From NCBI GenBank assembly GCA_001805965.1, contig MHHG01000052.1:13930-77929 (forward strand): a stretch of 64,000 nt of DNA, read 5' to 3'. The stretch is from Omnitrophica WOR_2 bacterium RIFOXYA2_FULL_38_17 (GTDB lineage: Bacteria; Omnitrophota; Gorgyraeia; Zapsychrales; Zapsychraceae). Below, in pieces: positions 1 through 64,000 of the stretch. The position numbers were made by a program, and so were the translations under genes. Below the pieces are notes generated by a model, which saw nothing but the letters and a program-made list of their open reading frames with translations, made no database searches and was not told where the DNA came from. Position 1 is the first letter of the stretch. Each line of letters begins with the position of its first letter.

Positions 1-17
1 AGAAAAACACAGTTTTA

Positions 18-51
18 AGGCATGGAAAATACAAAGATGCCTGATTTTTTT
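18..51 (+). terminator. Putative intrinsic terminator of an upstream (off-window) gene: aggcat...atgcct stem followed by a T-run
   Basis: 6-bp perfect stem at 18-23/37-42, then TTTTTTT at 45-51; seen directly in the sequence. Confidence 0.4.
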
Positions 52-237
52 AAAAAAAGCAAGAAAACACCACATATAGTACAAAATAGTGCTTGACATA
101 CAAGATATTGTATGTAATAATACATTTATCACGAGGACAAATTCCCAAATATCAGTAATTTTAGATAAGATTCAGCTTTGATATCGGACCGCATTTTTTG
201 ATACATTTCTAAAAAACCTTATGAAGAAAGAGGCCAT

Positions 238-2394
238 ATGGAATACAACGAGGTATTGACAAAAATAATCAAGAGAAACAACCTGGAAGAGAACTTTGAT
301 CCTAAAAAGATCAGAAAAGCTATCCAGAAGGCCGGTGAGGCAACTGGAGAGTTTTCTGAAGCCGTAGCAAAAAAGCTTACAATTAGGGCCCTTTCACTTG
401 CACAACAGTTATTTACCGATCGTTATCCAACAGTTGAAGAGATCCAGGATATTGTTGAAGAGGTCTTGATAGCATCTCCATATAAGAAAACTGCCAGGGC
501 ATATATCGTTTATAGAGATCAACATGCTAAAATCAGGGAGATTACTTCTAAAAGCAATGTAGAGCTTGTAGATCAGTATTTGGACAGAACAGATTGGAAG
601 GTCAACGAGAATAGTAATATGGCCTTTTCTTTGCAAGGTTTGAACCAGTATATTTCATCTGAAATAAGTAAGGTTTACTGGCTTAATAAGATCTATCCGC
701 CTGAAGTCAGGCAGGCGCATCAGAATGGCGATTATCATATTCATGACTTGGGATTGATAAGTGTTTATTGTGTCGGATGGGACCTGTATGATCTTCTGGT
801 AAGCGGATTTACCGGTGCAGCAGGAAAAATGGAATCAAAGCCTGCGAAGCATTTAAGAAGCGCTTTGGGACAAGTTGTTAATTTTTTCTACACGCTACAG
901 GGAGAAGCCGCAGGTGCGCAGGCATTTTCAAATTTTGATACATTAATGGCCCCATTTATCAGATATGATAATATGGGCTATAAAGAAGTTAAACAGGCTC
1001 TTCAGGAGTTTGTTTTTAATGTGAACGTTCCTACCAGAGTTGGTTTTCAGACACCGTTTACAAATATAACCATGGACCTTCATGCGCCAAAATATTATGC
1101 AGATCAGGGTGTTCTGATAGGTGGAAAGATACAGAAGGAAACTTATAAAGAATTTCAGACAGAGATGGATATGTTCAATAAAGCGTTTCTTGAAGTTATG
1201 CTTGAAGGTGACGCAAAGGGGCGTGTTTTTACTTTTCCAATTCCTACCTATAATATTACCCAGGATTTTGATTGGGATAATGCAAATCTTGCTAACTTAT
1301 GGGAAGCCACAGCTAAGTATGGCATACCGTATTTTTCAAATTTTGTTAATTCTGACATGGACCCTGAAGATGCAAGGAGCATGTGCTGCCGTCTAAGGCT
1401 TGATAACAGAGAGCTTAGAAGCCGCGGTGGCGGGCTTTTTGGGGCTTCTCCTTTAACTGGATCTATCGGTGTCGTAACTATCAATTTGCCAAGGATAGGC
1501 TATTTAGCAACAAACGAAGAGAATTTCTTTGAAAGGCTTGCAAACAACATGGAAGTTGCTAAAGAAAGTCTGGAGATCAAAAGAAAGATATTAGAAAAAT
1601 TTACTGAAGGCGGGCTTTATCCTTACATGAAATTTTTCTTAAGGAATATCAAAAAAAGATTTGATCAATATTGGAAAAACCATTTTGCAACTATTGGCTT
1701 GGTAGGTATGAATGAAGCTTGTCTTAATTTCATGGGAAAGAACATTGCAACGCCTGAAGGTCAGGCTTTTGCGGCCAGAGTATTGGACTTCATGAGGGAA
1801 AAATTAGTTAAGACTCAGGAAGAGACCGGAAATAATTATAATTTAGAGGCTACTCCTGCAGAAGGCGTTTCTTACCGCGCAGCTAAGCTTGACAAAGAGT
1901 TGTTCCCCGACATTATCTGCGGAAACCCAAAAGGCTCAAGAGAAGACGCAGAGCCGTTTTATACAAACTCAACACATCTTCCTGTAAACTATACAGATGA
2001 TATTTTCGAAGCATTAGATCTGCAGGATGACCTTCAATCAAGATACACCGGTGGAACAGTATTGCATGGTTTTGTTGGTGAAAAAATAGAATGTATAACT
2101 GGCCTGAAGGCTTTAATAAAAACTATATGCACAAAATATAAATTGCCGTATTTTACAATAACTCCAACATTCAGCGTTTGCCCGGATTGCGGATACATTG
2201 CCGGCGAGCATCAGTTCTGCTCTAAATGTGAGAGCCAGTGTGAAGTTTATTCGCGCGTAGTTGGATATTTAAGGCCGGTACAGCAGTGGAATAAAGGTAA
2301 AAAAGAGGAATTTTTCCAGAGAACGACCTATAAGGCTGACAAAGGCGGAAGATTTTCCGAGACAAAAACGCTGAACGAAGAAAAAGTAAGTTAA
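238..2394 (+). CDS. nrdD: Anaerobic (class III) ribonucleoside-triphosphate reductase
   Basis: 718 aa. C-terminal Zn ribbon (CPDCGY...CSKCES) followed by a glycyl-radical motif (RVVGYLRP). N-terminal ATP-cone-like region. Length and architecture are typical of NrdD. Confidence 0.92.
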   Translation: MEYNEVLTKIIKRNNLEENFDPKKIRKAIQKAGEATGEFSEAVAKKLTIRALSLAQQLFTDRYPTVEEIQDIVEEVLIASPYKKTARAYIVYRDQHAKIREITSKSNVELVDQYLDRTDWKVNENSNMAFSLQGLNQYISSEISKVYWLNKIYPPEVRQAHQNGDYHIHDLGLISVYCVGWDLYDLLVSGFTGAAGKMESKPAKHLRSALGQVVNFFYTLQGEAAGAQAFSNFDTLMAPFIRYDNMGYKEVKQALQEFVFNVNVPTRVGFQTPFTNITMDLHAPKYYADQGVLIGGKIQKETYKEFQTEMDMFNKAFLEVMLEGDAKGRVFTFPIPTYNITQDFDWDNANLANLWEATAKYGIPYFSNFVNSDMDPEDARSMCCRLRLDNRELRSRGGGLFGASPLTGSIGVVTINLPRIGYLATNEENFFERLANNMEVAKESLEIKRKILEKFTEGGLYPYMKFFLRNIKKRFDQYWKNHFATIGLVGMNEACLNFMGKNIATPEGQAFAARVLDFMREKLVKTQEETGNNYNLEATPAEGVSYRAAKLDKELFPDIICGNPKGSREDAEPFYTNSTHLPVNYTDDIFEALDLQDDLQSRYTGGTVLHGFVGEKIECITGLKALIKTICTKYKLPYFTITPTFSVCPDCGYIAGEHQFCSKCESQCEVYSRVVGYLRPVQQWNKGKKEEFFQRTTYKADKGGRFSETKTLNEEKVS

Positions 2395-2441
2395 TCTAAC
2401 TTATAATAATTTTAATAGTCGTAAGTAGTAAACTGCTTCTT

Positions 2442-3095
2442 ATGTCTCAAAGCTTACTGCTTACGACTTATATTTTTGTCATGAATATCGGCGGATTACA
2501 AAAACTTACTATAATTGATTTCCCCGGCCATATTGCTGCAGTAATATTTTTACAGGGATGTAATTTCAGATGTCCTTATTGTCATAATCCTGAATTAGTT
2601 GACCCAAAACAATTCCAAGAAACAATAGATCAAAACGAGGTTTTGTCTTTTCTCGCAACAAGGAAAGAAAAGCTCACCGGTGTTGTAATTACCGGAGGAG
2701 AGCCGTGTATCCATGAAGGGCTAGTTGGTTTTATTAAGAAAATAAAGGATATGGGTTTTTTAGTTAAGCTAGACACTAACGGGAGCAGGCCCGATGTTTT
2801 GAAAAATGTGATCGATAAGAAGCTGGTTGATTTTATAGCTATGGATGTAAAAGCTCCTCTTGAAAAGTATTTTTTTGTTACCAAAGTAAAAGGGTTTGAA
2901 AATAAAGTAAAGGAAAGTATTCGTTTAGTGATGGATTCCGGTATCAGGCATGAATTCAGGACTACCGTTGCAAGAACTTTGCTTGATGAAAATGATATTG
3001 TGAAAATAAAAGAGCTTGTAGAAAATGATGATAGTTACAGGACCCAGGATTTTGTAAATGGTGATAAAATCCTGGACCCAACTATGTTAGAATAA
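2442..3095 (+). CDS. nrdG: Anaerobic ribonucleotide reductase activating protein (radical SAM)
   Basis: CNFRCPYCHN (CxxxCxxC) radical-SAM motif right after a glycine-rich N-terminus, immediately downstream of nrdD. The true start may be the internal Met at 2481. Confidence 0.85.
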   Translation: MSQSLLLTTYIFVMNIGGLQKLTIIDFPGHIAAVIFLQGCNFRCPYCHNPELVDPKQFQETIDQNEVLSFLATRKEKLTGVVITGGEPCIHEGLVGFIKKIKDMGFLVKLDTNGSRPDVLKNVIDKKLVDFIAMDVKAPLEKYFFVTKVKGFENKVKESIRLVMDSGIRHEFRTTVARTLLDENDIVKIKELVENDDSYRTQDFVNGDKILDPTMLE

Positions 3096-3124
3096 TTGAT
3101 ATTGTTCATTATGGTTAAGGTTAT

Positions 3125-3754
3125 ATGTCAAGGAAAAAGAAAAAACATCCGAGTAAAAAAAAGCATATAATAAATGTTAAAAAAGGAAAGTGGTCGGCAA
3201 GTCCCATGGATCTGCCAAGGAAAGTGGGTCTTCCGTCATGGGTTCCTTTATTTAATGCTGCATGGAAGATCGCCTTATTGTGCGTTGTTGTCTTTATTAT
3301 CGTAAAAGTTAAGACCTATGAGGAAGACAAGAACAGTAAAGTTGAAAGAGCTGCTTATGTGGAGAAGCTCTCGCCTTTTGAAATTGCGGAGTGGGAAAAC
3401 AGGTTTAATGGCGGTATTAAGCTGATTGTTTTTAATAACGGGAAGATCAAGCATACAAGCATAGATTCACTGAATGAGGAATTAAGATTTGACTGGTGGG
3501 AAGTTGCAATTAAACCAATTGCCCCTAATCAGTTTACAGGGACAGAGGCAAAAATTGAGATCGAGATACCCCATATAATGTTTGAACCTTCAGGGATAGA
3601 TGACCTGACATTAAAAGGGGAGTTCCGAAGACGGGTTGGAGTGAAGACAGTAATGACAAATCAAAAAGGTTTTGAGATAGTAGCTGAGCTTGTTGAGGAC
3701 AGAGGCAATGAGCTGATACTTATTTTTGGCTTTAATAGTGATAAAGGGCTTTAA
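3125..3754 (+). CDS. Hypothetical membrane-anchored protein (lysine-rich N-terminus, one TM segment)
   Basis: 209-aa ORF with a K-rich N-terminus and a hydrophobic helix (ALLCVVVFIIV); no recognisable catalytic motif. Confidence 0.45.
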   Translation: MSRKKKKHPSKKKHIINVKKGKWSASPMDLPRKVGLPSWVPLFNAAWKIALLCVVVFIIVKVKTYEEDKNSKVERAAYVEKLSPFEIAEWENRFNGGIKLIVFNNGKIKHTSIDSLNEELRFDWWEVAIKPIAPNQFTGTEAKIEIEIPHIMFEPSGIDDLTLKGEFRRRVGVKTVMTNQKGFEIVAELVEDRGNELILIFGFNSDKGL

Positions 3755-3759
3755 GTTAA

Positions 3760-4434
3760 ATGCAATTAACTGGTAACATATCGGATTATCTTATTGTTTT
3801 TATGGGTGGCGTGCTCGTTAGCTTTACGCCATGTGTTTACCCTGTTCTGCCCTTAACTGCAGCTTTTATTGCAGATGCAAATATAAACGGATCAAAATTG
3901 AGAGGTTTTCTTATCTCTCTTGTTTATGTTTTGGGTATGGCAATTGTGTATAGTCTGCTTGCTGTGATTGCTGCTTTGACAGGCAAAATATTTGGACAAC
4001 TGCAATCCAGCCGGTCAGCCTATTTTATTATTTCCATTCTTTTAGGACTTTTTTCTCTTGTAATGTTTGAAGTTATTAAGATGCCTTCATTGGGATTGTC
4101 TGTAAAAGTGGGGGAGAAACCGACACATATTATTGGTGTTTTTTATGCTGGAATTATCTCTGGATTTGTAGTAGGCTCATGTACTGGTCCCGCTTTGGGA
4201 GCGATATTACCGATCATAGCTTACAAACAGAGTATAGTTTATGGTGCCAGTCTGATGTTTGTTTTTTCATATGGAATGGGGCTTTCATTGATACTTGTCG
4301 GGACGTTCAGCGGTATAATACCTAGTTTGCCTAAGTCCGGAAAATGGCTTATAACGATCAAGAATATTTGTGCAATAATCCTGATGTTGGTTTCTATATA
4401 TTACTTATTAAAAGCTTTATCAATTATCTATTAG
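3760..4434 (+). CDS. ccdA: CcdA/DsbD-family thiol-disulfide transmembrane electron transporter
   Basis: Polytopic membrane protein with the two conserved cysteines in TM helices (FTPCVYPVLP and GSCTGPALG), characteristic of CcdA. Confidence 0.75.
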   Translation: MQLTGNISDYLIVFMGGVLVSFTPCVYPVLPLTAAFIADANINGSKLRGFLISLVYVLGMAIVYSLLAVIAALTGKIFGQLQSSRSAYFIISILLGLFSLVMFEVIKMPSLGLSVKVGEKPTHIIGVFYAGIISGFVVGSCTGPALGAILPIIAYKQSIVYGASLMFVFSYGMGLSLILVGTFSGIIPSLPKSGKWLITIKNICAIILMLVSIYYLLKALSIIY

Positions 4435-4436
4435 AA

Positions 4437-4946
4437 ATGACAAGTAAAATATATTTAATACTATTAATAGTATGCGTGATTTTGATCCCTTCAATTGTCG
4501 CAGCTGAGTTGATCTTTATGGATAATGCAAATGTCGCAAACCCCGCGCCTGATTTTACTTTGAAAAATCTATCTGGGGTTGACTCGAATTTAAATCAATT
4601 TAGGGATAATAAAAGAACGGTTATTTTCTTCTGGGCTACATGGTGCCCTTATTGCAGGAATGAATTGACGGGATTGACTAAAAATAAGGTGGATTTAGAC
4701 AAGAACGGAGTTAAAATACTTTTGGTAAACCTTGGTGAAACCCCGGAAGTTGTTAGTGATTTTGTCGAGAAAAACAATGTTCCTTTCGAAGTCTTGATAG
4801 ATAGCATGACCAGCTCAAAGAAGATTTATGATATTATCGGGTTGCCGACGTTGGTTTTTATTAATACGGATGGTGTTGTTACTGGTGTAAAACACAGTTT
4901 TCCCGAAAATTATATGGATCTTTTAAATAAGATATTCCCCAAGTAG
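4437..4946 (+). CDS. TlpA/ResA-like thioredoxin-fold thiol-disulfide oxidoreductase (membrane-anchored)
   Basis: WATWCPYCRNE CxxC motif plus an N-terminal signal-anchor. The start was moved to the ATG at 4437 (Met 32 of the track ORF) so it does not overlap ccdA. Confidence 0.75.
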   Translation: MTSKIYLILLIVCVILIPSIVAAELIFMDNANVANPAPDFTLKNLSGVDSNLNQFRDNKRTVIFFWATWCPYCRNELTGLTKNKVDLDKNGVKILLVNLGETPEVVSDFVEKNNVPFEVLIDSMTSSKKIYDIIGLPTLVFINTDGVVTGVKHSFPENYMDLLNKIFPK

Positions 4947-5002
4947 TATAATCCCTCATTAATGATGGCTGCTTCCAATGCTTCTCTATTGTTAGGATAT
5001 AA

Positions 5003-5872
5003 TTAGCGCACTTCTTCAAGGATTGATCTTGTCGGTTCAAGTTTATTTAAGCTGTAAAAGTGAAGGCCGGGCGCTCCTCCGGCAAGAAGTTCTTTGCATT
5101 GTTTTATTGCGAAGTTGATCCCCTCTTTTATTGTGGCATCCTTATTATCTGCGATCGGCTCAAATATGTCCTTGATCTCAGCATTTATGGTTGCGCCGCA
5201 AAGGTTGGAAAATTTAATAAGGCCTTCATAATTTGTTATTGGCAGTATGCCCGGAAGTATGCGGGAAGTTACTCCAAGTTTTCTTAATCGCTTCACATAA
5301 TTGAAATAGTGATCATTGTTGAAAAAGAATTGTGTTATTACAAAATCAGCTCCGTTATCAATTTTGATTTTCAGGAATTCAGAGTCTCTGTTCAGGTCTT
5401 TGCAAAGAAGATGCCCTTCAGGAAAACCGGCTACGCCTATTGAAAAATAGTTGTTAAAGTTTTCTTTTATGAAAGAAACAAGCTCGCAGCTGTATTTGAA
5501 ATTTTCTTCAGTAGGCTGCCAGTCAGGATCGTCCATCGGGGGATCGCCTCTTAGGGCAAGGATGTTCTTTATTTGTCGTGATGCTATGTTTTTAACGATA
5601 GTCTTAATGTCATCCTTAGAGTGCAGGACGCAGGTCAAGTGGGCCATCGAAGGGACTTTGTGAGTGTTCTGTATGTGCTCTACCAGGTCCAGTGTTTTTT
5701 CCCTGCTGCCTCCGCCGGCTCCATAGGTGCATGAAATAAAGTCAGGCTTAAGTTCGCAGAGCTGAGCTATTATCTCAATAAGGTTATCTAGACCTTTTTC
5801 AGTCTTTGGGGGGAAGATCTCCAGCGAGAATGTTTTTTCTTTTTCATTAAAAATGTCTGAGATTTTTTTCAT
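5003..5872 (-). CDS. metF: 5,10-methylenetetrahydrofolate reductase
   Basis: FSLEIFPPKTEKG N-terminal MTHFR signature; 289-aa TIM-barrel length. Confidence 0.88.
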   Translation of the reverse strand: MKKISDIFNEKEKTFSLEIFPPKTEKGLDNLIEIIAQLCELKPDFISCTYGAGGGSREKTLDLVEHIQNTHKVPSMAHLTCVLHSKDDIKTIVKNIASRQIKNILALRGDPPMDDPDWQPTEENFKYSCELVSFIKENFNNYFSIGVAGFPEGHLLCKDLNRDSEFLKIKIDNGADFVITQFFFNNDHYFNYVKRLRKLGVTSRILPGILPITNYEGLIKFSNLCGATINAEIKDIFEPIADNKDATIKEGINFAIKQCKELLAGGAPGLHFYSLNKLEPTRSILEEVR

Positions 5873-5966
5873 AATAATTAAGATTATATGATTTTGAGTT
5901 GCAAACTTAAATTATATCTCATATGATAAAGCGTAATTCAATTTAATCAAAGGAAAATTTAATAAT

Positions 5967-7025
5967 ATGAAAATAGCGGTTGTTACAGGTTCGTCAGGTC
6001 TCATAGGTTCCGAAGCGGTAAAATTCCTTGCAAAAAAGGGAATGAAAATTGTCGGTATTGATAATGATATGCGCAGATATTTTTTCGGGGATGAAGCTTC
6101 GACGGCCTGGAATACTGAAGTGCTCAAAAAAGAGATAAGCGGCTTTGAACACAATGAGATAGATATACGTGATCGCGATGCGCTTGATAAAGTTTTTAGC
6201 CAATACAATACCGATATTGACCTGATCGTTCATACTGCATCGCAGCCGTCCCATGATTGGGCGGCTAAAGAGCCGTTCACGGATTTTACTATAAATGCTA
6301 ACGGCACATTAAACCTGCTTGAGATGACGCGTAAGTATTGCCCGAATTCTGTATTTATTTTTACGAGCACAAATAAAGTTTACGGCGATCTTCCTAACCT
6401 TTTGCCATTGGTCGAGCTTGAAACACGCTGGGAAATTGAAGAGGACCATCCTTTCTTTAAGGGAATTGATGAGACAATGAGCATAGATCAGTCAAAGCAT
6501 TCATTGTTCGGCGCTTCAAAGGTGGCCGCAGATATAGTTGTTCAAGAGTATGGAAGGTATTTTGGCATGAAAACAGTTTCATTCAGAGGTGGATGCTTGA
6601 CAGGGCCAAATCACTCTGGGGCACAGCTTCACGGATTTTTGGCATATCTTATGAAATGTTGCGTGACTGGCGATCAATATACTGTTTTTGGCTACAAGGC
6701 CAAACAAGTCAGGGATAATATCCATAGCAGCGACCTTGTGGATGCCTTTTATGCTTATTATAAAGAACCGCGGATCGCTGAAGTTTATAACATTGGCGGC
6801 GGCAGGGGGAACAGCTGTTCTATGCTTGAAGCGATCAGCTTGTGCGAAGAGGTTTCCGGGAGAAAGCTTGATTATGAATATGTCGAGCAGAACAGGATAG
6901 GTGACCATATTTGGTATATAAGCGATCTGGGAAAATTCGAAAACCATTATCCTCAGTGGAGACAAAACTATTCTCTTAAAGATACGATCGTTCAGATATA
7001 TGAGAATAATGTTGATAGGTGGTAA
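5967..7025 (+). CDS. NAD-dependent sugar epimerase/dehydratase (extended SDR; CDP-paratose-2-epimerase-like)
   Basis: N-terminal Rossmann motif [11 protein letters not shown]; 352 aa; YxxxK-type SDR architecture. Confidence 0.65.
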
Positions 7026-7058
7026 TATTTAATTTTGATAGCTATTGTTAACAAAATA

Positions 7059-7087
7059 ATTGACATAAGGATTCTCAATAAGTATAC
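7059..7087 (+). promoter_or_regulatory. Sigma70-like promoter: TTGACA, 17-nt spacer, TATACT
   Basis: TTGACA at 7059-7064 and TATACT at 7082-7087, upstream of the strong RBS AAAGGAGGAG of the 7117 ORF. Confidence 0.35.
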
Positions 7088-7116
7088 TGACTTCAAACAT
7101 AAAAGGAGGAGTTAAA

Positions 7117-7617
7117 ATGTTAGCCTATTTATTAATTGTTTTAGGGGTAGTTTCAAGACTTATAGTTCATGTGCCGAATTTTACGCCAGTGATCGCGATC
7201 GCACTGTTCAGTGGTGTTTATCTAAAGAAGAAATATGCTGTTGTGCTTATGTTGGCATTGATGGCAATTACAGATGTGTTTTTAGGATTTCATAATATAA
7301 TGTTCTTTACCTGGGGCAGCTTTGCCTTGATAGCGGTTTTGGGAACAACAATGAAGGGTAAAGTGAATTTCAAGTCGATTTTTTCAGGAAGTTTGTTAGC
7401 AGCGATCTTTTTCTTTGTTGTTACTAATTTTGGTGTTTGGCTGGTATCAGGTATGTATGAAAGATCTTTTGCCGGGCTTGTCACTTGTTTTACAATGGCA
7501 ATCCCGTTCTTTAGATACACGGCAGCAAGCGCATTAATCTATTCATTTGTTTTATTTGGCGGATATGAGCTTATTGCCTCAAGGATCAAAAGTACGCGTT
7601 TAGCTACTGCTCTTTAA
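7117..7617 (+). CDS. Small polytopic membrane protein (function unknown)
   Basis: 166 aa with 4-5 hydrophobic helices and a strong RBS; no catalytic motif. Confidence 0.5.
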   Translation: MLAYLLIVLGVVSRLIVHVPNFTPVIAIALFSGVYLKKKYAVVLMLALMAITDVFLGFHNIMFFTWGSFALIAVLGTTMKGKVNFKSIFSGSLLAAIFFFVVTNFGVWLVSGMYERSFAGLVTCFTMAIPFFRYTAASALIYSFVLFGGYELIASRIKSTRLATAL

Positions 7618-7624
7618 AACTGCT

Positions 7625-7860
7625 TTCGCTGTATAGGCCCTCTTCGAGAGGATAATAAGGAAATACCTGTGATCTGTCTTAGGCAGAGAATCAGGAGCGG
7701 TCCCGCCGCTGTGATAGAGATAAAAGTCTCTTAAGCCAGAATACTGCCATACAGATAATTATCAAATACTGCGTGCGGACAGTATTAGGTGATCATATAT
7801 TTAGGAAAAAGACTCAGGGTGCACTCCTAATCGATTAAGTTCGATTAGGAGTTTTTTTTG
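7625..7860 (+). promoter_or_regulatory. Cobalamin (B12) riboswitch with terminator-type expression platform, controlling the downstream TonB-dependent receptor
   Basis: AATAAGGAAATACCTGTGA, then a B12 box GCGGTCCCGCCGCTGTGA (7697-7714), then AGCCAGAATACTGCC. These match conserved cobalamin-riboswitch (RF00174) core elements. Followed by a perfect 11-bp hairpin plus T8. Confidence 0.8.
7824..7859 (+). terminator. Intrinsic terminator (riboswitch OFF-state hairpin)
   Basis: CTCCTAATCGA / TCGATTAGGAG perfect 11-bp stem, 6-nt loop, TTTTTTTT. Confidence 0.75.
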
Positions 7861-7911
7861 TACCAGAAAGGTAAATAAATACCCTGGAGTTAAATTAAAA
7901 AGGGAGAAAAC

Positions 7912-9915
7912 GTGAAAAAGAAAATTAGTTTGTTTTTGGTTGCAGTGTTTTTAGTTGTATCGCCAGCAGTGTATGCGCAACAAACGTTTGAAGAGCAATT
8001 AGGGCGAATAATAGTTACAGCAACACGTATTGGCCAGCATGATTATAAGATAACTGGAAATGTCACTGTAATTGACAGGGATCAGATCGAGGCGTCAAAT
8101 GCGCAGAGTGTTCCTGATGTTTTGAAAGAGGCCTTAGGTGTTTCAATCTCAGATAATAGCACGACAAAGACGTCAAAGCTCGATATCAGAGGTTTTGGCG
8201 AAACTGCTGTCAGTAGTGTTTTGTTCCTTGTAAATGACAGAAAGACAAATTCGATTGATATGTCAGGCTCAGACCTTGTGCAGATACCTATTGAATCAGT
8301 TGAAAGAATAGAGATCATTAGAGGTGCTGGTTCTGTTCTTTATGGGGATAATGCTGTCGGAGGGGTTGTCAATATTATTACAAAAAAAGGCGAAGGTGCT
8401 GCTTCTGGCCAGGTTGGTGTTTCCTATGGAAGTTATGATAAAAGAGCGACTAATTTAGAGGTATCCGGAGAGAAGAAAAATATCTCTTATTATGTAAGCT
8501 CAAAATATACCGATGAAAGGGGATATCGTCAGAATAGTGATATGCTGGCTAAGGATTTCAACGGGAGATTTGGCTATAAATTTTCAGATAAAATATCCCT
8601 GGATGTTGAAACGGGCTGGCATGAAGATGATTATGGACAGCCGGGAAGTTTGACAGAGGCGCAGCTTATTTCATTAGGCAGAAGAGGTTCGCCTAATGAA
8701 GATGATACCGCGGCGACAAGGGACAGGTTCATCAATTTCTCATTTGATGTCAATCCATGGCCTGAAGATATGGACTTTGGTAAATTGATCGTTGATGTAA
8801 GCTACAGGAACAGGGATGCTTACACGGATAATGTCGCCTGGTCAAGCACGACAAAGAATCAGATAGACACAAAAGGTGTTAATGCAAAATATACTTTTGA
8901 CAGGACTATATTTGATAAAGAGGTTAATTTTGTTACAGGTATTGATTATTATGATAATGAACATGAAATATTAAGGGAAGCGGGCAGTACAACGGAACTG
9001 GTCATTTCAAAAGAGGAATTTGGTATTTATGGCTTCCTGGAATATGAATTGATCGACGATGTTTTCATTAACGGAGGGACAAGGTTCCATAAAGCGGAAT
9101 ATAATTTCAATCAAAGGAACGGGACTGCAGATGATAGCCAGGACCCTGACAAATGGGTTTCTATGGCAGGGATCAAATATGAATATGCCAAGGGATCCAA
9201 TATTTATGCTAATGTCCAGGAGACCTTCCGGTTTTTAGCAACGGATGAATGGTTCAATACTATCAGCGGGGTTTTGAACTCGGACCTTAAGCAGCAAGAA
9301 GGCATGCAGTATGAGATCGGTTTAAAGCATAATTTTAATGATAAGGTTGAGCTTAATGTTACCCCGTACGTGATCGATATCGAGAATGAGATCTATTATA
9401 ATCCTACAGGCGGTAATTTCGGTTGGGGGGCGAACGAGAATTATGATAAGACCCGCAGGATCGGGGTTGAAGTCGGAAGCAGGTTCAATATCCTGAAGTT
9501 CTTTGACTTTGATTTCTTTAATGACCTGGAATTCTTCACTAATTATACTTATCAAAATCCGCAGTTCCAAAAAGGTGATTATGATGGCGAAGATATTCCT
9601 TTGGTACCAAGGCATCAGGCAGGATTCGGGATCATTGCAAAGTTTCTTGAAAGTTACAATGTTTCATTGTTAGGCCGTTATGTCGGAACAAGATTTGTAG
9701 GCAGTGACACAGCGAATGCCTTAACCCCGCTTAAACCGCATTTTATTGTTGATGGTAAACTTGCATATACAAAAAAGAACATGGAGATCTACGCCGAGGT
9801 GAACAATATCTTTGATGAAGAGTATTCGACCTATGTGTCATCATGGAGCACGACAAAGTATTATTATCCGGCACCTGAAATGAATTTTAATTTTGGGGTT
9901 AATTTGAAGTTCTGA
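7912..9915 (+). CDS. TonB-dependent outer-membrane receptor, likely corrinoid/B12 transporter (BtuB-like)
   Basis: GTG start after an AAGGGAG RBS; signal peptide; TonB box/plug region (IIVTATR); C-terminal aromatic residue (NLKF) typical of beta-barrel OMPs; sits directly under the B12 riboswitch. Confidence 0.82.
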   Translation: MKKKISLFLVAVFLVVSPAVYAQQTFEEQLGRIIVTATRIGQHDYKITGNVTVIDRDQIEASNAQSVPDVLKEALGVSISDNSTTKTSKLDIRGFGETAVSSVLFLVNDRKTNSIDMSGSDLVQIPIESVERIEIIRGAGSVLYGDNAVGGVVNIITKKGEGAASGQVGVSYGSYDKRATNLEVSGEKKNISYYVSSKYTDERGYRQNSDMLAKDFNGRFGYKFSDKISLDVETGWHEDDYGQPGSLTEAQLISLGRRGSPNEDDTAATRDRFINFSFDVNPWPEDMDFGKLIVDVSYRNRDAYTDNVAWSSTTKNQIDTKGVNAKYTFDRTIFDKEVNFVTGIDYYDNEHEILREAGSTTELVISKEEFGIYGFLEYELIDDVFINGGTRFHKAEYNFNQRNGTADDSQDPDKWVSMAGIKYEYAKGSNIYANVQETFRFLATDEWFNTISGVLNSDLKQQEGMQYEIGLKHNFNDKVELNVTPYVIDIENEIYYNPTGGNFGWGANENYDKTRRIGVEVGSRFNILKFFDFDFFNDLEFFTNYTYQNPQFQKGDYDGEDIPLVPRHQAGFGIIAKFLESYNVSLLGRYVGTRFVGSDTANALTPLKPHFIVDGKLAYTKKNMEIYAEVNNIFDEEYSTYVSSWSTTKYYYPAPEMNFNFGVNLKF

Positions 9916-9935
9916 TAAGATTAAGAAGTAATAAA

Positions 9936-9978
9936 AAGGGGTCATTTGGTAGGGATTTGCTGAATGGCCCTTTTTGTT
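9936..9978 (+). terminator. Putative intrinsic terminator after the TonB-receptor gene
   Basis: AAGGGGTCATT...AATGGCCCTTT imperfect stem (with G-U wobbles) followed by TTTTGTTG. Confidence 0.4.
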
Positions 9979-10442
9979 GTAAATAGTGAAACAATTTGAA
10001 TGTATTAAGAAATGTGATACTATACTCATATTAGTTTACCTATGTTTATTTTTATTAAAAGAAAAGTTTAATGTTTTTTCATGCTTTCATGTTCTTTCTT
10101 TTCTTCCTGATAGTTTATCATGTTTATATTCGTGTTCATCATCGATGACAAAAGATCACGATGTTTTTGGGAGAGATAGAATAATTTGCTTGGTTATTTA
10201 TAATTTATTTATTGGAAGAAACATAGAGTTTTGCTTGCAGTGGGTCACATTGTGTTATAAGCATTTTAGATAAATAACTGAAAGAGTTCAGATTTTATTT
10301 GCTAAAGTTTTATATCCTTGTGAGATTTGATTCAGATTATTAACGTTATAGGTTTAAGTTGTATCTGCAATTCCTAGCATTAATTTTGTACCAAGTCAAT
10401 TAAGTTTACATAAATATCATTCTACAGAACAAGGAGGTTTTA

Positions 10443-12848
10443 ATGGCGCGGGGATTTTTTACCAATAATAAAAAGTTTTGTTTGTTTCTAGGATCTCTTT
10501 TATGCGTTATTGTTGTTGGTTGGTTATTGTTTTGTACAATCGGATACACTTTTATTGATAATGTGTATTATGAAAGGCTTTCCCCGCAATTAAATAGTAT
10601 AATTAGAGGCAAAAGTGCTTATCCTGTTCAACATTATTATGATCTTGCTAATAAGCTTATTGGCGGTTTTCTCTTTAATCTTCCAATTTTAGTTTGTTTT
10701 TTGCTTCTAATCTTTAGGCCAACATTCTTAAAATCTCTTCTTCCTTGGGACAAATGGTTTAAAAAACATACAGAGGATATTGACTCAATACCAGCTGCGC
10801 AGTTGGGATTATGGATTGTTTTAGCAGCAGCAGTAGGGCTATATGCGGAGTTGATGATCATTCGTATTCATTCATCGTTTTTTCAGCTTTTTGCATATTT
10901 TAAGAACATTAGTTTATTGTCATGTTTTCTCGGTTTGTGTATTGGTTTTGCACGTGGGAATAAGAAGCCTTTGCAGACTCCTGTTGTTTTGCCGATGATA
11001 ACAATGCAGATCTTGTTTTTGTTTAATTTGAGACATTCACCTATTGCAAAGCTACTTCAGAATCCTGTGTCAGAACAATTAGGAATGGGTATCAGTCAGA
11101 TAACGGGTCTTCTGACACTGTTTGTCACATATGGATTCCTTCTTTTTATTTTTGTTGTTAATATGTTTTGTTTTATTCCCTTAGGGCATTTGGTTTCACG
11201 TCTTATGTCAAAGCAGGACAAACTTGTGTCTTATAGTTGGAATCTTATTGGTAGTATTGCTGGGGTAATACTGTTTGGAGTTATCTCCTTTTTGTGGGCT
11301 CCGCCGATTCTTTGGCTTTTCATATGTGCGCTAGGGGTTATGGCGTTTCTCTATAAGGATAATAAAAGCATTGTTATTTCATTACTATGTATTTTCCTCA
11401 TTGTTTTATTCTTTTCTATCCCAACTCAACTTGATGAATACGATATCTATTCTCCATATCAAACGCTTACTTTGCGTATTGACCAAGGGGGGAGGCCTAT
11501 TAAGATCAAGACAAGTAATGTTTATCTTCAAAAGATCTTGGATCTAAGTAAGGAAGAGAAAAAAGAACATGATACAGAGGCAAGCTCTAAAGCTTATTAT
11601 GATTTTCCATATGTTTTCAAGAAAAATCCAAATAATGTTTTGATAGTTGGTAGCGGTACAGGTAATGATGTCTCAGCAGCTCTTCATAATAATGCTCAAA
11701 GAATTGACGCAGTTGAAATTGATCCTGCAATCATGGGTTTTGGAAAAGCTATTCATCCGGAGTTTCCTTACCAATCTGAAAAAGTTAATGCCATAGTTGA
11801 TGATGCGAGGGCATATTTCAGAAAAGCAAATAGCAAATATGATATTATTGTATATGCACTGTTAGATTCTCATATGTTGTTGTCAGGTCGAGCAGGCAAT
11901 ATGCGTTTGGATAGTTATGTTTATACGGTTGAGAGTTTCCAGGAGGCAAAAAATCTTCTTAAATCAGATGGTATAATTTGTTTGTCATTTTCTGTTCTTG
12001 ATGAGAATCTGGGAAAAAAGCTCTATAAAATGTTAGCTATGGCTTTTGATGGAAAGAATCCACTTGTGTTTAGAAGCAGTTACGATGGAAGCTTAACTTT
12101 TATTGCGGGAGAGGCTGTAACAGCACAACAATATTCAAGTCTTAATGAAGTTGAAAATATTACACATGAATTTTTAAATGATCAAAGTAAAGTAGACATT
12201 TCAACTGACGATTGGCCGTTTTTTTATATGCCTAAGAGAAAATATCCGAAATCATATTTTATGATTTTTTCTATATTGTTTCTCTTGTCGGGTTTTTATG
12301 TTAGAAAGTATATGTCTGTATCTGGCACAGAAGGCGGTTTCTCATGGCCTTGTTTTTTCTTAGGCGCTGGATTTATGCTTATTGAAACTAAGGGAATAAC
12401 TGAATTAGCATTGATCTATGGCAGTACATGGTTTGTTATAAGTATTGTTATATTAGCGATCCTTATTATGGCGTTCTTTGCTAATTTATTGGTCATTAAA
12501 CGGAAAGAGCCGTCTAGTTATGTAACCTATGGATTGCTTTTTGTTGCGATATTGATTGGATATTTTTTCACTTATTTGCACTCTGTGATGTCTATTTCAT
12601 TGAGCCGCATTGTTGTTCCAATGATTATTACATTACCATTATTCTTCTCTGGATTTGCATTTTCAACTGAGCTAAAAAAATCATCTTCGATAGGAGTTGC
12701 ATTATCTTCGAATTTATTGGGAGCTATGTTGGGTGGATTTCTAGAATATAATTCAATGTATTTTGGTTTTCGTTCGCTTTATATTATTGCATTGTTCACT
12801 TATGTTCTTGCTTTTGCGTCATCTGTTTTAGCATTGAAAAGGACATAA
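10443..12848 (+). CDS. Polytopic membrane protein fused to a spermidine-synthase-like (class I SAM/dcSAM-binding aminopropyltransferase fold) domain
   Basis: 801 aa with more than 12 hydrophobic helices flanking a central soluble domain carrying VLIVGSGTGNDV...DAVEIDPAI (spermidine-synthase-like GxGxG and acidic loop). Confidence 0.6.
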   Translation: MARGFFTNNKKFCLFLGSLLCVIVVGWLLFCTIGYTFIDNVYYERLSPQLNSIIRGKSAYPVQHYYDLANKLIGGFLFNLPILVCFLLLIFRPTFLKSLLPWDKWFKKHTEDIDSIPAAQLGLWIVLAAAVGLYAELMIIRIHSSFFQLFAYFKNISLLSCFLGLCIGFARGNKKPLQTPVVLPMITMQILFLFNLRHSPIAKLLQNPVSEQLGMGISQITGLLTLFVTYGFLLFIFVVNMFCFIPLGHLVSRLMSKQDKLVSYSWNLIGSIAGVILFGVISFLWAPPILWLFICALGVMAFLYKDNKSIVISLLCIFLIVLFFSIPTQLDEYDIYSPYQTLTLRIDQGGRPIKIKTSNVYLQKILDLSKEEKKEHDTEASSKAYYDFPYVFKKNPNNVLIVGSGTGNDVSAALHNNAQRIDAVEIDPAIMGFGKAIHPEFPYQSEKVNAIVDDARAYFRKANSKYDIIVYALLDSHMLLSGRAGNMRLDSYVYTVESFQEAKNLLKSDGIICLSFSVLDENLGKKLYKMLAMAFDGKNPLVFRSSYDGSLTFIAGEAVTAQQYSSLNEVENITHEFLNDQSKVDISTDDWPFFYMPKRKYPKSYFMIFSILFLLSGFYVRKYMSVSGTEGGFSWPCFFLGAGFMLIETKGITELALIYGSTWFVISIVILAILIMAFFANLLVIKRKEPSSYVTYGLLFVAILIGYFFTYLHSVMSISLSRIVVPMIITLPLFFSGFAFSTELKKSSSIGVALSSNLLGAMLGGFLEYNSMYFGFRSLYIIALFTYVLAFASSVLALKRT

Positions 12849-12903
12849 ATGATAGTAATCAAAATTGCATGAAAAAAAAGAAATAAATTGAAAGGGGCAG
12901 AAA

Positions 12904-13134
12904 GTGGATATTAAGGAACGGTTAAATAAGGTTTTCAAAGATGTTTTTGATGATGATTCTCTTGAAATTAATGAAACGATGACAGCAGAAGATGTGGATA
13001 TGTGGGATTCTCTTATGCATATTACGCTTATTGTTGCCATTGAGAGAGAATTTGGTATAAAATTTAATACTTCAGATGTTAATTCTTTAGAAAATGTTGG
13101 AAGTTTAATTGAAAAAATAAAAGAACGTTCTTAG
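12904..13134 (+). CDS. Acyl/peptidyl carrier protein (DltC/ACP-like)
   Basis: 76 aa; GTG start after an AAAGGGG RBS; DMWDSLMHITLI phosphopantetheine-attachment Ser motif in a 4-helix ACP-sized protein. Confidence 0.8.
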   Translation: MDIKERLNKVFKDVFDDDSLEINETMTAEDVDMWDSLMHITLIVAIEREFGIKFNTSDVNSLENVGSLIEKIKERS

Positions 13135-13184
13135 ATTGGTTTTAGGGGTAATAGTAACTAAGAACGGTTTATAAAAAATATTGT

Positions 13185-14930
13185 TTGGGATTTGCGGTTA
13201 TAGTGGATTTTTTAAAGTTAAAAAAGAACCTAAAAAAAGATTTTTCAAAGTTTCAGATCGTAAAAATTGCGATATTGGGAGATAATGCGACACAATTATT
13301 TGCTCAAGCTTTGAAGGGATATGGTTATGAGATTAGTATCAATTTTGACATTTTTGAAGCTGATTACAATCAGATAGACCTGCAGATATTTGATAGATCT
13401 TCTGAATTTTACAAGTTTAAACCAGAATTTGCTGTTCTCGCATGTTCCTCTCAAAAACTTCTTAAAAAATTCTATAAGCTCAATGATGTGCAGAAGGCAG
13501 TTTTTGCTAGTGAACAGATAAACAAGATTGAATCTGAGGTGAAGACCATTCTTGACAATCATCCTTGCAGGGTAATTTATTTTAATTACACAGAAAGCGA
13601 TGATAATATTTATGGAAATTATTCCAACAAGGTCAAGGAATCCTGGCTTTATCAGATTAGGAAAATTAATCTGGATTTGATGAACCTTAGTCAGGATATT
13701 TGTAATTTATTCATAAATGATATTTGCTCCTTACAGCATCAATATGGAAGAAGATTTGTTCATGATGCTAAATTTTATGTCAATGCCGATATGGTATTTA
13801 GCGTCGATTCCCTTCCGATCATCGCAAAGAATGTGACGGACATTGTTTTAGCTGTAAATGGAAAATTAAAAAAATGCTTAATATTGGACTTAGATAATCT
13901 TTTGTGGGGTGGAGTAATTGGCGATGATGGGGTCAATGGCATAGAATTGGGTGATCTAGGTATAGGAAAAGTATTTGTTGAGCTTCAAGAGTGGATAAAG
14001 CAGTTGAAAGATCGGGGTATTATTCTTGCCGTATGCAGTAAGAATGATGAGGATAATGCAAAAGAGCCTTTTGAAAAACATCCAGACATGGTTCTTAAGT
14101 TGGATGATATTGCTGTTTTTGTATCCAATTGGGAAAACAAATCCGAGAACATCAAGCATATTCAAGCTGTTCTCAATATTGGTTTTGATTCCATGGTATT
14201 TCTTGACGACAATCCTTTTGAGCGGGAGATAGTGCATTCCTTTATTCCGGACATTTCTATTCCTGACTTACCTGAAGATCCATCAGAGTATTTAGATTTT
14301 ATAAAGAGTTGTAACTTTTTTGAAACAGCTTCGCATTCTTCAAATGACAGCAATCGGACTAAGCAGTATCAACAGGAAGCAAAGAGAAAAGGAATTCAAA
14401 AAAACTTTGCAAATGAAGATGAATTTTTAGCAAGTTTAGGAATGCAATCGGATGTTAAAGAGTTTGATGAGTTTACCATTCCAAGAATTGCGCAATTAAC
14501 CCAAAGATCCAATCAGTTTAATTTGAGGACTATAAGATATTCTGAAGATGATATTCGAAGAATATCTGAGTCTAAAGATCACCATGGATTATCTTTTACT
14601 CTTGAAGATAAGTTTGGTGATTATGGTTTGATAAGCGTTGTTATCCTGGAGAATAGAGGCAAGGAATTGTTTGTTGATACCTGGATCATGAGTTGCAGGG
14701 TGCTCAAAAGAGGGGTTGAAAAATTTGTTTTTAATCAAGTTTTAAAATACGCACAGACCAATGGATGTCAGCGAATTGTTGGAGAGTATATCCCTACGGC
14801 AAAAAATAGTATTGCAAAAAATCTTTATGAAGATTTGGGTTTTTCTTGTGAGTCTGGATATTGGTATGTTGATGTAAAGGGCTCTGATATGAAGGCTAAC
14901 TTAATTAAACATAATGTGAATTGTATTTAG
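13185..14930 (+). CDS. FkbH-like HAD-superfamily (subfamily IIIC) protein with C-terminal GNAT-like domain; putative carrier-protein loading enzyme
   Basis: LDLDNLLWGGVIGDDG HAD motif I in the FkbH arrangement, followed by a C-terminal acyltransferase-like domain; 581 aa; TTG start predicted; adjacent to the ACP. Confidence 0.7.
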   Translation: MGFAVIVDFLKLKKNLKKDFSKFQIVKIAILGDNATQLFAQALKGYGYEISINFDIFEADYNQIDLQIFDRSSEFYKFKPEFAVLACSSQKLLKKFYKLNDVQKAVFASEQINKIESEVKTILDNHPCRVIYFNYTESDDNIYGNYSNKVKESWLYQIRKINLDLMNLSQDICNLFINDICSLQHQYGRRFVHDAKFYVNADMVFSVDSLPIIAKNVTDIVLAVNGKLKKCLILDLDNLLWGGVIGDDGVNGIELGDLGIGKVFVELQEWIKQLKDRGIILAVCSKNDEDNAKEPFEKHPDMVLKLDDIAVFVSNWENKSENIKHIQAVLNIGFDSMVFLDDNPFEREIVHSFIPDISIPDLPEDPSEYLDFIKSCNFFETASHSSNDSNRTKQYQQEAKRKGIQKNFANEDEFLASLGMQSDVKEFDEFTIPRIAQLTQRSNQFNLRTIRYSEDDIRRISESKDHHGLSFTLEDKFGDYGLISVVILENRGKELFVDTWIMSCRVLKRGVEKFVFNQVLKYAQTNGCQRIVGEYIPTAKNSIAKNLYEDLGFSCESGYWYVDVKGSDMKANLIKHNVNCI

Positions 14931-14958
14931 AGGGATCCTGAATATTGGAAGGAAAAAT

Positions 14959-16053
14959 TTGATGGATAATAAAAGAAATATTGTGAAGCAACTAAAGATT
15001 ATTAGCGCATTTCTTTTGTTTTCTTTTACATTGATTGTTGTCGCAGAAGTAGGCATTCGGATATTTTATCCGCAAATGTACAAAACAACTTATTTGGATG
15101 AGTTTTCTCCGGGCATTGAGGATGAGCAATTGGGGACTATTTTTGCACCAAATGCAACCTGGATCATTGAGAGACCAGAGTTTAAAGTAACACATTATAC
15201 AAATAGTCAGGGTTTGGCTGACAAAACTAATCATATTATTCCTAAACCAAAAGGATTGAAACGGATCTTAGTTTGTGGAAGTTCTAATACTTTTTCAGAA
15301 GGTGTCGAGCAAGATGAGGGATGGCCCGCTATTCTTGAAAGTGAACTTTTGCGAAAGGGTTATAATGTTGATGTTGTTAAAGCAGGGATGTTTGCTTTTG
15401 ATACGGCATCAACAGTTCTTTTTATGGAGAGAATTTTTGATAAATATCAACCCAACTATGTTGTTATCTCTGTTGATTCTGCTGTGATTCTCACCAATGC
15501 GCCAATGTCGAAATTTCAAGAAAAAAAGAAACAAAGTGATTATAATTTTAAAATTGCACATAAGCCCAAGAAGGATTTGCACCTTATCAGTCTGATTAAA
15601 AGAATTATTCGGATGAATGATATTGTCTATTCTCATTACAATATGAAGAAAGGGTGGGCCCCAATTTTTGAAGTAGACGGAGAATTTAGAAGAAATCAAA
15701 TTGAGATAACGAAGGAACTCTTATTGAGGGCTAAAGAGTTTGTCTCAAAAAAAGGTGCTTCTTTGGTAGTTTTATCAATACCAGAAAATACACAAACTCT
15801 TATAAAAGCGAATAATATTCAAATTGAGAACATTGACCCTGAAATTAATGATAAAGCATTGGCGGGATTTTCTAAGTCTCAGGATATTTTTTGGCTTTCT
15901 ACACTAACACCTTTGTCCGAGAATTATAAAAGAGAAAGAAAAAAATTGTACCATAGACTAGATGGACATTTAAACAGAAATGGACACAGAATTATTGGTG
16001 AGTTTTTGTCTGATCAGTTTGAGGGGCTTTTTAAAGATAGCAAAACAAAGTAA
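14959..16053 (+). CDS. SGNH/GDSL-fold hydrolase or acyltransferase, N-terminally membrane-anchored (DltD/AlgJ-like role)
   Basis: N-terminal TM helix; block I ILVCGSSNTF (catalytic Ser); C-terminal DGHLNRNGH (DxxH block V). Confidence 0.6.
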   Translation: MMDNKRNIVKQLKIISAFLLFSFTLIVVAEVGIRIFYPQMYKTTYLDEFSPGIEDEQLGTIFAPNATWIIERPEFKVTHYTNSQGLADKTNHIIPKPKGLKRILVCGSSNTFSEGVEQDEGWPAILESELLRKGYNVDVVKAGMFAFDTASTVLFMERIFDKYQPNYVVISVDSAVILTNAPMSKFQEKKKQSDYNFKIAHKPKKDLHLISLIKRIIRMNDIVYSHYNMKKGWAPIFEVDGEFRRNQIEITKELLLRAKEFVSKKGASLVVLSIPENTQTLIKANNIQIENIDPEINDKALAGFSKSQDIFWLSTLTPLSENYKRERKKLYHRLDGHLNRNGHRIIGEFLSDQFEGLFKDSKTK

Positions 16054-16243
16054 ATGAAGCAATAATTTCTCCCTTGTAGGAAATCAATTCATTACATTTG
16101 AAGTTTTAACAATGAGCATTTATATCTGATTGTATTTGATAGGGGATAGTTGCTGATTAAAGTGAACATGAGGCCGAAGGCCGAGTGAACTTGATCAGTA
16201 GCTATCGCCTGTTTAGTAATCAGAGGAAAAAGATAATGCTCTA

Positions 16244-17668
16244 CTATAAAACTTGATAAATAAACTGAGGGGTGTTATCTGTGAAGAAAAGAGCAGTAAT
16301 TATAATTGCTAAAAACTTAATGCTCAATGAAAGAAACGAGGAGTATAGCTTCAAATTTTCAGGTAGGAATTTTGTCAATTTTAAAAGGGGTTTCTCGATA
16401 GCGACAAGCAAAAGTTTTATGAAGGCGAGAATCATAGTGCCAACTGCGAAAGTTGCAAATAATCCTGTGAATGATAATGATCTTATAAGCCAAGAGATTC
16501 TTTGTGCGCTTAGAAAAAGGCATGATGTACTTATGAACATGTAGCTGAAAGTCAATCCAGAGGTAAAAGTGTTAAAAATAATATTATTATTTAGCTTAGA
16601 ATAGTTTTCTTTGCTCAATTTTTGGCGGCAAAGGTTGTCGTAAAGTTTGTTGAGGCTAACTCCAGTTCCTAGGAGGAGTCCATAAATAACTGATGAAAAT
16701 GTAGATCCATGCCACAAGCCCACGATGAAAAACGTAATAAAATATGCAATGATGCCAAATAGATTGAACAATTTAGGACTATTGTTCATGATTACAAATT
16801 TCTTTAATATTGGATTAAAGATAAATGTTTTAAACCAGTTTGATAGTGTGATGTGCCAACGACTCCAAAAATCTAAGAGACTTGTTGCCCGAAATGGTTG
16901 ATTGAAATTTTCAGGTAACTTAAAACCAATGATTTGTCCAATTGTAATGATGATATCCATGTATCCAGCAAAATAAATATATATGTACAAATAGTAGAAG
17001 CTGGATGCTCCAAAATATGTGTAAATATTCTGAGGATTTGAATAAAAAGATGTAGCTAAATTTTCATAAATTATATGGAAAAGTGGGGCTATCAGTAAGA
17101 TTTTAAGGTATCCATTAACGAGTCTTTTGCAGTGAATGAGGAAATCGAAGTAAATGTTTTTATTGTTGAGGTCTTTCAGCTGAGCCTTGAAGTCTTTGAA
17201 GGACTGTATGGGCCCAGATATGTAACATAAATAAAAACAAACATAATTAAAAAAGTCAAAAATTCCAATTTTTTCTTTATATTGTCGTTCATTTACATCA
17301 ATCATAAGGTGAATAACTCTAAAAAGAATGAAGGAAAAGCCAATGGATAAATAGGGTTTATTGTAAAAAGGGACGAAGAATAGAAAGGCATATTTTTTTA
17401 AATATATGAATATTCCGATTAATAGTAGTAGCAAAAATAGAAAGGCATTCTTAAAGCATTGTTTTTCAATAAGTTTTATGGCTGTAAAACAAAAAACCAG
17501 GAAAAGTCCTAGGGGTATTAATTCATAAGGACTTTTGGCCAGAAGACAAAGAAAAGTAATATTAAGAATAGCTATACCCAAAGATTTGAATGTCTTAATG
17601 GGTGTAATATGAAACGCTAAAAATGTTAAAAATATATAGATTGTAAACTGTTTTGAGGCAATATTCAT
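16244..17668 (-). CDS. MBOAT-family membrane-bound O-acyltransferase (DltB/AlgI-like)
   Basis: 474 aa, polytopic; conserved MBOAT His region FWSRWHITLSNWFKTFIFNP. Confidence 0.85.
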   Translation of the reverse strand: MNIASKQFTIYIFLTFLAFHITPIKTFKSLGIAILNITFLCLLAKSPYELIPLGLFLVFCFTAIKLIEKQCFKNAFLFLLLLLIGIFIYLKKYAFLFFVPFYNKPYLSIGFSFILFRVIHLMIDVNERQYKEKIGIFDFFNYVCFYLCYISGPIQSFKDFKAQLKDLNNKNIYFDFLIHCKRLVNGYLKILLIAPLFHIIYENLATSFYSNPQNIYTYFGASSFYYLYIYIYFAGYMDIIITIGQIIGFKLPENFNQPFRATSLLDFWSRWHITLSNWFKTFIFNPILKKFVIMNNSPKLFNLFGIIAYFITFFIVGLWHGSTFSSVIYGLLLGTGVSLNKLYDNLCRQKLSKENYSKLNNNIIFNTFTSGLTFSYMFISTSCLFLSAQRISWLIRSLSFTGLFATFAVGTMILAFIKLLLVAIEKPLLKLTKFLPENLKLYSSFLSLSIKFLAIIITALFFTDNTPQFIYQVL

Positions 17669-17760
17669 AAAATTTTTTATAATGACATTCTTGTTAATAT
17701 TTGATTTTTATGTATAATACTTTGAATATTATTTAATCTAAGATAACAAATTGAAGCTAA

Positions 17761-18708
17761 ATGTCAAAAACTCTTTCAAAAAACTTAAATGAAAAAGTTC
17801 CCAATGAATATCCTCTACTGAAAGATTGTTTGATGTATTTGAATAACAATTTTTCTCTATATTCAACAGCAAACAACTATATATTAAACAATTTTGATGA
17901 TAACTATTATTTGTCTTCAGAAGAACTTTTAAGAATCATGATGCGCATGACTGGGGGAAAAGAGGGTTTGATGAAGTCCTTAGATTCTCTGGTCCAGGTT
18001 TCAAGAGGGATGATGCTATCACAAGCGCGTTTGAAGATGAACGGAAAATATGAGTTTAGCTCCTTTGAAGAGGTAAATGCAAATTTTTATCAAAATAAGG
18101 ATGTAATTATTGGGCATATGGATGCACTGTTGATATCTCAAGTTTTTTGGCCAAATCATTACAAATTTGGCCAATTCTTTATCAATTTATCAGATTTAAC
18201 GAATTCGAGTTCAAAAGTTTTAGATATTCCGTCTGGTGATGGGATCTTTAGTTATTATTTATCAAAGTGTTTTTCTTTTAAAGAGCTTCATTGTGTTGAT
18301 ATCAGTTCTTATTGTATTGATTACACTAAAAAATTTCTTGAAGCATCTAATTTGGGCACTGATAAAATTTATTATATGGTAAAAGATGTTTTTGATTTTT
18401 CTGAAAGTGAAGTGTATGATTTTATTGTTTGTGGTGAACTTTTGGAGCATGTTGAAAATCCAGAGCGATTATTAGGAAAACTGAAAACATTGACTAATAA
18501 CGATGGCAGGATATTTTTAACTACAGCAATATTTTCTGCATCAGAAGATCATATTTATCTGTTTAATAATGTAGATGAGGTCAGGGATATGATTAATAAT
18601 CATTTTGTTATTGAGTCAGAGTTAATATTACCGTCTTCTTTAAAGGACTATGATCCGAGTATGGAAAAAGAAGCTATTAATTATGCTTGTGTAGTGAGGG
18701 TAAAGTGA
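17761..18708 (+). CDS. Class I SAM-dependent methyltransferase
   Basis: Motif I VLDIPSGDGIFSYYL and acidic motif II (VCGELLEH). Confidence 0.7.
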   Translation: MSKTLSKNLNEKVPNEYPLLKDCLMYLNNNFSLYSTANNYILNNFDDNYYLSSEELLRIMMRMTGGKEGLMKSLDSLVQVSRGMMLSQARLKMNGKYEFSSFEEVNANFYQNKDVIIGHMDALLISQVFWPNHYKFGQFFINLSDLTNSSSKVLDIPSGDGIFSYYLSKCFSFKELHCVDISSYCIDYTKKFLEASNLGTDKIYYMVKDVFDFSESEVYDFIVCGELLEHVENPERLLGKLKTLTNNDGRIFLTTAIFSASEDHIYLFNNVDEVRDMINNHFVIESELILPSSLKDYDPSMEKEAINYACVVRVK

Positions 18709-19103
18709 AAGAAGTTTATCGGCTAAATGTATTGGGGGATGATGTTGTCTTTCATCATATTGGAATTGTTACAAAATCCATGGATGAAATTATTGATCCT
18801 AAGCTAAAAATTGAAGATCCTATCCAAAAAGTAAGAGTCGCATTTGCTGATATGCATGGATTGCAGGTTGAGCTTATTGAACCATTAGGGGACGAATCTC
18901 CAGTACATAAATTTCTAAAAAAGAAACAGTATTTCTATCATTTGTGTTTCTCGGTAAAGGATGTTGAAAGAACTTTGGAAATATCCAAGGAAAATGACTT
19001 TTACTGTGTTTCTAGACCAGCTAAAGCGGTTGCCTTTGGTAATAATAAGATTGCTTGGATTTACAGTAGGGAATATGGGTTAATAGAATTGCTTGAAAGA
19101 TAG
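18687..19103 (+). CDS. VOC/glyoxalase-family protein (methylmalonyl-CoA-epimerase-like)
   Basis: VFHHIGIVTKSMDE N-terminal metal-binding His motif typical of VOC epimerases. The start may be GTG 18705, overlapping the upstream stop as GTGA. Confidence 0.6.
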   Translation: MCSEGKVKEVYRLNVLGDDVVFHHIGIVTKSMDEIIDPKLKIEDPIQKVRVAFADMHGLQVELIEPLGDESPVHKFLKKKQYFYHLCFSVKDVERTLEISKENDFYCVSRPAKAVAFGNNKIAWIYSREYGLIELLER

Positions 19104-19145
19104 CAAGTACAATATTTGTTTTAATAGAAAAAGGAGCTTGATTTA

Positions 19146-20747
19146 ATGGATGCTTTAGTTATTGGTGGCCATTATTCCGAAGATAGAATTGATACTATGC
19201 GTCATGTAGATGATTTTCGTTTGGAATATGACGGCGTTCCCATGACGACAAAAAATTTAAAAGAATTTTTTCGGAACAATAGATCTTTTAAAGATGCCGA
19301 ACGAAGACAAAGAGAAGAAATTTATCGCCCTTATCGACAAATCTATTACCCTTCGCTTCATATTTATAATTATATATCTCAAAATGGTTATAATGCCGCT
19401 TTGCTTAATTGTCATTGTCCTCAGGATGAAAAACGATTCGAAGTGTTTAAGCAGAATCCAAAAGTTGTTATTTTATCTACAACATTTATGAATATGGAGG
19501 CAGTACGTTTAGTTGCAAAAGATATAAAACAGTACTTGCCTGATACAAAAATTATTGTTGGAGGGGGATATGTTCGTCATTCTTATTTAATATGGCAGAG
19601 GATCGAAGATCCTTATTACAATATGCATGAAGTTCAGACTAGATATTTTTTTACATCAAATAATCCTGTTCAAGAAGTTGATGCTTATATTTTTGACGAA
19701 CATGGTGAAGAAACATTGTTGATGTATTTGGATGCAGTCAAGAAAGGCAAATCAATAGATTCTATTCCTAATATTGCAACTTATAATGGCAAGAATTTTG
19801 TTTTTAATAAAGAGGCTCCAGAAGAATTTAACATGAATAAATGTCGTATTCACTGGGAGAAGATTCCTAGAGAATATCTAAGCTTAGTGATGCCGTTCTC
19901 AGTAACTTATGGGTGTCCATTTAAATGTAATTTTTGCAATTTCAGGAGCGTTAGTCTTTCTAAGAAATCATTAGATACTATTTTTGCTGAATTAAGAGAG
20001 ATTTCCAATTTAGGTATTGTTCAAAAGATATGGTTTTCTGACGACAATTTTCTTTTGACGCCTAAGCAGGTTGAACAGTTTTGTGAGCGGTATATTCAAG
20101 AAGGATTTTCTTTTCGTTGGATGAGTTTTATTAGAGCGAATTCTATTACGTCCAAAACGGTTGATTTAATGAAAAAGAGCAATGCAGAGTTATTAGTTTT
20201 AGGGTTAGAATCAGGAAGTCCCACAGTTCTTGAAGCTATGAATAAGCAAGATATCTTGAAAGATGTCCATCGTGCAATGTCGCTTTTAATGAGTAACAAT
20301 ATAGATACAGAGATTTCATTCATTATAGGTCATCCAGGGGAAACTGATGATACGGTTAAGGAAACAATAGACTTTATTAACGCTATGCCTTACTCTGATG
20401 AGCAAATTCCCTATTTATATCTTTTTAAATTTTATTTGGCACCTTTGTCGAGAATATTCGAAAAGCAAATGAGAGACCAATGGGGCCTTGAGGGAGCATT
20501 TCTAGATTGGAAGCATAAAACGATGGATTCGGATTATGCAAGTGCTATGTTGAAAAAGGTGGCGCTTTCTGTCCAGAAACCTGTGTTTAATTATTTAGAT
20601 GGATATTCTTCCAAGAGCAAAAAGGAATTGGTCAAATTTATGAGGAAGCGGGATAGCCTGTCAAGAGCCGTGTTGTCTGGAAAGCCAGATAATGTTGTTG
20701 ATGCTTTGTGGGATGAGCTTGAGACTTTGACTTTTTCAAGAAGTTAG
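19146..20747 (+). CDS. B12-binding-domain radical SAM enzyme (class B)
   Basis: N-terminal Rossmann-like B12-binding region, then VTYGCPFKCNFCNF (CxxxCxxC). Confidence 0.85.
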   Translation: MDALVIGGHYSEDRIDTMRHVDDFRLEYDGVPMTTKNLKEFFRNNRSFKDAERRQREEIYRPYRQIYYPSLHIYNYISQNGYNAALLNCHCPQDEKRFEVFKQNPKVVILSTTFMNMEAVRLVAKDIKQYLPDTKIIVGGGYVRHSYLIWQRIEDPYYNMHEVQTRYFFTSNNPVQEVDAYIFDEHGEETLLMYLDAVKKGKSIDSIPNIATYNGKNFVFNKEAPEEFNMNKCRIHWEKIPREYLSLVMPFSVTYGCPFKCNFCNFRSVSLSKKSLDTIFAELREISNLGIVQKIWFSDDNFLLTPKQVEQFCERYIQEGFSFRWMSFIRANSITSKTVDLMKKSNAELLVLGLESGSPTVLEAMNKQDILKDVHRAMSLLMSNNIDTEISFIIGHPGETDDTVKETIDFINAMPYSDEQIPYLYLFKFYLAPLSRIFEKQMRDQWGLEGAFLDWKHKTMDSDYASAMLKKVALSVQKPVFNYLDGYSSKSKKELVKFMRKRDSLSRAVLSGKPDNVVDALWDELETLTFSRS

Positions 20748-20803
20748 ATATGTTTTTGTCTTGAAAATGTTCAAAAATATCTGTTATCATTAAAAAGTTA
20801 GAC

Positions 20804-21460
20804 ATGATAAAACTTTATTCTATTGAGAAAGAAAGAAGCCAAAGATTAATTGCAAGGAATAAAAATGTGACAGTAGATGAGCAGGCATTTAATCGATATG
20901 TCTCGGAATTCCCAGTAATTCCAGATAGGAAGCAAATTTTTGCTGCATATGAATTTGCAAAGCAAATTGAATATATTCATCCAGGGTTATCCAGCGCTGA
21001 TTATCTTGTTCATCCTGTTAGAGTTGCATGTCTTGCTTTACAGATTGACCCACCAGTTGACGTCGATACTATTGTCATTGCTTTATTGCATAATGTACTT
21101 GAAGTGTCGGTTCTTACATTTGAGGACATGCGAGAAAAATTTAATAGTAGGGTAGCAGGTTCAATGAAAGCTCTTACTGTTGACCGTTCTCGCCAATATA
21201 ATCGTGAGTATAAGGCTTCCTATTATCAAAAAATCAATGAGTTATTTCTTGGAGGACGTATTGTAAAAATATTAGATAAGTTAGATAATTTGTTCTTGCT
21301 GTGTTTTAATAGTGATGATGAGATTAGAAGAATATATTTGCAGGAGATCGAAGATTATATAATTCCAATGGTTGATCGAGATTTAAAAGAGCTCTCAAAA
21401 TATATGCGAGAGCTTGTTGAGGATTGTCGTAAGATTGGATACATGACGAAAAAGAGATAA
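20804..21460 (+). CDS. HD-domain phosphohydrolase (SpoT/RelA-hydrolase-like)
   Basis: HPVRVA...LLHNVLEVS arrangement resembling the H...HD metal-binding motif of HD hydrolases. Confidence 0.5.
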   Translation: MIKLYSIEKERSQRLIARNKNVTVDEQAFNRYVSEFPVIPDRKQIFAAYEFAKQIEYIHPGLSSADYLVHPVRVACLALQIDPPVDVDTIVIALLHNVLEVSVLTFEDMREKFNSRVAGSMKALTVDRSRQYNREYKASYYQKINELFLGGRIVKILDKLDNLFLLCFNSDDEIRRIYLQEIEDYIIPMVDRDLKELSKYMRELVEDCRKIGYMTKKR

Positions 21461-21464
21461 AAAA

Positions 21465-22538
21465 ATGAAATTATTTCAACCAGATATTTTTTCTGTTCCG
21501 TTTCCAGCCTTTGTGACTGTAACAGATGATGTTTTTAGCAAGATAGGGGAATTATTGGAACAGCAGTATGATATTAAAACTAATGCTATAAGAAAAATTG
21601 AGCAGGTGAAGGGAAATGAAATAAATTCAAACAATTTTAAAGTAGAAACTGATTCAATGTTTTTGTTTGTAAAAAGGAATGTCCTGCACGACAATATATA
21701 TGAATTAACAAGAATGCTTGATCTGACAAATTGGCTTCAAGAAAGAATGAAAGCTTTTTTTAAAATTATTCCGTGTAATAATGGAAGTTTGGTGTCACAG
21801 CAGGGTAGGGCTCTATGGTCTGTTTCTGAATTTATTCCAGGAAGATATTTTTCTGGTGAAAGTATTGATGAGCTGAAAGCTGTAGGCCATTCTATTGGTG
21901 GGATGCATGATGTTTTGAGGGATATCCCTTCTCACTTGTGTCCGAAAAAAAAAATAAAGCTTTTTCCGATTGATTCTGAAAAAATAATTGATGAAACTTT
22001 TTCTAGACGGGAAGAATGGGTAGATGTTTTTGGAGAGGATCTTGCTCCCATAATAGAAGATAATACAGATTTAATGCTCTCTACTTGTGCGTTGATAAAT
22101 TCAAATAAAGAGACTATCTTCAGAAGACAAACGCAGACTTGCCATATTGATCTTCATCCTCATAATATTTTTGTCAATGATGGCGTTATTCATTTTATTG
22201 ATCTGGATTCTTTGGTTTTAACCAAGCCTTGTGTAGCCATTGGGTTCTCAATTTATAAGCTCATGAAGCAATATTCTATAAGGCAAAAATTAGTTGATAA
22301 TCCTAGCAAAATTGCTGAAGATGCAAGGGGCTTCTTGTTTTCTTTGCAAGAGAAGTTCGCTTTTTCAGATGAAGAAATAAGAGTACTTTATTTATCGGCA
22401 ATTGCTGAAATATTTAGAAGGATACTTATCATACTTCGTCTTAGTTTATATGAAAATAATAAGTGCTGGAATTTTGTTCTTCCTATTCATTTGTCTGGGA
22501 TAAAAGAGACAGAAATAATTTTTAGTGCTATTAAGTGA
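21465..22538 (+). CDS. APH/choline-kinase-family small-molecule kinase (phosphotransferase)
   Basis: HIDLHPHNIFVNDGVIHFIDLDS (HxDxxxxN catalytic loop plus DxD Mg-binding), typical of aminoglycoside/hydroxyl phosphotransferases. Confidence 0.6.
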   Translation: MKLFQPDIFSVPFPAFVTVTDDVFSKIGELLEQQYDIKTNAIRKIEQVKGNEINSNNFKVETDSMFLFVKRNVLHDNIYELTRMLDLTNWLQERMKAFFKIIPCNNGSLVSQQGRALWSVSEFIPGRYFSGESIDELKAVGHSIGGMHDVLRDIPSHLCPKKKIKLFPIDSEKIIDETFSRREEWVDVFGEDLAPIIEDNTDLMLSTCALINSNKETIFRRQTQTCHIDLHPHNIFVNDGVIHFIDLDSLVLTKPCVAIGFSIYKLMKQYSIRQKLVDNPSKIAEDARGFLFSLQEKFAFSDEEIRVLYLSAIAEIFRRILIILRLSLYENNKCWNFVLPIHLSGIKETEIIFSAIK

Positions 22539-22574
22539 TTGTGAATACTAATTAAAACAGAAAGAGGCCCGAAA

Positions 22575-23147
22575 ATGATAAAAGAACTTGTGAAGAAGGC
22601 GCGAAGTTATAGGAGATTCTATCAAAATGAACAAATTAGTGAGAAAATTCTAAGAGAATTAATTGATTTGGCTAGGTTGGGAGGTTCCGCCATCAATAAA
22701 CAGCCATTGAAATATATGATTGTTAATACGCCAGAAACAAATGCAAGGATTTTTGATACTCTTGGATGGGCGGGGCTTTTGCCTGATTGGTCAGGGCCAG
22801 AAGAGGGTGAGCGGCCATCTGCATATATAATTTGTTTTCTTGATACAAGTATAAGCGAGAGGGCTGAGGTAGACTTGGGAATTGCTACCCAAAATATATT
22901 ATTAGGTGCTGTTGATAGAGAATTAGGCGGGTGTAGAATTGGTAATTTTACTACAGAAATTAACAATATTATCAAAATACCAGAGAATTTAAAAGTTATG
23001 TTAGTTATTGCGTTAGGTAAACCAAAAGAAAAGGTTATCGTTGAGTCAATGCCTTCAAATGGAGATTTTAAATATTGGAGGGATGAAGAAGGGATTCATT
23101 ATGTTCCAAAAAGGTCTCTTGAAGAAGTATTAGTTAAGAAGTTATAA
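22575..23147 (+). CDS. Nitroreductase-family flavoprotein
   Basis: 190 aa; N-terminal RRSYRRF motif, the conserved FMN-contacting start of the nitroreductase fold. Confidence 0.7.
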   Translation: MIKELVKKARSYRRFYQNEQISEKILRELIDLARLGGSAINKQPLKYMIVNTPETNARIFDTLGWAGLLPDWSGPEEGERPSAYIICFLDTSISERAEVDLGIATQNILLGAVDRELGGCRIGNFTTEINNIIKIPENLKVMLVIALGKPKEKVIVESMPSNGDFKYWRDEEGIHYVPKRSLEEVLVKKL

Positions 23148-23870
23148 CCTTCCAAGGTCTCTCAATATTTTAAACTTGCTCTCCGCAATTTGCCAATCTT
23201 CTTCGTTGTCAATGTCTTGTGCTTCAATCTCAGGGATAATTATTGGTACGGTTTTATCAGAGAAAATTTTCCTCTCTTTTATGAACTGTTTGACGTCAAG
23301 CCAATAGAATTGTCCTGTATCATGGTAAGTTGGATCGAAGTCTTGAGAGCGTTTTTCGTTGTTTTCAGGGTATAACATCTTGAGTAGATTGTTTTCAATT
23401 TTTAAAGCTCTTTGAACAGGGTAACTGTACTTCGTGACAGGAAAAGTCGAGTAAGCGTTATGTTTAATAAGAGTATCCATTCCATTTTTGAGATTTTGAG
23501 CTGTAATGAATGGGGCCGCTGGAAAAATGCAGCAGCATAGTTCAAAAATTTTCCCCATTTCTTTATGTTTTGCAAGTACTTCGCAAAGAGTAGAATTGAT
23601 TGTAGCAAAATCGTTTGAATTGGCTTCAGATCTATAAAAAGGGACTGAAGCTCCTAAGCTTTTTGCAATATTTGCAATATCTTTGCAATCAGTAGATACC
23701 ATAATTTCATCGAAACATTTTGATTTAATTGCAGCATCAATTGAATATTTGATAATGGGGTGTCCCAGGAAAAGTTTAAGGTTTTTGTTGGGGATACGTT
23801 TGCTTCCGCCTCTAGCTGTAATAATTGCAATTTTATTTTTTTTATTCATGCTTGCCTTGTAAAAATACAT
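23142..23870 (-). CDS. CMP-sugar (acylneuraminate-type) cytidylyltransferase
   Basis: IAIITARGGSKRIPNKNL N-terminal cytidylyltransferase signature. Confidence 0.8.
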   Translation of the reverse strand: MYFYKASMNKKNKIAIITARGGSKRIPNKNLKLFLGHPIIKYSIDAAIKSKCFDEIMVSTDCKDIANIAKSLGASVPFYRSEANSNDFATINSTLCEVLAKHKEMGKIFELCCCIFPAAPFITAQNLKNGMDTLIKHNAYSTFPVTKYSYPVQRALKIENNLLKMLYPENNEKRSQDFDPTYHDTGQFYWLDVKQFIKERKIFSDKTVPIIIPEIEAQDIDNEEDWQIAESKFKILRDLGRL

Positions 23871-24086
23871 TTGCTCAATTGGATTTTAATATTAACATTT
23901 AAGTTGAATGCAGTCAAGGAATGCTGTATAAGATTGGGAATTGTTAAGTTTGTTGAAGATTACGATAAGGATAAAGATGTTTTGAGAGAGATAGTTAATG
24001 ATATTTGCACGTAGAGATTATTGAATTATTTTGGATGTTTCGAGTCTATTGAAGGGAAGTGTAGCGTATGGATTTCTGTAGTTATT

Positions 24087-24111
24087 CAATTGTTCATTTA
24101 TTGAACAATTG
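24087..24111. promoter_or_regulatory. Perfect 10-bp inverted repeat CAATTGTTCA-n5-TGAACAATTG (candidate operator)
   Basis: Seen directly in the intergenic region upstream of the acetamidino-sugar operon. Confidence 0.4.
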
Positions 24112-24181
24112 TGTTTATGTAAGGACGTAAAATATTCTATTGCAATAATTTACGAAAAAGTATTTAAGTGCGTTTTTTTAT

Positions 24182-24209
24182 TTGACTTTATTTGCACAAA
24201 TTATATAAT
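24182..24209 (+). promoter_or_regulatory. Sigma70-like promoter TTGACT, 16-nt spacer, TATAAT upstream of the PseA-like operon
   Basis: TTGACT at 24182-24187 and TATAAT at 24204-24209. Confidence 0.35.
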
Positions 24210-24215
24210 AACTAC

Positions 24216-24230
24216 GTTCAATAATTGAAC
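24216..24230. promoter_or_regulatory. Palindrome GTTCAAT-A-ATTGAAC just downstream of the -10 (operator-like position)
   Basis: Perfect 7-bp arms; shares the TTGAAC/GTTCAA half-site with the 24087-24111 repeat. Confidence 0.4.
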
Positions 24231-24295
24231 AAAGATTTTTGGGATTGTTTTATGTCCAAATAATCTAAGAGTAAAATCAGACTATAGAGGTTTTT

Positions 24296-25441
24296 ATGAA
24301 ATATTGTAAGAAGTGTATAATTCCAATAACTCGACCAGAACAAGTTTTTAATGAAGAGGGAGTGTGTGATGCATGTAGCTCAGCAGAGTCAAAACATACG
24401 GGAATTGATTGGGATGCAAGAAGATCTGAGTTTGAGAAAATTTTGGAAAGATATAGGGGGGATGGTAGCATATATGATTGTATAATTCCTGTTAGTGGAG
24501 GGAAAGACAGTGTTTCTCAGGCACTTACGATGCGAGATGAGTTTAATATGAGTCCTTTGTGTGTTAATCATTTGCCTTGTGATTTAACTGAAGTGGGTTG
24601 GAAAAACTTAATATTTTTAAGAGATTTAGGATTTGATGTGATTCATGTTGGGGCGAATAGAAAAGCTTATCGAGAAATGACAAGAATTGGATTTTTTAAA
24701 CTTGGTGATTGCTGTTGGCAGGAACATATAGGAATATTTACTGCTCCAGTAAGAGTAGCCGTTCAGTATAGAATTCCCTTGTTAATTTGGGGAGAGAATT
24801 CTCAGTTTGAATACGGAGGACCTGCTTCTAAAAGAGAAAATAATTATTTGGATAGAAACTGGTTGGAACAATTCCAGATGTTAGGTTATAGGATATCAGA
24901 TGTTGTGCTAGATGGGATAAATTTAAATGATGTAAAAACCTTTCATTATCCAACAGATGAGGAAATGAAGGATGTGGGGGTGACAGGCCTGTTTTTAGGA
25001 TATTATACGAAATGGGATTCAAAGAAAAATGCAAATCGTGCTATTTCTTTAGGATGGAATAGAAATCCTGATGGACCAGTTGAGGGAGCATATAATGATA
25101 TAGAAAATCTTGATTGCAAATGGATTGGGGGTTTGCATGATTATATGAAATTTATTAAGTTTGGCTTTGGAAGAGCAACAGATCAATTATGTATTGAGAT
25201 ACGGGCAGGTAGGATGTCTAGAGAAGAAGCAATTGAGAATTTAAAAAACAGTTCTGAGGGAGAAGTTCCCTGGAAATTTGTTCCGGATTTTTTAGAATAT
25301 CTGAATATATCCAAAGAAGAGTTTGAGGCAAATCTTGATAAATTTACAAACAGGCGTTTGTTCTTTTGTGATGATTCAGGACGATTAATAAAGGATTCAC
25401 AAGGGAATTTAAAAAGGCGTTATCCATTATGGGAACTGTAG
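24296..25441 (+). CDS. N-acetyl-sugar amidotransferase (PseA/WbuX-like, PP-loop ATPase) for acetamidino-group formation
   Basis: N-terminal Cys-rich MKYCKKCIIPITRPE...GVCDAC and SGGKDS PP-loop; followed by HisH/HisF homologs as in WbuXYZ/PseA systems. Confidence 0.78.
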   Translation: MKYCKKCIIPITRPEQVFNEEGVCDACSSAESKHTGIDWDARRSEFEKILERYRGDGSIYDCIIPVSGGKDSVSQALTMRDEFNMSPLCVNHLPCDLTEVGWKNLIFLRDLGFDVIHVGANRKAYREMTRIGFFKLGDCCWQEHIGIFTAPVRVAVQYRIPLLIWGENSQFEYGGPASKRENNYLDRNWLEQFQMLGYRISDVVLDGINLNDVKTFHYPTDEEMKDVGVTGLFLGYYTKWDSKKNANRAISLGWNRNPDGPVEGAYNDIENLDCKWIGGLHDYMKFIKFGFGRATDQLCIEIRAGRMSREEAIENLKNSSEGEVPWKFVPDFLEYLNISKEEFEANLDKFTNRRLFFCDDSGRLIKDSQGNLKRRYPLWEL

Positions 25442-26049
25442 CTGGAATAATAGATATTGGTTTGGGAAATATCGATAGTGTAAGAAGAGCACTAACTTTT
25501 ATGGGTTTTGCAAATCAACTCTGCGCTAAAATTGATGATCTTGAAAACGTGGATAGAATTATTTTCCCAGGTGTGGGGAATTTTTATAAGGCATCAGAGG
25601 TTTTAAAAGAAACCAGATTTAATATCGCAATTAAAGAACATGTCTTACATTTAAACAAGCCTATTTTGGGAATTTGTTTAGGCATGCAACTGTTGTGCGA
25701 TAGAGGATATGAGGGAGGCGAGGCGGAGGGCCTTAAACTTATTTCAGGAGAGGTTGTTAAGCTGGAAAAAGGGAATTCTTCTGAGCGTGTTCCTCACATG
25801 GGGTGGAACGAAGTGCATTTTAAAAACAAATCTATTTTATTCAAAGATATTCCAGATAGAATGGATTTTTATTTTAATCATAGCTATCATTTTAGCAAAG
25901 TTGAGCAGAATAAGGTTGTTTCAGTGACTCCCTATGCAAATGGTTTTGTGTCTACGGTTGAGGATAAGAATGTTTTTGGAGTTCAATTCCACCCGGAAAA
26001 GAGTCAAGAGTTGGGACTTCAATTATTAAAAAATTTTATGGAATTGTAA
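25429..26049 (+). CDS. Glutamine amidotransferase, imidazole-glycerol-phosphate-synthase HisH-like (WbuY-like)
   Basis: GICLGMQLL catalytic Cys motif, C-terminal HPE; 206 aa. Confidence 0.85.
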   Translation: MGTVAGIIDIGLGNIDSVRRALTFMGFANQLCAKIDDLENVDRIIFPGVGNFYKASEVLKETRFNIAIKEHVLHLNKPILGICLGMQLLCDRGYEGGEAEGLKLISGEVVKLEKGNSSERVPHMGWNEVHFKNKSILFKDIPDRMDFYFNHSYHFSKVEQNKVVSVTPYANGFVSTVEDKNVFGVQFHPEKSQELGLQLLKNFMEL

Positions 26050-26053
26050 TGAT

Positions 26054-26824
26054 ATGTTAAAAGTGAGGGTCATTCCAATTGTAATGCTTGATGGGTATTC
26101 AGTTGTTAAGACAATTAAATTTTCAACGCGAAGAAATCTTGGAAACCCGATTACAGTCGCTCAGATTTATAATACAAGAAATGTTGATGAGTTAATATTG
26201 TTAGACATAGATGCCTCAAAGCATGAGGAAAAGATAGATCAATTTATAATTTCTGAAATTTCTTCAAAATGTTTTATGCCATTGACAGTTGGAGGGGGCA
26301 TTAGGAGTGTTGATGATGTTAGGCTTCTTCTTAAAGCAGGTGCTGACAAGGTAGTAATTAATTCAGAGGGGTATCGTAATCCTCAATTAATAAAAGAGTG
26401 TTCTGACGAATTTGGATCTCAATGCATTGTTGGAAGTGTAGATGTTAAGAAAGAATCTGATGGATCATATAAATGCTATAGCAACGGAGGGGTTCAGGCC
26501 ACAGGAAAAGATCCTATGCAGTGGATTGAAAGTCTTGAAGATTTTGGGGTTGGAGAGATTATTATTAATTCGATAGATAGAGATGGCACAATGGCGGGTT
26601 ACGATATAGAGTTAATTGAGAAAATATCCCAACATGTTGGTGTTCCCTTGATTGTTGCAGGAGGAGCTAAGGATGAAATGGATTGTGTTAAAGCTATGAA
26701 GGCTGGAGCAAATGCTATATCAGCTGCTAGCATTTTTCATTTTACAGACATTACACCTGAACAAGTAAAAAATGAATTAAAAGAAAATGGATATCCTGTA
26801 AGGAAAATATTTAGTAGAAATTAA
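26054..26824 (+). CDS. HisF-like cyclase subunit (WbuZ-like) paired with the HisH-like amidotransferase
   Basis: 256-aa (beta/alpha)8 protein with TVGGGIRS and VAGGAKDEMD phosphate-binding motifs. Confidence 0.85.
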   Translation: MLKVRVIPIVMLDGYSVVKTIKFSTRRNLGNPITVAQIYNTRNVDELILLDIDASKHEEKIDQFIISEISSKCFMPLTVGGGIRSVDDVRLLLKAGADKVVINSEGYRNPQLIKECSDEFGSQCIVGSVDVKKESDGSYKCYSNGGVQATGKDPMQWIESLEDFGVGEIIINSIDRDGTMAGYDIELIEKISQHVGVPLIVAGGAKDEMDCVKAMKAGANAISAASIFHFTDITPEQVKNELKENGYPVRKIFSRN

Positions 26825-26906
26825 TTTGAGTTTTGGTGTAGTGCGATAATATCTGTTAATACAATATTTTGACCAAGGGTGTTTTGGTAATTATGCAGAG
26901 AGAAGA

Positions 26907-27482
26907 ATGACAAAAGATAATTTAGACGAAAGAGAATTTGAACTTATTAATATTATTGGTCCTGAGTTAGGATTAAATCAAAGGGATCTTTCTAAGCATA
27001 TGAATATTTCTTTGGGAATGATCAATATGCTTATAAGAAGATTGATTGCAAAGGGTTTTATTCGTATTCAACAATTGGATAAACGAAAAGTGGAGTATTT
27101 GTTAACACCAAAGGGTTTTGCAGAAAAAATGCAGAAATCAGTAAAATATACTTTGAAAACGATGAATTCAATTGGATTGATAAAAAATGGACTAAAGGCA
27201 GTATTAATTAAGCTGGTTGAACAGGGTGAAAAGAGATTTATTATGTTAGGTGAATCTGACTTTTCTGTTCTTGTTGAAATGGTTTTAAAAGAGATTTGTC
27301 CACAGGAGCATACTCTTACTTATGTTGACCATGTTCCTAAAGAAGGTTTTTACGGAGTCTTGTTGGTTTGCAAAGAGATGGATTATTCGGGGATTGATTT
27401 AAATGCAACAAATTATGTTGATTTAGTTCATGAATTAGCGAAGGATGAAGAATTGTTAAACAATATTACTAAAAAGGCTTAA
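26907..27482 (+). CDS. Winged-helix (MarR-like) transcriptional regulator
   Basis: N-terminal LNQRDLSKHMNISLGMINMLIRRLIAKGFI HTH-like segment; C-terminal domain unknown. Confidence 0.45.
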   Translation: MTKDNLDEREFELINIIGPELGLNQRDLSKHMNISLGMINMLIRRLIAKGFIRIQQLDKRKVEYLLTPKGFAEKMQKSVKYTLKTMNSIGLIKNGLKAVLIKLVEQGEKRFIMLGESDFSVLVEMVLKEICPQEHTLTYVDHVPKEGFYGVLLVCKEMDYSGIDLNATNYVDLVHELAKDEELLNNITKKA

Positions 27483-27499
27483 AAAAAGAGATTATTGTT

Positions 27500-29266
27500 A
27501 TGAGAACAATAATGTTTATAACGGAAATGTTCAAGAAATTTCCTTTTTTGATGACAGTAAATTTGCTATTATTAATGGTTGTTAATTTTTTCAATATTGG
27601 CTCTCTTTTTGCTATTGGTCCCCTTGTAGATTTTGTTATCCACCCAGATCTTCAAAATATCAGTCCGCTTACAGAAAAAATGATTTCTGTGATTGAGTCT
27701 TTTGCTTTTCCTGTTTCTTTGAGTAGTTTCTTGCTGTTTTTTGTTTCTTTTGTTTTTTTTGGTAGTTTGTTTCAAGCTGTTTCAGAGTATGTTGTTCAGA
27801 AGACAAGATTTAAAATTGTAGAGGCATTATTTTCGGATTGTCTGAATAGTTTTTTAAGCGCTAAATGGCAATTTTTTGTTGGCCAGAAGCAAGGTGAGTT
27901 TATAAATTTATTTTCTAGGGAATTGATTATGATTGCCAGCGCCTTGGGCCAGGTTTCTCAGTTTACTGTTGGTGTAGTGCAAATATTTTTCTTTTTAAGT
28001 GTGCCTTTTTATATTTCTTGGCAAGTAACTTTGCTTTGCATAATAGGTATTGTTCTTTTATCAATCCCATTTATTTTGTTCGGTAGGTATGGGTATGTTT
28101 TTGGAAAAAAAGGAACAGATTATTCAAAAGAATTTATTTCGCTTCTCAATGAAAATTTTAATTTACTAAAAATTGTTTTAGGTTTTGCTAACCAAAAGAA
28201 ATGTCACACTGATTTAGTTAAGGCATATGTTAGATATGCAAATACAACAATTCAATGGTTGACGCTGGGTAACGCTTTGTTTTTATTGTTTAGGCCAGTT
28301 GCTGTCTTAATTGTTGCGATTGCTTTGTTTTTTTCTCGAAAATTCAATGTCCCTGTATCAGAGATGTCAGTATTGCTTTTGGGATTTTTTCAAATTGCAA
28401 AATCTGCAGGTGCTTGTGTGAATATGAATACCGCTATTGGGAACTTTTTTCCAAGTTATGAACTGATGAAGTCATTGAAGGAGAAAGCAGATTTGGAAAA
28501 ACAATTTACAGGCATGAAAATATTTAAAACATTAGAAGATAGAATTTGTTTAAAAAACTTGTCGTTTTCTTATCAAGAGAATGAATGGGCACTTAAAAGT
28601 ATAAATATAATCATTGAAAAAAGCAAGATGATCGCTTTAGTTGGTAAATCAGGATCAGGAAAATCAACTTTAATAGATATGATAATGGGTTTTAATGAGC
28701 CGCAAGTAGGATGTATTGAATGTGATGGTGTTGATATTCATAAAATAGATATTGATTCATATCGAAGTAGAATAGGCTATGTGCCTCAGGATAGTGTTTT
28801 ATTTAATACATCGATAAAAGAAAACTTTTTATGGGCAAAACCGGATGCTTCAGAAAAGGATATTAAAGAAGCATGCTTTTTAGCTCACGCAGATGAGTTT
28901 ATTGATAATTTTCCTGAAAAATACGACACTATCGTTGGAGATCGAGGAGTCCGTTTGTCAGGCGGACAGTTGCAAAGAGTTGCTTTAGCCAGAGCCTTTT
29001 TAAAAAAACCGGATTTGTTGATTTTAGATGAAGCAACAAGCTCGTTGGATTCTCATTCTGAAAAATTAATTCAAGATGCAATTGATAAATTTGCAATTAA
29101 GACAACGGTTGTCATTATTGCTCATAGGTTGTCTACGGTTAGAAAAGCAGACCATATTTATGTTTTGGATCAAGGGAAAATTGTTGAAGAAGGAAAATAT
29201 AATGATTTAATTTCCAAAAGGGGACGTTTTAGTTCTATGGTTGATATGCAGGAATTAACTAAATAG
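27500..29266 (+). CDS. ABC exporter, fused permease-ATPase (MsbA/PglK-like lipid-linked glycan flippase candidate)
   Basis: Six N-terminal TM helices; Walker A GKSGSGKST; signature LSGGQLQRVALARAF; Walker B LILDEATS. Confidence 0.85.
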   Translation: MRTIMFITEMFKKFPFLMTVNLLLLMVVNFFNIGSLFAIGPLVDFVIHPDLQNISPLTEKMISVIESFAFPVSLSSFLLFFVSFVFFGSLFQAVSEYVVQKTRFKIVEALFSDCLNSFLSAKWQFFVGQKQGEFINLFSRELIMIASALGQVSQFTVGVVQIFFFLSVPFYISWQVTLLCIIGIVLLSIPFILFGRYGYVFGKKGTDYSKEFISLLNENFNLLKIVLGFANQKKCHTDLVKAYVRYANTTIQWLTLGNALFLLFRPVAVLIVAIALFFSRKFNVPVSEMSVLLLGFFQIAKSAGACVNMNTAIGNFFPSYELMKSLKEKADLEKQFTGMKIFKTLEDRICLKNLSFSYQENEWALKSINIIIEKSKMIALVGKSGSGKSTLIDMIMGFNEPQVGCIECDGVDIHKIDIDSYRSRIGYVPQDSVLFNTSIKENFLWAKPDASEKDIKEACFLAHADEFIDNFPEKYDTIVGDRGVRLSGGQLQRVALARAFLKKPDLLILDEATSSLDSHSEKLIQDAIDKFAIKTTVVIIAHRLSTVRKADHIYVLDQGKIVEEGKYNDLISKRGRFSSMVDMQELTK

Positions 29267-29355
29267 GGTTAGTGATAGGTCTTGCCACATGCTAGTTCTT
29301 TAAATGGTAAGAGATTAAATAACTGTAATTTCTCAGTAATAGGAGGGAGTATTTA

Positions 29356-30339
29356 ATGGATTTGTCAAATAAAGTAGTTTTAATAACAGGAGGAACAGGG
29401 TCGTTTGGGAAAAAATTCACAGAGATTGTTCTAAATAAATTTAAAGTTAAGAAATTAATTATTTTAAGCCGTGATGAATTTAAACAATATGAAATGTCAA
29501 ATATTTTCCCGGAGTCTAAATATCCTATACGTTATTTTTTGGGAGATGTTCGTGATAAAGCACGTCTTTGCAGGGCTTTTGAAAATGTAGATTATGTGGT
29601 TCATGCAGCCGCATTAAAACAAGTTCCTGCATTGGAATATAATCCGATAGAAGCTGTTAAAACAAATATTATGGGAGCAGATAATATTGTTGATGCAGCT
29701 ATAGATTGTGGTGTGAAGCAGGTTATTGCTCTTTCTACAGATAAAGCTGTTAATCCTGTGAATCTTTATGGGGCGACTAAATTAGCCGCAGAAAAAATAT
29801 TTATAGCAGCAAATGCATATAGTGGGGGAAAAGTTAAGTTTTCTGTTGTTAGGTACGGTAATGTTGTTGGTTCGAGGGGTAGTGTTATTCCAATTTTTGT
29901 TAATTTTAAAAAAGAAAACCAGAAAGAATTTCCTGTCACAGATGAGCGTATGACGCGTTTTTGGATTACATTAGAACAATCTGTTGAATTAGTATTAAAA
30001 GCATTTAAACATTCTCAAGGAGGTGAAGTTTTTATCCCGATTATCCCGTCTATGAAAATTACTGATTTGGCAAGAGCTATTTCTCCTGATTGTAGTTTTA
30101 AGGTTATTGGTATTCGGCCTGGAGAAAAACTCCATGAGACATTAATTTCAGAAGACGAGTCATATAAAGTGAAGAAAATTGATGGAATGTACGTAGTGTT
30201 GCCGAGTTTTCATTCTTCTGATGGTTTAGATGCCAAATATAAAAATGCCGAATCAATGAAGGAACGATTTTGTTATCGTAGTGATACAAATGATAATTGG
30301 GTATCAGAAAAAGAAGTGCAATCGCTTATTGAGGGTTAA
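29356..30339 (+). CDS. pseB: UDP-N-acetylglucosamine 4,6-dehydratase (inverting), first step of the pseudaminic acid pathway
   Basis: MDLSNKVVLITGGTGSFGKKF start (PseB/FlaA1 hallmark), 327 aa, SDR YxxxK. Confidence 0.88.
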   Translation: MDLSNKVVLITGGTGSFGKKFTEIVLNKFKVKKLIILSRDEFKQYEMSNIFPESKYPIRYFLGDVRDKARLCRAFENVDYVVHAAALKQVPALEYNPIEAVKTNIMGADNIVDAAIDCGVKQVIALSTDKAVNPVNLYGATKLAAEKIFIAANAYSGGKVKFSVVRYGNVVGSRGSVIPIFVNFKKENQKEFPVTDERMTRFWITLEQSVELVLKAFKHSQGGEVFIPIIPSMKITDLARAISPDCSFKVIGIRPGEKLHETLISEDESYKVKKIDGMYVVLPSFHSSDGLDAKYKNAESMKERFCYRSDTNDNWVSEKEVQSLIEG

Positions 30340-30342
30340 AAT

Positions 30343-31497
30343 ATGAGCAAGTATATTCCATATGGGCGACAATCAATAACTGACTCAGATATTCAATCTG
30401 TGGTAAAGGTGTTGAAATGCGATTTTATAACGCAAGGACCACAGGTCAGAAAATTTGAGAAGGCTCTTTGTATTTCTACACAAGCAAAATATGCTGTTGC
30501 TGTTTCAAATGGTACAGCGGCTCTTCATCTTGCTTGTCTTGCAGCAGGAATTGGAAAAGGTGATGAAGTTATAACATCACCGTTGACCTTTCTTGCATCC
30601 AGCAATTGTGTGCTTTATTGTGGCGGAAAAGTTGTTTTTGCGGACATTGATTCGCAGACAGCAAATATTGTATCTAGTGAGGTAGAAAAAAATATTACTA
30701 AGAAAACAAAAGCAATAATCCCAGTTCATTTTGCAGGACAGCCTTGTGAGGTAGATCAGATTCGGGATATTGGGAAAAAATATAATTTGATCATCATTGA
30801 AGATGCAGCGCATGCCCTTGGGGCCAAATATAAAGGCTCCCACATTGGATCTTGTAAATATTCGGACATGACAACGCTAAGCTTTCATCCATTAAAACAT
30901 ATTACTACCGGAGAAGGTGGCGCAATACTGACAAACCGAAAAGATTTTTATGAAAAACTTTTAATGTTGAGAAGTCATGGTGCGACAAAAGATAATTTTG
31001 TTAATAAATCAGAGGGGGATTGGTATTATGAGATGCAAATGCTGGGTTTCAACTATCGAATTACTGATATTCAATGTGCTTTGGGAGTATCTCAAATGAA
31101 AAAGCTGGGTAAATTTGTTCAAAGAAGGCGGAGAATTGTCGAGCTTTATAACAAGGCTTTTTTGGATAATCCATATTTTGATATCCCAATAGAGAAAGAT
31201 CATAGCTTTTCTTCATATCATCTTTATCCTATTAGGGTGAAAACTAACTATGTGCATAGTAGAAAAGATATATTTGCAGACTTAAGAAAGAATGGTTTGG
31301 GTGTTCAGGTACATTATTTCCCTGTTTACCTTCAGCCTTACTATCGGGAGCTTGGTTATCGTAAAGGGTTGTGTCCGATTGCCGAGCAATACTATAGCAA
31401 AACAATATCATTGCCTCTTTATCCAAAGATGCTTAATTCAGATGTAATCAAAGTAATTCAAGTTTGCATGAAAGTGTTTGATAAATATAGGAATTGA
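30343..31497 (+). CDS. pseC: UDP-4-amino-4,6-dideoxy-N-acetyl-beta-L-altrosamine transaminase (DegT/DnrJ/EryC1 family)
   Basis: IPYGRQSITDSDIQ N-terminus, PLP-lysine region (SFHPLKHITTGEGG), directly after pseB. Confidence 0.85.
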   Translation: MSKYIPYGRQSITDSDIQSVVKVLKCDFITQGPQVRKFEKALCISTQAKYAVAVSNGTAALHLACLAAGIGKGDEVITSPLTFLASSNCVLYCGGKVVFADIDSQTANIVSSEVEKNITKKTKAIIPVHFAGQPCEVDQIRDIGKKYNLIIIEDAAHALGAKYKGSHIGSCKYSDMTTLSFHPLKHITTGEGGAILTNRKDFYEKLLMLRSHGATKDNFVNKSEGDWYYEMQMLGFNYRITDIQCALGVSQMKKLGKFVQRRRRIVELYNKAFLDNPYFDIPIEKDHSFSSYHLYPIRVKTNYVHSRKDIFADLRKNGLGVQVHYFPVYLQPYYRELGYRKGLCPIAEQYYSKTISLPLYPKMLNSDVIKVIQVCMKVFDKYRN

Positions 31498-32978
31498 TGA
31501 AAGTATTTATAATTACAGAAGGCGGAAAGGGAATAGGTCTTGGTCATATAACAAGATGCTTATCGATATATGAGGCTTTTGAAGATAGAGGGATAACACC
31601 TCTCTTTATTGTGATTGCTGATAGAAGTGTTAAAGCACTGCTTGGGGATAAAAATTATATTGCATTTAATTGGTTGAAGAATGAGAAAAAGTTACGTGAT
31701 TTATTAATAGATGTAGATATTGTAATTGTTGATTCTTATTTAGCAGATATTGTATTTTATAACAAAATATCAAAGAACATAAAAGTACCAGTTTTTATTG
31801 ATGATAACAATAGATTAAAATATCCTGAAGCCACTATAGTTAACGGTTCTATATGTGCTAAGGATCTTAATTATCCTAAAGGAAAGAATATTAAATATTT
31901 ATTAGGATCTGAATATGCTCCTATAAGAAAAGGATTTTGGGATGTCAAGAAGAGGAAAATTCGAGCAAAGATCAAGAATGTTATGATAACTTTAGGTGGG
32001 TGTGATTTGAAAGATACTTCAAGTAAATTGTTAGCAATGCTTGTAGATAATTATCCTGACTTAAATAAATATGTTGTTATTGCTAAAGGTTTTAGTGCCA
32101 GTAGTATTAATAGAATTAAAAAGAAGAAGGATAATCGCACACAGCTATTTTATTGCTTGGATTCTTCCGCAATGAAAAATTTAATGCAGAAATCTGATAT
32201 ATCTATCAGTGCTGGGGGACAGACTCTATATGAGCTTGCTCGAATGGGTTTGCCGACTATAGCAATTTGTGTTGCCGATAATCAGGTTAAGAATTGTAAT
32301 GGGTGGTTAAAAAAAAGATTTATTGAGTATGCGGGAGATGTTCAGGATAAGGATTTAGCAAAAAAAGTAAGAATAAGTATAAGAAGGATGGAACATAAGG
32401 ATTTTCGCGAAAAAAGCTCTCTTGCTGGTCAGGAAAAAGTAGACGGAAAAGGTGCGAAGCGAGTTGTTTATTATTGTTTAAATGAAGCTTTTAAAAATAC
32501 GATACAGCTAAGAAAAGCAAAGAAAACAGATGTGAATTTGGTCTATAAGCTTTCTAACTCAAAGGCAGTAAGAGAAGTTTCTTTCAATCCCGGAAAAATA
32601 TTATTAAAAGATCATGTTGAGTGGTTTAGCCAAAAAATTAAAGATAAAAAATGCTTGTTTCTTATTGCAGAGATTAAGGGTAAGTTTTTAGGCCAAATTA
32701 GATATGATGAAAATGGGGTAAGTGCGTTAATAAGTATTAGCTTGGATGAGAAATATAGAAGTAGCGGTGTGGGAAGTATTGTTTTACGGGGATCAATTCA
32801 AGAACTAAAACAGCTTAAGCCAAAACTAAAGTTGATAAATGCTTTTGTTAAAGAATCAAATGTCGTATCAATCAAGTTTTTTGAAAAGAATAATTTTGTT
32901 TACAAGGGAAGCAAATTGTTTGATGGTGTAAAAGCTTGTGAATATGTTTATTCTCTTAGAAGGAATTCATTAGTATGA
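31494..32978 (+). CDS. Fusion of PseG-like UDP-sugar hydrolase (N-terminus) and PseH-like GNAT N-acetyltransferase (C-terminus)
   Basis: N-terminus GGKGIGLGHITRCLSI (PseG/MurG-like); C-terminal ~170 aa GNAT fold (QIRYDENGVSALISISLDEKYRSSGVGS); 494 aa equals the sum of the two. Confidence 0.68.
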   Translation: MMKVFIITEGGKGIGLGHITRCLSIYEAFEDRGITPLFIVIADRSVKALLGDKNYIAFNWLKNEKKLRDLLIDVDIVIVDSYLADIVFYNKISKNIKVPVFIDDNNRLKYPEATIVNGSICAKDLNYPKGKNIKYLLGSEYAPIRKGFWDVKKRKIRAKIKNVMITLGGCDLKDTSSKLLAMLVDNYPDLNKYVVIAKGFSASSINRIKKKKDNRTQLFYCLDSSAMKNLMQKSDISISAGGQTLYELARMGLPTIAICVADNQVKNCNGWLKKRFIEYAGDVQDKDLAKKVRISIRRMEHKDFREKSSLAGQEKVDGKGAKRVVYYCLNEAFKNTIQLRKAKKTDVNLVYKLSNSKAVREVSFNPGKILLKDHVEWFSQKIKDKKCLFLIAEIKGKFLGQIRYDENGVSALISISLDEKYRSSGVGSIVLRGSIQELKQLKPKLKLINAFVKESNVVSIKFFEKNNFVYKGSKLFDGVKACEYVYSLRRNSLV

Positions 32979-34018
32979 TAAAGATCGGGAAGAAAAGTAT
33001 AGGAGAGAATAATTCAGTTTTTATAATTGCTGAGTTATCGGCCAATCATAATAAAGATTATCAAATTGCTAAAAAGACAATCAAGGCGGCAAAGTTAGCA
33101 GGCGCAGATGCTGTTAAGTTTCAGACATATACCCCTGATACAATCACTATAGATTCTAGTAATAAGTGTTTTCTGATCGATCAAGGAACTTTATGGGATG
33201 GAAAAACATTATATGAACTTTACCAAGAAGCTTATATGCCTTGGGAATGGCAACCAAAATTAAAAAAGTATGCAGAACAATTAGGTCTCGCATGCTTTTC
33301 ATCACCATTTGATAAGACGTCTGTTGAATTTCTAACCAAGATGAATGTTCCTGCGTACAAGATCGCATCTTTTGAAATTACGGATATTCCTCTTATTGAA
33401 TATGTTGCATCAAAAAATAAGCCTGTAATAATTTCGACGGGCATTGCGTCTAAGGATGAAATATTAGAGGCTGTGAGGGCATGTCGAAGAATGAAAAATT
33501 CCCAGATTGCTTTATTAAAATGTACTTCAGGTTATCCTGCGTCTTTTGAAAGTATGAATTTGAAAACAATTGCTGATATGAACAAGAGGTTTGGAGCAGT
33601 TGTTGGTTTATCAGATCATACATTGGGTATATCTGTTCCGGTAACAGCGGTAGCTATGGGAGCTAAAATAATTGAAAAGCATCTTACTCTAGACAGAAAT
33701 ATGGGTGGGCCTGATGAAGCATTTTCACTGGAACCTGAGGAGTTCAAATTAATGGTGGATTCTGTTAGGCAAGCAGAGAAGGCGCTAGGTAAGGTTACAT
33801 ATGTATTGAGTGAGGCAGTTAAGAGAAATAGAAAGTTTGCACGGTCTTTGTTTGTTGTAGAGGATATGACAAAAGGAGACAATTTTACCCACATAAATGT
33901 ACGTTCTATAAGGCCAGGTAATGGTATGAATCCTTATGATCTGAAAAAAGTTTTAAAAAAAAAGGCAAAAAGGAATATTAAAAAAGGAACCCCTTTGAAG
34001 TGGAGCTTAATTGAGTAA
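32975..34018 (+). CDS. pseI: Pseudaminic acid synthase (NeuB family, with C-terminal SAF domain)
   Basis: IIAELSANHN motif; 347 aa including the SAF/antifreeze-like C-terminal domain. Confidence 0.85.
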   Translation: MIKIGKKSIGENNSVFIIAELSANHNKDYQIAKKTIKAAKLAGADAVKFQTYTPDTITIDSSNKCFLIDQGTLWDGKTLYELYQEAYMPWEWQPKLKKYAEQLGLACFSSPFDKTSVEFLTKMNVPAYKIASFEITDIPLIEYVASKNKPVIISTGIASKDEILEAVRACRRMKNSQIALLKCTSGYPASFESMNLKTIADMNKRFGAVVGLSDHTLGISVPVTAVAMGAKIIEKHLTLDRNMGGPDEAFSLEPEEFKLMVDSVRQAEKALGKVTYVLSEAVKRNRKFARSLFVVEDMTKGDNFTHINVRSIRPGNGMNPYDLKKVLKKKAKRNIKKGTPLKWSLIE

Positions 34019-35924
34019 TGATATGAAAAAAAATATTGAGTCAAAGGAAAAAAAGAACAATGAAAGAGTTGTTGCTCTTGGATTAAATAAATTTGATCAG
34101 ATCGCCGCACTTTTTTACTGTTTCTTGAAGAATTACGATGCAGATGTTTATTCCTATGGAACATTTTCTTCGGGAATCCCTAATGGTGTTTTGTCAACAA
34201 TGAAAAAAGTGCCATTTTGGCAAAAATATTGGGAAAGTTCTGTTCATGAGAGATTTGGGAGGATTGGGGATAGCAAAGGATTTTTGTTTGAAGCCTACAA
34301 GGATGTTATTGATCTGACAATAATTTATTATAAAGAGCATTTTAGTGAAAAAAATTTGTTTGGAAAATATTGCGATAGGATATTTAAAACTAATAAGATG
34401 GAAGCTTTTATAAAAGATGAAATAGCTAAACAAATGATATCTTTTCTTGTTAATTTGAAACTGATAAGCTTTGATAATATTCAATTAAAAAAAAAATTAG
34501 TTATTATCATTAGTCCTATAAACAAGGTTGCGATCGATTATTTTGAAAAGAAGTATGGTGTGACGTTTGATATTGAAGAGGTTCGCTCATATAGTCCAGT
34601 ATTAGCTTGTTTTCAATATGCTATTTGGTTGATAAAAGAATGCTTTCTAAGGGGCCTGACTAAGGGGCAGAAAAGGAGAACATATAAACTTGCTAAAGCG
34701 GTAGTTTTTGGTTGTGAGCAGAAAACATTGAGTGATGATCTTCTGATAGATAATGATAAATTCCTTAAAGATGATATTTTATTCTTAAATTTTGAAAAGG
34801 AAAATAGTGCTTTTAATGATATGGGAGAAAAATTGAAGGAAAAAGGGTATTCTGTTGAGAATGTTAGTGATTTTAAGATAAGGATTGATTCTTTGCCAAA
34901 ACATTTACTTAATTATGTGTTTAGGCCTTTGAAAAGTTTGTTTTTTCTTCTGATTGAAGGAAAGTATTATTTTGTTTCAAATATTTGCCAGTTTTATAAG
35001 CATTGTTTTTTGTTGAGTATGATTTTTGAGAAAGTTAGTTTTAAAGTATTTTTGTCTCATAAGGATTGGGGTAATGTGGAAGAGACGATAGCATTGAATA
35101 TACATGGTTCACAGTGTGTAATTTTTCATTGGAGTGCTTTGAGGTTTTATAAAATATCGTCTCATGCCTTTGTTGCACATAATGTATATTATTTTTGGGG
35201 TCCTGCACATTCAGAATTTCAATATTCTAATGCTTTGATTGATAAAAGAGTTAATGTTGGCTGTATTTACAAGAAGGAATTCTCTGATTCTTTGAAGTCC
35301 GTGGAAGAGATTATATCAGAGATTAATGGTTTTGATAGCAGACGTCAATCAGTGCTTTTTTGTGATACATCATTTTCATCTAATTGTGAACAAACAGAGA
35401 TGAATTTTCTAGAGTTTATAAGAATTATGACAAGGTTTTGTGAGAGTCATGATGGTGTTAATGTTCTCTTTAAGCCTAAGAAATTAGATGGTGCGATAGA
35501 GTTAGCTTTGGGAGATAAGGCTGAAGAGTATAGGCAGTTAGTTAAGTGTTTAAGTAAGCGTGAGAATTATTTTCATTTTGATGGCGAAAAAGTTAGTTTT
35601 GTTAAGTTATTGTCTATTTCTGACCTTTGTGTAAGCATGGGTATGAACTCAACTTCGGTAGTCTCTTTGATTTGTAGAAAAGATGCACTGTTTTACGATA
35701 AGACAGGGAATAAGGAGCATCCATGGGCTAAAGAATATTTTAATATTTTGGTTTTTGATGATGAAGAAAAAATACTAAGACAGATAGATAGAATATTAAA
35801 AGGCGAATTTTCAAGTATTGATGTTTTAAGTGAACAAGAAATTAGAGAAATTGATGCGTTTGATGATGATCTCGCTATTGATAGGATTAGAGAAGATATT
35901 TCCATCTTGTGTGCTCTTAGTTGA
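34011..35924 (+). CDS. Large uncharacterized protein, possibly a nonulosonate-transferase-like glycosyltransferase (unknown family)
   Basis: 637 aa, no canonical motif recognised. Organisation resembles the other two ~600-aa unknowns at 43972 and 58856. Confidence 0.35.
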   Translation: MSNDMKKNIESKEKKNNERVVALGLNKFDQIAALFYCFLKNYDADVYSYGTFSSGIPNGVLSTMKKVPFWQKYWESSVHERFGRIGDSKGFLFEAYKDVIDLTIIYYKEHFSEKNLFGKYCDRIFKTNKMEAFIKDEIAKQMISFLVNLKLISFDNIQLKKKLVIIISPINKVAIDYFEKKYGVTFDIEEVRSYSPVLACFQYAIWLIKECFLRGLTKGQKRRTYKLAKAVVFGCEQKTLSDDLLIDNDKFLKDDILFLNFEKENSAFNDMGEKLKEKGYSVENVSDFKIRIDSLPKHLLNYVFRPLKSLFFLLIEGKYYFVSNICQFYKHCFLLSMIFEKVSFKVFLSHKDWGNVEETIALNIHGSQCVIFHWSALRFYKISSHAFVAHNVYYFWGPAHSEFQYSNALIDKRVNVGCIYKKEFSDSLKSVEEIISEINGFDSRRQSVLFCDTSFSSNCEQTEMNFLEFIRIMTRFCESHDGVNVLFKPKKLDGAIELALGDKAEEYRQLVKCLSKRENYFHFDGEKVSFVKLLSISDLCVSMGMNSTSVVSLICRKDALFYDKTGNKEHPWAKEYFNILVFDDEEKILRQIDRILKGEFSSIDVLSEQEIREIDAFDDDLAIDRIREDISILCALS

Positions 35925-36018
35925 AAGTCAGATTAATATGTTTTTAATAATATAAGAAATTTAGATTGTTTTAGGGTATTGGAAAATTTAATATTGTAAA
36001 AAAGGGGAGGGAAGTACA

Positions 36019-36867
36019 ATGTCAATATTTGTAATTGCAGAAATAGGTATTAATCATAATGGGGACTTGGGTATAGCGAAACAGCTGATTGATGTTGCGA
36101 AGGTGGCTGGTGTTGATGCGGTGAAGTTCCAAAAAAGAACGATTGATTTGGTTTATACAAAGGAATTCTTAGACTCACCGCGTGAAAGTCCATGGGGAAC
36201 AACGCAACGAGCTCAAAAGGAAGGTCTTGAATTTGGATTGAAGGAGTATAAAGAAATCGATGCCTATTGCAAAGAAAAAGGCATTGAGTGGTTTATGTCT
36301 GCGTGGGATATTGAAAGTCAAAAATTTTCGCGACAGTTTAATTGTAAATACAATAAAGTAGCCTCAGCAATGATTGTTTATGAAAATTTGCTTAAGGAAA
36401 TTGCTTCAGAAAAAAAGCATACATTCATTTCGACTGGGATGTCGGAAGAGTCTCAGATTGACAGAGCTGTAGAAATATTTAAAGAATATGATTGTCCGTT
36501 TGAGCTTATGCATTGTGTTTCGACTTATCCTATGAACGATGAGGATGCAAATTTGAATCGTATTAAAGTTCTTCGTGATAAGTATAAGTGTGACGTGGGT
36601 TATAGTGGGCATGAAGTTGGTCTTGCAGTATCTTATGGTGCTGCTTCACTTGGAATTTCATCCCTTGAAAGACATATTACAACTGATCGTGCAATGTATG
36701 GTTCGGATCAAGCTGCTTCAGTTGAGCCAATGGGATTAATTCAATTGGTTGGTGCAGTTCGAAAAATTGAAAAAGCAATGGGCGATGGTAATATTGCAAT
36801 GAATGAAAAGGAAGTAGGTGTAGCAAAAAAATTAAGAGCTCATATTCCTTTTGAGGCTAAGAAATAG
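36019..36867 (+). CDS. NeuB-family sugar-acid synthase lacking the SAF domain (second synthase)
   Basis: VIAEIGINHNGDLGIAKQLI N-terminal NeuB TIM-barrel signature, but only 282 aa (no C-terminal SAF domain). Confidence 0.7.
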   Translation: MSIFVIAEIGINHNGDLGIAKQLIDVAKVAGVDAVKFQKRTIDLVYTKEFLDSPRESPWGTTQRAQKEGLEFGLKEYKEIDAYCKEKGIEWFMSAWDIESQKFSRQFNCKYNKVASAMIVYENLLKEIASEKKHTFISTGMSEESQIDRAVEIFKEYDCPFELMHCVSTYPMNDEDANLNRIKVLRDKYKCDVGYSGHEVGLAVSYGAASLGISSLERHITTDRAMYGSDQAASVEPMGLIQLVGAVRKIEKAMGDGNIAMNEKEVGVAKKLRAHIPFEAKK

Positions 36868-36879
36868 AGGTTTATTATT

Positions 36880-37623
36880 ATGGCAGACGTTGTAGCAATA
36901 ATTCCTGCTCGTTCAGGATCTAAGGGAGTCGTTGATAAAAATATTAAATTGTTATCAGGCTATCCCTTAATTGCATATAGTATTGCTGTTGCAAAACTTG
37001 CAAGAGGTGTTGATCGAGTTATTGTTTCAACAAATTCTAAGGAATATGCCAACATAGCGTGTGAGTATGGTGCAGAAGTTCCTTTTTTACGTCCGGAAGA
37101 AATATCGAGTGATTATAGTACAGATTATGATTGCATGAAGCATGCATTAGATTGGATAAAGAACGAAGAGGGCGCTATTCCTAGTTATTTAGTTCACTTA
37201 CGGCCGACAACACCATTTAGAGATCCTGGGCTTATTGAAAAAGCTATTATGTGTTTAAAACAAGATAAAGAAGCTACTGCATTGAGGTCCGTGCATGAAA
37301 TGTCAGAATCAGCGTATAAGTCATTTGAAGTAGACGGAGATTATTTAAAAACAATTGGATCAAATTCTTTTGATTTGGATGAAGCTAATAAACCAAGACA
37401 AAGTTTTAATAAAACCTATCAGGCTAATGGTTATGTTGATATTTTAAAAACATTATACATTATTGACAATCATAAACTGCATGGAAATCGAGTAGCAGCG
37501 TTTGTTACACCATATGTAGTTGAGGTAGATGTTTTGGAGGATTTTGACCATTTGGAGTATCAAGCATCAAAAAATCCAGATATTGTTAAAAAATTGTTTT
37601 TAAAAAAGGAAATGAACTTATGA
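36880..37623 (+). CDS. CMP-sugar cytidylyltransferase (second paralog)
   Basis: VAIIPARSGSKGVVDKNIKLL signature. Confidence 0.8.
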   Translation: MADVVAIIPARSGSKGVVDKNIKLLSGYPLIAYSIAVAKLARGVDRVIVSTNSKEYANIACEYGAEVPFLRPEEISSDYSTDYDCMKHALDWIKNEEGAIPSYLVHLRPTTPFRDPGLIEKAIMCLKQDKEATALRSVHEMSESAYKSFEVDGDYLKTIGSNSFDLDEANKPRQSFNKTYQANGYVDILKTLYIIDNHKLHGNRVAAFVTPYVVEVDVLEDFDHLEYQASKNPDIVKKLFLKKEMNL

Positions 37624-38999
37624 GTTATCGATTTTCACAAATACCTGTTGATGTTCCGTTTGTTTCAACAAAGCATCGCACTATAAAGACTGCAATTCCA
37701 GCGTCAGAGACATTGAGTGTTTTATTGGAACAAGAAAAGTATGAATCTCACTCTATGCATGGACAGCTGCCTGTGGTTTGGGACAAGGCAGAGGATTTTC
37801 AAGTTTACGATAAGTGTGGTAATTGTTGGATAGATTTTACATCTACAATTTTTGTTGCAAATGCTGGGCACTCAAATCCTCGAATAGTAGATGCTTTAAG
37901 AAAAGCGATTGATAAAAAGTTACTGCATACATATACATATGCTCATGAGGCTCGATCTTTGTTTCTGAAGAAATTAATAGAATCAACACCTTCCCAATTT
38001 GAAAAGGCTTTTTTATTGTCAGCTGGAACAGAAGCGACGGAATGTGCAGTAAAGTTAATGAGAATGCATGGTCAAGAGATACATCCTTCTAAGGTTGGCA
38101 TTGTTTCTTTTGAAGGTGCGATGCATGGGAGGACTATGGCAGCTGAAATGCTTAAAGGGAAGCAAGGAAAATTGACTTGGGTTGGACATGATGATCCTAA
38201 TATTTATCACCTTCCATTTCCTTATCCTTGGGATGAAAAAGGATTATCTAGGAGTGAATGTGATTGGGAACAATGTTTTGAAGATAATATTGATAAATTG
38301 AAATCTAGTGGTTTGGATTTTGAAAATATTGCAGGTTTTATTATTGAATCCTATTTAGGTTGGGGGGCAATTTTTTATCCAAAAGACTATATTAAAGCTA
38401 TTGCCAAATTTGCCAAAAAGCATAATTGTTTAGTTACTTTTGATGAGATTCAAGGAGGATTTGGAAGAAGTGGGAAGTTGTTTGTTTATGAACATTATAA
38501 TGTTGAGCCAGATATGCTTTGTCTTGGAAAATCATTGAGTGGAAGTTTACCATTATCAGCAGTTATTGGTAGTAAAAAAATTATGGATTTGCCGGGGATT
38601 GGTTCTATGAGCAGTACTCATTCTGCGAACCCACTTTGTTGTGTTGCTGGATTAGCAAATCTAGAAGCTATTGAGTCTGAAAATTTAGTTGAAGAATCTG
38701 CTAGAAAGGGCGTGATATTGCATAAACGTCTTAACGAATTAAAAAATAAATATTCAAATAGAATCTCATGGGTCCTTGGGAAAGGCCTGGTTGCTGGTTT
38801 GCTTTTTAAAGATCCTGCGACAGGAAAGCCTGATGTATTATTTCCAAGTCGAGTTTGTGAAAAAGCTATGCAAAAGGGATTGCTTCTTGTTCATACTGGA
38901 AGAGAGTCAATAAAGATAGGACCACCGTTAACGATTTCAGACGAGGCCCTAGTAGAAGGGCTTGATGTACTTGAGGAATCAATCGAAGAACTTAGTTGA
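37620..38999 (+). CDS. Class III PLP-dependent aminotransferase (GSA-aminomutase-like)
   Basis: LSAGTEATECAVKLMR and TFDEIQGGFGRSGKLF (DEIQ.GFGRTG class III motif). Confidence 0.8.
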   Translation: MSYRFSQIPVDVPFVSTKHRTIKTAIPASETLSVLLEQEKYESHSMHGQLPVVWDKAEDFQVYDKCGNCWIDFTSTIFVANAGHSNPRIVDALRKAIDKKLLHTYTYAHEARSLFLKKLIESTPSQFEKAFLLSAGTEATECAVKLMRMHGQEIHPSKVGIVSFEGAMHGRTMAAEMLKGKQGKLTWVGHDDPNIYHLPFPYPWDEKGLSRSECDWEQCFEDNIDKLKSSGLDFENIAGFIIESYLGWGAIFYPKDYIKAIAKFAKKHNCLVTFDEIQGGFGRSGKLFVYEHYNVEPDMLCLGKSLSGSLPLSAVIGSKKIMDLPGIGSMSSTHSANPLCCVAGLANLEAIESENLVEESARKGVILHKRLNELKNKYSNRISWVLGKGLVAGLLFKDPATGKPDVLFPSRVCEKAMQKGLLLVHTGRESIKIGPPLTISDEALVEGLDVLEESIEELS

Positions 39000-39661
39000 C
39001 GCAGGAAGGATTTTCTATGTTTCATGAAGCTTTAAATGAAAAATGTCTCGAAATTTATATTGATCGTGTAAAAAACATTGATCTTATATGGGTCGAGCAA
39101 TTTTTAGATATTATTTCTGAGAGAATTTGTTCTGATAGTTATTTTCGATTAAACGATATAGGGTGCAATCTTGGTCAATTTTGGAAGGGATTGAAGAAGC
39201 GTGAATGGGGAAAGAATATAAATTATTTTGGATATGATTGTGACGATCTTTATCTTGAAGAAGCAAAGAAAGTATTTTCTGAAATATCTGATAATTTATT
39301 CAAGTTTGATGTTACTCAGGAAAAGCCTCCCGAGTGCGATATTACTGTTTGTTCTGCTACTCTAGAGCATCTAGAGAATCTTCAACCAGGTCTTGATAAT
39401 ATGTTACAATCTACCAAAAAATTATTTTTATTGAGAACATTCTTAGGGGAAGAAACTTTATGTTCAAAGAGAATGATAGAAGATGCAAAAGTGCCTTATA
39501 ACGTTCATCAGTTTTCATTTAGAGAATTATTTTTAGCACTTGAAAAGAATGGTTTTTCTTCAAAGGTGATTCGTGATAAATATACGGATTCCATGCCTGT
39601 TTATCTTGATGATGGTATGATTCGTACAATATTTATAGTAGCTGGGAGCAAAGTGCAATGA
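38996..39661 (+). CDS. Methyltransferase-fold protein (divergent class I SAM MTase-like)
   Basis: Degenerate motif I (LNDIGCNLGQF) and post-I acidic residue; weak. Confidence 0.4.
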   Translation: MTQEGFSMFHEALNEKCLEIYIDRVKNIDLIWVEQFLDIISERICSDSYFRLNDIGCNLGQFWKGLKKREWGKNINYFGYDCDDLYLEEAKKVFSEISDNLFKFDVTQEKPPECDITVCSATLEHLENLQPGLDNMLQSTKKLFLLRTFLGEETLCSKRMIEDAKVPYNVHQFSFRELFLALEKNGFSSKVIRDKYTDSMPVYLDDGMIRTIFIVAGSKVQ

Positions 39662-40086
39662 TAAAAGATATTCGACATACAGGTATAGTTGTTGCGGATT
39701 TGGAGGCATCACTAAAATTTTATCAAGATATTCTTGGCTTTAGCATTGTTAAGAAAATGGATGAAACAGGAGATTTTATTGATAATATTCTATTACTGGA
39801 GAATGTAAAGGTTACAACTGTAAAGATGGCGTCTTCATCAGGGCAAATGATAGAGCTGTTGAAATATCAATCTCATCCTGCAGATCAAAAAAAACATGAT
39901 ATTAATGATGTTGGAATTTCTCATATTGCATTTACCGTTGATGATTTGGACGTGGTGTATAAAAGGTTAATGGATAATAAAATTCAATTTAATTCATCTC
40001 CACAAATTTCTCCGGATGGTTATGCAAAAGTTGTTTTTTGTCGGGCTCCAGAAGGGACAATGATTGAACTAGTAGAGGTTTTATAA
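39658..40086 (+). CDS. VOC/glyoxalase-family protein
   Basis: IRHTGIVVADLE N-terminal and HIAFTVDDLD paired beta-alpha-beta-beta-beta module motifs. Confidence 0.65.
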   Translation: MIKDIRHTGIVVADLEASLKFYQDILGFSIVKKMDETGDFIDNILLLENVKVTTVKMASSSGQMIELLKYQSHPADQKKHDINDVGISHIAFTVDDLDVVYKRLMDNKIQFNSSPQISPDGYAKVVFCRAPEGTMIELVEVL

Positions 40087-40802
40087 TGGCATCAAATTCA
40101 AATAATATGCAAAAAGATTATGTTGCTGTAACTTATAACGAAAAAGATAGACCTTTTACGCAGTATCCTGAGAAGTTATCGAGTTATTTGTTTTCAAGAT
40201 ACAATTTGAAAAAGGGAAGTAAACTTTTGGATTTAGGATGTGGCCGAGGGGAATTCTTGAAGGGATTTATACAATGTGGTCTTGAAGGGTGTGGAGTTGA
40301 TCAGTCAGTTATATCAAAGTCTGTTTGTCCTGAGGCTGAAATAGTTCAGTCGGATTTAGAGAATAAACCTTTGCCATATGAGAACAATGCTTTTGATATT
40401 GTTTTTTCAAAATCTGTCATTGAGCATTTTTATTATCCTGAGAAATTAGTTAAAGAAATATACCGTGTTGTTAGGCCTGGTGGATTGATAATCACAATGG
40501 TTCCAGAATGGAAATCAGTTTATAAAATATTTTATGACGACTATACGCATAGAACACCTTTTACAATAAACTCTCTTAGAGAAATATTGTTTATGCATAA
40601 TTTTGAAGATATAAATGTTGAAAGATTTATGCAGCTTCCGTTTTTATGGTCATCGCCTTGGTTGAAGCCTTTTTGTTCTATTGTAGCTATGACAGCACCT
40701 TGTGTATTGAAGCCATATAGTAAACTAGTGAGGTTTTCAAAAGAAATTATGCTTCTTTCAACTGCTGTTAAACCCAAGAGTGTTGTGGAGAGTAAGAAAT
40801 GA
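40086..40802 (+). CDS. Class I SAM-dependent methyltransferase
   Basis: LLDLGCGRGEF motif I, FDIVFSKSVIEH motif II/III. Confidence 0.75.
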   Translation: MASNSNNMQKDYVAVTYNEKDRPFTQYPEKLSSYLFSRYNLKKGSKLLDLGCGRGEFLKGFIQCGLEGCGVDQSVISKSVCPEAEIVQSDLENKPLPYENNAFDIVFSKSVIEHFYYPEKLVKEIYRVVRPGGLIITMVPEWKSVYKIFYDDYTHRTPFTINSLREILFMHNFEDINVERFMQLPFLWSSPWLKPFCSIVAMTAPCVLKPYSKLVRFSKEIMLLSTAVKPKSVVESKK

Positions 40803-41599
40803 GTAAATGCTTAAATGGATTATATTGTATTCATCTTGAATTAACTAGTAGGTGTAATAAGAATTGTTGGATGTGTGGTCGTCGTAAAATTGATAGAGAG
40901 TACCCTGAAATTGCTGCTAATTATGGTGAAATGGACTTTGAGTTGGTTAAGAAAATTTCTGAACAGGTGCCGGAGGACATAGTTGTTCAGTTTCATAATA
41001 ATGGTGAACCGCTTTTATATCCAAAGTTTGGAGAGGTAGTAAAGTTATTTGAAAATCAAATAAAATGTATGGATACAAATGCCAAGCTTATTATTGAACG
41101 GGCTGATGAAATAATTGATAGCATTGATACTATTACCATTTCAATATTTGAAAATGATCCTGAAGGGGATGAGCAATTTGAACTAGTCAAGGAATTTATA
41201 AAAATTAAAGGTGATAGAAAGCCAAATATTGTATTTAGATGTATGGGTGATGTTGGCGTGGAAAAATGGAAAGAATTAGGAGGTATTATCGCAACGAGAA
41301 CATTGCATAATCCTTTGGGAAGTTTTGAGTATAGAAAGTCTCCAACGGTTCCTGAAATAGGAATATGTTTAGAAATTTTGAACCATATGGCTATTGATAG
41401 GTTTGGGAAAGTTTCAATATGTGTTCGGTTTGACCCTCAGCGTGTGGGAGTTATTGGAGATGCGAATATTGATTCGCTATATGATATTTGGAATGGTGAA
41501 AAGAGAAAAGAGTGGGTTGAGTATCATAAGCAAGGAAAGAGGGACAAAATACCTCTGTGTAGTAAATGTGATTTTTGGGGAGTAGCTACTAGTTCTTGA
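40799..41599 (+). CDS. Radical SAM enzyme with C-terminal Cys-rich (SPASM/twitch-like) region
   Basis: ELTSRCNKNCWMCGRR (CxxxCxxC) plus C-terminal CVRF...CSKCDFWG cysteines. Confidence 0.7.
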   Translation: MSKCLNGLYCIHLELTSRCNKNCWMCGRRKIDREYPEIAANYGEMDFELVKKISEQVPEDIVVQFHNNGEPLLYPKFGEVVKLFENQIKCMDTNAKLIIERADEIIDSIDTITISIFENDPEGDEQFELVKEFIKIKGDRKPNIVFRCMGDVGVEKWKELGGIIATRTLHNPLGSFEYRKSPTVPEIGICLEILNHMAIDRFGKVSICVRFDPQRVGVIGDANIDSLYDIWNGEKRKEWVEYHKQGKRDKIPLCSKCDFWGVATSS

Positions 41600-41620
41600 A
41601 ATTGAATCTAAATAATATTA

Positions 41621-42508
41621 TTGGTGTTAAAAGTGACAAATCAAATGAAGTGTTATTTATGTGAGGGAACAAAGCTCGTTGAGAGAGAAGGTAGTGTTCG
41701 AGATATGTCAGGATTGGGAATTCTTGAGTGTGCATCTTGTGGATTAGTTTTCTTGTCGTCGTTTGATCATATCAACGAAGGATTTTATGAAGAGTCAGGG
41801 ATGCATGGTGACGATGATCTAGATATTCAATCTTGGCTAAATGAGACAGAGTGGGATGATGAGCGTCGTTTTCAGTATTTTAAAGCGGAATTGCAAAATC
41901 GAAAGTTATTAGATTTTGGGTGTGGGGCAGGAGGTTTTCTTCTAAAAGCTCGGGATTTATCTGAACAGGCATATGGTGTTGAATCTGAAAGCCGATTAAA
42001 AAGTCACTTTCAGAATAATGGTTTGAGTGTTTTTCAAGAATTATCTGAAATTCCAAAAGATGTTCAAGATGATGGGTTTGATATTATAACTATGTTTCAT
42101 GTTTTAGAACATATACCAAAACCGAAATCACTGTTGATTGAGTTGAGCAAATTATTAAAAGACGATAGTCAGATTATTGTTGAGGTTCCAAATGCGAGCG
42201 ATGCATTATTGACCTTGTTTAAAAATAAGCCATTTTCAAATTTTACTTATTGGAGCTGCCATTTGTTTTTATATACCACTGAAACATTACAAATGTTATT
42301 TGATCAAGTAAACTTTAAAGTGAATTATATTAAACAAATTCAAAGGTATCCACTGTCAAATCATTTATATTGGTTGGCAAAGGGAAAGCCTGGTGGACAT
42401 CAGAAGTGGAAGTTTCTCGATTCTCCGGAACTTAATGCTATTTACGAAAAGCAACTTGGGTCTTTTGGTGGGTGTGATACGATTTTGGCGAGTATTACTA
42501 GAAATTAA
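41621..42508 (+). CDS. Class I SAM methyltransferase with N-terminal Zn-ribbon
   Basis: CYLCEG...CASCG ribbon, then LLDFGCGAGGF motif I. Confidence 0.75.
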   Translation: MVLKVTNQMKCYLCEGTKLVEREGSVRDMSGLGILECASCGLVFLSSFDHINEGFYEESGMHGDDDLDIQSWLNETEWDDERRFQYFKAELQNRKLLDFGCGAGGFLLKARDLSEQAYGVESESRLKSHFQNNGLSVFQELSEIPKDVQDDGFDIITMFHVLEHIPKPKSLLIELSKLLKDDSQIIVEVPNASDALLTLFKNKPFSNFTYWSCHLFLYTTETLQMLFDQVNFKVNYIKQIQRYPLSNHLYWLAKGKPGGHQKWKFLDSPELNAIYEKQLGSFGGCDTILASITRN

Positions 42509-42565
42509 GAGTATTAAGAAGAAATTGAAAGTATTCTATTGTAATGATTGTCTGGAGAGTATTAA

Positions 42566-43957
42566 ATGAAAATTTTATTTGTCGTGTATGATAATGGATC
42601 TTATATTCATAGTTTTCCTATTGGGATTGCATATCTTGCATCGGCTCTTCGAAAAAATAATCATGAAGTTGTCATTTATAATCAAGATATTCATCATTAT
42701 AAAGATGAGGGTTTAACTAGGTATTTAGATGAAAATGATTTTGATGTTGTTGGTATAGGTGTTATTGCAGGATACTATCAGTATAGAAAACTTCTAAAAA
42801 TTTCTGAAGCAATCAATACTTCTTCTAATCGGCCTAAACATTATGTTTTGGGAGGCCATGGTCCGACGCCTGATCCAGAATATTTTCTTAATATAACAGG
42901 TGCAGATATTGTTGTTATGGGTGAAGGTGAAGTTGCTTTTCTGAATTTGCTAAAAGCTATTGAGTGTAAGGAAGCTTTGAACAATGTGTTGGGCATAGCT
43001 TTTAAGGAAGAAGATAAGATAATTATTAATCCTAGACAGCCTCTTATTGAAGATATTGATACTATTGAGTGGCCAGCATATGATATGTTTGCTATTGATC
43101 ATTATAGGTTGACTCGTTCGCCAAATTCAACAAATGAAGATTTTTCTATGCCGATTCTTTCTGCGCGAGGTTGTACTTTTAAATGTAATTTTTGTTATCG
43201 TATGGATGAAGGCTATCGGACAAGAAAGCCTGAAGCAATTATTGAGGAAATTCAATATCTTCGAGAGAATTATGGGATTAACTATATAGAATTTATGGAT
43301 GAGCTTCTTATGTCTTCTAAACAACGCATCATTGAAGTTTGTGAAGCGATTATAAAATCGAAGTTAAAATTTAAATGGTATTGCAATGGGAGATTAAATT
43401 ATGCTAAAGCTGAAGAGTTGAAGCTAATGAAAAAGGCTGGATGCGTTTTTATCAATTATGGTATTGAAGCTTTTGATGATGATGTTTTGAGGAAAATGAA
43501 CAAATCTTTATCTACGACTCAGATAGAAGAAGGGATTGTGGCTACTTTGAAAGAACGAATCAGCCCAGGTTTTAATATAATTTTCGGACATATTGGAGAT
43601 ACCAAAGAGACGTTAAACAAAGGTGTGGAGTTTTTATTAAAATATGACGATGGTGCCCAAATGAGAACAATTAGGCCTGTAACACCATATCCAGGATCAC
43701 CACTATACTATCATGCCATTGAGAAAGGGTTGCTTAAGGATTGTGAAGATTTTTATGAGAATAAGCATTCTAATTCTGATTTATTGGCAGTTAATTTTAC
43801 AGATATGACAGACAATGAATTTCATGAAAGCCTTTTTGAGGCGAATAGCCGTTTGCTAGAAAATTATTTTCGAAACAAGAAGAAAAGTGTTATTCAACAA
43901 GCAAGGGAATTGTATCTTGATCATAATGTTAATTTTAGAGGATTTAGGCAGACTTAA
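42566..43957 (+). CDS. B12-binding-domain radical SAM enzyme (class B)
   Basis: N-terminal B12-binding Rossmann-like region, ILSARGCTFKCNFCY. Confidence 0.85.
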   Translation: MKILFVVYDNGSYIHSFPIGIAYLASALRKNNHEVVIYNQDIHHYKDEGLTRYLDENDFDVVGIGVIAGYYQYRKLLKISEAINTSSNRPKHYVLGGHGPTPDPEYFLNITGADIVVMGEGEVAFLNLLKAIECKEALNNVLGIAFKEEDKIIINPRQPLIEDIDTIEWPAYDMFAIDHYRLTRSPNSTNEDFSMPILSARGCTFKCNFCYRMDEGYRTRKPEAIIEEIQYLRENYGINYIEFMDELLMSSKQRIIEVCEAIIKSKLKFKWYCNGRLNYAKAEELKLMKKAGCVFINYGIEAFDDDVLRKMNKSLSTTQIEEGIVATLKERISPGFNIIFGHIGDTKETLNKGVEFLLKYDDGAQMRTIRPVTPYPGSPLYYHAIEKGLLKDCEDFYENKHSNSDLLAVNFTDMTDNEFHESLFEANSRLLENYFRNKKKSVIQQARELYLDHNVNFRGFRQT

Positions 43958-43971
43958 GGATGGTATTTTAA

Positions 43972-45861
43972 ATGAATTTGATTTTAATAGAAAATGACCA
44001 AAGCATAGATAAAGTCATATCTCATCCAGAATATGTTCAAGGAAGAGACGTGATTTTATGTTTTTGTTATCTTTCATATTGGTATTTAAAGAATCAGAGC
44101 GACAAACATATTTGCGTATTTAATGATGACCTTTTTTTTAAAGAGGATTATGATTGTATGCATTCTGAGACAGAAAGATTTGCTTCGACTTGGTTCTACC
44201 AAGATGGTGCGGATGTAACATTGTTTAATAATGTCTCTTTTGGCGATTTGATAAAACCAGCTATTGGAAGAACATATATGTCTCATATTTTAGTTAAATA
44301 TGGTGAAGCTATTCGTAAATCTGTAGAAAAGTGGGGCAAAATCAATTGTATTTATTATGATTTTACAAATAAAAGTAATTACTTTAACTATCTTCAAAAC
44401 GATGGTGGTAGATTTTTCAATAAAAAAAGACTTGTTGAATGTGTTGCTAAACAATTAAATATAAAGACTTCAGAAATTATAACAGATAAGGTGTTGCCGA
44501 CTCCATATCTTCATGAGAAAGTTTGCATAGATTTTAACGGGAAGCTCCAAGAAAACAAAAAAGATCTACGTGGCACGATATGTTATTTTGCAAAATTGAT
44601 TCATAATGCTATAAGCCGTTTTCTATCTTTGTTTAATGGTACATTTAATGCAGGGAAAGTTTACTTTTTTAACTATTACAACATTAATAGTTTTGTACAA
44701 CATCACGCCAAAGATCTTGTGATCCCAAATTTTGGATTAAAGGATCATTTGAAAACGCTTTTCTCAGGATTGACATTTGCAGACATTGATGATGAGAAAT
44801 ATGAATTAGATAAGCCTGAGAATAGTTATCTGAAATTTATTCGGGATAGATTGTTGGATGAGGGTGTTGTTCGATCTGATTGTGACTTTGTATTCAATGG
44901 TATTGATTATTCTTCGATTTATGAGCCTGCTTTAAAGAACTTTGTCGAATGTCTTATTCCTTTTTATTTAGCGCATATGGTTAAGGTTAGGAATTTTCTC
45001 AAGAGGATGAGAGTTGCAAAGTTAGTTGTGAATGATATCACAGACGAGAAAAATGGTGTTATTATTGCAGCATGTCGACAATCCAATGTAAAAGTTTATT
45101 TTGTTGATCATGGAATCAAAGCATGGAGATCGGCGTATCCTTTACCATTTGTTGCTCCTGATGTTTATTTTGAAGCAAGTACTAGACCCTTTTACGAAAT
45201 GCCATTATTGCCCGAACCGCTTGGAACGCCTATTATGGATCAGCATGCTGAAAGACCAAGAAAGAAGGTTTCTAGGATAAAAAAAATTCTTTTTTTGACT
45301 TTTGCTGATAGTCATTATGCAAGATTAGATAGGTTAGCTTATAGGGGTAAATATTATGCAGAAATATTTTCTGTATTCAAAGGCTTGTCAGAGATGGGTA
45401 TGGAACTTTATTATAGGACTCATAGTGAAAATCAAGCTTATCATGATTATATGTTTGATCTTTTTGATGTAGATAGGACAACTTTTAAATTAAAGCATGG
45501 AGGTAGATTTTGTGATGTTATACGAGAGATGGATTTAATGGTGTGTAATTTTACTACATGTTTTTTTGAAGCTCAAGCTTCAGGTATTCCTACGATATTT
45601 CTTGAGCCGCATGTTATTATGGATGCTCTTCAGATGCCTTTGAGTGGAGAGCATATGAAAGATGTTATTCGTGTGTCAACTGGCAAAGATTTGATGAATA
45701 TTGTTAAACGTAATAAGGATAATCCTGCTGAATTAAATAAGTTTCTGGATGCTTTCATTGAAACAAATGGTGTCCCTTATATTGGAAATCTAGATGGAAA
45801 GGCAAGTGAGAGAATTTCTGATTATATATTTAATGATAAAGTAAGGAATCTTTCTGAATAA
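43972..45861 (+). CDS. Large uncharacterized protein with GT-B/TagF-like C-terminal half (putative glycosyl- or glycerophospho-transferase)
   Basis: 629 aa; C-terminal KKILFLTFADSHY...YYRTHSEN...ASGIPTIFLEPH resembles the donor-binding half of TagF/KpsS-like GT-B enzymes (HP motif). Confidence 0.4.
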   Translation: MNLILIENDQSIDKVISHPEYVQGRDVILCFCYLSYWYLKNQSDKHICVFNDDLFFKEDYDCMHSETERFASTWFYQDGADVTLFNNVSFGDLIKPAIGRTYMSHILVKYGEAIRKSVEKWGKINCIYYDFTNKSNYFNYLQNDGGRFFNKKRLVECVAKQLNIKTSEIITDKVLPTPYLHEKVCIDFNGKLQENKKDLRGTICYFAKLIHNAISRFLSLFNGTFNAGKVYFFNYYNINSFVQHHAKDLVIPNFGLKDHLKTLFSGLTFADIDDEKYELDKPENSYLKFIRDRLLDEGVVRSDCDFVFNGIDYSSIYEPALKNFVECLIPFYLAHMVKVRNFLKRMRVAKLVVNDITDEKNGVIIAACRQSNVKVYFVDHGIKAWRSAYPLPFVAPDVYFEASTRPFYEMPLLPEPLGTPIMDQHAERPRKKVSRIKKILFLTFADSHYARLDRLAYRGKYYAEIFSVFKGLSEMGMELYYRTHSENQAYHDYMFDLFDVDRTTFKLKHGGRFCDVIREMDLMVCNFTTCFFEAQASGIPTIFLEPHVIMDALQMPLSGEHMKDVIRVSTGKDLMNIVKRNKDNPAELNKFLDAFIETNGVPYIGNLDGKASERISDYIFNDKVRNLSE

Positions 45862-45903
45862 AATCTAATATTGAATTTTGTATCAAACAAGAAATAACTT
45901 ATT

Positions 45904-46899
45904 ATGGAAAACAAAAAAACAGTTTTTGAAGAAAAAAGATCAAAAAGAACATTTGCGGATTGGTCAAATTTAAAGCCTCCTTTTCCAAAAGAAGTATTTA
46001 TGGATGTTACAAGTTATTGTAATTATGAATGCATTTTTTGTAGCAATAAAAAATTATCAGATAAATGTCATCTAGATAAAGAGTTAGCATTTAGGATAAT
46101 TGATGAGTGTTCAGAGAATGGTACGGAAGATATGGCAATGTATGCGACAGGAGAACCTTTTATGCGTAATGATTTGCATGAATTTGTTGCATATGCCAAA
46201 AGTAAGAATATTAAGTATGTTTTTTTAGGAACAAATGGGTCTTTAGCAACGGCTCAAAGGGCTAAGGCGGTACTTGATGCTGGTTTGGATAGCATAAAGT
46301 TTTCTATTAATGCAGGCACGAGAGAATCTTATCACAAAGTTCATGGTCGTGATGATTTTGAAAAAGTGATTGAAAATGTGAAATGGATTCACAACTACAG
46401 AAAAGAATCAGGATTAAAATTTGGAATGTATGTGAGCATGGTGCCTACCCATTTAACCGAAGGAGAAATTCCTGTTTTAGAAAAAGTAATTGGTCCTTAT
46501 GTTGACTTAATAAATAATAGAGGATGTTCAAATCAAGGTGGCAATATGTATGAGAACAATTTCAATGCCAAGGTAGATAAGGATAATTTGTTGGGGAGCT
46601 TAACTACAGAAAAACACTGCGGGAAATGTCCCGATTTATTTCAGCGAACGGTTGTTACCCCACAGGGATATTTGTCTGCTTGTGTAGTTGATTATAGAAA
46701 TTATTTATGTGTTGCCGACTTGCATGAAGTTACGATTAAAGAGGCTTGGCATGATGATGTTTATGTTGATTTGCGAAGAAAGCATGTTGAAGGGAAACTG
46801 TCTAGATTGATGTGTAACAATTGCCTCAATAATGTTAATGAGCAAGCGGAGCCGCTTGTGGAAAAATATTCCTTGTCTTATAAAAACGAAAAGAAATAA
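45904..46899 (+). CDS. Radical SAM/SPASM-domain enzyme
   Basis: MDVTSYCNYECIFCSN CxxxCxxC; C-terminal CGKCP...CVVD...CNNC auxiliary-cluster cysteines. Confidence 0.75.
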   Translation: MENKKTVFEEKRSKRTFADWSNLKPPFPKEVFMDVTSYCNYECIFCSNKKLSDKCHLDKELAFRIIDECSENGTEDMAMYATGEPFMRNDLHEFVAYAKSKNIKYVFLGTNGSLATAQRAKAVLDAGLDSIKFSINAGTRESYHKVHGRDDFEKVIENVKWIHNYRKESGLKFGMYVSMVPTHLTEGEIPVLEKVIGPYVDLINNRGCSNQGGNMYENNFNAKVDKDNLLGSLTTEKHCGKCPDLFQRTVVTPQGYLSACVVDYRNYLCVADLHEVTIKEAWHDDVYVDLRRKHVEGKLSRLMCNNCLNNVNEQAEPLVEKYSLSYKNEKK

Positions 46900-46900
46900 C

Positions 46901-47992
46901 ATGAATAAACAATTTAAAAAGAATTTACTTGAGTTAAAGCGTTATCGGACTTCAACTGGTCGAGATATTGAAGGAGGTCTCTGTCTTGACAGAAATGAAA
47001 GAGTTTCTAAATTTGCAAAGAAAATTATGGATGAAGCCCTCGATAGCATTACAAGCTCTGTATTGAGTTGTTATCCAGACCCAGGTGAATTATACAAAGC
47101 CTTGTCGTCTTTTTTGTCTGTTTCCCAAAATTGTATATATCTTACAAATGGAATTACAGAAGGAATCCGGGTAGCTTTTGAGACTCTGACAAGCCCGGGA
47201 GATGAGGTTATTATTGTTGAGCCTACGTATCCTATGTATAGGGTTTATTCAGATATTTATCAAACAAAATTTATTCCGATCAAATTTACACAAGAGTTGC
47301 ACCTAGAATATGAAAAAATTGAATCTATGATCACGAAGAAGACAGCTTTTGTTTGCATTCCTAATCCTAATTTACCTATTGAGAGCTACTTATCATTAAA
47401 GATCATTAAGGATATTGCCAAGAAATGTCAAAAGCATGATGTAATGTTTTTTGTTGATGAAGCTTATGCGTTTCTAGGTGGGGAAAGTGCGATTTCATTG
47501 ATTGATGATTTTGAAAATTTGGTTGTTTTTCAAACCATGTCAAAGGCGTTTGGCTTAGCTGGTGTGCGTCTGGGATGGATGGTCTCAAACCAAAAGAATA
47601 TTGATTATTTTTCTAAAACACGAGCATTGGTTGAATCTAATGGTGTGACCTTGGTAGTGGCCAAATATATGATAGAAAATATCGATATTTTGAAAGAATA
47701 TGTTTCTGATCTCAAACAAGGATTGACATATTTACGCCGAGAGTTAACTACGCTAGGAATTAAATCTTTTGGTGGAGATTATACTAATTCTACACTTTTA
47801 TTTATGGATAATGAAGATGATGCGAATAGTGCTTTGGAGTATTTGCGAGAAAGAAAAATCTATGTTCGTGCCTCTTTCAAGGAGCCTTTTAATAATTGTT
47901 TGAGAATTACTTTAGGTCCAAGGGACAGTATGAAGAAGTTTTTGAAATATTTTAATGAGTGGTTGCAAAATAATAGGATGGAGACTGAATGA
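46901..47992 (+). CDS. Class I/II PLP aminotransferase (HisC/CobD-like)
   Basis: FQTMSKAFGLAGVRLGWMV (SKxxGxxGxRxG PLP-Lys motif). Start set to the ATG at 46901 to remove overlap with the upstream gene. Confidence 0.75.
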   Translation: MNKQFKKNLLELKRYRTSTGRDIEGGLCLDRNERVSKFAKKIMDEALDSITSSVLSCYPDPGELYKALSSFLSVSQNCIYLTNGITEGIRVAFETLTSPGDEVIIVEPTYPMYRVYSDIYQTKFIPIKFTQELHLEYEKIESMITKKTAFVCIPNPNLPIESYLSLKIIKDIAKKCQKHDVMFFVDEAYAFLGGESAISLIDDFENLVVFQTMSKAFGLAGVRLGWMVSNQKNIDYFSKTRALVESNGVTLVVAKYMIENIDILKEYVSDLKQGLTYLRRELTTLGIKSFGGDYTNSTLLFMDNEDDANSALEYLRERKIYVRASFKEPFNNCLRITLGPRDSMKKFLKYFNEWLQNNRMETE

Positions 47993-48984
47993 ATAAATTG
48001 ACATGTCCAAGTTGTAAATCTGCTGATTGTCGTTTTCTTGATGATTATCGATATTTTAAGTCTGAAGACCGCAAATATCTTGGGGATATGAAAGTTTATC
48101 AGTGTCAGAGTTGTAGTCTTGGGTTCAACAGCCCGATGCCCGATAAGGCGGCATTAGATCTTTATTTTAAAATTGTTTATCGTCAATCGAATCGACCGCA
48201 TTTTAAAAAAGATCCACGAAAAGCAGAAATTTTGTTATGGCAGAAAGCTCAGTATGCCTACATGTCTCAATTTTGTGATTTTGATAAACTTCAATCGATT
48301 GCAGATTATGGCGCAGGATACGGCATGTTATTGCGAGAAATAAAACTTCACCATCCTGATATTAAAATGTCAGCATATGATCCTGATGTGCAAAGTCTTG
48401 AGTATTTGAAGTCTTTTGATATTGAAACATATGATCTTTTTAAGTGTTTGGATTCTGCAGAGAGTAAGAATAAATATGATTTAATTATTGCTTCGGGCAG
48501 TATTATGTATGATTCTAATCCACACTGCTTCTTTGATTTTGCAAATAAAAATTTATCAGAAAAGGGAAAGGTTTTTTTAGAAGTGCCCAATCATGTGTTT
48601 TCTGATGATTCGTATACAAAAAGACCATATGATGGTCCAGTAATGTTTTATTTTTCGATAGATTCGTTAAAAAAACTTGTGGATGTTAATAATTTGGAAT
48701 TGGAACACATAACAACTGCAAGCACGGAACTTGATGATGCATTACAATATAGATTGAATCAGTATAATGCTTTTAATCAAAAAGAAGAATCCTTTATTGC
48801 TAAGATTATGAAAGGTTTTAAATCAAAATTGAAGATGATGATACCTAAACGCATTAAAAAAGCAATAAAAGCTTTACTTTATGATGAAGACTTGGATATT
48901 GCTAAGAAATTGGCACCATTTGAGTATGGTGGGAAGCGATGGACAATACGATGTATTATTACAAGGAATTTGAAAAGTGAATAA
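47989..48984 (+). CDS. Class I SAM methyltransferase with N-terminal Zn-ribbon (paralog of the 41621 gene)
   Basis: CPSCKS...CQSCSLGF ribbon; DYGAGYGMLL motif I. Confidence 0.65.
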   Translation: MNKLTCPSCKSADCRFLDDYRYFKSEDRKYLGDMKVYQCQSCSLGFNSPMPDKAALDLYFKIVYRQSNRPHFKKDPRKAEILLWQKAQYAYMSQFCDFDKLQSIADYGAGYGMLLREIKLHHPDIKMSAYDPDVQSLEYLKSFDIETYDLFKCLDSAESKNKYDLIIASGSIMYDSNPHCFFDFANKNLSEKGKVFLEVPNHVFSDDSYTKRPYDGPVMFYFSIDSLKKLVDVNNLELEHITTASTELDDALQYRLNQYNAFNQKEESFIAKIMKGFKSKLKMMIPKRIKKAIKALLYDEDLDIAKKLAPFEYGGKRWTIRCIITRNLKSE

Positions 48985-51166
48985 AGATATAAAAAAAGAA
49001 ATACTGTGTACGATTGGGCCTGCATCAAGGAATGAAAAGGTTATTAAGCGTCTTGAAGATTTGGGAGTTACATTGTTTAGAATAAATTTGTCTCACACTA
49101 GTATTGATGATTTGGCCGAAGTTATTGAATTTATTCAAAAGCTTACAACAGTCCCAATCTGTTTGGACACAGAGGGTGCTCAAGTACGAACAGGCAAATT
49201 AAAAGAAACCTCTCTTAATGTTAACATAGGACAGTTGATACAGATTCCGTTTGAGCAGATTGTTGGTGATGAAACAAAATTTAATTTTTATCCAGCTGAT
49301 ATAGCAAAGAAATGTCAGGTAGGTGATATTATTAGTATTGATTTTAACTCTGTATTAATTCAGGTTATTGAACAAGGAGAGAAGGCGTTAACTGCGCGTG
49401 TTATAACAGGTGGAAAGCTTGGACAAAATAAGGCTGTTAGTATTGACCGTGAAATTGCTATGACAGCATTAACAGAAAAGGATCTAAACAGTATAGAAAT
49501 TGGTTTAAAGATGGGGATTAATCATTTTGCCCTTTCTTTTGCAAATAAGGGTGAAGATGTGAAGTTGATTAGATCTCTTGTTGGGAAGAATAAGTTTATA
49601 ATTTCAAAGATTGAATCCTGTCAAGGGGTAAACAATTTGGAGGCGATAGCGAAGCAATCGGATGCGATCCTTATAGACCGGGGGGATTTATCCCGTCAAA
49701 TTCCTATTGAACAGGTGCCAAGAGTTCAGAAGGAGATAGGACAAAGGATAAAGCATTTTGAAACAAAATTTTATATTGCTACGAATTTGCTTGAAACTAT
49801 GATTGAATCTTCTGTTCCAACTCGGGCAGAAGTAAATGATGTTTTTAATTCTTTAGTTGATGGGGTTGACGGTCTTGTTTTAGCAGCAGAGACTGCTATC
49901 GGAAAATATCCAATTGAAAGTGCAGTTATGATTTCGAAGATGATTGCTGAGTATGGAGAATTTAAGAAGGGACGTAGCTTTAGTTCAGAGGAATTACACC
50001 GAAAAGGATCTTTGTTTTTGGTTGAACCTCATGGTGGAGTTTTGGTTGAGCGCTTTTCTAAAGATAACTTAGGCAAAATTCAGGAGATGCGTAAATTAAT
50101 CGTTAGCCATGAAGATATTATAAATGCAGAGCAAATTGCAGTAGGATCATTTTCCCCTTTGGAGGGTTTTATGGGTAAGGAGGAGCTGGAAAGTGTTTTA
50201 AAGGATATGCGCCTTCCTGGTGGATTAGTATGGCCGCTACCGATTCTACTTCAAATTAAAGATGAAAAAGCAAAAGATTTAAAAGTAGGTAAAAGTTTTG
50301 CTTTATGTGTAGAGGGTGAAGAAGATGTTTATGCGGTTTTGCATTTGGATGAAATATTTAATTATGATTTAGATAAAATCGCAACTGAAGTATTTCATAC
50401 GACTGAGGAAGCTCACCCTGGGGTTAGAAAGTTAATGCACAATGGGAATTGTTTTTTAGGTGGGAAAATTGATTTGGTAAAAAGATTTCCTTCTTCTTTA
50501 AAATATTTTGAGTTGACCCCTAAGCAGACTAGGTTGATTTTTGAGAATAAGGGTTGGAGTCGGATCGTTGGATTTCATACGCGAAATGTTGTACATAGGG
50601 CTCATGAATTTATTCAATTGGAGGCGTTTGAAAGGTTACATTGTGATGGCCTTTTTATTCATCCTTTGGTGGGGCCTAAAAAGAGTGGTGATTTTAATCC
50701 AGATATTATTTGTAAGTGTTATGACTTAATGGTTAGCCAGTTTTATCCAAAAGGAAAAGTTCTTTTGGGTGCATTTCAAAATTATCCTCGTTATTCTGGG
50801 CCAAGGGAAGCTGTTTTTACAGCTATTTGCCGAAAGAATTTTGGATGTTCTCATTTTATTGTTGGGCGGGATCATTCTGGCGTAGGTAATTATTATCAAA
50901 AAGATGGCGCGCATAAATTGTTCGATGAGCTTGGTTACATAGGTATTAAGCCTATATATTTTAATGAGGTTCATTATTGTTTGAAGTGTGATCAATATGT
51001 TGAGAGTTGTTCTCATTCAGAAAGTAATATTCTTCAAATAAGTGGTACCCAATGTCGGGAAATGTTTAAAAAAAGTAAAATTCCTCCAGCATGGTTTATG
51101 AGGGAAGAAATCTCTAGAATGATTATAAGTGATATTAATGATGGTAAGGAAGTATTTGTGGAATGA
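48977..51166 (+). CDS. Fusion protein: N-terminal pyruvate-kinase barrel domain joined to C-terminal sulfate adenylyltransferase (ATP sulfurylase)
   Basis: N-terminal ~340 aa carries PK signatures (ILCTIGPAS, LFRINLSH, ICLDTEGAQVRTG, IISKIESCQGVNNLEAI, ILIDRGDLS, LVLAAETAIGKYP). The C-terminus carries ATP-sulfurylase signatures (GFHTRNVVHRAHEFIQ, HPLVGPKKSGD, GRDHSGVG). GTG start. Confidence 0.8.
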   Translation: MNKDIKKEILCTIGPASRNEKVIKRLEDLGVTLFRINLSHTSIDDLAEVIEFIQKLTTVPICLDTEGAQVRTGKLKETSLNVNIGQLIQIPFEQIVGDETKFNFYPADIAKKCQVGDIISIDFNSVLIQVIEQGEKALTARVITGGKLGQNKAVSIDREIAMTALTEKDLNSIEIGLKMGINHFALSFANKGEDVKLIRSLVGKNKFIISKIESCQGVNNLEAIAKQSDAILIDRGDLSRQIPIEQVPRVQKEIGQRIKHFETKFYIATNLLETMIESSVPTRAEVNDVFNSLVDGVDGLVLAAETAIGKYPIESAVMISKMIAEYGEFKKGRSFSSEELHRKGSLFLVEPHGGVLVERFSKDNLGKIQEMRKLIVSHEDIINAEQIAVGSFSPLEGFMGKEELESVLKDMRLPGGLVWPLPILLQIKDEKAKDLKVGKSFALCVEGEEDVYAVLHLDEIFNYDLDKIATEVFHTTEEAHPGVRKLMHNGNCFLGGKIDLVKRFPSSLKYFELTPKQTRLIFENKGWSRIVGFHTRNVVHRAHEFIQLEAFERLHCDGLFIHPLVGPKKSGDFNPDIICKCYDLMVSQFYPKGKVLLGAFQNYPRYSGPREAVFTAICRKNFGCSHFIVGRDHSGVGNYYQKDGAHKLFDELGYIGIKPIYFNEVHYCLKCDQYVESCSHSESNILQISGTQCREMFKKSKIPPAWFMREEISRMIISDINDGKEVFVE

Positions 51167-51702
51167 AAAGCGCGTTGATATTTTGGTTTAGTGGATTGTC
51201 TGGTTCGGGAAAAACAACAATAGCCCAAACAGTAAAAGTATTACTTGAGAAAGAAGGGCGTTCAGTTTTAATTTTAGATGGCGATGATGTAAGGGAGAGA
51301 TTCCATAAAAATTTGGGGTTTAACGTAGAAGATATAAAAGAGAATAATCGTTTGATCTCTGAGCTGTGTCACGAAAATAAGGATTTGTTTGATATAATTT
51401 TGGTTCCGATCATTTCTCCTTATAAAGAATCCAGGGAAAAGGCAAGAGAGTTATTAAATAATAAATTTTATGAAGTTTATGTTTCGGCGTCGCTTAAAAC
51501 AGTTATTGCTCGTGATACTAAAGGATTATATGCAAAAGCAGCTTCTGGATTGATAGATAATTTGATTGGTTACTCGAAGAATACAATATATGAAGAACCT
51601 AAGGATGCTGATCTTGTTATTAATTCAAATTATCAGAGTGTTGAGCAGTCAGTTAAAATGCTATACGAATTTGTTATTAAACAATTAAAGATTTTAAGTT
51701 GA
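51163..51702 (+). CDS. cysC: Adenylyl-sulfate (APS) kinase
   Basis: IFWFSGLSGSGKTTIA P-loop in the APS-kinase context, 179 aa, translationally coupled to the sulfurylase. Confidence 0.88.
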   Translation: MKSALIFWFSGLSGSGKTTIAQTVKVLLEKEGRSVLILDGDDVRERFHKNLGFNVEDIKENNRLISELCHENKDLFDIILVPIISPYKESREKARELLNNKFYEVYVSASLKTVIARDTKGLYAKAASGLIDNLIGYSKNTIYEEPKDADLVINSNYQSVEQSVKMLYEFVIKQLKILS

Positions 51703-52883
51703 AAACACTCGGTATATTTATGAAAGACTATAAAAAGTTAATGGATGTTTTGCTGCAGTTGCCAGCTTGTTCCCTCATTACAACAGGTAGAACTGGTTCT
51801 GATTTCTTACAAAGTTTATTTGATTCCCATGAACAAGTGCTTACTTATAATGGGGACTTTTTGTTTCATCAGTTTTGGAAAGAATCACTTTGTGTATCAT
51901 CTGGAAAATTTGATTTGAATGATCTTATTGCAGAATTTATTGGCAAGCATATTGAAACGCTTAAATCAAAATATGATTTGTTTGAACGAAAACATGAACT
52001 GGGAGAAGAAGGTGATCAAAGTATTGATATTGATTTAGAATTGTTTAGAGTACACATTGTTGGTTTGATTAGTGATAGAGAAGTTAATTCAAAGAATATT
52101 TTATTAGCGGTTAATGGTGCATATGCTTTGTGTTTAGGACAGGATTTACTTAATAAAAAGTTATTCTTACATCATAATCATCATTCTTCTAGCCTAAAAA
52201 GTTATTTAGTTGATTTTCCTGATAGCAAGATTATTTGTATGACGCGAGATCCTAGGGCTAATTTTGTGTCAGGTATTACACATTGGGCAAAGCATGACAA
52301 AGATAGTGATAGAGGAGCACATCTTTATTTTTATATTGAGAGGATATTGCTTGATGCACAATTTTTAAATGAATTTAAGAATGATTCAAGGGTGATCAAA
52401 ATCGAAGAGCTTGGAGAGAAAATAGTTTTGGAGAAATTATGTGATTGGTTAGGCGTTGAGTATAGTGAAACTCTTGAAGAATCAACTTGGGGAGGAATGC
52501 TTTGGAAGGGAGATAAGCTCTCAACGAGAAAGAAGGAAGGGCGAGGGTTTTCTGCAAATATTTTAAAAAATAATTGGAATGAAAAATTAAGTTTTATTGA
52601 TAAGTATATTTTTAATTTTATTACGAATAAAAGGTTAAAATATTATGGATATCAAGTGCGTCCTATTAGAAAAATAGATTATTTTTTGGTTCCAATTCTT
52701 ATATTCTTGCCGTTAAGGTTTGAATTGAGATATTTTAAACTGTCATATTTGTTAAATAATAGGACTCTTTTTCTTAGTAATTTATATTATTTTGTGAAGA
52801 GGATTGGCCTTTTCTTGAAATATTACATTCGAGAAATTAAATCTCACGATTACTTAAGTAAAAAATTAAGATTAAATAATTGA
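51699..52883 (+). CDS. Putative PAPS-dependent sulfotransferase
   Basis: N-terminal ITTGRTGSDFLQSLF resembles the 5'-phosphosulfate-binding loop of sulfotransferases; genomic context (sat-cysC immediately upstream). Confidence 0.45.
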   Translation: MKTLGIFMKDYKKLMDVLLQLPACSLITTGRTGSDFLQSLFDSHEQVLTYNGDFLFHQFWKESLCVSSGKFDLNDLIAEFIGKHIETLKSKYDLFERKHELGEEGDQSIDIDLELFRVHIVGLISDREVNSKNILLAVNGAYALCLGQDLLNKKLFLHHNHHSSSLKSYLVDFPDSKIICMTRDPRANFVSGITHWAKHDKDSDRGAHLYFYIERILLDAQFLNEFKNDSRVIKIEELGEKIVLEKLCDWLGVEYSETLEESTWGGMLWKGDKLSTRKKEGRGFSANILKNNWNEKLSFIDKYIFNFITNKRLKYYGYQVRPIRKIDYFLVPILIFLPLRFELRYFKLSYLLNNRTLFLSNLYYFVKRIGLFLKYYIREIKSHDYLSKKLRLNN

Positions 52884-52907
52884 AGTCTTTCTAGGAGGGA
52901 ATAGAGC

Positions 52908-53819
52908 GTGAAAGAAGTTTTTATATCTACATCAACTTTTGCCAAGTATTCAAAAGAACCTATCGATTTGTTAGAAAGAGAGGGTTATAAAGTTAGTCTC
53001 AACCCTACCGGACAAAAAATGACGACTGATGATATTATGAAATACGGCAAGGATGCAGTGGGCCTGATCGCTGGAACAGAAAAATTAAATGCGGATGTGT
53101 TAAAAGCGCTTCCTAATCTTAAAGTTATTTCAAGATGTGGTGTTGGTTTGGATAATGTTGATTTGAATGCTGCTGAAGACTTAAATATTTGGGTTGTTAA
53201 TACACCTGACGGGCCAACACTTGCTGTTGCGGAATTGACTATAGGATTAATATTAAGCCTTATAAGAAATGTTGTGTGGATGGATAAAGACATTCGAAAG
53301 GGAATTTGGAAAAAGAGAATGGGTAACTTGCTTTTTAATAAGCGAGTTGGGGTGATTGGGTGTGGAAGAATTGGTCGAAAGGTTGTTGAATTATTGAAAG
53401 TGTTTAACTGTGAGATTTCTTATTCTGATCCTTATGTCGATTGTGAAATCCTTGGGCTGAAGAAAATGGATTTAGAAGAATTATTGAAATGGTCAGATCT
53501 TGTAACAATACATTCCTCTGGAAGCAGTGTCTTAATTAATGAGAAGCAACTGGATTTAATGAAAAAAGGAGCATGGATCGTAAGTGTGGCACGTGGTGGT
53601 GTTGTCGATCAAAGAGCCCTTTATGAATCATTGCGAAGCGGATACTTGGGTGGTGCGGCTTTAGATGTTTTTGATGAAGAACCATATAGTGGTATGTTGA
53701 AGCACTTAGATAATGTTATCTTGACGCCTCATGTTGGGTCTTATGCAAAAGAGGCGAGAGTAAAAATGGAAATAGAATCAGCAGTAAATTTAATTAATAA
53801 GCTTAAAGACTGTTTATAA
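52908..53819 (+). CDS. D-isomer-specific 2-hydroxyacid dehydrogenase (glycerate/phosphoglycerate-dehydrogenase-like)
   Basis: GVIGCGRIGRKV NAD-binding motif, catalytic R/E/H region (SVARGGVVD...TPHVGS). Confidence 0.8.
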   Translation: MKEVFISTSTFAKYSKEPIDLLEREGYKVSLNPTGQKMTTDDIMKYGKDAVGLIAGTEKLNADVLKALPNLKVISRCGVGLDNVDLNAAEDLNIWVVNTPDGPTLAVAELTIGLILSLIRNVVWMDKDIRKGIWKKRMGNLLFNKRVGVIGCGRIGRKVVELLKVFNCEISYSDPYVDCEILGLKKMDLEELLKWSDLVTIHSSGSSVLINEKQLDLMKKGAWIVSVARGGVVDQRALYESLRSGYLGGAALDVFDEEPYSGMLKHLDNVILTPHVGSYAKEARVKMEIESAVNLINKLKDCL

Positions 53820-53834
53820 TAGGAGGTCAAATAT

Positions 53835-54275
53835 ATGACTGATAATAAAATCAGTGATAAAGATGTAAGTCATGTATTAAAAGATGATGGAGTTCATACG
53901 GTTTTGATAGGAGAAGAGTATGAAAATATTTCATGTACGGATCTTGAAACAATTAAAAAAAGATGTGGCACACCACCATGGGCTGTAAGGATTGTTTATA
54001 ATGAATTATTTGGCGGAGTTTTAATATGTCAAAAGCCAGGAGAAGGAAATAGGCTTCATTATCATCCTGATGCGGATGAATGTTGGGTTATTATGGAAGG
54101 CCAATGGGAATGGTATATTGAGGGTGAAGGAACAAAAAAAGTTAAGGAAAAAGATATTGTTGTTGTAAAAAAAGGCACGGATCATAAGATTACTTGTATA
54201 GGAGATGTTCCGGGGATACGCTTTGCTGTAACCGCTCCTGATGTAAATCATGTTTATAGTTCAAAAGGAGAATAG
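53835..54275 (+). CDS. Cupin-domain protein
   Basis: 146-aa ORF with a His-containing conserved-barrel-like motif (HYHPDADECWVIMEG). Confidence 0.5.
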   Translation: MTDNKISDKDVSHVLKDDGVHTVLIGEEYENISCTDLETIKKRCGTPPWAVRIVYNELFGGVLICQKPGEGNRLHYHPDADECWVIMEGQWEWYIEGEGTKKVKEKDIVVVKKGTDHKITCIGDVPGIRFAVTAPDVNHVYSSKGE

Positions 54276-54279
54276 AAAA

Positions 54280-54999
54280 ATGAATATTGATTTTTCTGGA
54301 AAAGTAGCACTTATTGTTGGAGGTACAAGTGGTATAGGGCTTGACTTAGCAAAGCAATTAAGTTCTAGTGGTGCGAAAACTTTTGTTGCTTCTCGCAATG
54401 ACCATGGATCACTGGATAGTATTGGGTTTATTAAGTGTGATGTGAGAGACGAAAAACAGGTTAAAGGCCTTGTTGGTGAAATTATTTCAAAAGAAACCCA
54501 TATCGATATTTTAGTTAATTCAATGGCCATAAATCAATGCAAGCCAATTGAAGAGATATCGCTGGATGATTGGAAAGATGTTGTTGATACTAATATAACT
54601 GGGATATTCTTGCTTTGTAAAGAAGTTATTCCACACATGAAAAAAAGAAAGTACGGAAAGATTGTTAATATTTCTTCTATTGCAGGAAGGCACAGAAGTC
54701 CAGTGAGTGGAGTTCATTATGTAGCTACTAAGGCTGCGATAATTGGGTTTACAAGGCAGTTGGCTTTTGAGGCAGCTCCTTTTGGCATTAATGTTAATGT
54801 GCATTGTCCAAGCCAAACATTGACTCCAATGTTAAAAAGTTCCATGAACAAGGAACAAATAGAGGCTTTGGAGGCAATAATACCTTTGAAGCGGTTGGCT
54901 ACGGTTGAAGAACAAGCTTATGCGGTATTATTTTTGTGTTCAGATATGTCATCATATATGAGTGGTGCTGTTTTGGATGTTAATGGAGGGCAAATATAA
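54280..54999 (+). CDS. SDR-family oxidoreductase (FabG-like)
   Basis: GKVALIVGGTSGIGL and YVATKAAIIGFTRQLA (YxxxK). Start set to the ATG at 54280, preceded by an AAAAGGAGA RBS. Confidence 0.8.
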   Translation: MNIDFSGKVALIVGGTSGIGLDLAKQLSSSGAKTFVASRNDHGSLDSIGFIKCDVRDEKQVKGLVGEIISKETHIDILVNSMAINQCKPIEEISLDDWKDVVDTNITGIFLLCKEVIPHMKKRKYGKIVNISSIAGRHRSPVSGVHYVATKAAIIGFTRQLAFEAAPFGINVNVHCPSQTLTPMLKSSMNKEQIEALEAIIPLKRLATVEEQAYAVLFLCSDMSSYMSGAVLDVNGGQI

Positions 55000-55763
55000 T
55001 GGGTAATAATAAATTTGCTCCACCAGTCGCTTTGTTGATGGGGAGGAAAGGGAGTCAAGGTCTACCGGGAAAAAATTGTATGATATTGTTGGGTAAAAAG
55101 ATAATGCATTATCCTTTGATGGCAGCTAAAACATCAAAATATGTAAAAAACATATTTGTTTCTACTGATGATGACGAAATAGCTGAAGAATCAAAAATTT
55201 TTGGAGCAGAACATATTTTGAGGCCACCTGAATTATGCACAAATAAAGCTCTTTTTGAAGATGCATTGTTACACGGTTTTCATGAAGTGACCAAAAGATT
55301 AGGAAAGATCCCGGAATTTTTAGTTGCTTTAATGTGTAATGCTCCAACGGTCAATGCTCAATTAATTGATGAAGCAATTGAGAAATTAAGAGCAGATGAT
55401 GAAGCTGACTCAGCAGTAACAGTATCAGTGTTCAATATGTGGTCACCAATGAGGGCGAGAAAATTGAATGATCAAGGATATTTGGATCCTTTTATTCCAC
55501 TGGAATTTTGGGGTGATTCATCAAAAGTTAATTGTGATAGAGATTCTCAAGGGAATGTTTATTATGCTGATATGAGTCATTCAGTATGTAAGCCAAGGTG
55601 TTTTGATGATGATATGAAAGATGGTCTTCTTCCACAAAAATGGATGGGGAAGAAAATTCTTCCTGTGAGAAATCCATTTGGTTGTGATATTGATTATGAT
55701 TGGCAAATACCGATGGTTGAATTTTGGCTTGAAAAGTATAGTGATTTTGAAAAAAACAAATAA
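54999..55763 (+). CDS. CMP-sugar cytidylyltransferase-family protein (third paralog)
   Basis: VALLMGRKGSQGLPGKNCMIL N-terminal signature. Confidence 0.7.
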   Translation: MGNNKFAPPVALLMGRKGSQGLPGKNCMILLGKKIMHYPLMAAKTSKYVKNIFVSTDDDEIAEESKIFGAEHILRPPELCTNKALFEDALLHGFHEVTKRLGKIPEFLVALMCNAPTVNAQLIDEAIEKLRADDEADSAVTVSVFNMWSPMRARKLNDQGYLDPFIPLEFWGDSSKVNCDRDSQGNVYYADMSHSVCKPRCFDDDMKDGLLPQKWMGKKILPVRNPFGCDIDYDWQIPMVEFWLEKYSDFEKNK

Positions 55764-55779
55764 TAGAGAGGGATGTTTT

Positions 55780-56424
55780 TTGATTAAAGCAATAATATTT
55801 GATTTTGATGGAGTTATTTGTGAGTCTGCGAATATTAAAACGGAAGCTTTTGGTGAATTGTTTTCTCAATGGCCGGATGTTTCTAATAAAGCGCTTGAAT
55901 ATCATCTTGTAAATACTGGTGTTACTCGATTTCAAAAGTTTCGTTATCTTTATGAAGAATTGTTAAGGCTGGAATATACTGATGAGATTGGAGAGAAATT
56001 AAGTGATGATTTTAGTGCAATTTGTTTTGAAAGAGTTAAGCAAGCGCCGTTTGTAAAAGGAGCACAAGAGTTTTTAGAAGAATATTTTGAGCAATACAAA
56101 TTATTTGTTGCATCTGCTTCACCTCTAGGCGAATTGAAAGAAACTATTAGAGTGAAGAATTTAGAGAAGTATTTTGGCGATATTTATGGGCATCCTAGTT
56201 TAAAAAAAGATGTGGTTAAAGGTATTATGCAGAGTCGCGGGTATAAAAAGTCGGAAGTTGTTTTTGTAGGAGACGGAGAGAGTGATTTAAAAGCAGCAAA
56301 ATGCAATGATGTTTTTTTTGTCTTGAGAAAAACATCAGAAAATGATTATTTGTTTGAGCGATCTAAATACAAAATTGATGACTTAAGTGCATTGAGTGAT
56401 TTAATTTTAAAATTGCCAAATTAA
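55780..56424 (+). CDS. HAD-superfamily hydrolase (phosphatase / beta-PGM-like)
   Basis: AIIFDFDGVI motif I (DxDG), motif IV GDGESD. TTG start at 55780 after an AGAGAGGGA RBS, which removes the overlap with the upstream gene. Confidence 0.7.
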   Translation: MIKAIIFDFDGVICESANIKTEAFGELFSQWPDVSNKALEYHLVNTGVTRFQKFRYLYEELLRLEYTDEIGEKLSDDFSAICFERVKQAPFVKGAQEFLEEYFEQYKLFVASASPLGELKETIRVKNLEKYFGDIYGHPSLKKDVVKGIMQSRGYKKSEVVFVGDGESDLKAAKCNDVFFVLRKTSENDYLFERSKYKIDDLSALSDLILKLPN

Positions 56425-56441
56425 GAAGATCTGGAGGAAAT

Positions 56442-57341
56442 ATGTCAAAAAAAGTTATGGTTTTTGGTGGCTCAGGATTTTTGGGAAGCCATGTAGCTGA
56501 TTGTTTAGTAGAGAAAGGTTATGATGTGTCGATCTATGATATTAAAAAATCTTCTTATTTGACTGAAGGTCAAAAGATGATAGTTGGCGATGTAACAGAT
56601 TATGATAAAGTGATCGAGGTGCTTAAGGGGTTTGATATTGTTTATAATTTTTCTGGAATAGCAGATATTCAGGAGGCTAGTGAAAACCCACTGAATGTTG
56701 TTAAGTTAAATATTTTGGGGAATACGAATATTCTTGAAGCTTGTCGTATTAACAAAGTCAAACGGTTTATTTTTGCAAGTAGCCTTTATGTTTATGGCAA
56801 TCTGGGGTCATTTTATAGAAGCAGCAAGCAGGCTTGTGAATTAATAATTGAGGATTATCAAAAGAAATTTGGATTAGATTTTATTATCTTGCGATATGGT
56901 TCTTTGTATGGTGACAGGGCGACGGGTTTTAATCCATTAAGAGATTTTATTGAACAAGCAATTAAAAAGGGAAAGATTATAAGAAAAGGTAATGGAGAAG
57001 AGATTAGGGAATATATTAATGTTGTCGATGCTGCAAGAAGTAGTGTTGAAGTAATAGAACGGGGTTTTAAAAATGAATATATGATGATATCAGGTAATCA
57101 ATCTATGAAAATTAAAGATATGTTGGAAATGATTAAAGAAATGATGAAGGGTAAAATAAAGATTGAATATAATACACCTGCCCTGGCTGACGAACACTAT
57201 GGAATAACTCCGTATTATTTTCAGCCTAAAGTGGCAAAAAAATATGTGTTGGATAGTTATTATGACCTAGGAGAAGGAATCCTGAGCCTTATTTATAAAA
57301 CACATGAAGAGTTGTTGAATGAAAGAGAGAATGGATATTAA
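56442..57341 (+). CDS. NAD-dependent sugar epimerase/dehydratase
   Basis: VMVFGGSGFLGSHV Rossmann motif; YxxxK (YRSSKQACE). Confidence 0.78.
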   Translation: MSKKVMVFGGSGFLGSHVADCLVEKGYDVSIYDIKKSSYLTEGQKMIVGDVTDYDKVIEVLKGFDIVYNFSGIADIQEASENPLNVVKLNILGNTNILEACRINKVKRFIFASSLYVYGNLGSFYRSSKQACELIIEDYQKKFGLDFIILRYGSLYGDRATGFNPLRDFIEQAIKKGKIIRKGNGEEIREYINVVDAARSSVEVIERGFKNEYMMISGNQSMKIKDMLEMIKEMMKGKIKIEYNTPALADEHYGITPYYFQPKVAKKYVLDSYYDLGEGILSLIYKTHEELLNERENGY

Positions 57342-58849
57342 TGAGAATACTGCTTGTATATTCCTCTTTGTATAAAGTTACCGGTTTGCCGCTTGGTGTT
57401 GCATCTTTAAATGCAATTCTTAAAAATAATGGACATGAAGTTTCAATATTTGAAACCACATTTTATTGTATAGATGAGTCTTCGGTAGAGATTCGTGACA
57501 GAGAAAATCGGTTGATGGCAAAAAAAGTCAGTAATGAAGATGAGCATTTAGGTACGGACCACTCGAGTAATATATTTGATGATTTAAAATTACGTTTATC
57601 AGAATTCAAACCTGATATGATGGGGATTTCTATTTTTGAATCGACTTATTTGCTGAGTAAAAAATTATTTGCTGTAGCAAAAGAAAATATTCCGTCAATA
57701 ATTACTATTGCTGGAGGGACATTCCCGATGTTGGCACCAGAAGTGGTTGTTGATGATAAAAATGTCGATATAGTCTGTGTCGGGGAAGGAGAAAATTCGC
57801 TGTTAGAATTATGTGATGCTATTGACGGTAACCTGGATTTTAGTCATATCCAAGGGATGTGGATTAAATCAAATGGTTCAATTATTAAAAATAGTATTGC
57901 TTCAATTCCTGATATAAACAAGCTGCCACCACCTGATTATACAGGTTTTGACTCTCGTTTATTTTATAAACCAATGCAAGGTAAGTATTATAAGATGGTC
58001 AATATTGAGACTTCACGTGGCTGTCCCTACAATTGTTCATACTGTGCATCACCCGCATTTAAATCAAAATATAAGAAGATAGACGGGTGTTCATATTTTC
58101 GTACTCTGAATATTGACAAAATTATGTCTCAGATATATTGCCAAATTGATATTCATAATCCTGAATTTGTTTATTTTTCAAGCGAAACGTTTTTAGCAAT
58201 GCCAGAAAGTGATTTTGAAGTTTTTATTAAAGAATATAAGAAAGTTAACCTGCCATTTTGGTTTCAGACTCGGTTTGAAACAATAACCGAAGAAAAAATA
58301 AAAAAGTTGCAGGAGGTAGGATTGTATTGGATGACACTTGGTGTTGAACATGGAAATGAAGAGTTTAGAAAAAAAGTTCTCAACCGCCATTATAAAAACC
58401 AAATAGTAGAAGCTGGTATGCATGTATTGAATAATTGTGGAGTGGGAACAACATTAAACAATATGGCTGGATTTCCGTTTGAAACCCGGGAATTAGTTTT
58501 TGATACCATTAATCTGAACAAGAAGTTGCTATCTATAAATCCACTAATTGAAACAAATTTATATATATTCGCTCCTTTTCGAGGGTGTGCACTATATGAT
58601 TTATGTGTTTCGGAAGGTTTTCTCGATAAAACGGACTTTATTAACAGTACTGATCTAAGCGATGAATCATTATTGAAATTTTCGGATGAATTTAAACAAG
58701 ATTTGAAGGGATTACTCAAAACTTTTAACCTGTACGTACGTTTAAATGAAGAATATTACCCGCGTATCAGGATTGCTGAAAAGGATGATGAAGAAGGTAA
58801 GCAAGCGCATAACGAACTTATGCAAATTGTAATGCAGCAGTCTAGGTAA
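57341..58849 (+). CDS. B12-binding-domain radical SAM enzyme (class B)
   Basis: IETSRGCPYNCSYCASP plus an N-terminal B12-binding-like Rossmann segment. Confidence 0.85.
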   Translation: MRILLVYSSLYKVTGLPLGVASLNAILKNNGHEVSIFETTFYCIDESSVEIRDRENRLMAKKVSNEDEHLGTDHSSNIFDDLKLRLSEFKPDMMGISIFESTYLLSKKLFAVAKENIPSIITIAGGTFPMLAPEVVVDDKNVDIVCVGEGENSLLELCDAIDGNLDFSHIQGMWIKSNGSIIKNSIASIPDINKLPPPDYTGFDSRLFYKPMQGKYYKMVNIETSRGCPYNCSYCASPAFKSKYKKIDGCSYFRTLNIDKIMSQIYCQIDIHNPEFVYFSSETFLAMPESDFEVFIKEYKKVNLPFWFQTRFETITEEKIKKLQEVGLYWMTLGVEHGNEEFRKKVLNRHYKNQIVEAGMHVLNNCGVGTTLNNMAGFPFETRELVFDTINLNKKLLSINPLIETNLYIFAPFRGCALYDLCVSEGFLDKTDFINSTDLSDESLLKFSDEFKQDLKGLLKTFNLYVRLNEEYYPRIRIAEKDDEEGKQAHNELMQIVMQQSR

Positions 58850-58855
58850 AATTTT

Positions 58856-60616
58856 ATGATTGTAATAGATTATCTTTTTTTGGTTAATAAGTCTTCTAAG
58901 GAGTCATTGTATCAAAAAAAATGGTTTTATTTGGGGACCGATTATAAGAAGATCAAAGTGTTGCAAAATAGTTTTTTGAAAGCTGATGGTTATGTGGATG
59001 TATTCCATGAGTTAAAATCAATACAAGAGGAGTATAAGCAAGAATTCATTGATTTTATAGGTTCTTTATCAGTCAAATATGATTCCTTTCAATGGTGGGC
59101 TTCTTCTGTGTCTGAAAAAGGGATGTTTGAAGGCCAGCCGTTGTTTATGGAGTTTTGCTATTTTAAACTTATCAAGCAGTACATGAATCAAGATGTGTTG
59201 ATAGTTCTAGATAATTTAACATTATTGGAAGCAGTTCAGCAGAATTATAATGTAAAAACGTATATTTATCAGAAAAGCAGTTATATTGCTGAAATCATTG
59301 GATATTTTAAAAGTAGAGCAAAGTTTTTTATAATGCACTTTTTCAGAAAGAAAGCCCCAGATTGTTATATTTCAGGAAAAAAATATATTGGCTTGATTTC
59401 TTGGGTTGATGATCGAAATACTGAATCTGGTGATTTTGAAGATAGTTATTTTGGAAAATTGTTTTCAAGTAAAAAAAACAATGATGAATTTTTGTATTTA
59501 CCCAATTTCATATTTAGAAAATATAAAGATGAAGCATTCGCAGCCTTAAGAAAGGAATCCATTAATTATTTTAGTTTATTCGATAATTTTACAAAGCTGG
59601 ATGTCCTTAAAGCGCTTTTTTTATCAATGGGTTTTAATTTTGACAAAAATGAAAAGTTTATTTTTGATGGCGAAAATGTAAGTTTATTTATAAAGCAAAA
59701 ATTAAAAGATGATTGGTTGGCTAATAGGTTATCGAAATATTATTTGTTGTATTTTGCAGTAAAATGCTTAAAACAAAAAGGTGTTTTTCTTGATAAAGTA
59801 GTTTATTTGTTTGAAAATCAGCCGTGGGAAAAAATACTTTGTTATTCTTTTAAAGAATTCTATCCCGAAGTTGAATTGATTGGATTTATGCATTCTGTTA
59901 CATTGCCATATTTGCTCAGTTTGTATCCTTCTCAGAACGAAAGAGAAATAATGCCTCAGCCTGATAAAATATTTACAACAGGTCAATTGTTTTCAGAAGA
60001 GTTGAGAAAATATTATGACAAAACAAAAATTGAAGATGCGTGTGCTTTTAGATACGAATATTGTTTTGAGAATAAAGTTATAAGTAAGAATAAAAAAAAT
60101 GTAATATTAGTCGCGTTGGCGTCTGATGTTGAAAAAAAAGCTGAGATGATTGATAAAATTTATTATGCATATAAAGATAAGAAAGAATACCGTGTTTTAA
60201 TAAAGGACCATCCGGCGAATCCTGCAAATCTTGAATCAATATTTAATAATGAATTGCCCGATAATTTTGAAATAGTTAATCAGCCGATATCTGAATTGTT
60301 GAGCAGTTCATCGCTTGTAATCAATGCAGATTCTACAGTGGGGTTTGAAGCCTTGAAATTTCGAGTACCTGTTATTGAAATATTGTTTAATGTAAACTCA
60401 AATATGAGTCCAATAGATTATTTTCAAGGAAAAAAATATAAATGTCTTACGCCTAATGAAATTTTAGATACAACAAACACAATTCTAAACATGCCTCATG
60501 ACGAAAAAAATAAATACTTCCTGGAAGTTGATAGTTTTCTTGAGAGTTGTTTTAATCCAATCAAGGATGAATATATAGCGAAGATTTGTAATAAAAGGCA
60601 AAAGGAGTATTTTTAA
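58856..60616 (+). CDS. Large uncharacterized protein with GT-B-like C-terminal half (third member of the ~600-aa unknown trio)
   Basis: 586 aa; C-terminal NVILVALASD...LIKDHPANP...INADSTVGFEAL resembles a TagF/KpsS-like nucleotide-sugar-binding half. Confidence 0.4.
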   Translation: MIVIDYLFLVNKSSKESLYQKKWFYLGTDYKKIKVLQNSFLKADGYVDVFHELKSIQEEYKQEFIDFIGSLSVKYDSFQWWASSVSEKGMFEGQPLFMEFCYFKLIKQYMNQDVLIVLDNLTLLEAVQQNYNVKTYIYQKSSYIAEIIGYFKSRAKFFIMHFFRKKAPDCYISGKKYIGLISWVDDRNTESGDFEDSYFGKLFSSKKNNDEFLYLPNFIFRKYKDEAFAALRKESINYFSLFDNFTKLDVLKALFLSMGFNFDKNEKFIFDGENVSLFIKQKLKDDWLANRLSKYYLLYFAVKCLKQKGVFLDKVVYLFENQPWEKILCYSFKEFYPEVELIGFMHSVTLPYLLSLYPSQNEREIMPQPDKIFTTGQLFSEELRKYYDKTKIEDACAFRYEYCFENKVISKNKKNVILVALASDVEKKAEMIDKIYYAYKDKKEYRVLIKDHPANPANLESIFNNELPDNFEIVNQPISELLSSSSLVINADSTVGFEALKFRVPVIEILFNVNSNMSPIDYFQGKKYKCLTPNEILDTTNTILNMPHDEKNKYFLEVDSFLESCFNPIKDEYIAKICNKRQKEYF

Positions 60617-60622
60617 TCAATT

Positions 60623-62185
60623 ATGAAAAAAGAAAATAATTTTAAAGTGCTGCTTGTATACCCAAATTTAAGTTTAATGAAAATACCTTCTTTAGCGATT
60701 GCTTTATTTACAGCTATTCTACGAAAAGAAAAGTACCAGGTAGATTTGTTTGATGCCTCAAATTATATAAGCCTTAAAGATGAAGATCATGATGATAGAA
60801 GAATGGGGAGTTTTCAATATCGTAAGCTTGATAAGAAATTGATTAATTGGAATGTGAAAACTAACCTAACGGAAGATTTTGTTGAAAAAGTAAAGGAATT
60901 TTACCCAGACATTATAATTATGTCTGTTGTTGAAGATACGTTTCAGCAAGGCATTGAGTTGCTTTGTCTTATTGAAGAGTTTAAAATACCAAATATTATA
61001 GGAGGAGTATTTCCTACAATGGCACCGGAAGAAGCTATCAAGCCTGAATGTGTAAACATGGTTAGCATTGGTGAAGGTGAAATTACAATAAAAAAAGTTT
61101 GTGAACATATTAGAAAGGGAGAATCATGTGAGGGAATCCCCAATGTTTGGTTTAAGCGCGAGGATGGAACTGTTGCAAAAAGCAAACTAGAAAAATTAGT
61201 TGATATTAATGATACATTGCCTGATTATTCATTATTTGAGGAAGATAAATTTTTAAGGCCATGGGGAGGTAAAATTTATAAAACGATCGCTATAGAATCT
61301 GTAAGAGGATGTCCTTACGAGTGTACTTTTTGCAATTCGCCTATGCATAATAAGCTTGCTGTTGATGCTGGTGAAAAAACGTTTGTGCGTAATAAAAAGA
61401 TATCTGTATTGGAAAACGAAATTAAAATACTGTCAAAAAATGTTCAACCAGAATTTTTTATGTTTGTTGATGATACGTTTTTAACAAGACCTGAAAAAGA
61501 ATTTTACAAATGGTGTGAAATGTACAATAAATACAAAATACCATTTTGGATGAACACTAGAGTTGAATCAGTTACAAAAAAAAAATTAGAAGCATTAAAA
61601 AATGCAGGGTGTCAGCGGATTAGCTTTAGTCTTGAGCAAGGAAATGAAGAGTATAGGAAAAAACATCTCAAAAAACAGTTTTCAAACAAAATGTTTTTAG
61701 AAAAAGCTATTATTGCTTCACAATGCAAAATCCCTTTTTCAATAGATGTTTTGATTGGTCTGCCGCATGAAACAAGAGATTTAGTTTTTGATACTATAGA
61801 AGTAGTTCGGCAGGTACCTAGCTATGATGCTTTGACAGTTAATATCTTCACGCCATACAGAGGTACTGAGCTTAGAGATGTAGTTGTTAACAATGGTTGG
61901 TTAGATAAAAATATTTTTCCATCTGGAATTTCCGGATCGTCATTATTGAAAATGCCTAAGCCTTATCTTCAGCCTACAGAAATTGATGGGTTGTTCAGAA
62001 CTTTTTCATTTTATGCCTTTTTCCCTAAAGCATGTTGGGAAAATATTCGTCTGGCGGAACAGTTTACAGAAGAAGGTAATGCGCAGTTTAATAAGATTGG
62101 AAAAGAATATTATACTAAGAAATTTGGGGATGAGGTAACAACATTTCATAATAAACAGTATCTAAAAAAATGTACTGATAGTTAA
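60623..62185 (+). CDS. B12-binding-domain radical SAM enzyme (class B)
   Basis: IESVRGCPYECTFCNSP plus an N-terminal B12-binding-like segment; paralogous to the 57341 gene. Confidence 0.85.
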   Translation: MKKENNFKVLLVYPNLSLMKIPSLAIALFTAILRKEKYQVDLFDASNYISLKDEDHDDRRMGSFQYRKLDKKLINWNVKTNLTEDFVEKVKEFYPDIIIMSVVEDTFQQGIELLCLIEEFKIPNIIGGVFPTMAPEEAIKPECVNMVSIGEGEITIKKVCEHIRKGESCEGIPNVWFKREDGTVAKSKLEKLVDINDTLPDYSLFEEDKFLRPWGGKIYKTIAIESVRGCPYECTFCNSPMHNKLAVDAGEKTFVRNKKISVLENEIKILSKNVQPEFFMFVDDTFLTRPEKEFYKWCEMYNKYKIPFWMNTRVESVTKKKLEALKNAGCQRISFSLEQGNEEYRKKHLKKQFSNKMFLEKAIIASQCKIPFSIDVLIGLPHETRDLVFDTIEVVRQVPSYDALTVNIFTPYRGTELRDVVVNNGWLDKNIFPSGISGSSLLKMPKPYLQPTEIDGLFRTFSFYAFFPKACWENIRLAEQFTEEGNAQFNKIGKEYYTKKFGDEVTTFHNKQYLKKCTDS

Positions 62186-62199
62186 TAAGGAATACTAAA

Positions 62200-63189
62200 A
62201 TGATAATATCAAAAACACCTTTAAGAATGAGTTTTGTGGGTGGAGGATCAGATCTTTCCGATTATTATGGCCATGCAGAAAGCTCTTTTGGGTCTGTGGT
62301 TAGCACAGCCATTAACAAATATGTTTATATTCTAGTGAATAAAAGATTTGGTGATGAATTAAAAATTAGCTACTCGATTGTTGAGTATGCAAATAGTATA
62401 GAAGAAATCCAACATAATTTAGTTAGAGAATGTTTGAAGTATTTGAATATTCGAGAAACTATAGATATTACATATATGTCAGACTTTTTACCAGGAAAAG
62501 TTGGTTCAGGTATAGCTGGGTCAAGTGCTATTGTGGTTGGAACTTTAAATGCATTACATGCCTTTCGCGGAGAGCATGTTTCTTCTCATCAACTTGCAAA
62601 AGAAGCCTGTGAAATTGAAGTAGATATTCTTAAACATCCTATTGGGAAACAGGATCAATTCGCAGTTTCATATGGAGGTTTTAATCACATACAATTTAAT
62701 GCGGATGAGAGTGTATTTGTTAACCCCGTAATTTTTAACAGGGATATTCGGAAGAAACTAAATAGAAATTTGATTATGTTTTATACAGGGATAACTGCCA
62801 GGTCAGATACGATCTTAACGGAGCAAAAGGAAAAAACAAAAATAAATTTAAAATTTCTAGATAAAATGGTGGAGATGTCAATTGAATTAAAAAAATCTCT
62901 GGAAGAAAATGATCTAACCAAATTTGGAGATTTGTTACATGCAAACTGGGAGCTTAAAAAGAAATTGTCTAGTAATGTTTCAAATGAATTGATCAATAAG
63001 TATTATGAAAAGGCTAGAGTTGCAGGTGCTATTGGTGGTAAAGTTTTAGGATCTGGAGGTGGAGGCTTTTTATTGTTTTATTGTGAAGAAGAAAAACAGG
63101 ATAATGTCAGAAAGGCTCTTTGTGATTTAAAAGAAGCACCTTTTAGATTTGAGCAACAAGGAAGTCGGATAATTTATGTGAGTGATTAA
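62200..63189 (+). CDS. GHMP-family sugar kinase (D-glycero-D-manno-heptose-7-phosphate-kinase-like, HddA-like)
   Basis: LPGKVGSGIAGSSAIVVG GHMP motif II and GSGGGGF motif III. Confidence 0.78.
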   Translation: MIISKTPLRMSFVGGGSDLSDYYGHAESSFGSVVSTAINKYVYILVNKRFGDELKISYSIVEYANSIEEIQHNLVRECLKYLNIRETIDITYMSDFLPGKVGSGIAGSSAIVVGTLNALHAFRGEHVSSHQLAKEACEIEVDILKHPIGKQDQFAVSYGGFNHIQFNADESVFVNPVIFNRDIRKKLNRNLIMFYTGITARSDTILTEQKEKTKINLKFLDKMVEMSIELKKSLEENDLTKFGDLLHANWELKKKLSSNVSNELINKYYEKARVAGAIGGKVLGSGGGGFLLFYCEEEKQDNVRKALCDLKEAPFRFEQQGSRIIYVSD

Positions 63190-63210
63190 GAAGGATTTTG
63201 GGAGATTAAA

Positions 63211-63771
63211 ATGGATTTTATTAAAAATTATTTAAAAGATTTAAAAAACAAGTTAGATGAATTGCCGATCGATAAAATTGAAGAGTTAGCAGCAATTCTC
63301 GAGAATGCTCGAAAGAAAGGCAAAAAGATTTTCATTTCAGGAAATGGAGGTAGTGCATCAACAGCCTCCCATTTTGCTTGTGATTTGGGAAAAGGAACAG
63401 TAAAAGATCATCATGATATTAAAGAAACTAGGTTTCAAGTTATTTCTTTATTGGATAATATGGCTACTTATACTGCATATAGTAATGATTTTGGTCATGA
63501 TCACGTTTTTTCACAACAACTTTGTAATTTGGTACAGCCCGGAGACATAGTTATAGTAATAACTGGTAGTGGAAATTCGAAAAATATTATAAAGGCTGTT
63601 GAAACTGCTATAGAAAGAAAGGCAATAACAATAGGTTTCGTTGGTTTTGATGGGGGCATATTAAAACCGATGCTTGATCACTACATCCATGTATATTCTG
63701 ATCACTATGGAATAGTTGAGGATGTTCATTTAATATTAGCACACATGATTAGTTACTATCTTATGAAGTGA
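63211..63771 (+). CDS. gmhA: Sedoheptulose-7-phosphate isomerase (SIS domain)
   Basis: ISGNGGSASTASHFACDL SIS/GmhA signature; 186 aa. Confidence 0.85.
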   Translation: MDFIKNYLKDLKNKLDELPIDKIEELAAILENARKKGKKIFISGNGGSASTASHFACDLGKGTVKDHHDIKETRFQVISLLDNMATYTAYSNDFGHDHVFSQQLCNLVQPGDIVIVITGSGNSKNIIKAVETAIERKAITIGFVGFDGGILKPMLDHYIHVYSDHYGIVEDVHLILAHMISYYLMK

Positions 63772-63856
63772 TTATTTTTTTTAGAGAATAATTGAAGAGA
63801 ATTTATTTTTAAATCTTATAGCACGATACTATTTTAGTATGATAGAGGAGATCATA

Positions 63857-64000
63857 AATGAAAGAAAAAATTCTAATAACAGGTATTACAGGTTTTGCAG
63901 GATCTCATTTGGCTGATTTATTACTAGAAAAGGGAGATTCCGAAGTTTATGGTATAAAACAATGGAATCTTACTAGGTTAAGGAATGCAAGACACCTATT
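63857..64000 (+). CDS. 5' fragment of an NDP-sugar 4,6-dehydratase/epimerase (GDP-mannose/heptose dehydratase-like), truncated by the window end
   Basis: MKEKILITGITGFAGSHLADLLLEKG Rossmann start; continues past the window edge. Confidence 0.6.

What the first reader, a model, noticed from the sequence alone, without database searches (positions are those of the whole stretch)
48977..51166. Pyruvate-kinase barrel domain fused in-frame to ATP sulfurylase
The N-terminal ~340 residues carry a near-complete set of pyruvate-kinase catalytic-barrel signatures but no PK C-terminal regulatory domain. The remainder is an unmistakable sulfate adenylyltransferase. ATP sulfurylase catalyses a strongly unfavourable reaction normally pulled by pyrophosphatase, APS kinase or a GTPase partner (CysN). 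A PEP-driven ATP-regenerating domain fused to it would be a distinct solution. Alternatively the PK-like domain may use PEP for a different chemistry. I do not know of this architecture being described.
Basis: seen in the sequence. Interest (0 to 1): 0.75.

Follow-up and report, generated by a model that had tools for sequence, protein, structure and literature searches.

The report
Pyruvate-kinase barrel fused to ATP sulfurylase
A real, widespread but apparently undescribed bacterial enzyme joins the catalytic part of the glycolytic enzyme pyruvate kinase to the first enzyme of "active sulfate" (PAPS) synthesis, most likely as a built-in ATP-recycling unit for sulfating cell-surface sugars.

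Summary
Window 48977-51166 (+) is one uninterrupted 729-aa ORF: pyruvate-kinase A+B barrel (no C-terminal regulatory domain), PUA-like domain, ATP-sulfurylase domain. It is translationally coupled to an APS kinase and a sulfotransferase inside a nonulosonic-acid glycan island of an Omnitrophota MAG.

It is not an artefact. More than 120 protein clusters and 80 further metagenome loci encode the same single ORF. So do two cultured rhizobia (Ensifer adhaerens, Sinorhizobium chiapasense).

All PK catalytic and metal ligands are invariant. The PK domain nevertheless forms a distinct subfamily with fixed substitutions next to the active site, and the Sat half has HxRN in place of QxRN.

The same PK subfamily also occurs as PK-Sat-APS kinase triple fusions (about 70 clusters, mostly Patescibacteria), as PK-APS kinase fusions, and as stand-alone barrels beside an APS kinase.

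Best reading, inferred and not assayed: a PEP-driven module converts the ADP made by APS kinase back to ATP. This mirrors the PK/PEP regeneration needed for PAPS synthesis in vitro.

I found no paper describing it. I rate it a new variant of a known kind (Sat fusion enzymes), of moderate-to-high interest.

The parts
48977..51166 (+). PK-Sat fusion gene, 729 aa, GTG start
   Evidence: Single ORF. Three Pfam domains. Identical ORF in NCBI MAG contig. More than 200 homologues share the architecture.
48992..49921 (+). Pyruvate-kinase barrel (A domain plus B-domain lid), residues 6-315. Catalytic residues are R35, N37, S39, H40, D64, T65, R71, K152, K211, E213, D237, T269, E305.
   Evidence: PF00224 at 230.9 bits over the full profile. 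PDB PK hits up to 198 bits. Residues invariant in 118 sequences. AF2 model pLDDT about 90.
49190..49471 (+). PK B-domain (beta-rich lid), approximately residues 72-165, including the conserved N151-K152 nucleotide-phosphate contact
   Evidence: Continuous alignment to PK structures. Beta-strand run in the AF2 model. K152 is conserved in 115/118 sequences.
49952..50023 (+). Poorly conserved linker (about residues 326-349) that takes the place of the PK C-terminal regulatory domain
   Evidence: No Pfam hit. Low conservation in the A1 consensus. pLDDT 63-67 in this region.
50024..50482 (+). PUA-like N-terminal domain of ATP sulfurylase, residues 350-502
   Evidence: PF14306, E 5.4e-43. Aligns to 8a8d and 1v47.
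50507..51127 (+). ATP-sulfurylase catalytic domain, residues 511-717. Motifs: F-H534-T-R-N (variant of QxRN), H540-x-x-H543, G-R-D-H633.
   Evidence: PF01747, E 1.6e-74. NF003166 and TIGR00339 above cut-off. 8a8d 313 bits and TMt 0.93. H534 conservation.
51163..51702 (+). APS kinase (CysC), 179 aa, start overlaps the fusion's stop by 4 nt. It is the ADP-producing partner.
   Evidence: PF01583, E 4.8e-45. TIGR00455 at 166.1 bits against a cut-off of 138.7.
51699..52883 (+). Sulfotransferase-family protein, 394 aa, 4-nt overlap with cysC. Presumed consumer of PAPS.
   Evidence: Sulfotransfer_3 at 28.5 bits (cut-off 27) and Sulfotransfer_1 at 23.9 bits (cut-off 22). Sulfotransferases adjoin the fusion in relatives.
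47989..48984 (+). Upstream methyltransferase whose stop overlaps the fusion's start by 8 nt (same operon)

Best explanation
The protein is a two-enzyme module for making activated sulfate (PAPS) for glycan sulfation.

The C-terminal half is a working ATP sulfurylase (ATP + sulfate -> APS + PPi). The gene that follows encodes APS kinase (APS + ATP -> PAPS + ADP), and the next gene encodes a sulfotransferase that spends the PAPS on a nonulosonic-acid-type surface glycan.

The N-terminal half is a catalytically competent, non-allosteric pyruvate kinase (A+B domains only). It uses PEP to convert the ADP released by APS kinase back into ATP on the spot. This has three effects:
(i) it removes ADP, which traps APS kinase in a dead-end E-ADP-APS complex and also binds the Sat active site like APS;
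(ii) it keeps the local ATP/ADP ratio high for the two ATP-consuming steps;
(iii) it changes the net stoichiometry to sulfate + ATP + PEP -> PAPS + PPi + pyruvate.

Shown here: the architecture, the conservation of catalytic residues, and the gene linkage. Inferred: the PK activity itself, the use of ADP as acceptor, and any channelling between active sites.
For: (1) All PK residues that bind PEP, Mg2+, K+ and the nucleotide phosphates are invariant across 118 fusion proteins of about 50-60% identity, and across 70 triple fusions. The Ensifer copy is identical at all 31 checked positions.

(2) The Sat half passes curated Sat thresholds and superposes on solved Sat with TMt 0.93.

(3) Gene fusion and neighbourhood evidence ties the PK subfamily to the PAPS pathway and to the ADP-producing step:
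- PK-Sat followed by cysC in the window, L001, L002/L003, L007 and L095, and in a different gene order in L006.
- About 70 clusters of PK-Sat-CysC triple fusions.
- PK-CysC fusions without Sat: P0142, P0237, P0298, P0376.
- A stand-alone PK-like barrel 3 nt upstream of cysC, with no Sat within 7 kb (L094).

(4) In 36 loci with at least 3 kb on both flanks, 35 have a CysC or sulfotransferase homologue nearby. CysC is present in 28 and is fused or within 400 bp in 22.

(5) Published biochemistry. APS kinases form a dead-end E-ADP-APS complex, and ADP binds Sat almost like APS (PMC3734648). In vitro, PAPSS1 made almost no PAPS without a PK/PEP ATP-regeneration module and made it well with one (PMC9885120).

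(6) pTM 0.81 for the 729-aa model suggests a defined arrangement of the two halves rather than beads on a string.
Against: No activity has been measured for any member.

The PK domain carries invariant or near-invariant substitutions next to the active site relative to canonical PK. In rabbit numbering these are K114->E, P116->A/S, E117->Q, A292->D, G297->S, Q328->N and G362->A. The Sat half has a fixed Q->H change in its sulfate-binding QxRN motif. These could mean altered substrate specificity or chemistry.

Sat itself does not make ADP, so fusion to Sat rather than to CysC is not the most direct wiring. Eight of the 36 well-flanked loci have no CysC within 6 kb.

Cells already have bulk ATP regeneration, so the selective advantage of a local PK is an argument from in vitro kinetics.

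Coordinates of the model were not available, so distances between active sites could not be measured.
Confidence: 0.6

Rival explanations
1. The PK-like domain is catalytic but has diverged in specificity or chemistry. Possibilities include PEP-dependent phosphorylation of an acceptor other than ADP (another nucleotide, or an intermediate of the sulfation pathway). Another is tight, CysN-GTPase-like energetic coupling, in which PEP cleavage drives APS/PAPS formation within a complex rather than through free ADP/ATP.
For: The PK subfamily has a fixed signature next to the active site (E66, Q69, D234, S239, N270, A304) that separates it from canonical PKs, which only appear at about 200 bits in the representative search. 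The Sat active-site Q->H change co-occurs with it: 49/50 representatives, 75/75 loci and 70/70 triple fusions, whereas the plain Sat has Q. Some loci have a sulfotransferase but no CysC within 6 kb. The subfamily also has other fusion partners, namely CBS, a nucleotide pyrophosphatase/phosphodiesterase, and unannotated tails.
Against: Every residue known to contact PEP, the two cations and the nucleotide phosphates in canonical PK is retained, including P15, H40, R71 and K152 of the nucleotide site. CysC is still encoded beside or within most members, so the PK domain does not replace it. PK-CysC fusions without Sat argue against a mechanism that requires the Sat active site.
Confidence: 0.22
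2. The PK-like domain is a non-catalytic scaffold or sensor. It might provide an oligomerisation platform through the PK A-A interface, or act as a PEP/ADP-binding regulatory domain that tunes Sat activity to the energy or carbon state.
For: Loss of the PK C-domain removes the usual tetramer and allosteric interface. Sat enzymes are known to carry regulatory, APS-kinase-like pseudo-domains in fungi (PMC4220642). One relative fuses the PK barrel to a CBS domain, a typical ligand sensor.
Against: Strict invariance of the complete catalytic set (acid/base Lys, both Mg2+ ligands, all four K+ ligands, the proton-relay Thr/Glu) over sequences that are only 40-60% identical overall is not expected for a pseudo-enzyme.
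Confidence: 0.08
3. The fusion is an assembly, sequencing or gene-calling artefact, and in reality two separate genes exist.
For: The deposited annotation of the identical NCBI contig lists only a 384-aa Sat (OGX23564.1 and others) and no gene over the PK part.
Against: That contig's DNA is 100% identical to the window and contains the same uninterrupted 729-aa ORF, so the deposited annotation is an under-call. The single ORF recurs in more than 200 independent assemblies from many phyla, and in complete genomes of cultured Ensifer and Sinorhizobium.
Confidence: 0.01
4. The PK domain serves the glycan pathway rather than sulfate activation, for example by balancing PEP and pyruvate for the PEP-consuming NeuB-type nonulosonate synthases in the same island.
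For: Two NeuB homologues and a full Pse/Leg-like gene set are in the window. NeuB, PseB, PseC or CMP-synthase homologues occur near many relatives.
Against: A PK consumes PEP and so would compete with NeuB. The fusion partners are always Sat and/or CysC, never NeuB. The fusion also occurs in clusters without NeuB, such as Ensifer L095 and L010.
Confidence: 0.03

Closest known systems
Bifunctional PAPS synthases and Sat-APS kinase fusions (metazoan PAPSS1/2, fungal Sat-APK, Aquifex aeolicus Sat-APK)
   Same: Sat of the same fold and family sits on one polypeptide with another enzyme of the PAPS pathway. Relatives of the window protein also carry a C-terminal APS kinase in the same order as Aquifex and fungi.
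   Different: None of these has a PK domain (PMC4220642). In the window itself, APS kinase is a separate, translationally coupled gene.
APK-Sat-pyrophosphatase triple fusions of diatoms, haptophytes and Phytophthora
   Same: The logic is the same. A helper enzyme that removes a by-product of sulfate activation is fused to Sat to drive an unfavourable pathway forward (PMC4220642).
   Different: There the helper removes PPi, the Sat by-product. Here it would remove ADP, the APS-kinase by-product, and regenerate ATP from PEP. The fold, domain order and taxa (eukaryotes versus bacteria/CPR/DPANN) all differ.
CysDN / NodPQ GTPase-coupled sulfate activation, including CysN-CysC (NodQ) fusions
   Same: A dedicated, often cluster-encoded PAPS supply for glycan sulfation (for example rhizobial Nod factor) that spends a second high-energy compound to drive sulfate activation. 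The energy-coupling domain can be fused to APS kinase. This comparison rests on established knowledge, not on a test made here.
   Different: There is no sequence relationship. CysD is a PP-loop ATP pyrophosphatase-type sulfurylase and CysN is an EF-Tu-like GTPase with direct conformational coupling. Here a Sat-type sulfurylase is joined to a PK barrel, and coupling is presumably through ADP/ATP.
Canonical pyruvate kinase (EC 2.7.1.40)
   Same: A-domain TIM barrel plus B lid, with the full catalytic and cation-ligand set.
   Different: It lacks the C-terminal allosteric/tetramerisation domain and scores below the TIGR01064 equivalog cut-off. It has a fixed subfamily signature: DTEG[AS]Q[IV]R instead of DTKGPEIR, DRGDLS instead of ARGDLG, ATNLL instead of ATQML, and [AS]AETA instead of SGETA.
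Engineered PK/PEP ATP-regeneration modules used for enzymatic PAPS synthesis
   Same: The proposed chemistry is identical: PK + PEP recycles the ADP from APS kinase, relieves the E-ADP-APS dead-end complex, and is needed for good PAPS yield (PMC9885120).
   Different: That is an artificial mixture of separate commercial enzymes. Here the module is natural and genetically fused.

Membership tests
Pyruvate kinase (PF00224 / TIGR01064, EC 2.7.1.40) | A-domain (beta/alpha)8 barrel with inserted B-domain lid | tested here: met
   PF00224 at 230.9 bits, profile 3-327 of 328. Aligns over about 320 residues to PK structures. AF2 pLDDT about 90.
Pyruvate kinase (PF00224 / TIGR01064, EC 2.7.1.40) | Catalytic and cation ligands (rabbit R72, N74, S76, D112, T113, R119, K206, K269, E271, D295, T327, E363) | tested here: met
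   Query R35, N37, S39, D64, T65, R71, K152, K211, E213, D237, T269, E305. These are invariant or nearly so in 118 + 111 homologues.
Pyruvate kinase (PF00224 / TIGR01064, EC 2.7.1.40) | C-terminal alpha/beta regulatory/tetramerisation domain, and full-length equivalog score | tested here: not met
   No C-domain hit. PK homology ends at about residue 330 and Sat begins at about 350. TIGR01064 scores 279.1, below its cut-off of 306.4.
Pyruvate kinase (PF00224 / TIGR01064, EC 2.7.1.40) | Canonical motifs DTKGPEIR, ARGDLG, ATQML, SGETA | tested here: not met
   The family-wide motifs are DTEG[AS]Q[IV]R, DRGDLS, ATNLL and [AS]AETA.
Pyruvate kinase (PF00224 / TIGR01064, EC 2.7.1.40) | Catalyses PEP + ADP -> pyruvate + ATP | not testable with these tools
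   Needs an enzyme assay.
Sulfate adenylyltransferase, Sat type (TIGR00339 / NF003166, EC 2.7.7.4) | Curated family score, with PUA-like plus catalytic domains | tested here: met
   NF003166 409.5 > 387 and TIGR00339 339.5 > 322.95. PF14306 + PF01747. 8a8d at 313 bits and TMt 0.93.
Sulfate adenylyltransferase, Sat type (TIGR00339 / NF003166, EC 2.7.7.4) | Active-site motifs HxxH and GRD | tested here: met
   H540-R-A-H543 and G630-R-D-H633 are conserved in at least 114/118 sequences.
Sulfate adenylyltransferase, Sat type (TIGR00339 / NF003166, EC 2.7.7.4) | QxRN sulfate/phosphosulfate-binding motif | tested here: inconclusive
   R and N are kept, but Q is replaced by H (FHTRN) in essentially all fusion proteins. 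The plain Sat of L004 and the solved Sats have Q. The functional effect is unknown.
Bifunctional PAPS synthase (Sat + APS kinase on one chain) | APS kinase domain on the same polypeptide | tested here: not met
   In the window CysC is a separate gene (51163..51702) overlapping by 4 nt. It is met only in relatives, namely the triple fusions of 905-933 aa.
CysDN/NodPQ GTP-coupled sulfate activation | CysD-type sulfurylase subunit plus EF-Tu-like GTPase subunit | tested here: not met
   No such domains occur in the fusion or its neighbours. The resemblance is functional only.

The most novel reading that the evidence does not exclude
The PK-like barrel and the HxRN-type Sat have co-evolved into a new kind of PEP-coupled sulfate-activating machine. 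In this reading PEP cleavage is mechanistically coupled to APS/PAPS formation, or the barrel phosphorylates a non-ADP acceptor. That would make it a third solution to the thermodynamic problem of sulfate activation, beside PPi hydrolysis and the CysN GTPase. The fixed substitutions next to the active site in both halves would be the signature of that new chemistry.
Probability: 0.15. Interest if true: 0.85.

Novelty: new variant of a known kind. Interest (0 to 1): 0.62.

Why it matters
Sulfate activation is one of the most unfavourable reactions of central metabolism. The known biological ways of driving it are pyrophosphatase, APS kinase or APS reductase pull, and the CysN GTPase.

A natural fusion that recruits a glycolytic PEP-dependent kinase into the PAPS pathway would add a further strategy. 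It would also be a natural counterpart of the PK/PEP regeneration module that biotechnologists must add to make PAPS in vitro. A single-chain PK-Sat-CysC enzyme could be directly useful for enzymatic sulfation of glycosaminoglycans and drugs.

The fusion also marks a widespread, unstudied capacity for glycan sulfation. It occurs in Omnitrophota, Nitrospinota, Marinimicrobia, Chloroflexota, rhizobia, and genome-reduced Patescibacteria and DPANN archaea.

Finally, it shows that current annotation either hides the PK half or mislabels the protein as 'pyruvate kinase'. The latter could corrupt metabolic reconstructions of glycolysis in MAGs.

Tried and rejected
- Genome-contig scan with the single protein. 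The back-translated patterns were too specific and returned only two ordinary Sat loci (L004, L005).
- Foldseek against afdb50 was unavailable, so UniProt/AFDB names for the architecture could not be listed.
- Contexts of two stand-alone PK-like barrels lay on contigs of about 2 kb and were uninformative (L008 beside a sulfatase-family gene; L093 beside dapB).
- Six literature searches for the fusion gave nothing relevant. In the hits, pyruvate kinase appears only as a coupling enzyme in assays.
- I first considered that the fusion is an adaptation of energy-limited anaerobes, since the window has NrdD and many hosts are Omnitrophota or CPR. I dropped this as a general explanation because aerobic, cultured Ensifer and Sinorhizobium carry an identical-signature copy.
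- I considered that the 384-aa NCBI gene model indicated a genuine split. This was rejected after comparing the DNA.
- Model coordinates are not exposed, so active-site distances and channelling geometry could not be examined.
- The large ORFs of the island that have no Pfam hit were tested for homology with similar-sized unannotated neighbours in relatives. None was found.
Full report
**1. The observation**

The window contains a single ORF at 48977..51166 on the + strand. It is 729 aa long and starts with GTG. An AAGGA motif lies about 10 nt upstream. The ORF overlaps the upstream methyltransferase gene by 8 nt and the downstream gene by 4 nt.

Pfam gives three domains:
- PK barrel PF00224 at residues 6-315. 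It covers profile positions 3-327 of 328, with E 2.7e-68.
- PUA_2 at residues 350-502.
- ATP-sulfurylase PF01747 at residues 511-717, with E 1.6e-74.

No PK C-terminal domain is present.

NCBIfam places the C-terminal half above the curated Sat cut-offs (NF003166 409.5 vs 387; TIGR00339 339.5 vs 322.95). The PK equivalog is hit strongly but below its cut-off (279.1 vs 306.4), as expected without the C domain.

Against solved structures, the N-terminal half aligns over about 320 residues to many pyruvate kinases, at up to 198 bits. The C-terminal half aligns end to end with the Methanothermococcus thermolithotrophicus ATP sulfurylase at 313 bits.

An AlphaFold2 model built on 59 homologues is confident, with mean pLDDT 89.6 and pTM 0.81. 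By Foldseek, no PDB chain covers both halves (TMq <= 0.49). Each half matches its own family, with Sat at TMt 0.93.

**2. Not an artefact**

The window's 90% cluster does contain NCBI proteins of only 384 aa, the Sat half alone, from 'Omnitrophica WOR_2 bacterium GWF2_38_59'. That record leaves about 1 kb without a called gene.

However, that contig (GCA_001806045.1, MHHK01000003.1) is 100% identical to window 44012-57166 over 13,155 bp. It contains the same intact 729-aa ORF. The deposited annotation is therefore an under-call. This also identifies the window as Omnitrophota.

Independent support for a single ORF:
- At least 120 clusters at 51-62% identity and about 100% coverage have the same three Pfam domains.
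- A metagenome scan found at least 549 relatives, and the best 80 loci all have PK and Sat in one ORF.
- Complete replicons of cultured Ensifer adhaerens and Sinorhizobium chiapasense encode it at 45-46% identity and 99% coverage.

**3. Catalytic residues and family signatures**

In 118 aligned fusion proteins the residues equivalent to the PK catalytic and ligand set are invariant or nearly so. These are R35, N37, S39, H40, D64, T65, R71, K152, S187, K211, E213, D237, T269 and E305. The mapping to the canonical set rests on established PK structural knowledge. The domain is therefore not a degenerate relic.

It is, however, a distinct subfamily. The motifs differ from canonical PK as follows:

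| Canonical PK | This subfamily |
|---|---|
| DTKGPEIR | DTEG[AS]Q[IV]R |
| ARGDLG | DRGDLS |
| ATQML | ATNLL |
| SGETA | [AS]AETA |

A phmmer search of the PK domain against 1.84 billion representatives returned this subfamily throughout the top 150. Canonical PKs of 470-480 aa appeared only at about 200 bits.

The Sat half has its own fixed change. The QxRN motif reads HxRN in 117/118 homologues, 49/50 representatives, 75/75 metagenome loci and 70/70 triple fusions. A plain Sat (L004) and the solved Sats have Q.

**4. Context**

The fusion gene is followed by two translationally coupled genes:
- an APS kinase at 51163..51702 (TIGR00455 166 bits vs a cut-off of 138.7);
- a sulfotransferase-family gene at 51699..52883.

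The surrounding 40 kb is a nonulosonic-acid-type glycan island. It contains:
- PseB- and PseC-like genes, two NeuB homologues and a CMP-sugar synthetase-like gene;
- aminotransferases and methyltransferases;
- several B12-binding and SPASM radical-SAM enzymes;
- a 2-hydroxyacid dehydrogenase;
- an FkbH-like protein and an MBOAT.

In relatives, the trio of PK-Sat, CysC and sulfotransferase recurs in varied order inside glycan clusters.

Counts were made on the 36 metagenome loci with at least 3 kb on both flanks:

| Feature nearby | Loci |
|---|---|
| CysC or sulfotransferase homologue | 35/36 |
| CysC | 28/36 |
| CysC fused or within 400 bp | 22/36 |
| Sulfotransferase | 23/36 |

My iterated sulfotransferase HMM is of limited sensitivity and could drift.

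**5. Other architectures of the same PK subfamily**

- PK-Sat-CysC triple fusions of 905-933 aa. There are about 70 clusters, mostly Patescibacteria/CPR lineages plus a Woesearchaeota archaeon.
- PK-CysC fusions without Sat, in polysaccharide clusters. One has a sulfotransferase 2 kb away.
- A stand-alone 338-aa barrel 3 nt upstream of an APS kinase, with no Sat within 7 kb.
- Rarer forms with a CBS domain, an N-terminal nucleotide pyrophosphatase/phosphodiesterase domain, or unannotated tails.

The non-Sat forms have PK-Sat proteins as their nearest neighbours, at up to 67% identity in the PK domain. Fusion and fission therefore happened repeatedly within one pathway-dedicated lineage.

**6. 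Mechanism**

Sat produces PPi, not ADP, so a PK cannot pull the Sat step directly. The ADP comes from APS kinase.

Published work supports a role for ADP removal:
- APS kinases are trapped in a dead-end E-ADP-APS complex, and ADP occupies the Sat site much as APS does (PMC3734648).
- In vitro PAPS synthesis by PAPSS1 virtually fails without a PK/PEP ATP-regeneration module (PMC9885120).

The most economical model is that the barrel is a constitutive, non-allosteric PEP:ADP phosphotransferase. It would recycle ADP to ATP beside the two ATP-consuming enzymes. The net reaction becomes sulfate + ATP + PEP -> PAPS + PPi + pyruvate.

I give this model about 0.6. It is inferred from conservation, fusion and neighbourhood patterns, and literature kinetics. 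No activity has been shown.

The main rival, at about 0.2, is that the conserved active-site signatures in both halves reflect a changed acceptor or a tighter, CysN-like coupling. A pseudo-enzyme or scaffold role is unlikely given the invariance of the catalytic set. An artefact is excluded.

**7. Comparison with the known**

A review of ATP-sulfurylase diversity lists APS kinase (N- or C-terminal), pyrophosphatase and APS reductase as fusion partners. PK is not among them (PMC4220642).

Six full-text searches found no description of a PK-Sat or PK-APS kinase fusion. The library is incomplete, so prior mention elsewhere cannot be excluded.

Databases hold the proteins under generic names: 'sulfate adenylyltransferase', 'pyruvate kinase', 'adenylyl-sulfate kinase' or 'hypothetical protein'.

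The protein is a member of the Sat family, with a variant QxRN motif. It fails membership of canonical PK on two defining features, the C domain and the canonical motifs, although it very probably works like a PK. Functionally it parallels the Sat-PPase fusions and the GTPase-coupled CysDN/NodPQ systems.

I classify it as a new variant of a known kind.

**8. Verdict**

Interest is 0.62. The finding is real and widespread, has a testable and biotechnologically relevant mechanism, and occurs in tractable hosts (Ensifer, Sinorhizobium). It remains an elaboration of known fusion logic unless the signature substitutions turn out to encode new chemistry.

Noticed in passing
L012 4966..7155 (= window 48977..51166); NCBI GCA_001806045.1 MHHK01000003.1: The deposited annotation of the identical public contig calls only a 384-aa Sat (OGX23564.1, OGX48297.1, OGX59634.1, OGX60027.1) and leaves the 1-kb PK-coding part without a gene, although the 729-aa ORF is intact. 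Elsewhere JGI labels the whole fusion 'pyruvate kinase', which could create false glycolysis calls in MAG reconstructions.
   Followed up: yes
window 34011..35924, 43972..45861, 58856..60616 (+); also 24296..25441 and 14959..16053: Three large ORFs (637, 629 and 586 aa) and two smaller ones in the glycan island have no Pfam match even at E <= 1. They may be glycosyltransferases or transferases for the modified nonulosonate. Large unannotated neighbours in relatives (L001 1..1922, L002 12714..14861, L006 6817..8862) are homologous to each other but not to the window's ORFs.
   Followed up: partly
window 19146..20747, 42566..43957, 57341..58849, 60623..62185 (B12-binding radical SAM); 40799..41599, 45904..46899 (radical SAM-SPASM): The sugar-modification island has an unusual density of radical-SAM enzymes: four B12-binding and two SPASM type, together with several methyltransferases. 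This suggests extensive C-methylation or other radical tailoring of the glycan.
   Followed up: no
window 13185..14930 (+), 16244..17668 (-), 52908..53819 (+): An FkbH-like protein (glyceryl-carrier loading family), an MBOAT O-acyltransferase and a D-2-hydroxyacid dehydrogenase lie in or near the island. They hint at glycerate- or lactate-type acyl decorations in addition to sulfate.
   Followed up: no
P0270 (1151 aa), P0130 (478 aa), P0126/P0140/P0154/P0161/P0231/P0255: Other architectures of the same PK subfamily: nucleotide pyrophosphatase/phosphodiesterase (PF01663)-PK-PUA-Sat; PK-CBS; and PK with 160-300-aa C-terminal tails that have no Pfam match. The PF01663 domain might deal with PPi or PAP.
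   Followed up: partly
P0299-P0367; L066, L077, L080, L092: PK-Sat-CysC single-chain 'PAPS synthases' of about 905-933 aa are common in genome-reduced Patescibacteria/CPR lineages and occur in a Woesearchaeota archaeon. This implies that these minimal organisms invest in sulfation of some surface or secreted molecule.
   Followed up: partly
L095 11820..13076 and 13113..15250 (Ensifer adhaerens pCTYH.Ch1_1): In Ensifer the PK-Sat and cysC pair is followed by a Na+/H+-exchanger-family transporter, a PqqD-like/P-loop protein and an NTP_transf_5 protein. A Wzy_C-type protein and a LuxR-family regulator lie upstream. No recognisable sulfotransferase was identified among the ORFs scanned.
   Followed up: partly
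window 238..2394 (+): An anaerobic ribonucleotide reductase (NrdD with ATP-cone) indicates an anaerobic or facultative lifestyle for the host Omnitrophota bacterium.
   Followed up: no

Follow-up and report, generated by a model that had tools for sequence, protein, structure and literature searches.

A probable self-contained sulfation cassette with a pyruvate kinase-type barrel fused to ATP sulfurylase, encoded in a pseudaminic-acid island of an Omnitrophota bacterium

Within the window, i.e., the whole 64 kb stretch of DNA analyzed here from an uncultivated groundwater bacterium of the Omnitrophota, positions 48977–52883 (+ strand) constitute a self-contained sulfation cassette encoding three proteins: a fusion of a pyruvate-kinase (PK) barrel, a PUA_2 domain, and an ATP sulfurylase (Sat), an APS kinase (CysC), and a sulfotransferase. 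The cassette sits inside a conserved sub-cluster (~45904–60616), best explained as building or modifying a CMP-activated ulosonic-acid-type sugar and itself located within a pseudaminic-acid island. We consider it likely that the cassette supplies PAPS, probably with the help of PEP, specifically for O-sulfating a nonulosonic-acid-type sugar or the side chain of that sugar, an interpretation in which we infer both the acceptor and the role of the PK barrel. A first, sequence-only reading had proposed a PAPS-generating module accompanied by a putative sulfotransferase, and each of the three genes was confirmed, on the + strand, where it had been placed:

48977..51166, + strand: PK-barrel::PUA_2::ATP sulfurylase fusion, 729 aa (Pfam, NCBIfam, and PDB sequence matches)
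51163..51702, + strand: APS kinase CysC, 179 aa (PF01583, E 4.8e-45; TIGR00455)
51720..52883, + strand: TPST-like PAPS-dependent sulfotransferase of an uncharacterised family (fold model, motifs, marginal Pfam)

The sulfurylase had been described as a fusion with its partner left unnamed; it is indeed fused, and the partner is a PK barrel. Pfam matches covered, in order, the PK barrel (PF00224, aa 6–315, E 2.7e-68, 230.9 bits, profile positions 3–327 of 328), PUA_2 (PF14306, aa 350–502, E 5.4e-43), and ATP-sulfurylase (PF01747, aa 511–717, E 1.6e-74). The sulfurylase part scored above NCBIfam cut-offs (NF003166, 409.5 > 387; TIGR00339, 339.5 > 322.95) and is of the homomeric Sat type, with both PUA_2 and ATP-sulfurylase domains and with HxxH (HTRNVVHRAH, aa 534–543) and GRDH (GRDHSGVG, aa 630–637) motifs that would equip it to make APS + PPi from sulfate + ATP. 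The N-terminus is a PK-type barrel rather than a canonical full-length pyruvate kinase. It aligns with the pyruvate kinases 7oo1 and 5wrp (PDB sequence matches) and includes the motifs FRINLSH (aa 34–40), LDTEGAQVR (63–71), SKIES (210–214), DRGDLS (234–239), ATNLLE (268–273), and AAETA (303–307). Pfam detected no C-terminal allosteric/tetramerisation domain (PK_C) in the fusion, where PUA_2-Sat follows the barrel instead, and scores fell below the NCBIfam thresholds for full-length PK equivalogs (TIGR01064, 279.1 < 306.4; NF004491, 283.7 < 432). Across 28 sequences, stand-alone copies included, the PK catalytic residues R35, N37, H40, D64, R71, K152, K211, E213, D237, T269, and E305 are invariant, in keeping with a PK active site, where a Lys is catalytic, Glu and Asp bind Mg, a Thr donates the proton, and Arg, Asn, Ser, and His form the site for phosphate and cation.

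Translational coupling had been suggested for all three genes. For the first two, the CysC start codon overlaps the fusion-gene stop (ATGA at 51163–51166); the sulfotransferase reading frame is open from a TTG at 51699, but its most likely start is the ATG at 51720, 17 nt past the CysC stop (387–394 aa in length). CysC clears the TIGR00455 cut-off (166.1 > 138.7), and its P-loop (GLSGSGKTT, aa 11–19) and LDGD motif (aa 38–41) would equip it to make PAPS + ADP from APS + ATP. The third protein yielded marginal Pfam matches, just over threshold (Sulfotransfer_3, 28.5 bits vs 27; Sulfotransfer_1, 23.9 vs 22), and no NCBIfam match. For its AlphaFold model (pLDDT 88.9, pTM 0.88), all of the best 26 Foldseek PDB matches (26/26) were PAPS sulfotransferases, led by TPST1/2, the OLS and CurM sulfotransferase domains, SULT2A1, and Stf9, with probabilities up to 1.00 and modest TM-scores of 0.4–0.57 (target-normalised TM ≤ 0.57). 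Both PAPS-binding motifs are intact and conserved across 32 homologues: the 5'-PSB motif (TTGRTGSD, aa 28–35, nt 51780–51803; G30, R31, G33, and D35 invariant) aligns with PRSGTT of TPST1, and the 3'-PB motif (TRDPRANFVS, aa 182–191, nt 52242–52271; T182, R183, D184, P185, R186, and S191 invariant) with RDGRASVHS of TPST1. By predicted fold and both motifs, the protein thus appears to belong to the PAPS-dependent sulfotransferase superfamily, as initially supposed, and a generic P-loop protein is ruled out. A C-terminal extension (aa ~320–385), helical and partly hydrophobic, is conserved as well. The closest structural relatives of this sulfotransferase act on protein tyrosines (TPST) or turn sulfate into a leaving group (CurM, OLS).

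The genes near the cassette are all devoted to glycan biosynthesis. The flanking methyltransferase and dehydrogenase genes noted in the sequence-only reading correspond in Pfam to Methyltransf_23 upstream, whose end overlaps the start of the fusion gene by 8 nt, and to a D-2-hydroxyacid dehydrogenase downstream. Within the sub-cluster, the neighbors are as follows:

45904–46899, + strand: radical SAM/SPASM enzyme, upstream
46901–47992, + strand: HisC/CobD-like PLP enzyme, upstream
47989–48984, + strand: Methyltransf_23 methyltransferase, directly upstream of the fusion gene
52908..53819, + strand: D-isomer 2-hydroxyacid dehydrogenase, PGDH / glyoxylate-reductase-like (Pfam)
54999..55763, + strand: CMP-ulosonic-acid-type cytidylyltransferase (CTP_transf_3), the third such gene in the window
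55741..56424, + strand: HAD-IA phosphatase (Pfam)
58856..60616, + strand: 586-aa protein with no Pfam match and a predicted GT-B fold (model, Foldseek)

The 586-aa protein matches TIGR04326 weakly, and its model (pLDDT 85.1) matches GT-B enzymes in Foldseek (E ~5e-8), making it a candidate for transferring the activated sugar. The surrounding pseudaminic-acid (Pse) island was recognized from a PseB/PseC/PseG-H/PseI/PseF-like set in the window:

29356: Polysacc_synt_2 protein
30343: DegT protein
31494: GT28_C+GNAT protein
32975: PseI (TIGR03586, 495.7 > 340)
36880: CTP_transf_3 protein

Next, we compared 74 non-redundant loci from at least nine phyla that encode the same sulfotransferase family. 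Among the 26 well-flanked loci (≥5 kb on either side), raw counts that ignore kinship gave CysC in 23, a PK barrel in 18, Sat in 16, and a ulosonic-acid marker (NeuB, HpcH aldolase, or CMP-transferase) in 25. Fusions of PK and Sat occur in 21 loci, and three more have the two as adjacent separate genes in reversed order; no sulfotransferase locus whose flanks permit judgement had Sat without PK, and five to six loci show the order PK-CysC-sulfotransferase with Sat undetected within the available locus sequence. Overall, the sulfotransferase, the APS kinase, and the PK-sulfurylase travel together, nearly always beside NeuB, HpcH, or CMP-transferase genes. Other members of the sub-cluster recur as well: the 52908 dehydrogenase, whose best NCBIfam matches are under cut-off, in 12/26 well-flanked loci, a CTP_transf_3-type cytidylyltransferase in 17/26, and the 586-aa protein in 11/26, while the trio of radical SAM/SPASM enzyme, HisC/CobD-like enzyme, and Methyltransf_23 methyltransferase also borders the cassette in two further loci (L018 and L026). 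Orthologues of the 55741 phosphatase are elsewhere fused to the sulfotransferase N-terminus, e.g., in a HAD_2::sulfotransferase protein (P0284) whose HAD part is 40% identical to it.

These patterns bear on whether Sat and CysC simply perform general assimilatory sulfate activation and reside in a glycan island by chance, with the sulfotransferase as an opportunistic user of PAPS. We regard this as very unlikely, even though the closest PDB sequence match of the sulfurylase is the Methanothermococcus thermolithotrophicus enzyme (8a8d, E 9.3e-92), which we take to be assimilatory. No cysH, cysIJ/sulfite reductase (sir), or cysK-type cysteine synthase was found among window ORFs of ≥120 aa (64 kb), nor were assimilatory cys genes, including the cysH/cysIJ set that would have signaled an assimilatory operon, found in the 10 kb past the 3' end; CysD- or CysN-type proteins (PAPS_reduct or GTP_EFTU) were likewise absent from the window. 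Moreover, CysC lies ≤3 kb from the sulfotransferase in 22/23 loci, and both loci retrieved with the fusion as seed (2/2) pair PK-Sat with a sulfotransferase, CysC, and a CMP-transferase, although the sulfotransferase of one (L024) comes from a different family; the other (L025) has an extra CysQ-like PAP phosphatase. Proteobacterial sister loci retain CysC and the sulfotransferase and have dropped Sat, as expected if APS is borrowed from housekeeping CysDN. The absence of assimilatory genes nearby and the synteny with nonulosonic/ulosonic-acid clusters in many phyla thus support the original proposal that PAPS serves glycan sulfation: we infer that it is made for the adjacent sulfotransferase, while the Sat/CysC pair might also serve assimilation.

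A different question is the fate of the sulfate. It could be a transient activating or leaving group on a biosynthetic intermediate, as in CurM or OLS, to be eliminated or replaced by a later enzyme (the HisC/CobD-like PLP protein, a radical SAM enzyme, or a dehydratase), leaving the final glycan sulfate-free. The best structural matches include sulfotransferase domains of OLS and CurM (4gox, E 3.5e-4; 4gbm, E 7.5e-4), the conserved neighbors include a HisC/CobD-type PLP enzyme, from a class that handles phosphate-ester substrates, along with radical SAM/SPASM enzymes, and one locus (L026) has a radical SAM/SPASM protein of this kind joined to the APS kinase in a single fusion. However, TPSTs, which make stable sulfate esters, match better (E ~2e-5), there is no CurM-type thioesterase or decarboxylase partner, and a dedicated PAPS supply with PEP input seems costly, though possible, for a purely catalytic trick. 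We therefore consider a leaving-group role unlikely, and the sulfate would instead end up on the mature surface glycan. The same TPST matches raise the prospect of a protein tyrosine (TPST/RaxST-like) or lipid target, as human TPST1 and TPST2 are the best structural and profile matches and the C-terminal helices could put the enzyme at the membrane. This appears most unlikely given the ulosonic-acid genes in 25 of the 26 well-flanked loci and fusion partners such as the sugar-pathway-type HAD phosphatase and the radical SAM enzyme; in addition, neither a RaxX-like peptide gene nor a secretion system stood out next to the cassette in a non-systematic look.

For sulfation of a nonulosonic-acid-type sugar, the acceptor would be a hydroxyl of the sugar or of its acyl side chain, modified in the cytoplasm and possibly newly unmasked by the neighboring HAD phosphatase, which would explain the HAD::sulfotransferase fusions of some organisms. 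The need for a fused PK is not obvious, because the cell normally has ample ATP. With PEP as phosphate donor, the barrel may turn the ADP left by the APS kinase back into ATP, which would hold ATP up and ADP down around the enzyme and make PAPS synthesis PEP-driven, and the resulting pyruvate may also supply the HpcH aldolase that many sister loci encode. In vitro PAPS regeneration cocktails rely on the same activities: ATP sulfurylase and APS kinase are combined with pyruvate kinase and PEP, and recycling of ADP to ATP drives PAPS synthesis; these are a laboratory design, whereas the cassette holds a natural gene fusion with a function predicted from sequence.

Pathway-specific PAPS modules beside carbohydrate sulfotransferases, apart from assimilatory cys genes, are known from rhizobial nodPQ-nodH (Nod-factor sulfation) and Sinorhizobium LpsS, and the transferase of the Xanthomonas rax system likewise comes with a PAPS module. 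The cassette shares this arrangement of a dedicated PAPS-generating module encoded alongside a sulfotransferase, and resembles a nodPQ/raxPQ-type module in logic without being a member. NodPQ is a GTPase-coupled heterodimeric CysD/CysN sulfurylase fused to APS kinase, whereas the cassette combines a homomeric Sat with a PK barrel; its sulfotransferase comes from a different family than NodH, and its context is nonulosonic acid instead of lipo-chitooligosaccharide. TPSTs are the nearest structural and profile relatives of the sulfotransferase, with aligned 5'-PSB and 3'-PB motifs, but identity is only 14–17%, the cassette family has ~70 additional conserved C-terminal aa, and RaxST and TPSTs sulfate peptide tyrosines, while here the conserved neighbors are sugar-pathway genes. 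Physical coupling of sulfate-activation steps also occurs in bifunctional PAPS synthases (Sat-CysC; Aquifex 2gks, matched by the Sat part at E 6.3e-63 as a PDB sequence match, and fungal and animal PAPSS), and one homologue of the fusion (P0196) likewise includes CysC as a quadruple PK-PUA-Sat-CysC fusion, but PAPS synthases have no pyruvate-kinase domain. Finally, PAPS-dependent O-sulfation of sialic acid, a nonulosonic acid, is carried out in vertebrates by WSCD1/2 (PMC9304399). Those are eukaryotic Golgi enzymes working on finished glycans, unlike the cassette, and no bacterial counterpart was found in the literature searched.

Neither a description of the cassette itself, in the literature searched, nor a paper describing the PK-sulfurylase fusion, in full-text literature searches, was found. 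Overall, this Omnitrophota bacterium encodes, inside a gene island for a sialic-acid-like surface sugar, what appears to be its own kit for making and attaching activated sulfate, and this kit recurs across many bacterial phyla.

The candidate sulfation cassette consists of three genes:

48977-51166, plus strand: pyruvate kinase (PK)-PUA_2-ATP sulfurylase (Sat) fusion, 729 aa, with three Pfam domains
51163-51702, plus strand: APS kinase (CysC; PF01583, 4.8e-45; TIGR00455, 166.1 > 138.7)
51699-52883, plus strand: sulfotransferase open reading frame, with marginal sulfotransferase matches only (Sulfotransfer_3, 28.5 vs 27 bits)

For the fusion, Pfam places a PK barrel covering nearly the whole profile at aa 6-315 (E 2.7e-68), PUA_2 at aa 350-502, and an ATP-sulfurylase domain at aa 511-717 (E 1.6e-74). 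Sequence matches in the PDB split likewise, into pyruvate kinases (aa 2-330) and ATP sulfurylases (aa ~344-718). The Sat half scores above NCBI curated cut-offs (NF003166, 409.5 > 387; TIGR00339, 339.5 > 322.95), and the PK half falls below full-length PK models because its C-terminal domain is absent. The best 120 homologues listed were all PK-PUA_2-Sat proteins (51-62% identity), a single one of which, P0196 (879 aa), also has CysC fused. Homologues are named ‘pyruvate kinase’ by JGI and ‘sulfate adenylyltransferase’ by NCBI. For the source MAG, the deposited entry (NCBI OGX23564.1), which clusters with the 729-aa protein at 90% identity, is a ‘sulfate adenylyltransferase’ of just 384 aa; the PK half is therefore missing from the public protein record, an omission that the present finding mends.

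The cassette lies within a long same-strand gene run (G+C ~0.33) with tiny or overlapping intergenic gaps, and the fusion gene is itself overlapped by 8 nt by an upstream methyltransferase gene. Promoter and terminator counts across 41000-60700 did not exceed those in shuffled sequence, which is uninformative and compatible with one long operon. Translational coupling of all three cassette genes, as initially proposed, holds for PK-Sat and CysC (ATGA overlap of stop and start) but probably not for the sulfotransferase, which most likely starts at ATG 51720, 17 nt past the CysC stop, since a near-identical metagenomic copy and homologues begin there.

Several lines of evidence identify the third protein as sulfotransferase-like. 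Among 5.8 billion proteins searched, 238 were related to it (~44-57% identity for those listed). Hardly any of these relatives has a name, apart from a few labelled ‘sulfotransferase’ in Omnitrophota MAGs. Across an alignment of 32 relatives, TTGRTG(T/S)D and TRDPRANFVS show little or no variation, and in a profile alignment these pair with the 5'-phosphosulfate and 3'-phosphate binding motifs of human TPST1/2, the sole (weak, E 0.007) matches of the profile in the PDB. An AlphaFold model built from the alignment was confident (pLDDT 88.9, pTM 0.88), and its best 26 Foldseek matches in the PDB were all PAPS-dependent sulfotransferases, including TPST1/2, the sulfotransferase domains of OLS and CurM, SULT2A1, and Stf9. 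The fold search and motif alignment thus rule out a generic P-loop NTPase and bear out the assignment first made from the PAPS loop. A conserved, helical, and partly hydrophobic C-terminal extension (aa ~320-385; window ~52656-52853; P338, E342, and R368 invariant) has no counterpart in solved sulfotransferases. Its maximum 19-residue Kyte-Doolittle mean (1.33) is under the confident transmembrane value, and it might serve to anchor the protein peripherally at the membrane or to mediate oligomerisation. In the near-identical metagenomic copy (L001, 10001-11191), the 9-aa segment NILKNNWNE is duplicated in tandem, unlike in window 51720-52883; this is strain-level length variation in the loop after aa 286.

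We then considered whether the Sat-CysC pair could serve general sulfur assimilation. Virtually all window ORFs ≥120 aa, as well as the 10 kb past the window 3' end, were scanned with Pfam, and neither a reductase for PAPS/APS or sulfite nor a cysteine synthase was detected; the downstream 10 kb instead encodes epimerases, a nucleotidyltransferase-HAD, glycosyltransferases, a deacetylase, and an aminotransferase. These scans rule out an assimilatory operon, in agreement with the earlier claim that the genes lie away from any cysteine-biosynthesis context, and we consider a general assimilatory role very improbable. The sequence-only reading had named a non-sulfotransferase P-loop protein or nearby assimilatory genes as findings that would speak against glycan sulfation; as the protein has a sulfotransferase fold and no assimilatory genes were found nearby, neither refutes it.

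Next, we evaluated the conservation of the cassette. A profile search of 1.84 billion representatives, clustered at 50% identity, yielded 284 matches at E ≤ 1e-30 and 3,494 at E ≤ 1e-3. In a scan of one genome per species, the sulfotransferase was found in 15 loci from Omnitrophota, Dehalococcoidia, Anaerolineales, Nitrospinaceae, Planctomycetia, Myxococcota, Bdellovibrio, Acidobacteria, and several Pseudomonadota, and the family is present in the phyla Omnitrophota, Chloroflexota, Nitrospinota, Planctomycetota, Myxococcota, Bdellovibrionota, Acidobacteriota, and Pseudomonadota. Further loci were added by exact-protein look-ups and a metagenome scan, and collapsing those with sulfotransferases ≥85% identical left 74 non-redundant loci. 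CysC lay ≤3 kb from the sulfotransferase in 22 of the first 23 loci. Among the 26 loci with ≥5 kb on both sides, 23 encoded an APS kinase, 18 a PK barrel, and 16 an ATP sulfurylase, and 25 contained one or more ulosonic-acid markers (NeuB, HpcH/HpaI aldolase, or the CMP-transferase CTP_transf_3). Proteobacterial loci retain NeuB, CysC, and the sulfotransferase; Sat and PK are absent. Two loci seeded from the fusion protein both included sulfotransferase, CysC, and CMP-transferase genes, with a sulfotransferase from a different Pfam family (Sulfotransfer_1) in L024 and an extra CysQ-like PAP phosphatase in L025.

PK and Sat were closely associated. Where both were present, they formed a single ORF in the order PK-Sat in 21 non-redundant loci and separate adjacent genes in the order Sat-PK in three, and Sat was never found without PK among loci with ≥3 kb of flank. 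Because the two occur fused, adjacent in reversed order, and never as Sat without PK, their linkage appears functional rather than one inherited accident. PK-CysC-sulfotransferase without a detected Sat occurred in 5-6 loci, within the sequence at hand for each. Across 25 fusions and three stand-alone copies, the catalytic and ligand residues R35, N37, H40, D64, R71, K152, K211, E213, D237, T269, and E305 are invariant, and the PK motifs align with those of solved pyruvate kinases. An inactive or merely scaffolding domain is therefore disfavoured, these residues being invariant in the stand-alone copies too, and we infer that the PK part is a working PEP:ADP phosphotransferase. In its simplest role, it would rephosphorylate the ADP released by APS kinase, so that PAPS synthesis is assisted by PEP, a logic of ADP recycling by PK that is also exploited in laboratory mixtures for regenerating PAPS. 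Where canonical pyruvate kinases have DTKGPEIR, this family carries DTEGAQ(V/I)R (aa 63-71; window 49163-49189), with E66, A68, and Q69 nearly invariant. A Gln occupies the position that governs K+ dependence in muscle PK, and the variant may reflect different cation or nucleotide handling.

PK could also be a pyruvate source for the HpcH aldolase. All HpcH loci among the first 23 had a PK, but this link weakened in the larger sample, where HpcH was absent/present in 6/2 loci without PK and in 7/11 with PK (a weak table), i.e., two HpcH loci lacked PK. A role solely as pyruvate source was thus rejected, and pyruvate for the aldolase is a possible side benefit of PEP-assisted PAPS synthesis.

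The partner genes of the cassette point to what may be sulfated. Across the 26 well-flanked loci, the most frequent of these were CTP_transf_3 (17), HpcH aldolase (13), a 299-aa epimerase/dehydratase (13), a D-2-hydroxyacid dehydrogenase (12), a HAD-IA phosphatase (11), a MocA oxidoreductase (11), a ~590-aa protein without Pfam match (11; window member 58856-60616), NeuB (10), and a Methyltransf_23 methyltransferase (10). Two gene fusions tie sulfation to a nonulosonic-acid-type sugar pathway. In the homologous protein P0284, a HAD phosphatase 40% identical to window 55741-56424 is fused to the sulfotransferase, and the same locus encodes an APS kinase fused to a radical SAM (rSAM)/SPASM protein like window 45904-46899. 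These Rosetta-stone fusions stand side by side in L026/L027 (10001-13428; 620 and 522 aa), and their flanks hold two CTP_transf_3 genes, a 2-hydroxyacid dehydrogenase gene, and genes of a PEP-mutase/phosphonate set. Together with a HisC/CobD-like PLP enzyme, the two fusions suggest that the acceptor is a hydroxyl on a nonulosonic-acid-type sugar or its acyl side chain. A phosphate ester may mask this hydroxyl beforehand, and the sulfotransferase and HAD phosphatase, fused in some genomes, may perform a phosphate-to-sulfate swap. Sulfate acting as a leaving group, as in CurM and OLS, whose domains are among the structural matches, seems unlikely, and a protein or lipid acceptor highly improbable.

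Five loci share a module of HpcH/HpaI aldolase, CTP_transf_3, MocA oxidoreductase, Methyltransf_23, and a GT-B-like ~600-aa protein (L017 11255-21185, L019 7070-17973, L022 11195-19021, L023 857-5032, L025 12844-19110), sometimes with added SIS_2, TAL_FSA, HAD, and SDR genes. It looks like a route that uses a pyruvate aldolase in place of NeuB and leads to a CMP-activated 2-keto-3-deoxy acid. No HpcH/HpaI aldolase is encoded in the window.

Exact protein matches link the window to Omnitrophica WOR_2 bacterium GWF2_38_59. From position ~13 kb to its end, the window is devoted to glycan biosynthesis and encodes PseB/PseC/PseG-H/PseI-like proteins (32975 is PseI, 495.7 > 340), a second NeuB, four CTP_transf_3 cytidylyltransferases (including 23142 on the minus strand, 36880, and 54999), and FkbH, MBOAT, and heptose-type genes. 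At least six SAM methyltransferases and an unusually high density of rSAM enzymes, four B12-binding and two rSAM/SPASM (19146-20747, 42566-43957, 57341-58849, 60623-62185, 40799-41599, 45904-46899), suggest extensive C-/O-methylation or rearrangement of sugars. A HisH/HisF-like amidotransferase-cyclase pair adjoins a ~380-aa protein without Pfam match (24296-26824). This arrangement, which presumably resembles the genes that form acetamidino groups in nonulosonic-acid pathways, is also found next to the cassette in other Omnitrophota (L022 2944-5482, L024 2042-8853). Genes for an FkbH-like glyceryl-loading enzyme and an MBOAT acyltransferase lie close together (13185-17668), and L023 (6441-13616) has the order FkbH, stand-alone PK, CysC, sulfotransferase, AlgX-like, MBOAT; this placement hints at O-acylation (glyceryl?) of the same glycan. 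A GHMP kinase, SIS_2 isomerase, epimerase, nucleotidyltransferase-HAD fusion, and PRK-family kinase (62200-63771; L020 10648-13454), at and past the window 3' end, look like a nucleotide-activated heptose pathway. Three ~600-aa proteins lack a Pfam family (34011-35924, 43972-45861, 58856-60616). BLAST found no similarity among them, and a single family was rejected, BLASTP finding 58856 unlike 34011, 43972, and the proteobacterial C15 group. A fourth such group (585-624 aa) adjoins CysC in proteobacterial loci L009, L010, and L012-L014. The 586-aa protein at 58856-60616 has a modelled GT-B fold, which makes it a candidate transferase, and a weak TIGR04326 match.

Pathway-specific PAPS modules beside a sulfotransferase are known from nodPQ-nodH, raxPQ-raxST, and mycobacterial cysDNC-stf0. 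The cassette shares this pairing; unlike these systems, its sulfurylase is Sat-type rather than CysDN-type, a PK barrel is fused or adjacent, its sulfotransferase belongs to an uncharacterised family, and it consistently lies inside nonulosonic/ulosonic-acid clusters. In the full-text literature, whose coverage leaves out most subscription journals, we found no description of a PK-sulfurylase fusion, no bacterial nonulosonic-acid sulfotransferase, no sulfated pseudaminic or legionaminic acid, and nothing relevant on sulfotransferases in flagellin glycosylation, all of which is weak evidence of their absence.

Taken together, we tentatively propose, as a possibility rather than an expectation, that the fusion and CysC form a natural PEP-driven PAPS synthase that recycles ADP, perhaps passing pyruvate to HpcH, and feeds O-sulfation of pseudaminic/legionaminic-type or related ulosonic acids by a TPST-like sulfotransferase family, perhaps as a phosphate-to-sulfate swap with the HAD phosphatase. 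The fusion would then be a natural design for PEP-assisted PAPS synthesis, from which biocatalytic sulfation, bottlenecked by PAPS supply, could profit. Environmental biofilm matrices are rich in sulfated and in nonulosonic-acid-bearing glycoconjugates. According to one paper, the sulfotransferases behind sulfated environmental glycoconjugates rich in nonulosonic acids are unknown (PMC10483923), and the cassette is a concrete and widespread candidate. It leads us to predict a sulfated bacterial nonulosonic acid as a new sugar modification, one that mass spectrometry could check. If true, this would provide candidate genes for glycoconjugates so far detected chemically, and reveal a previously unrecognised bacterial modification made by a widespread and uncharacterised sulfotransferase family.
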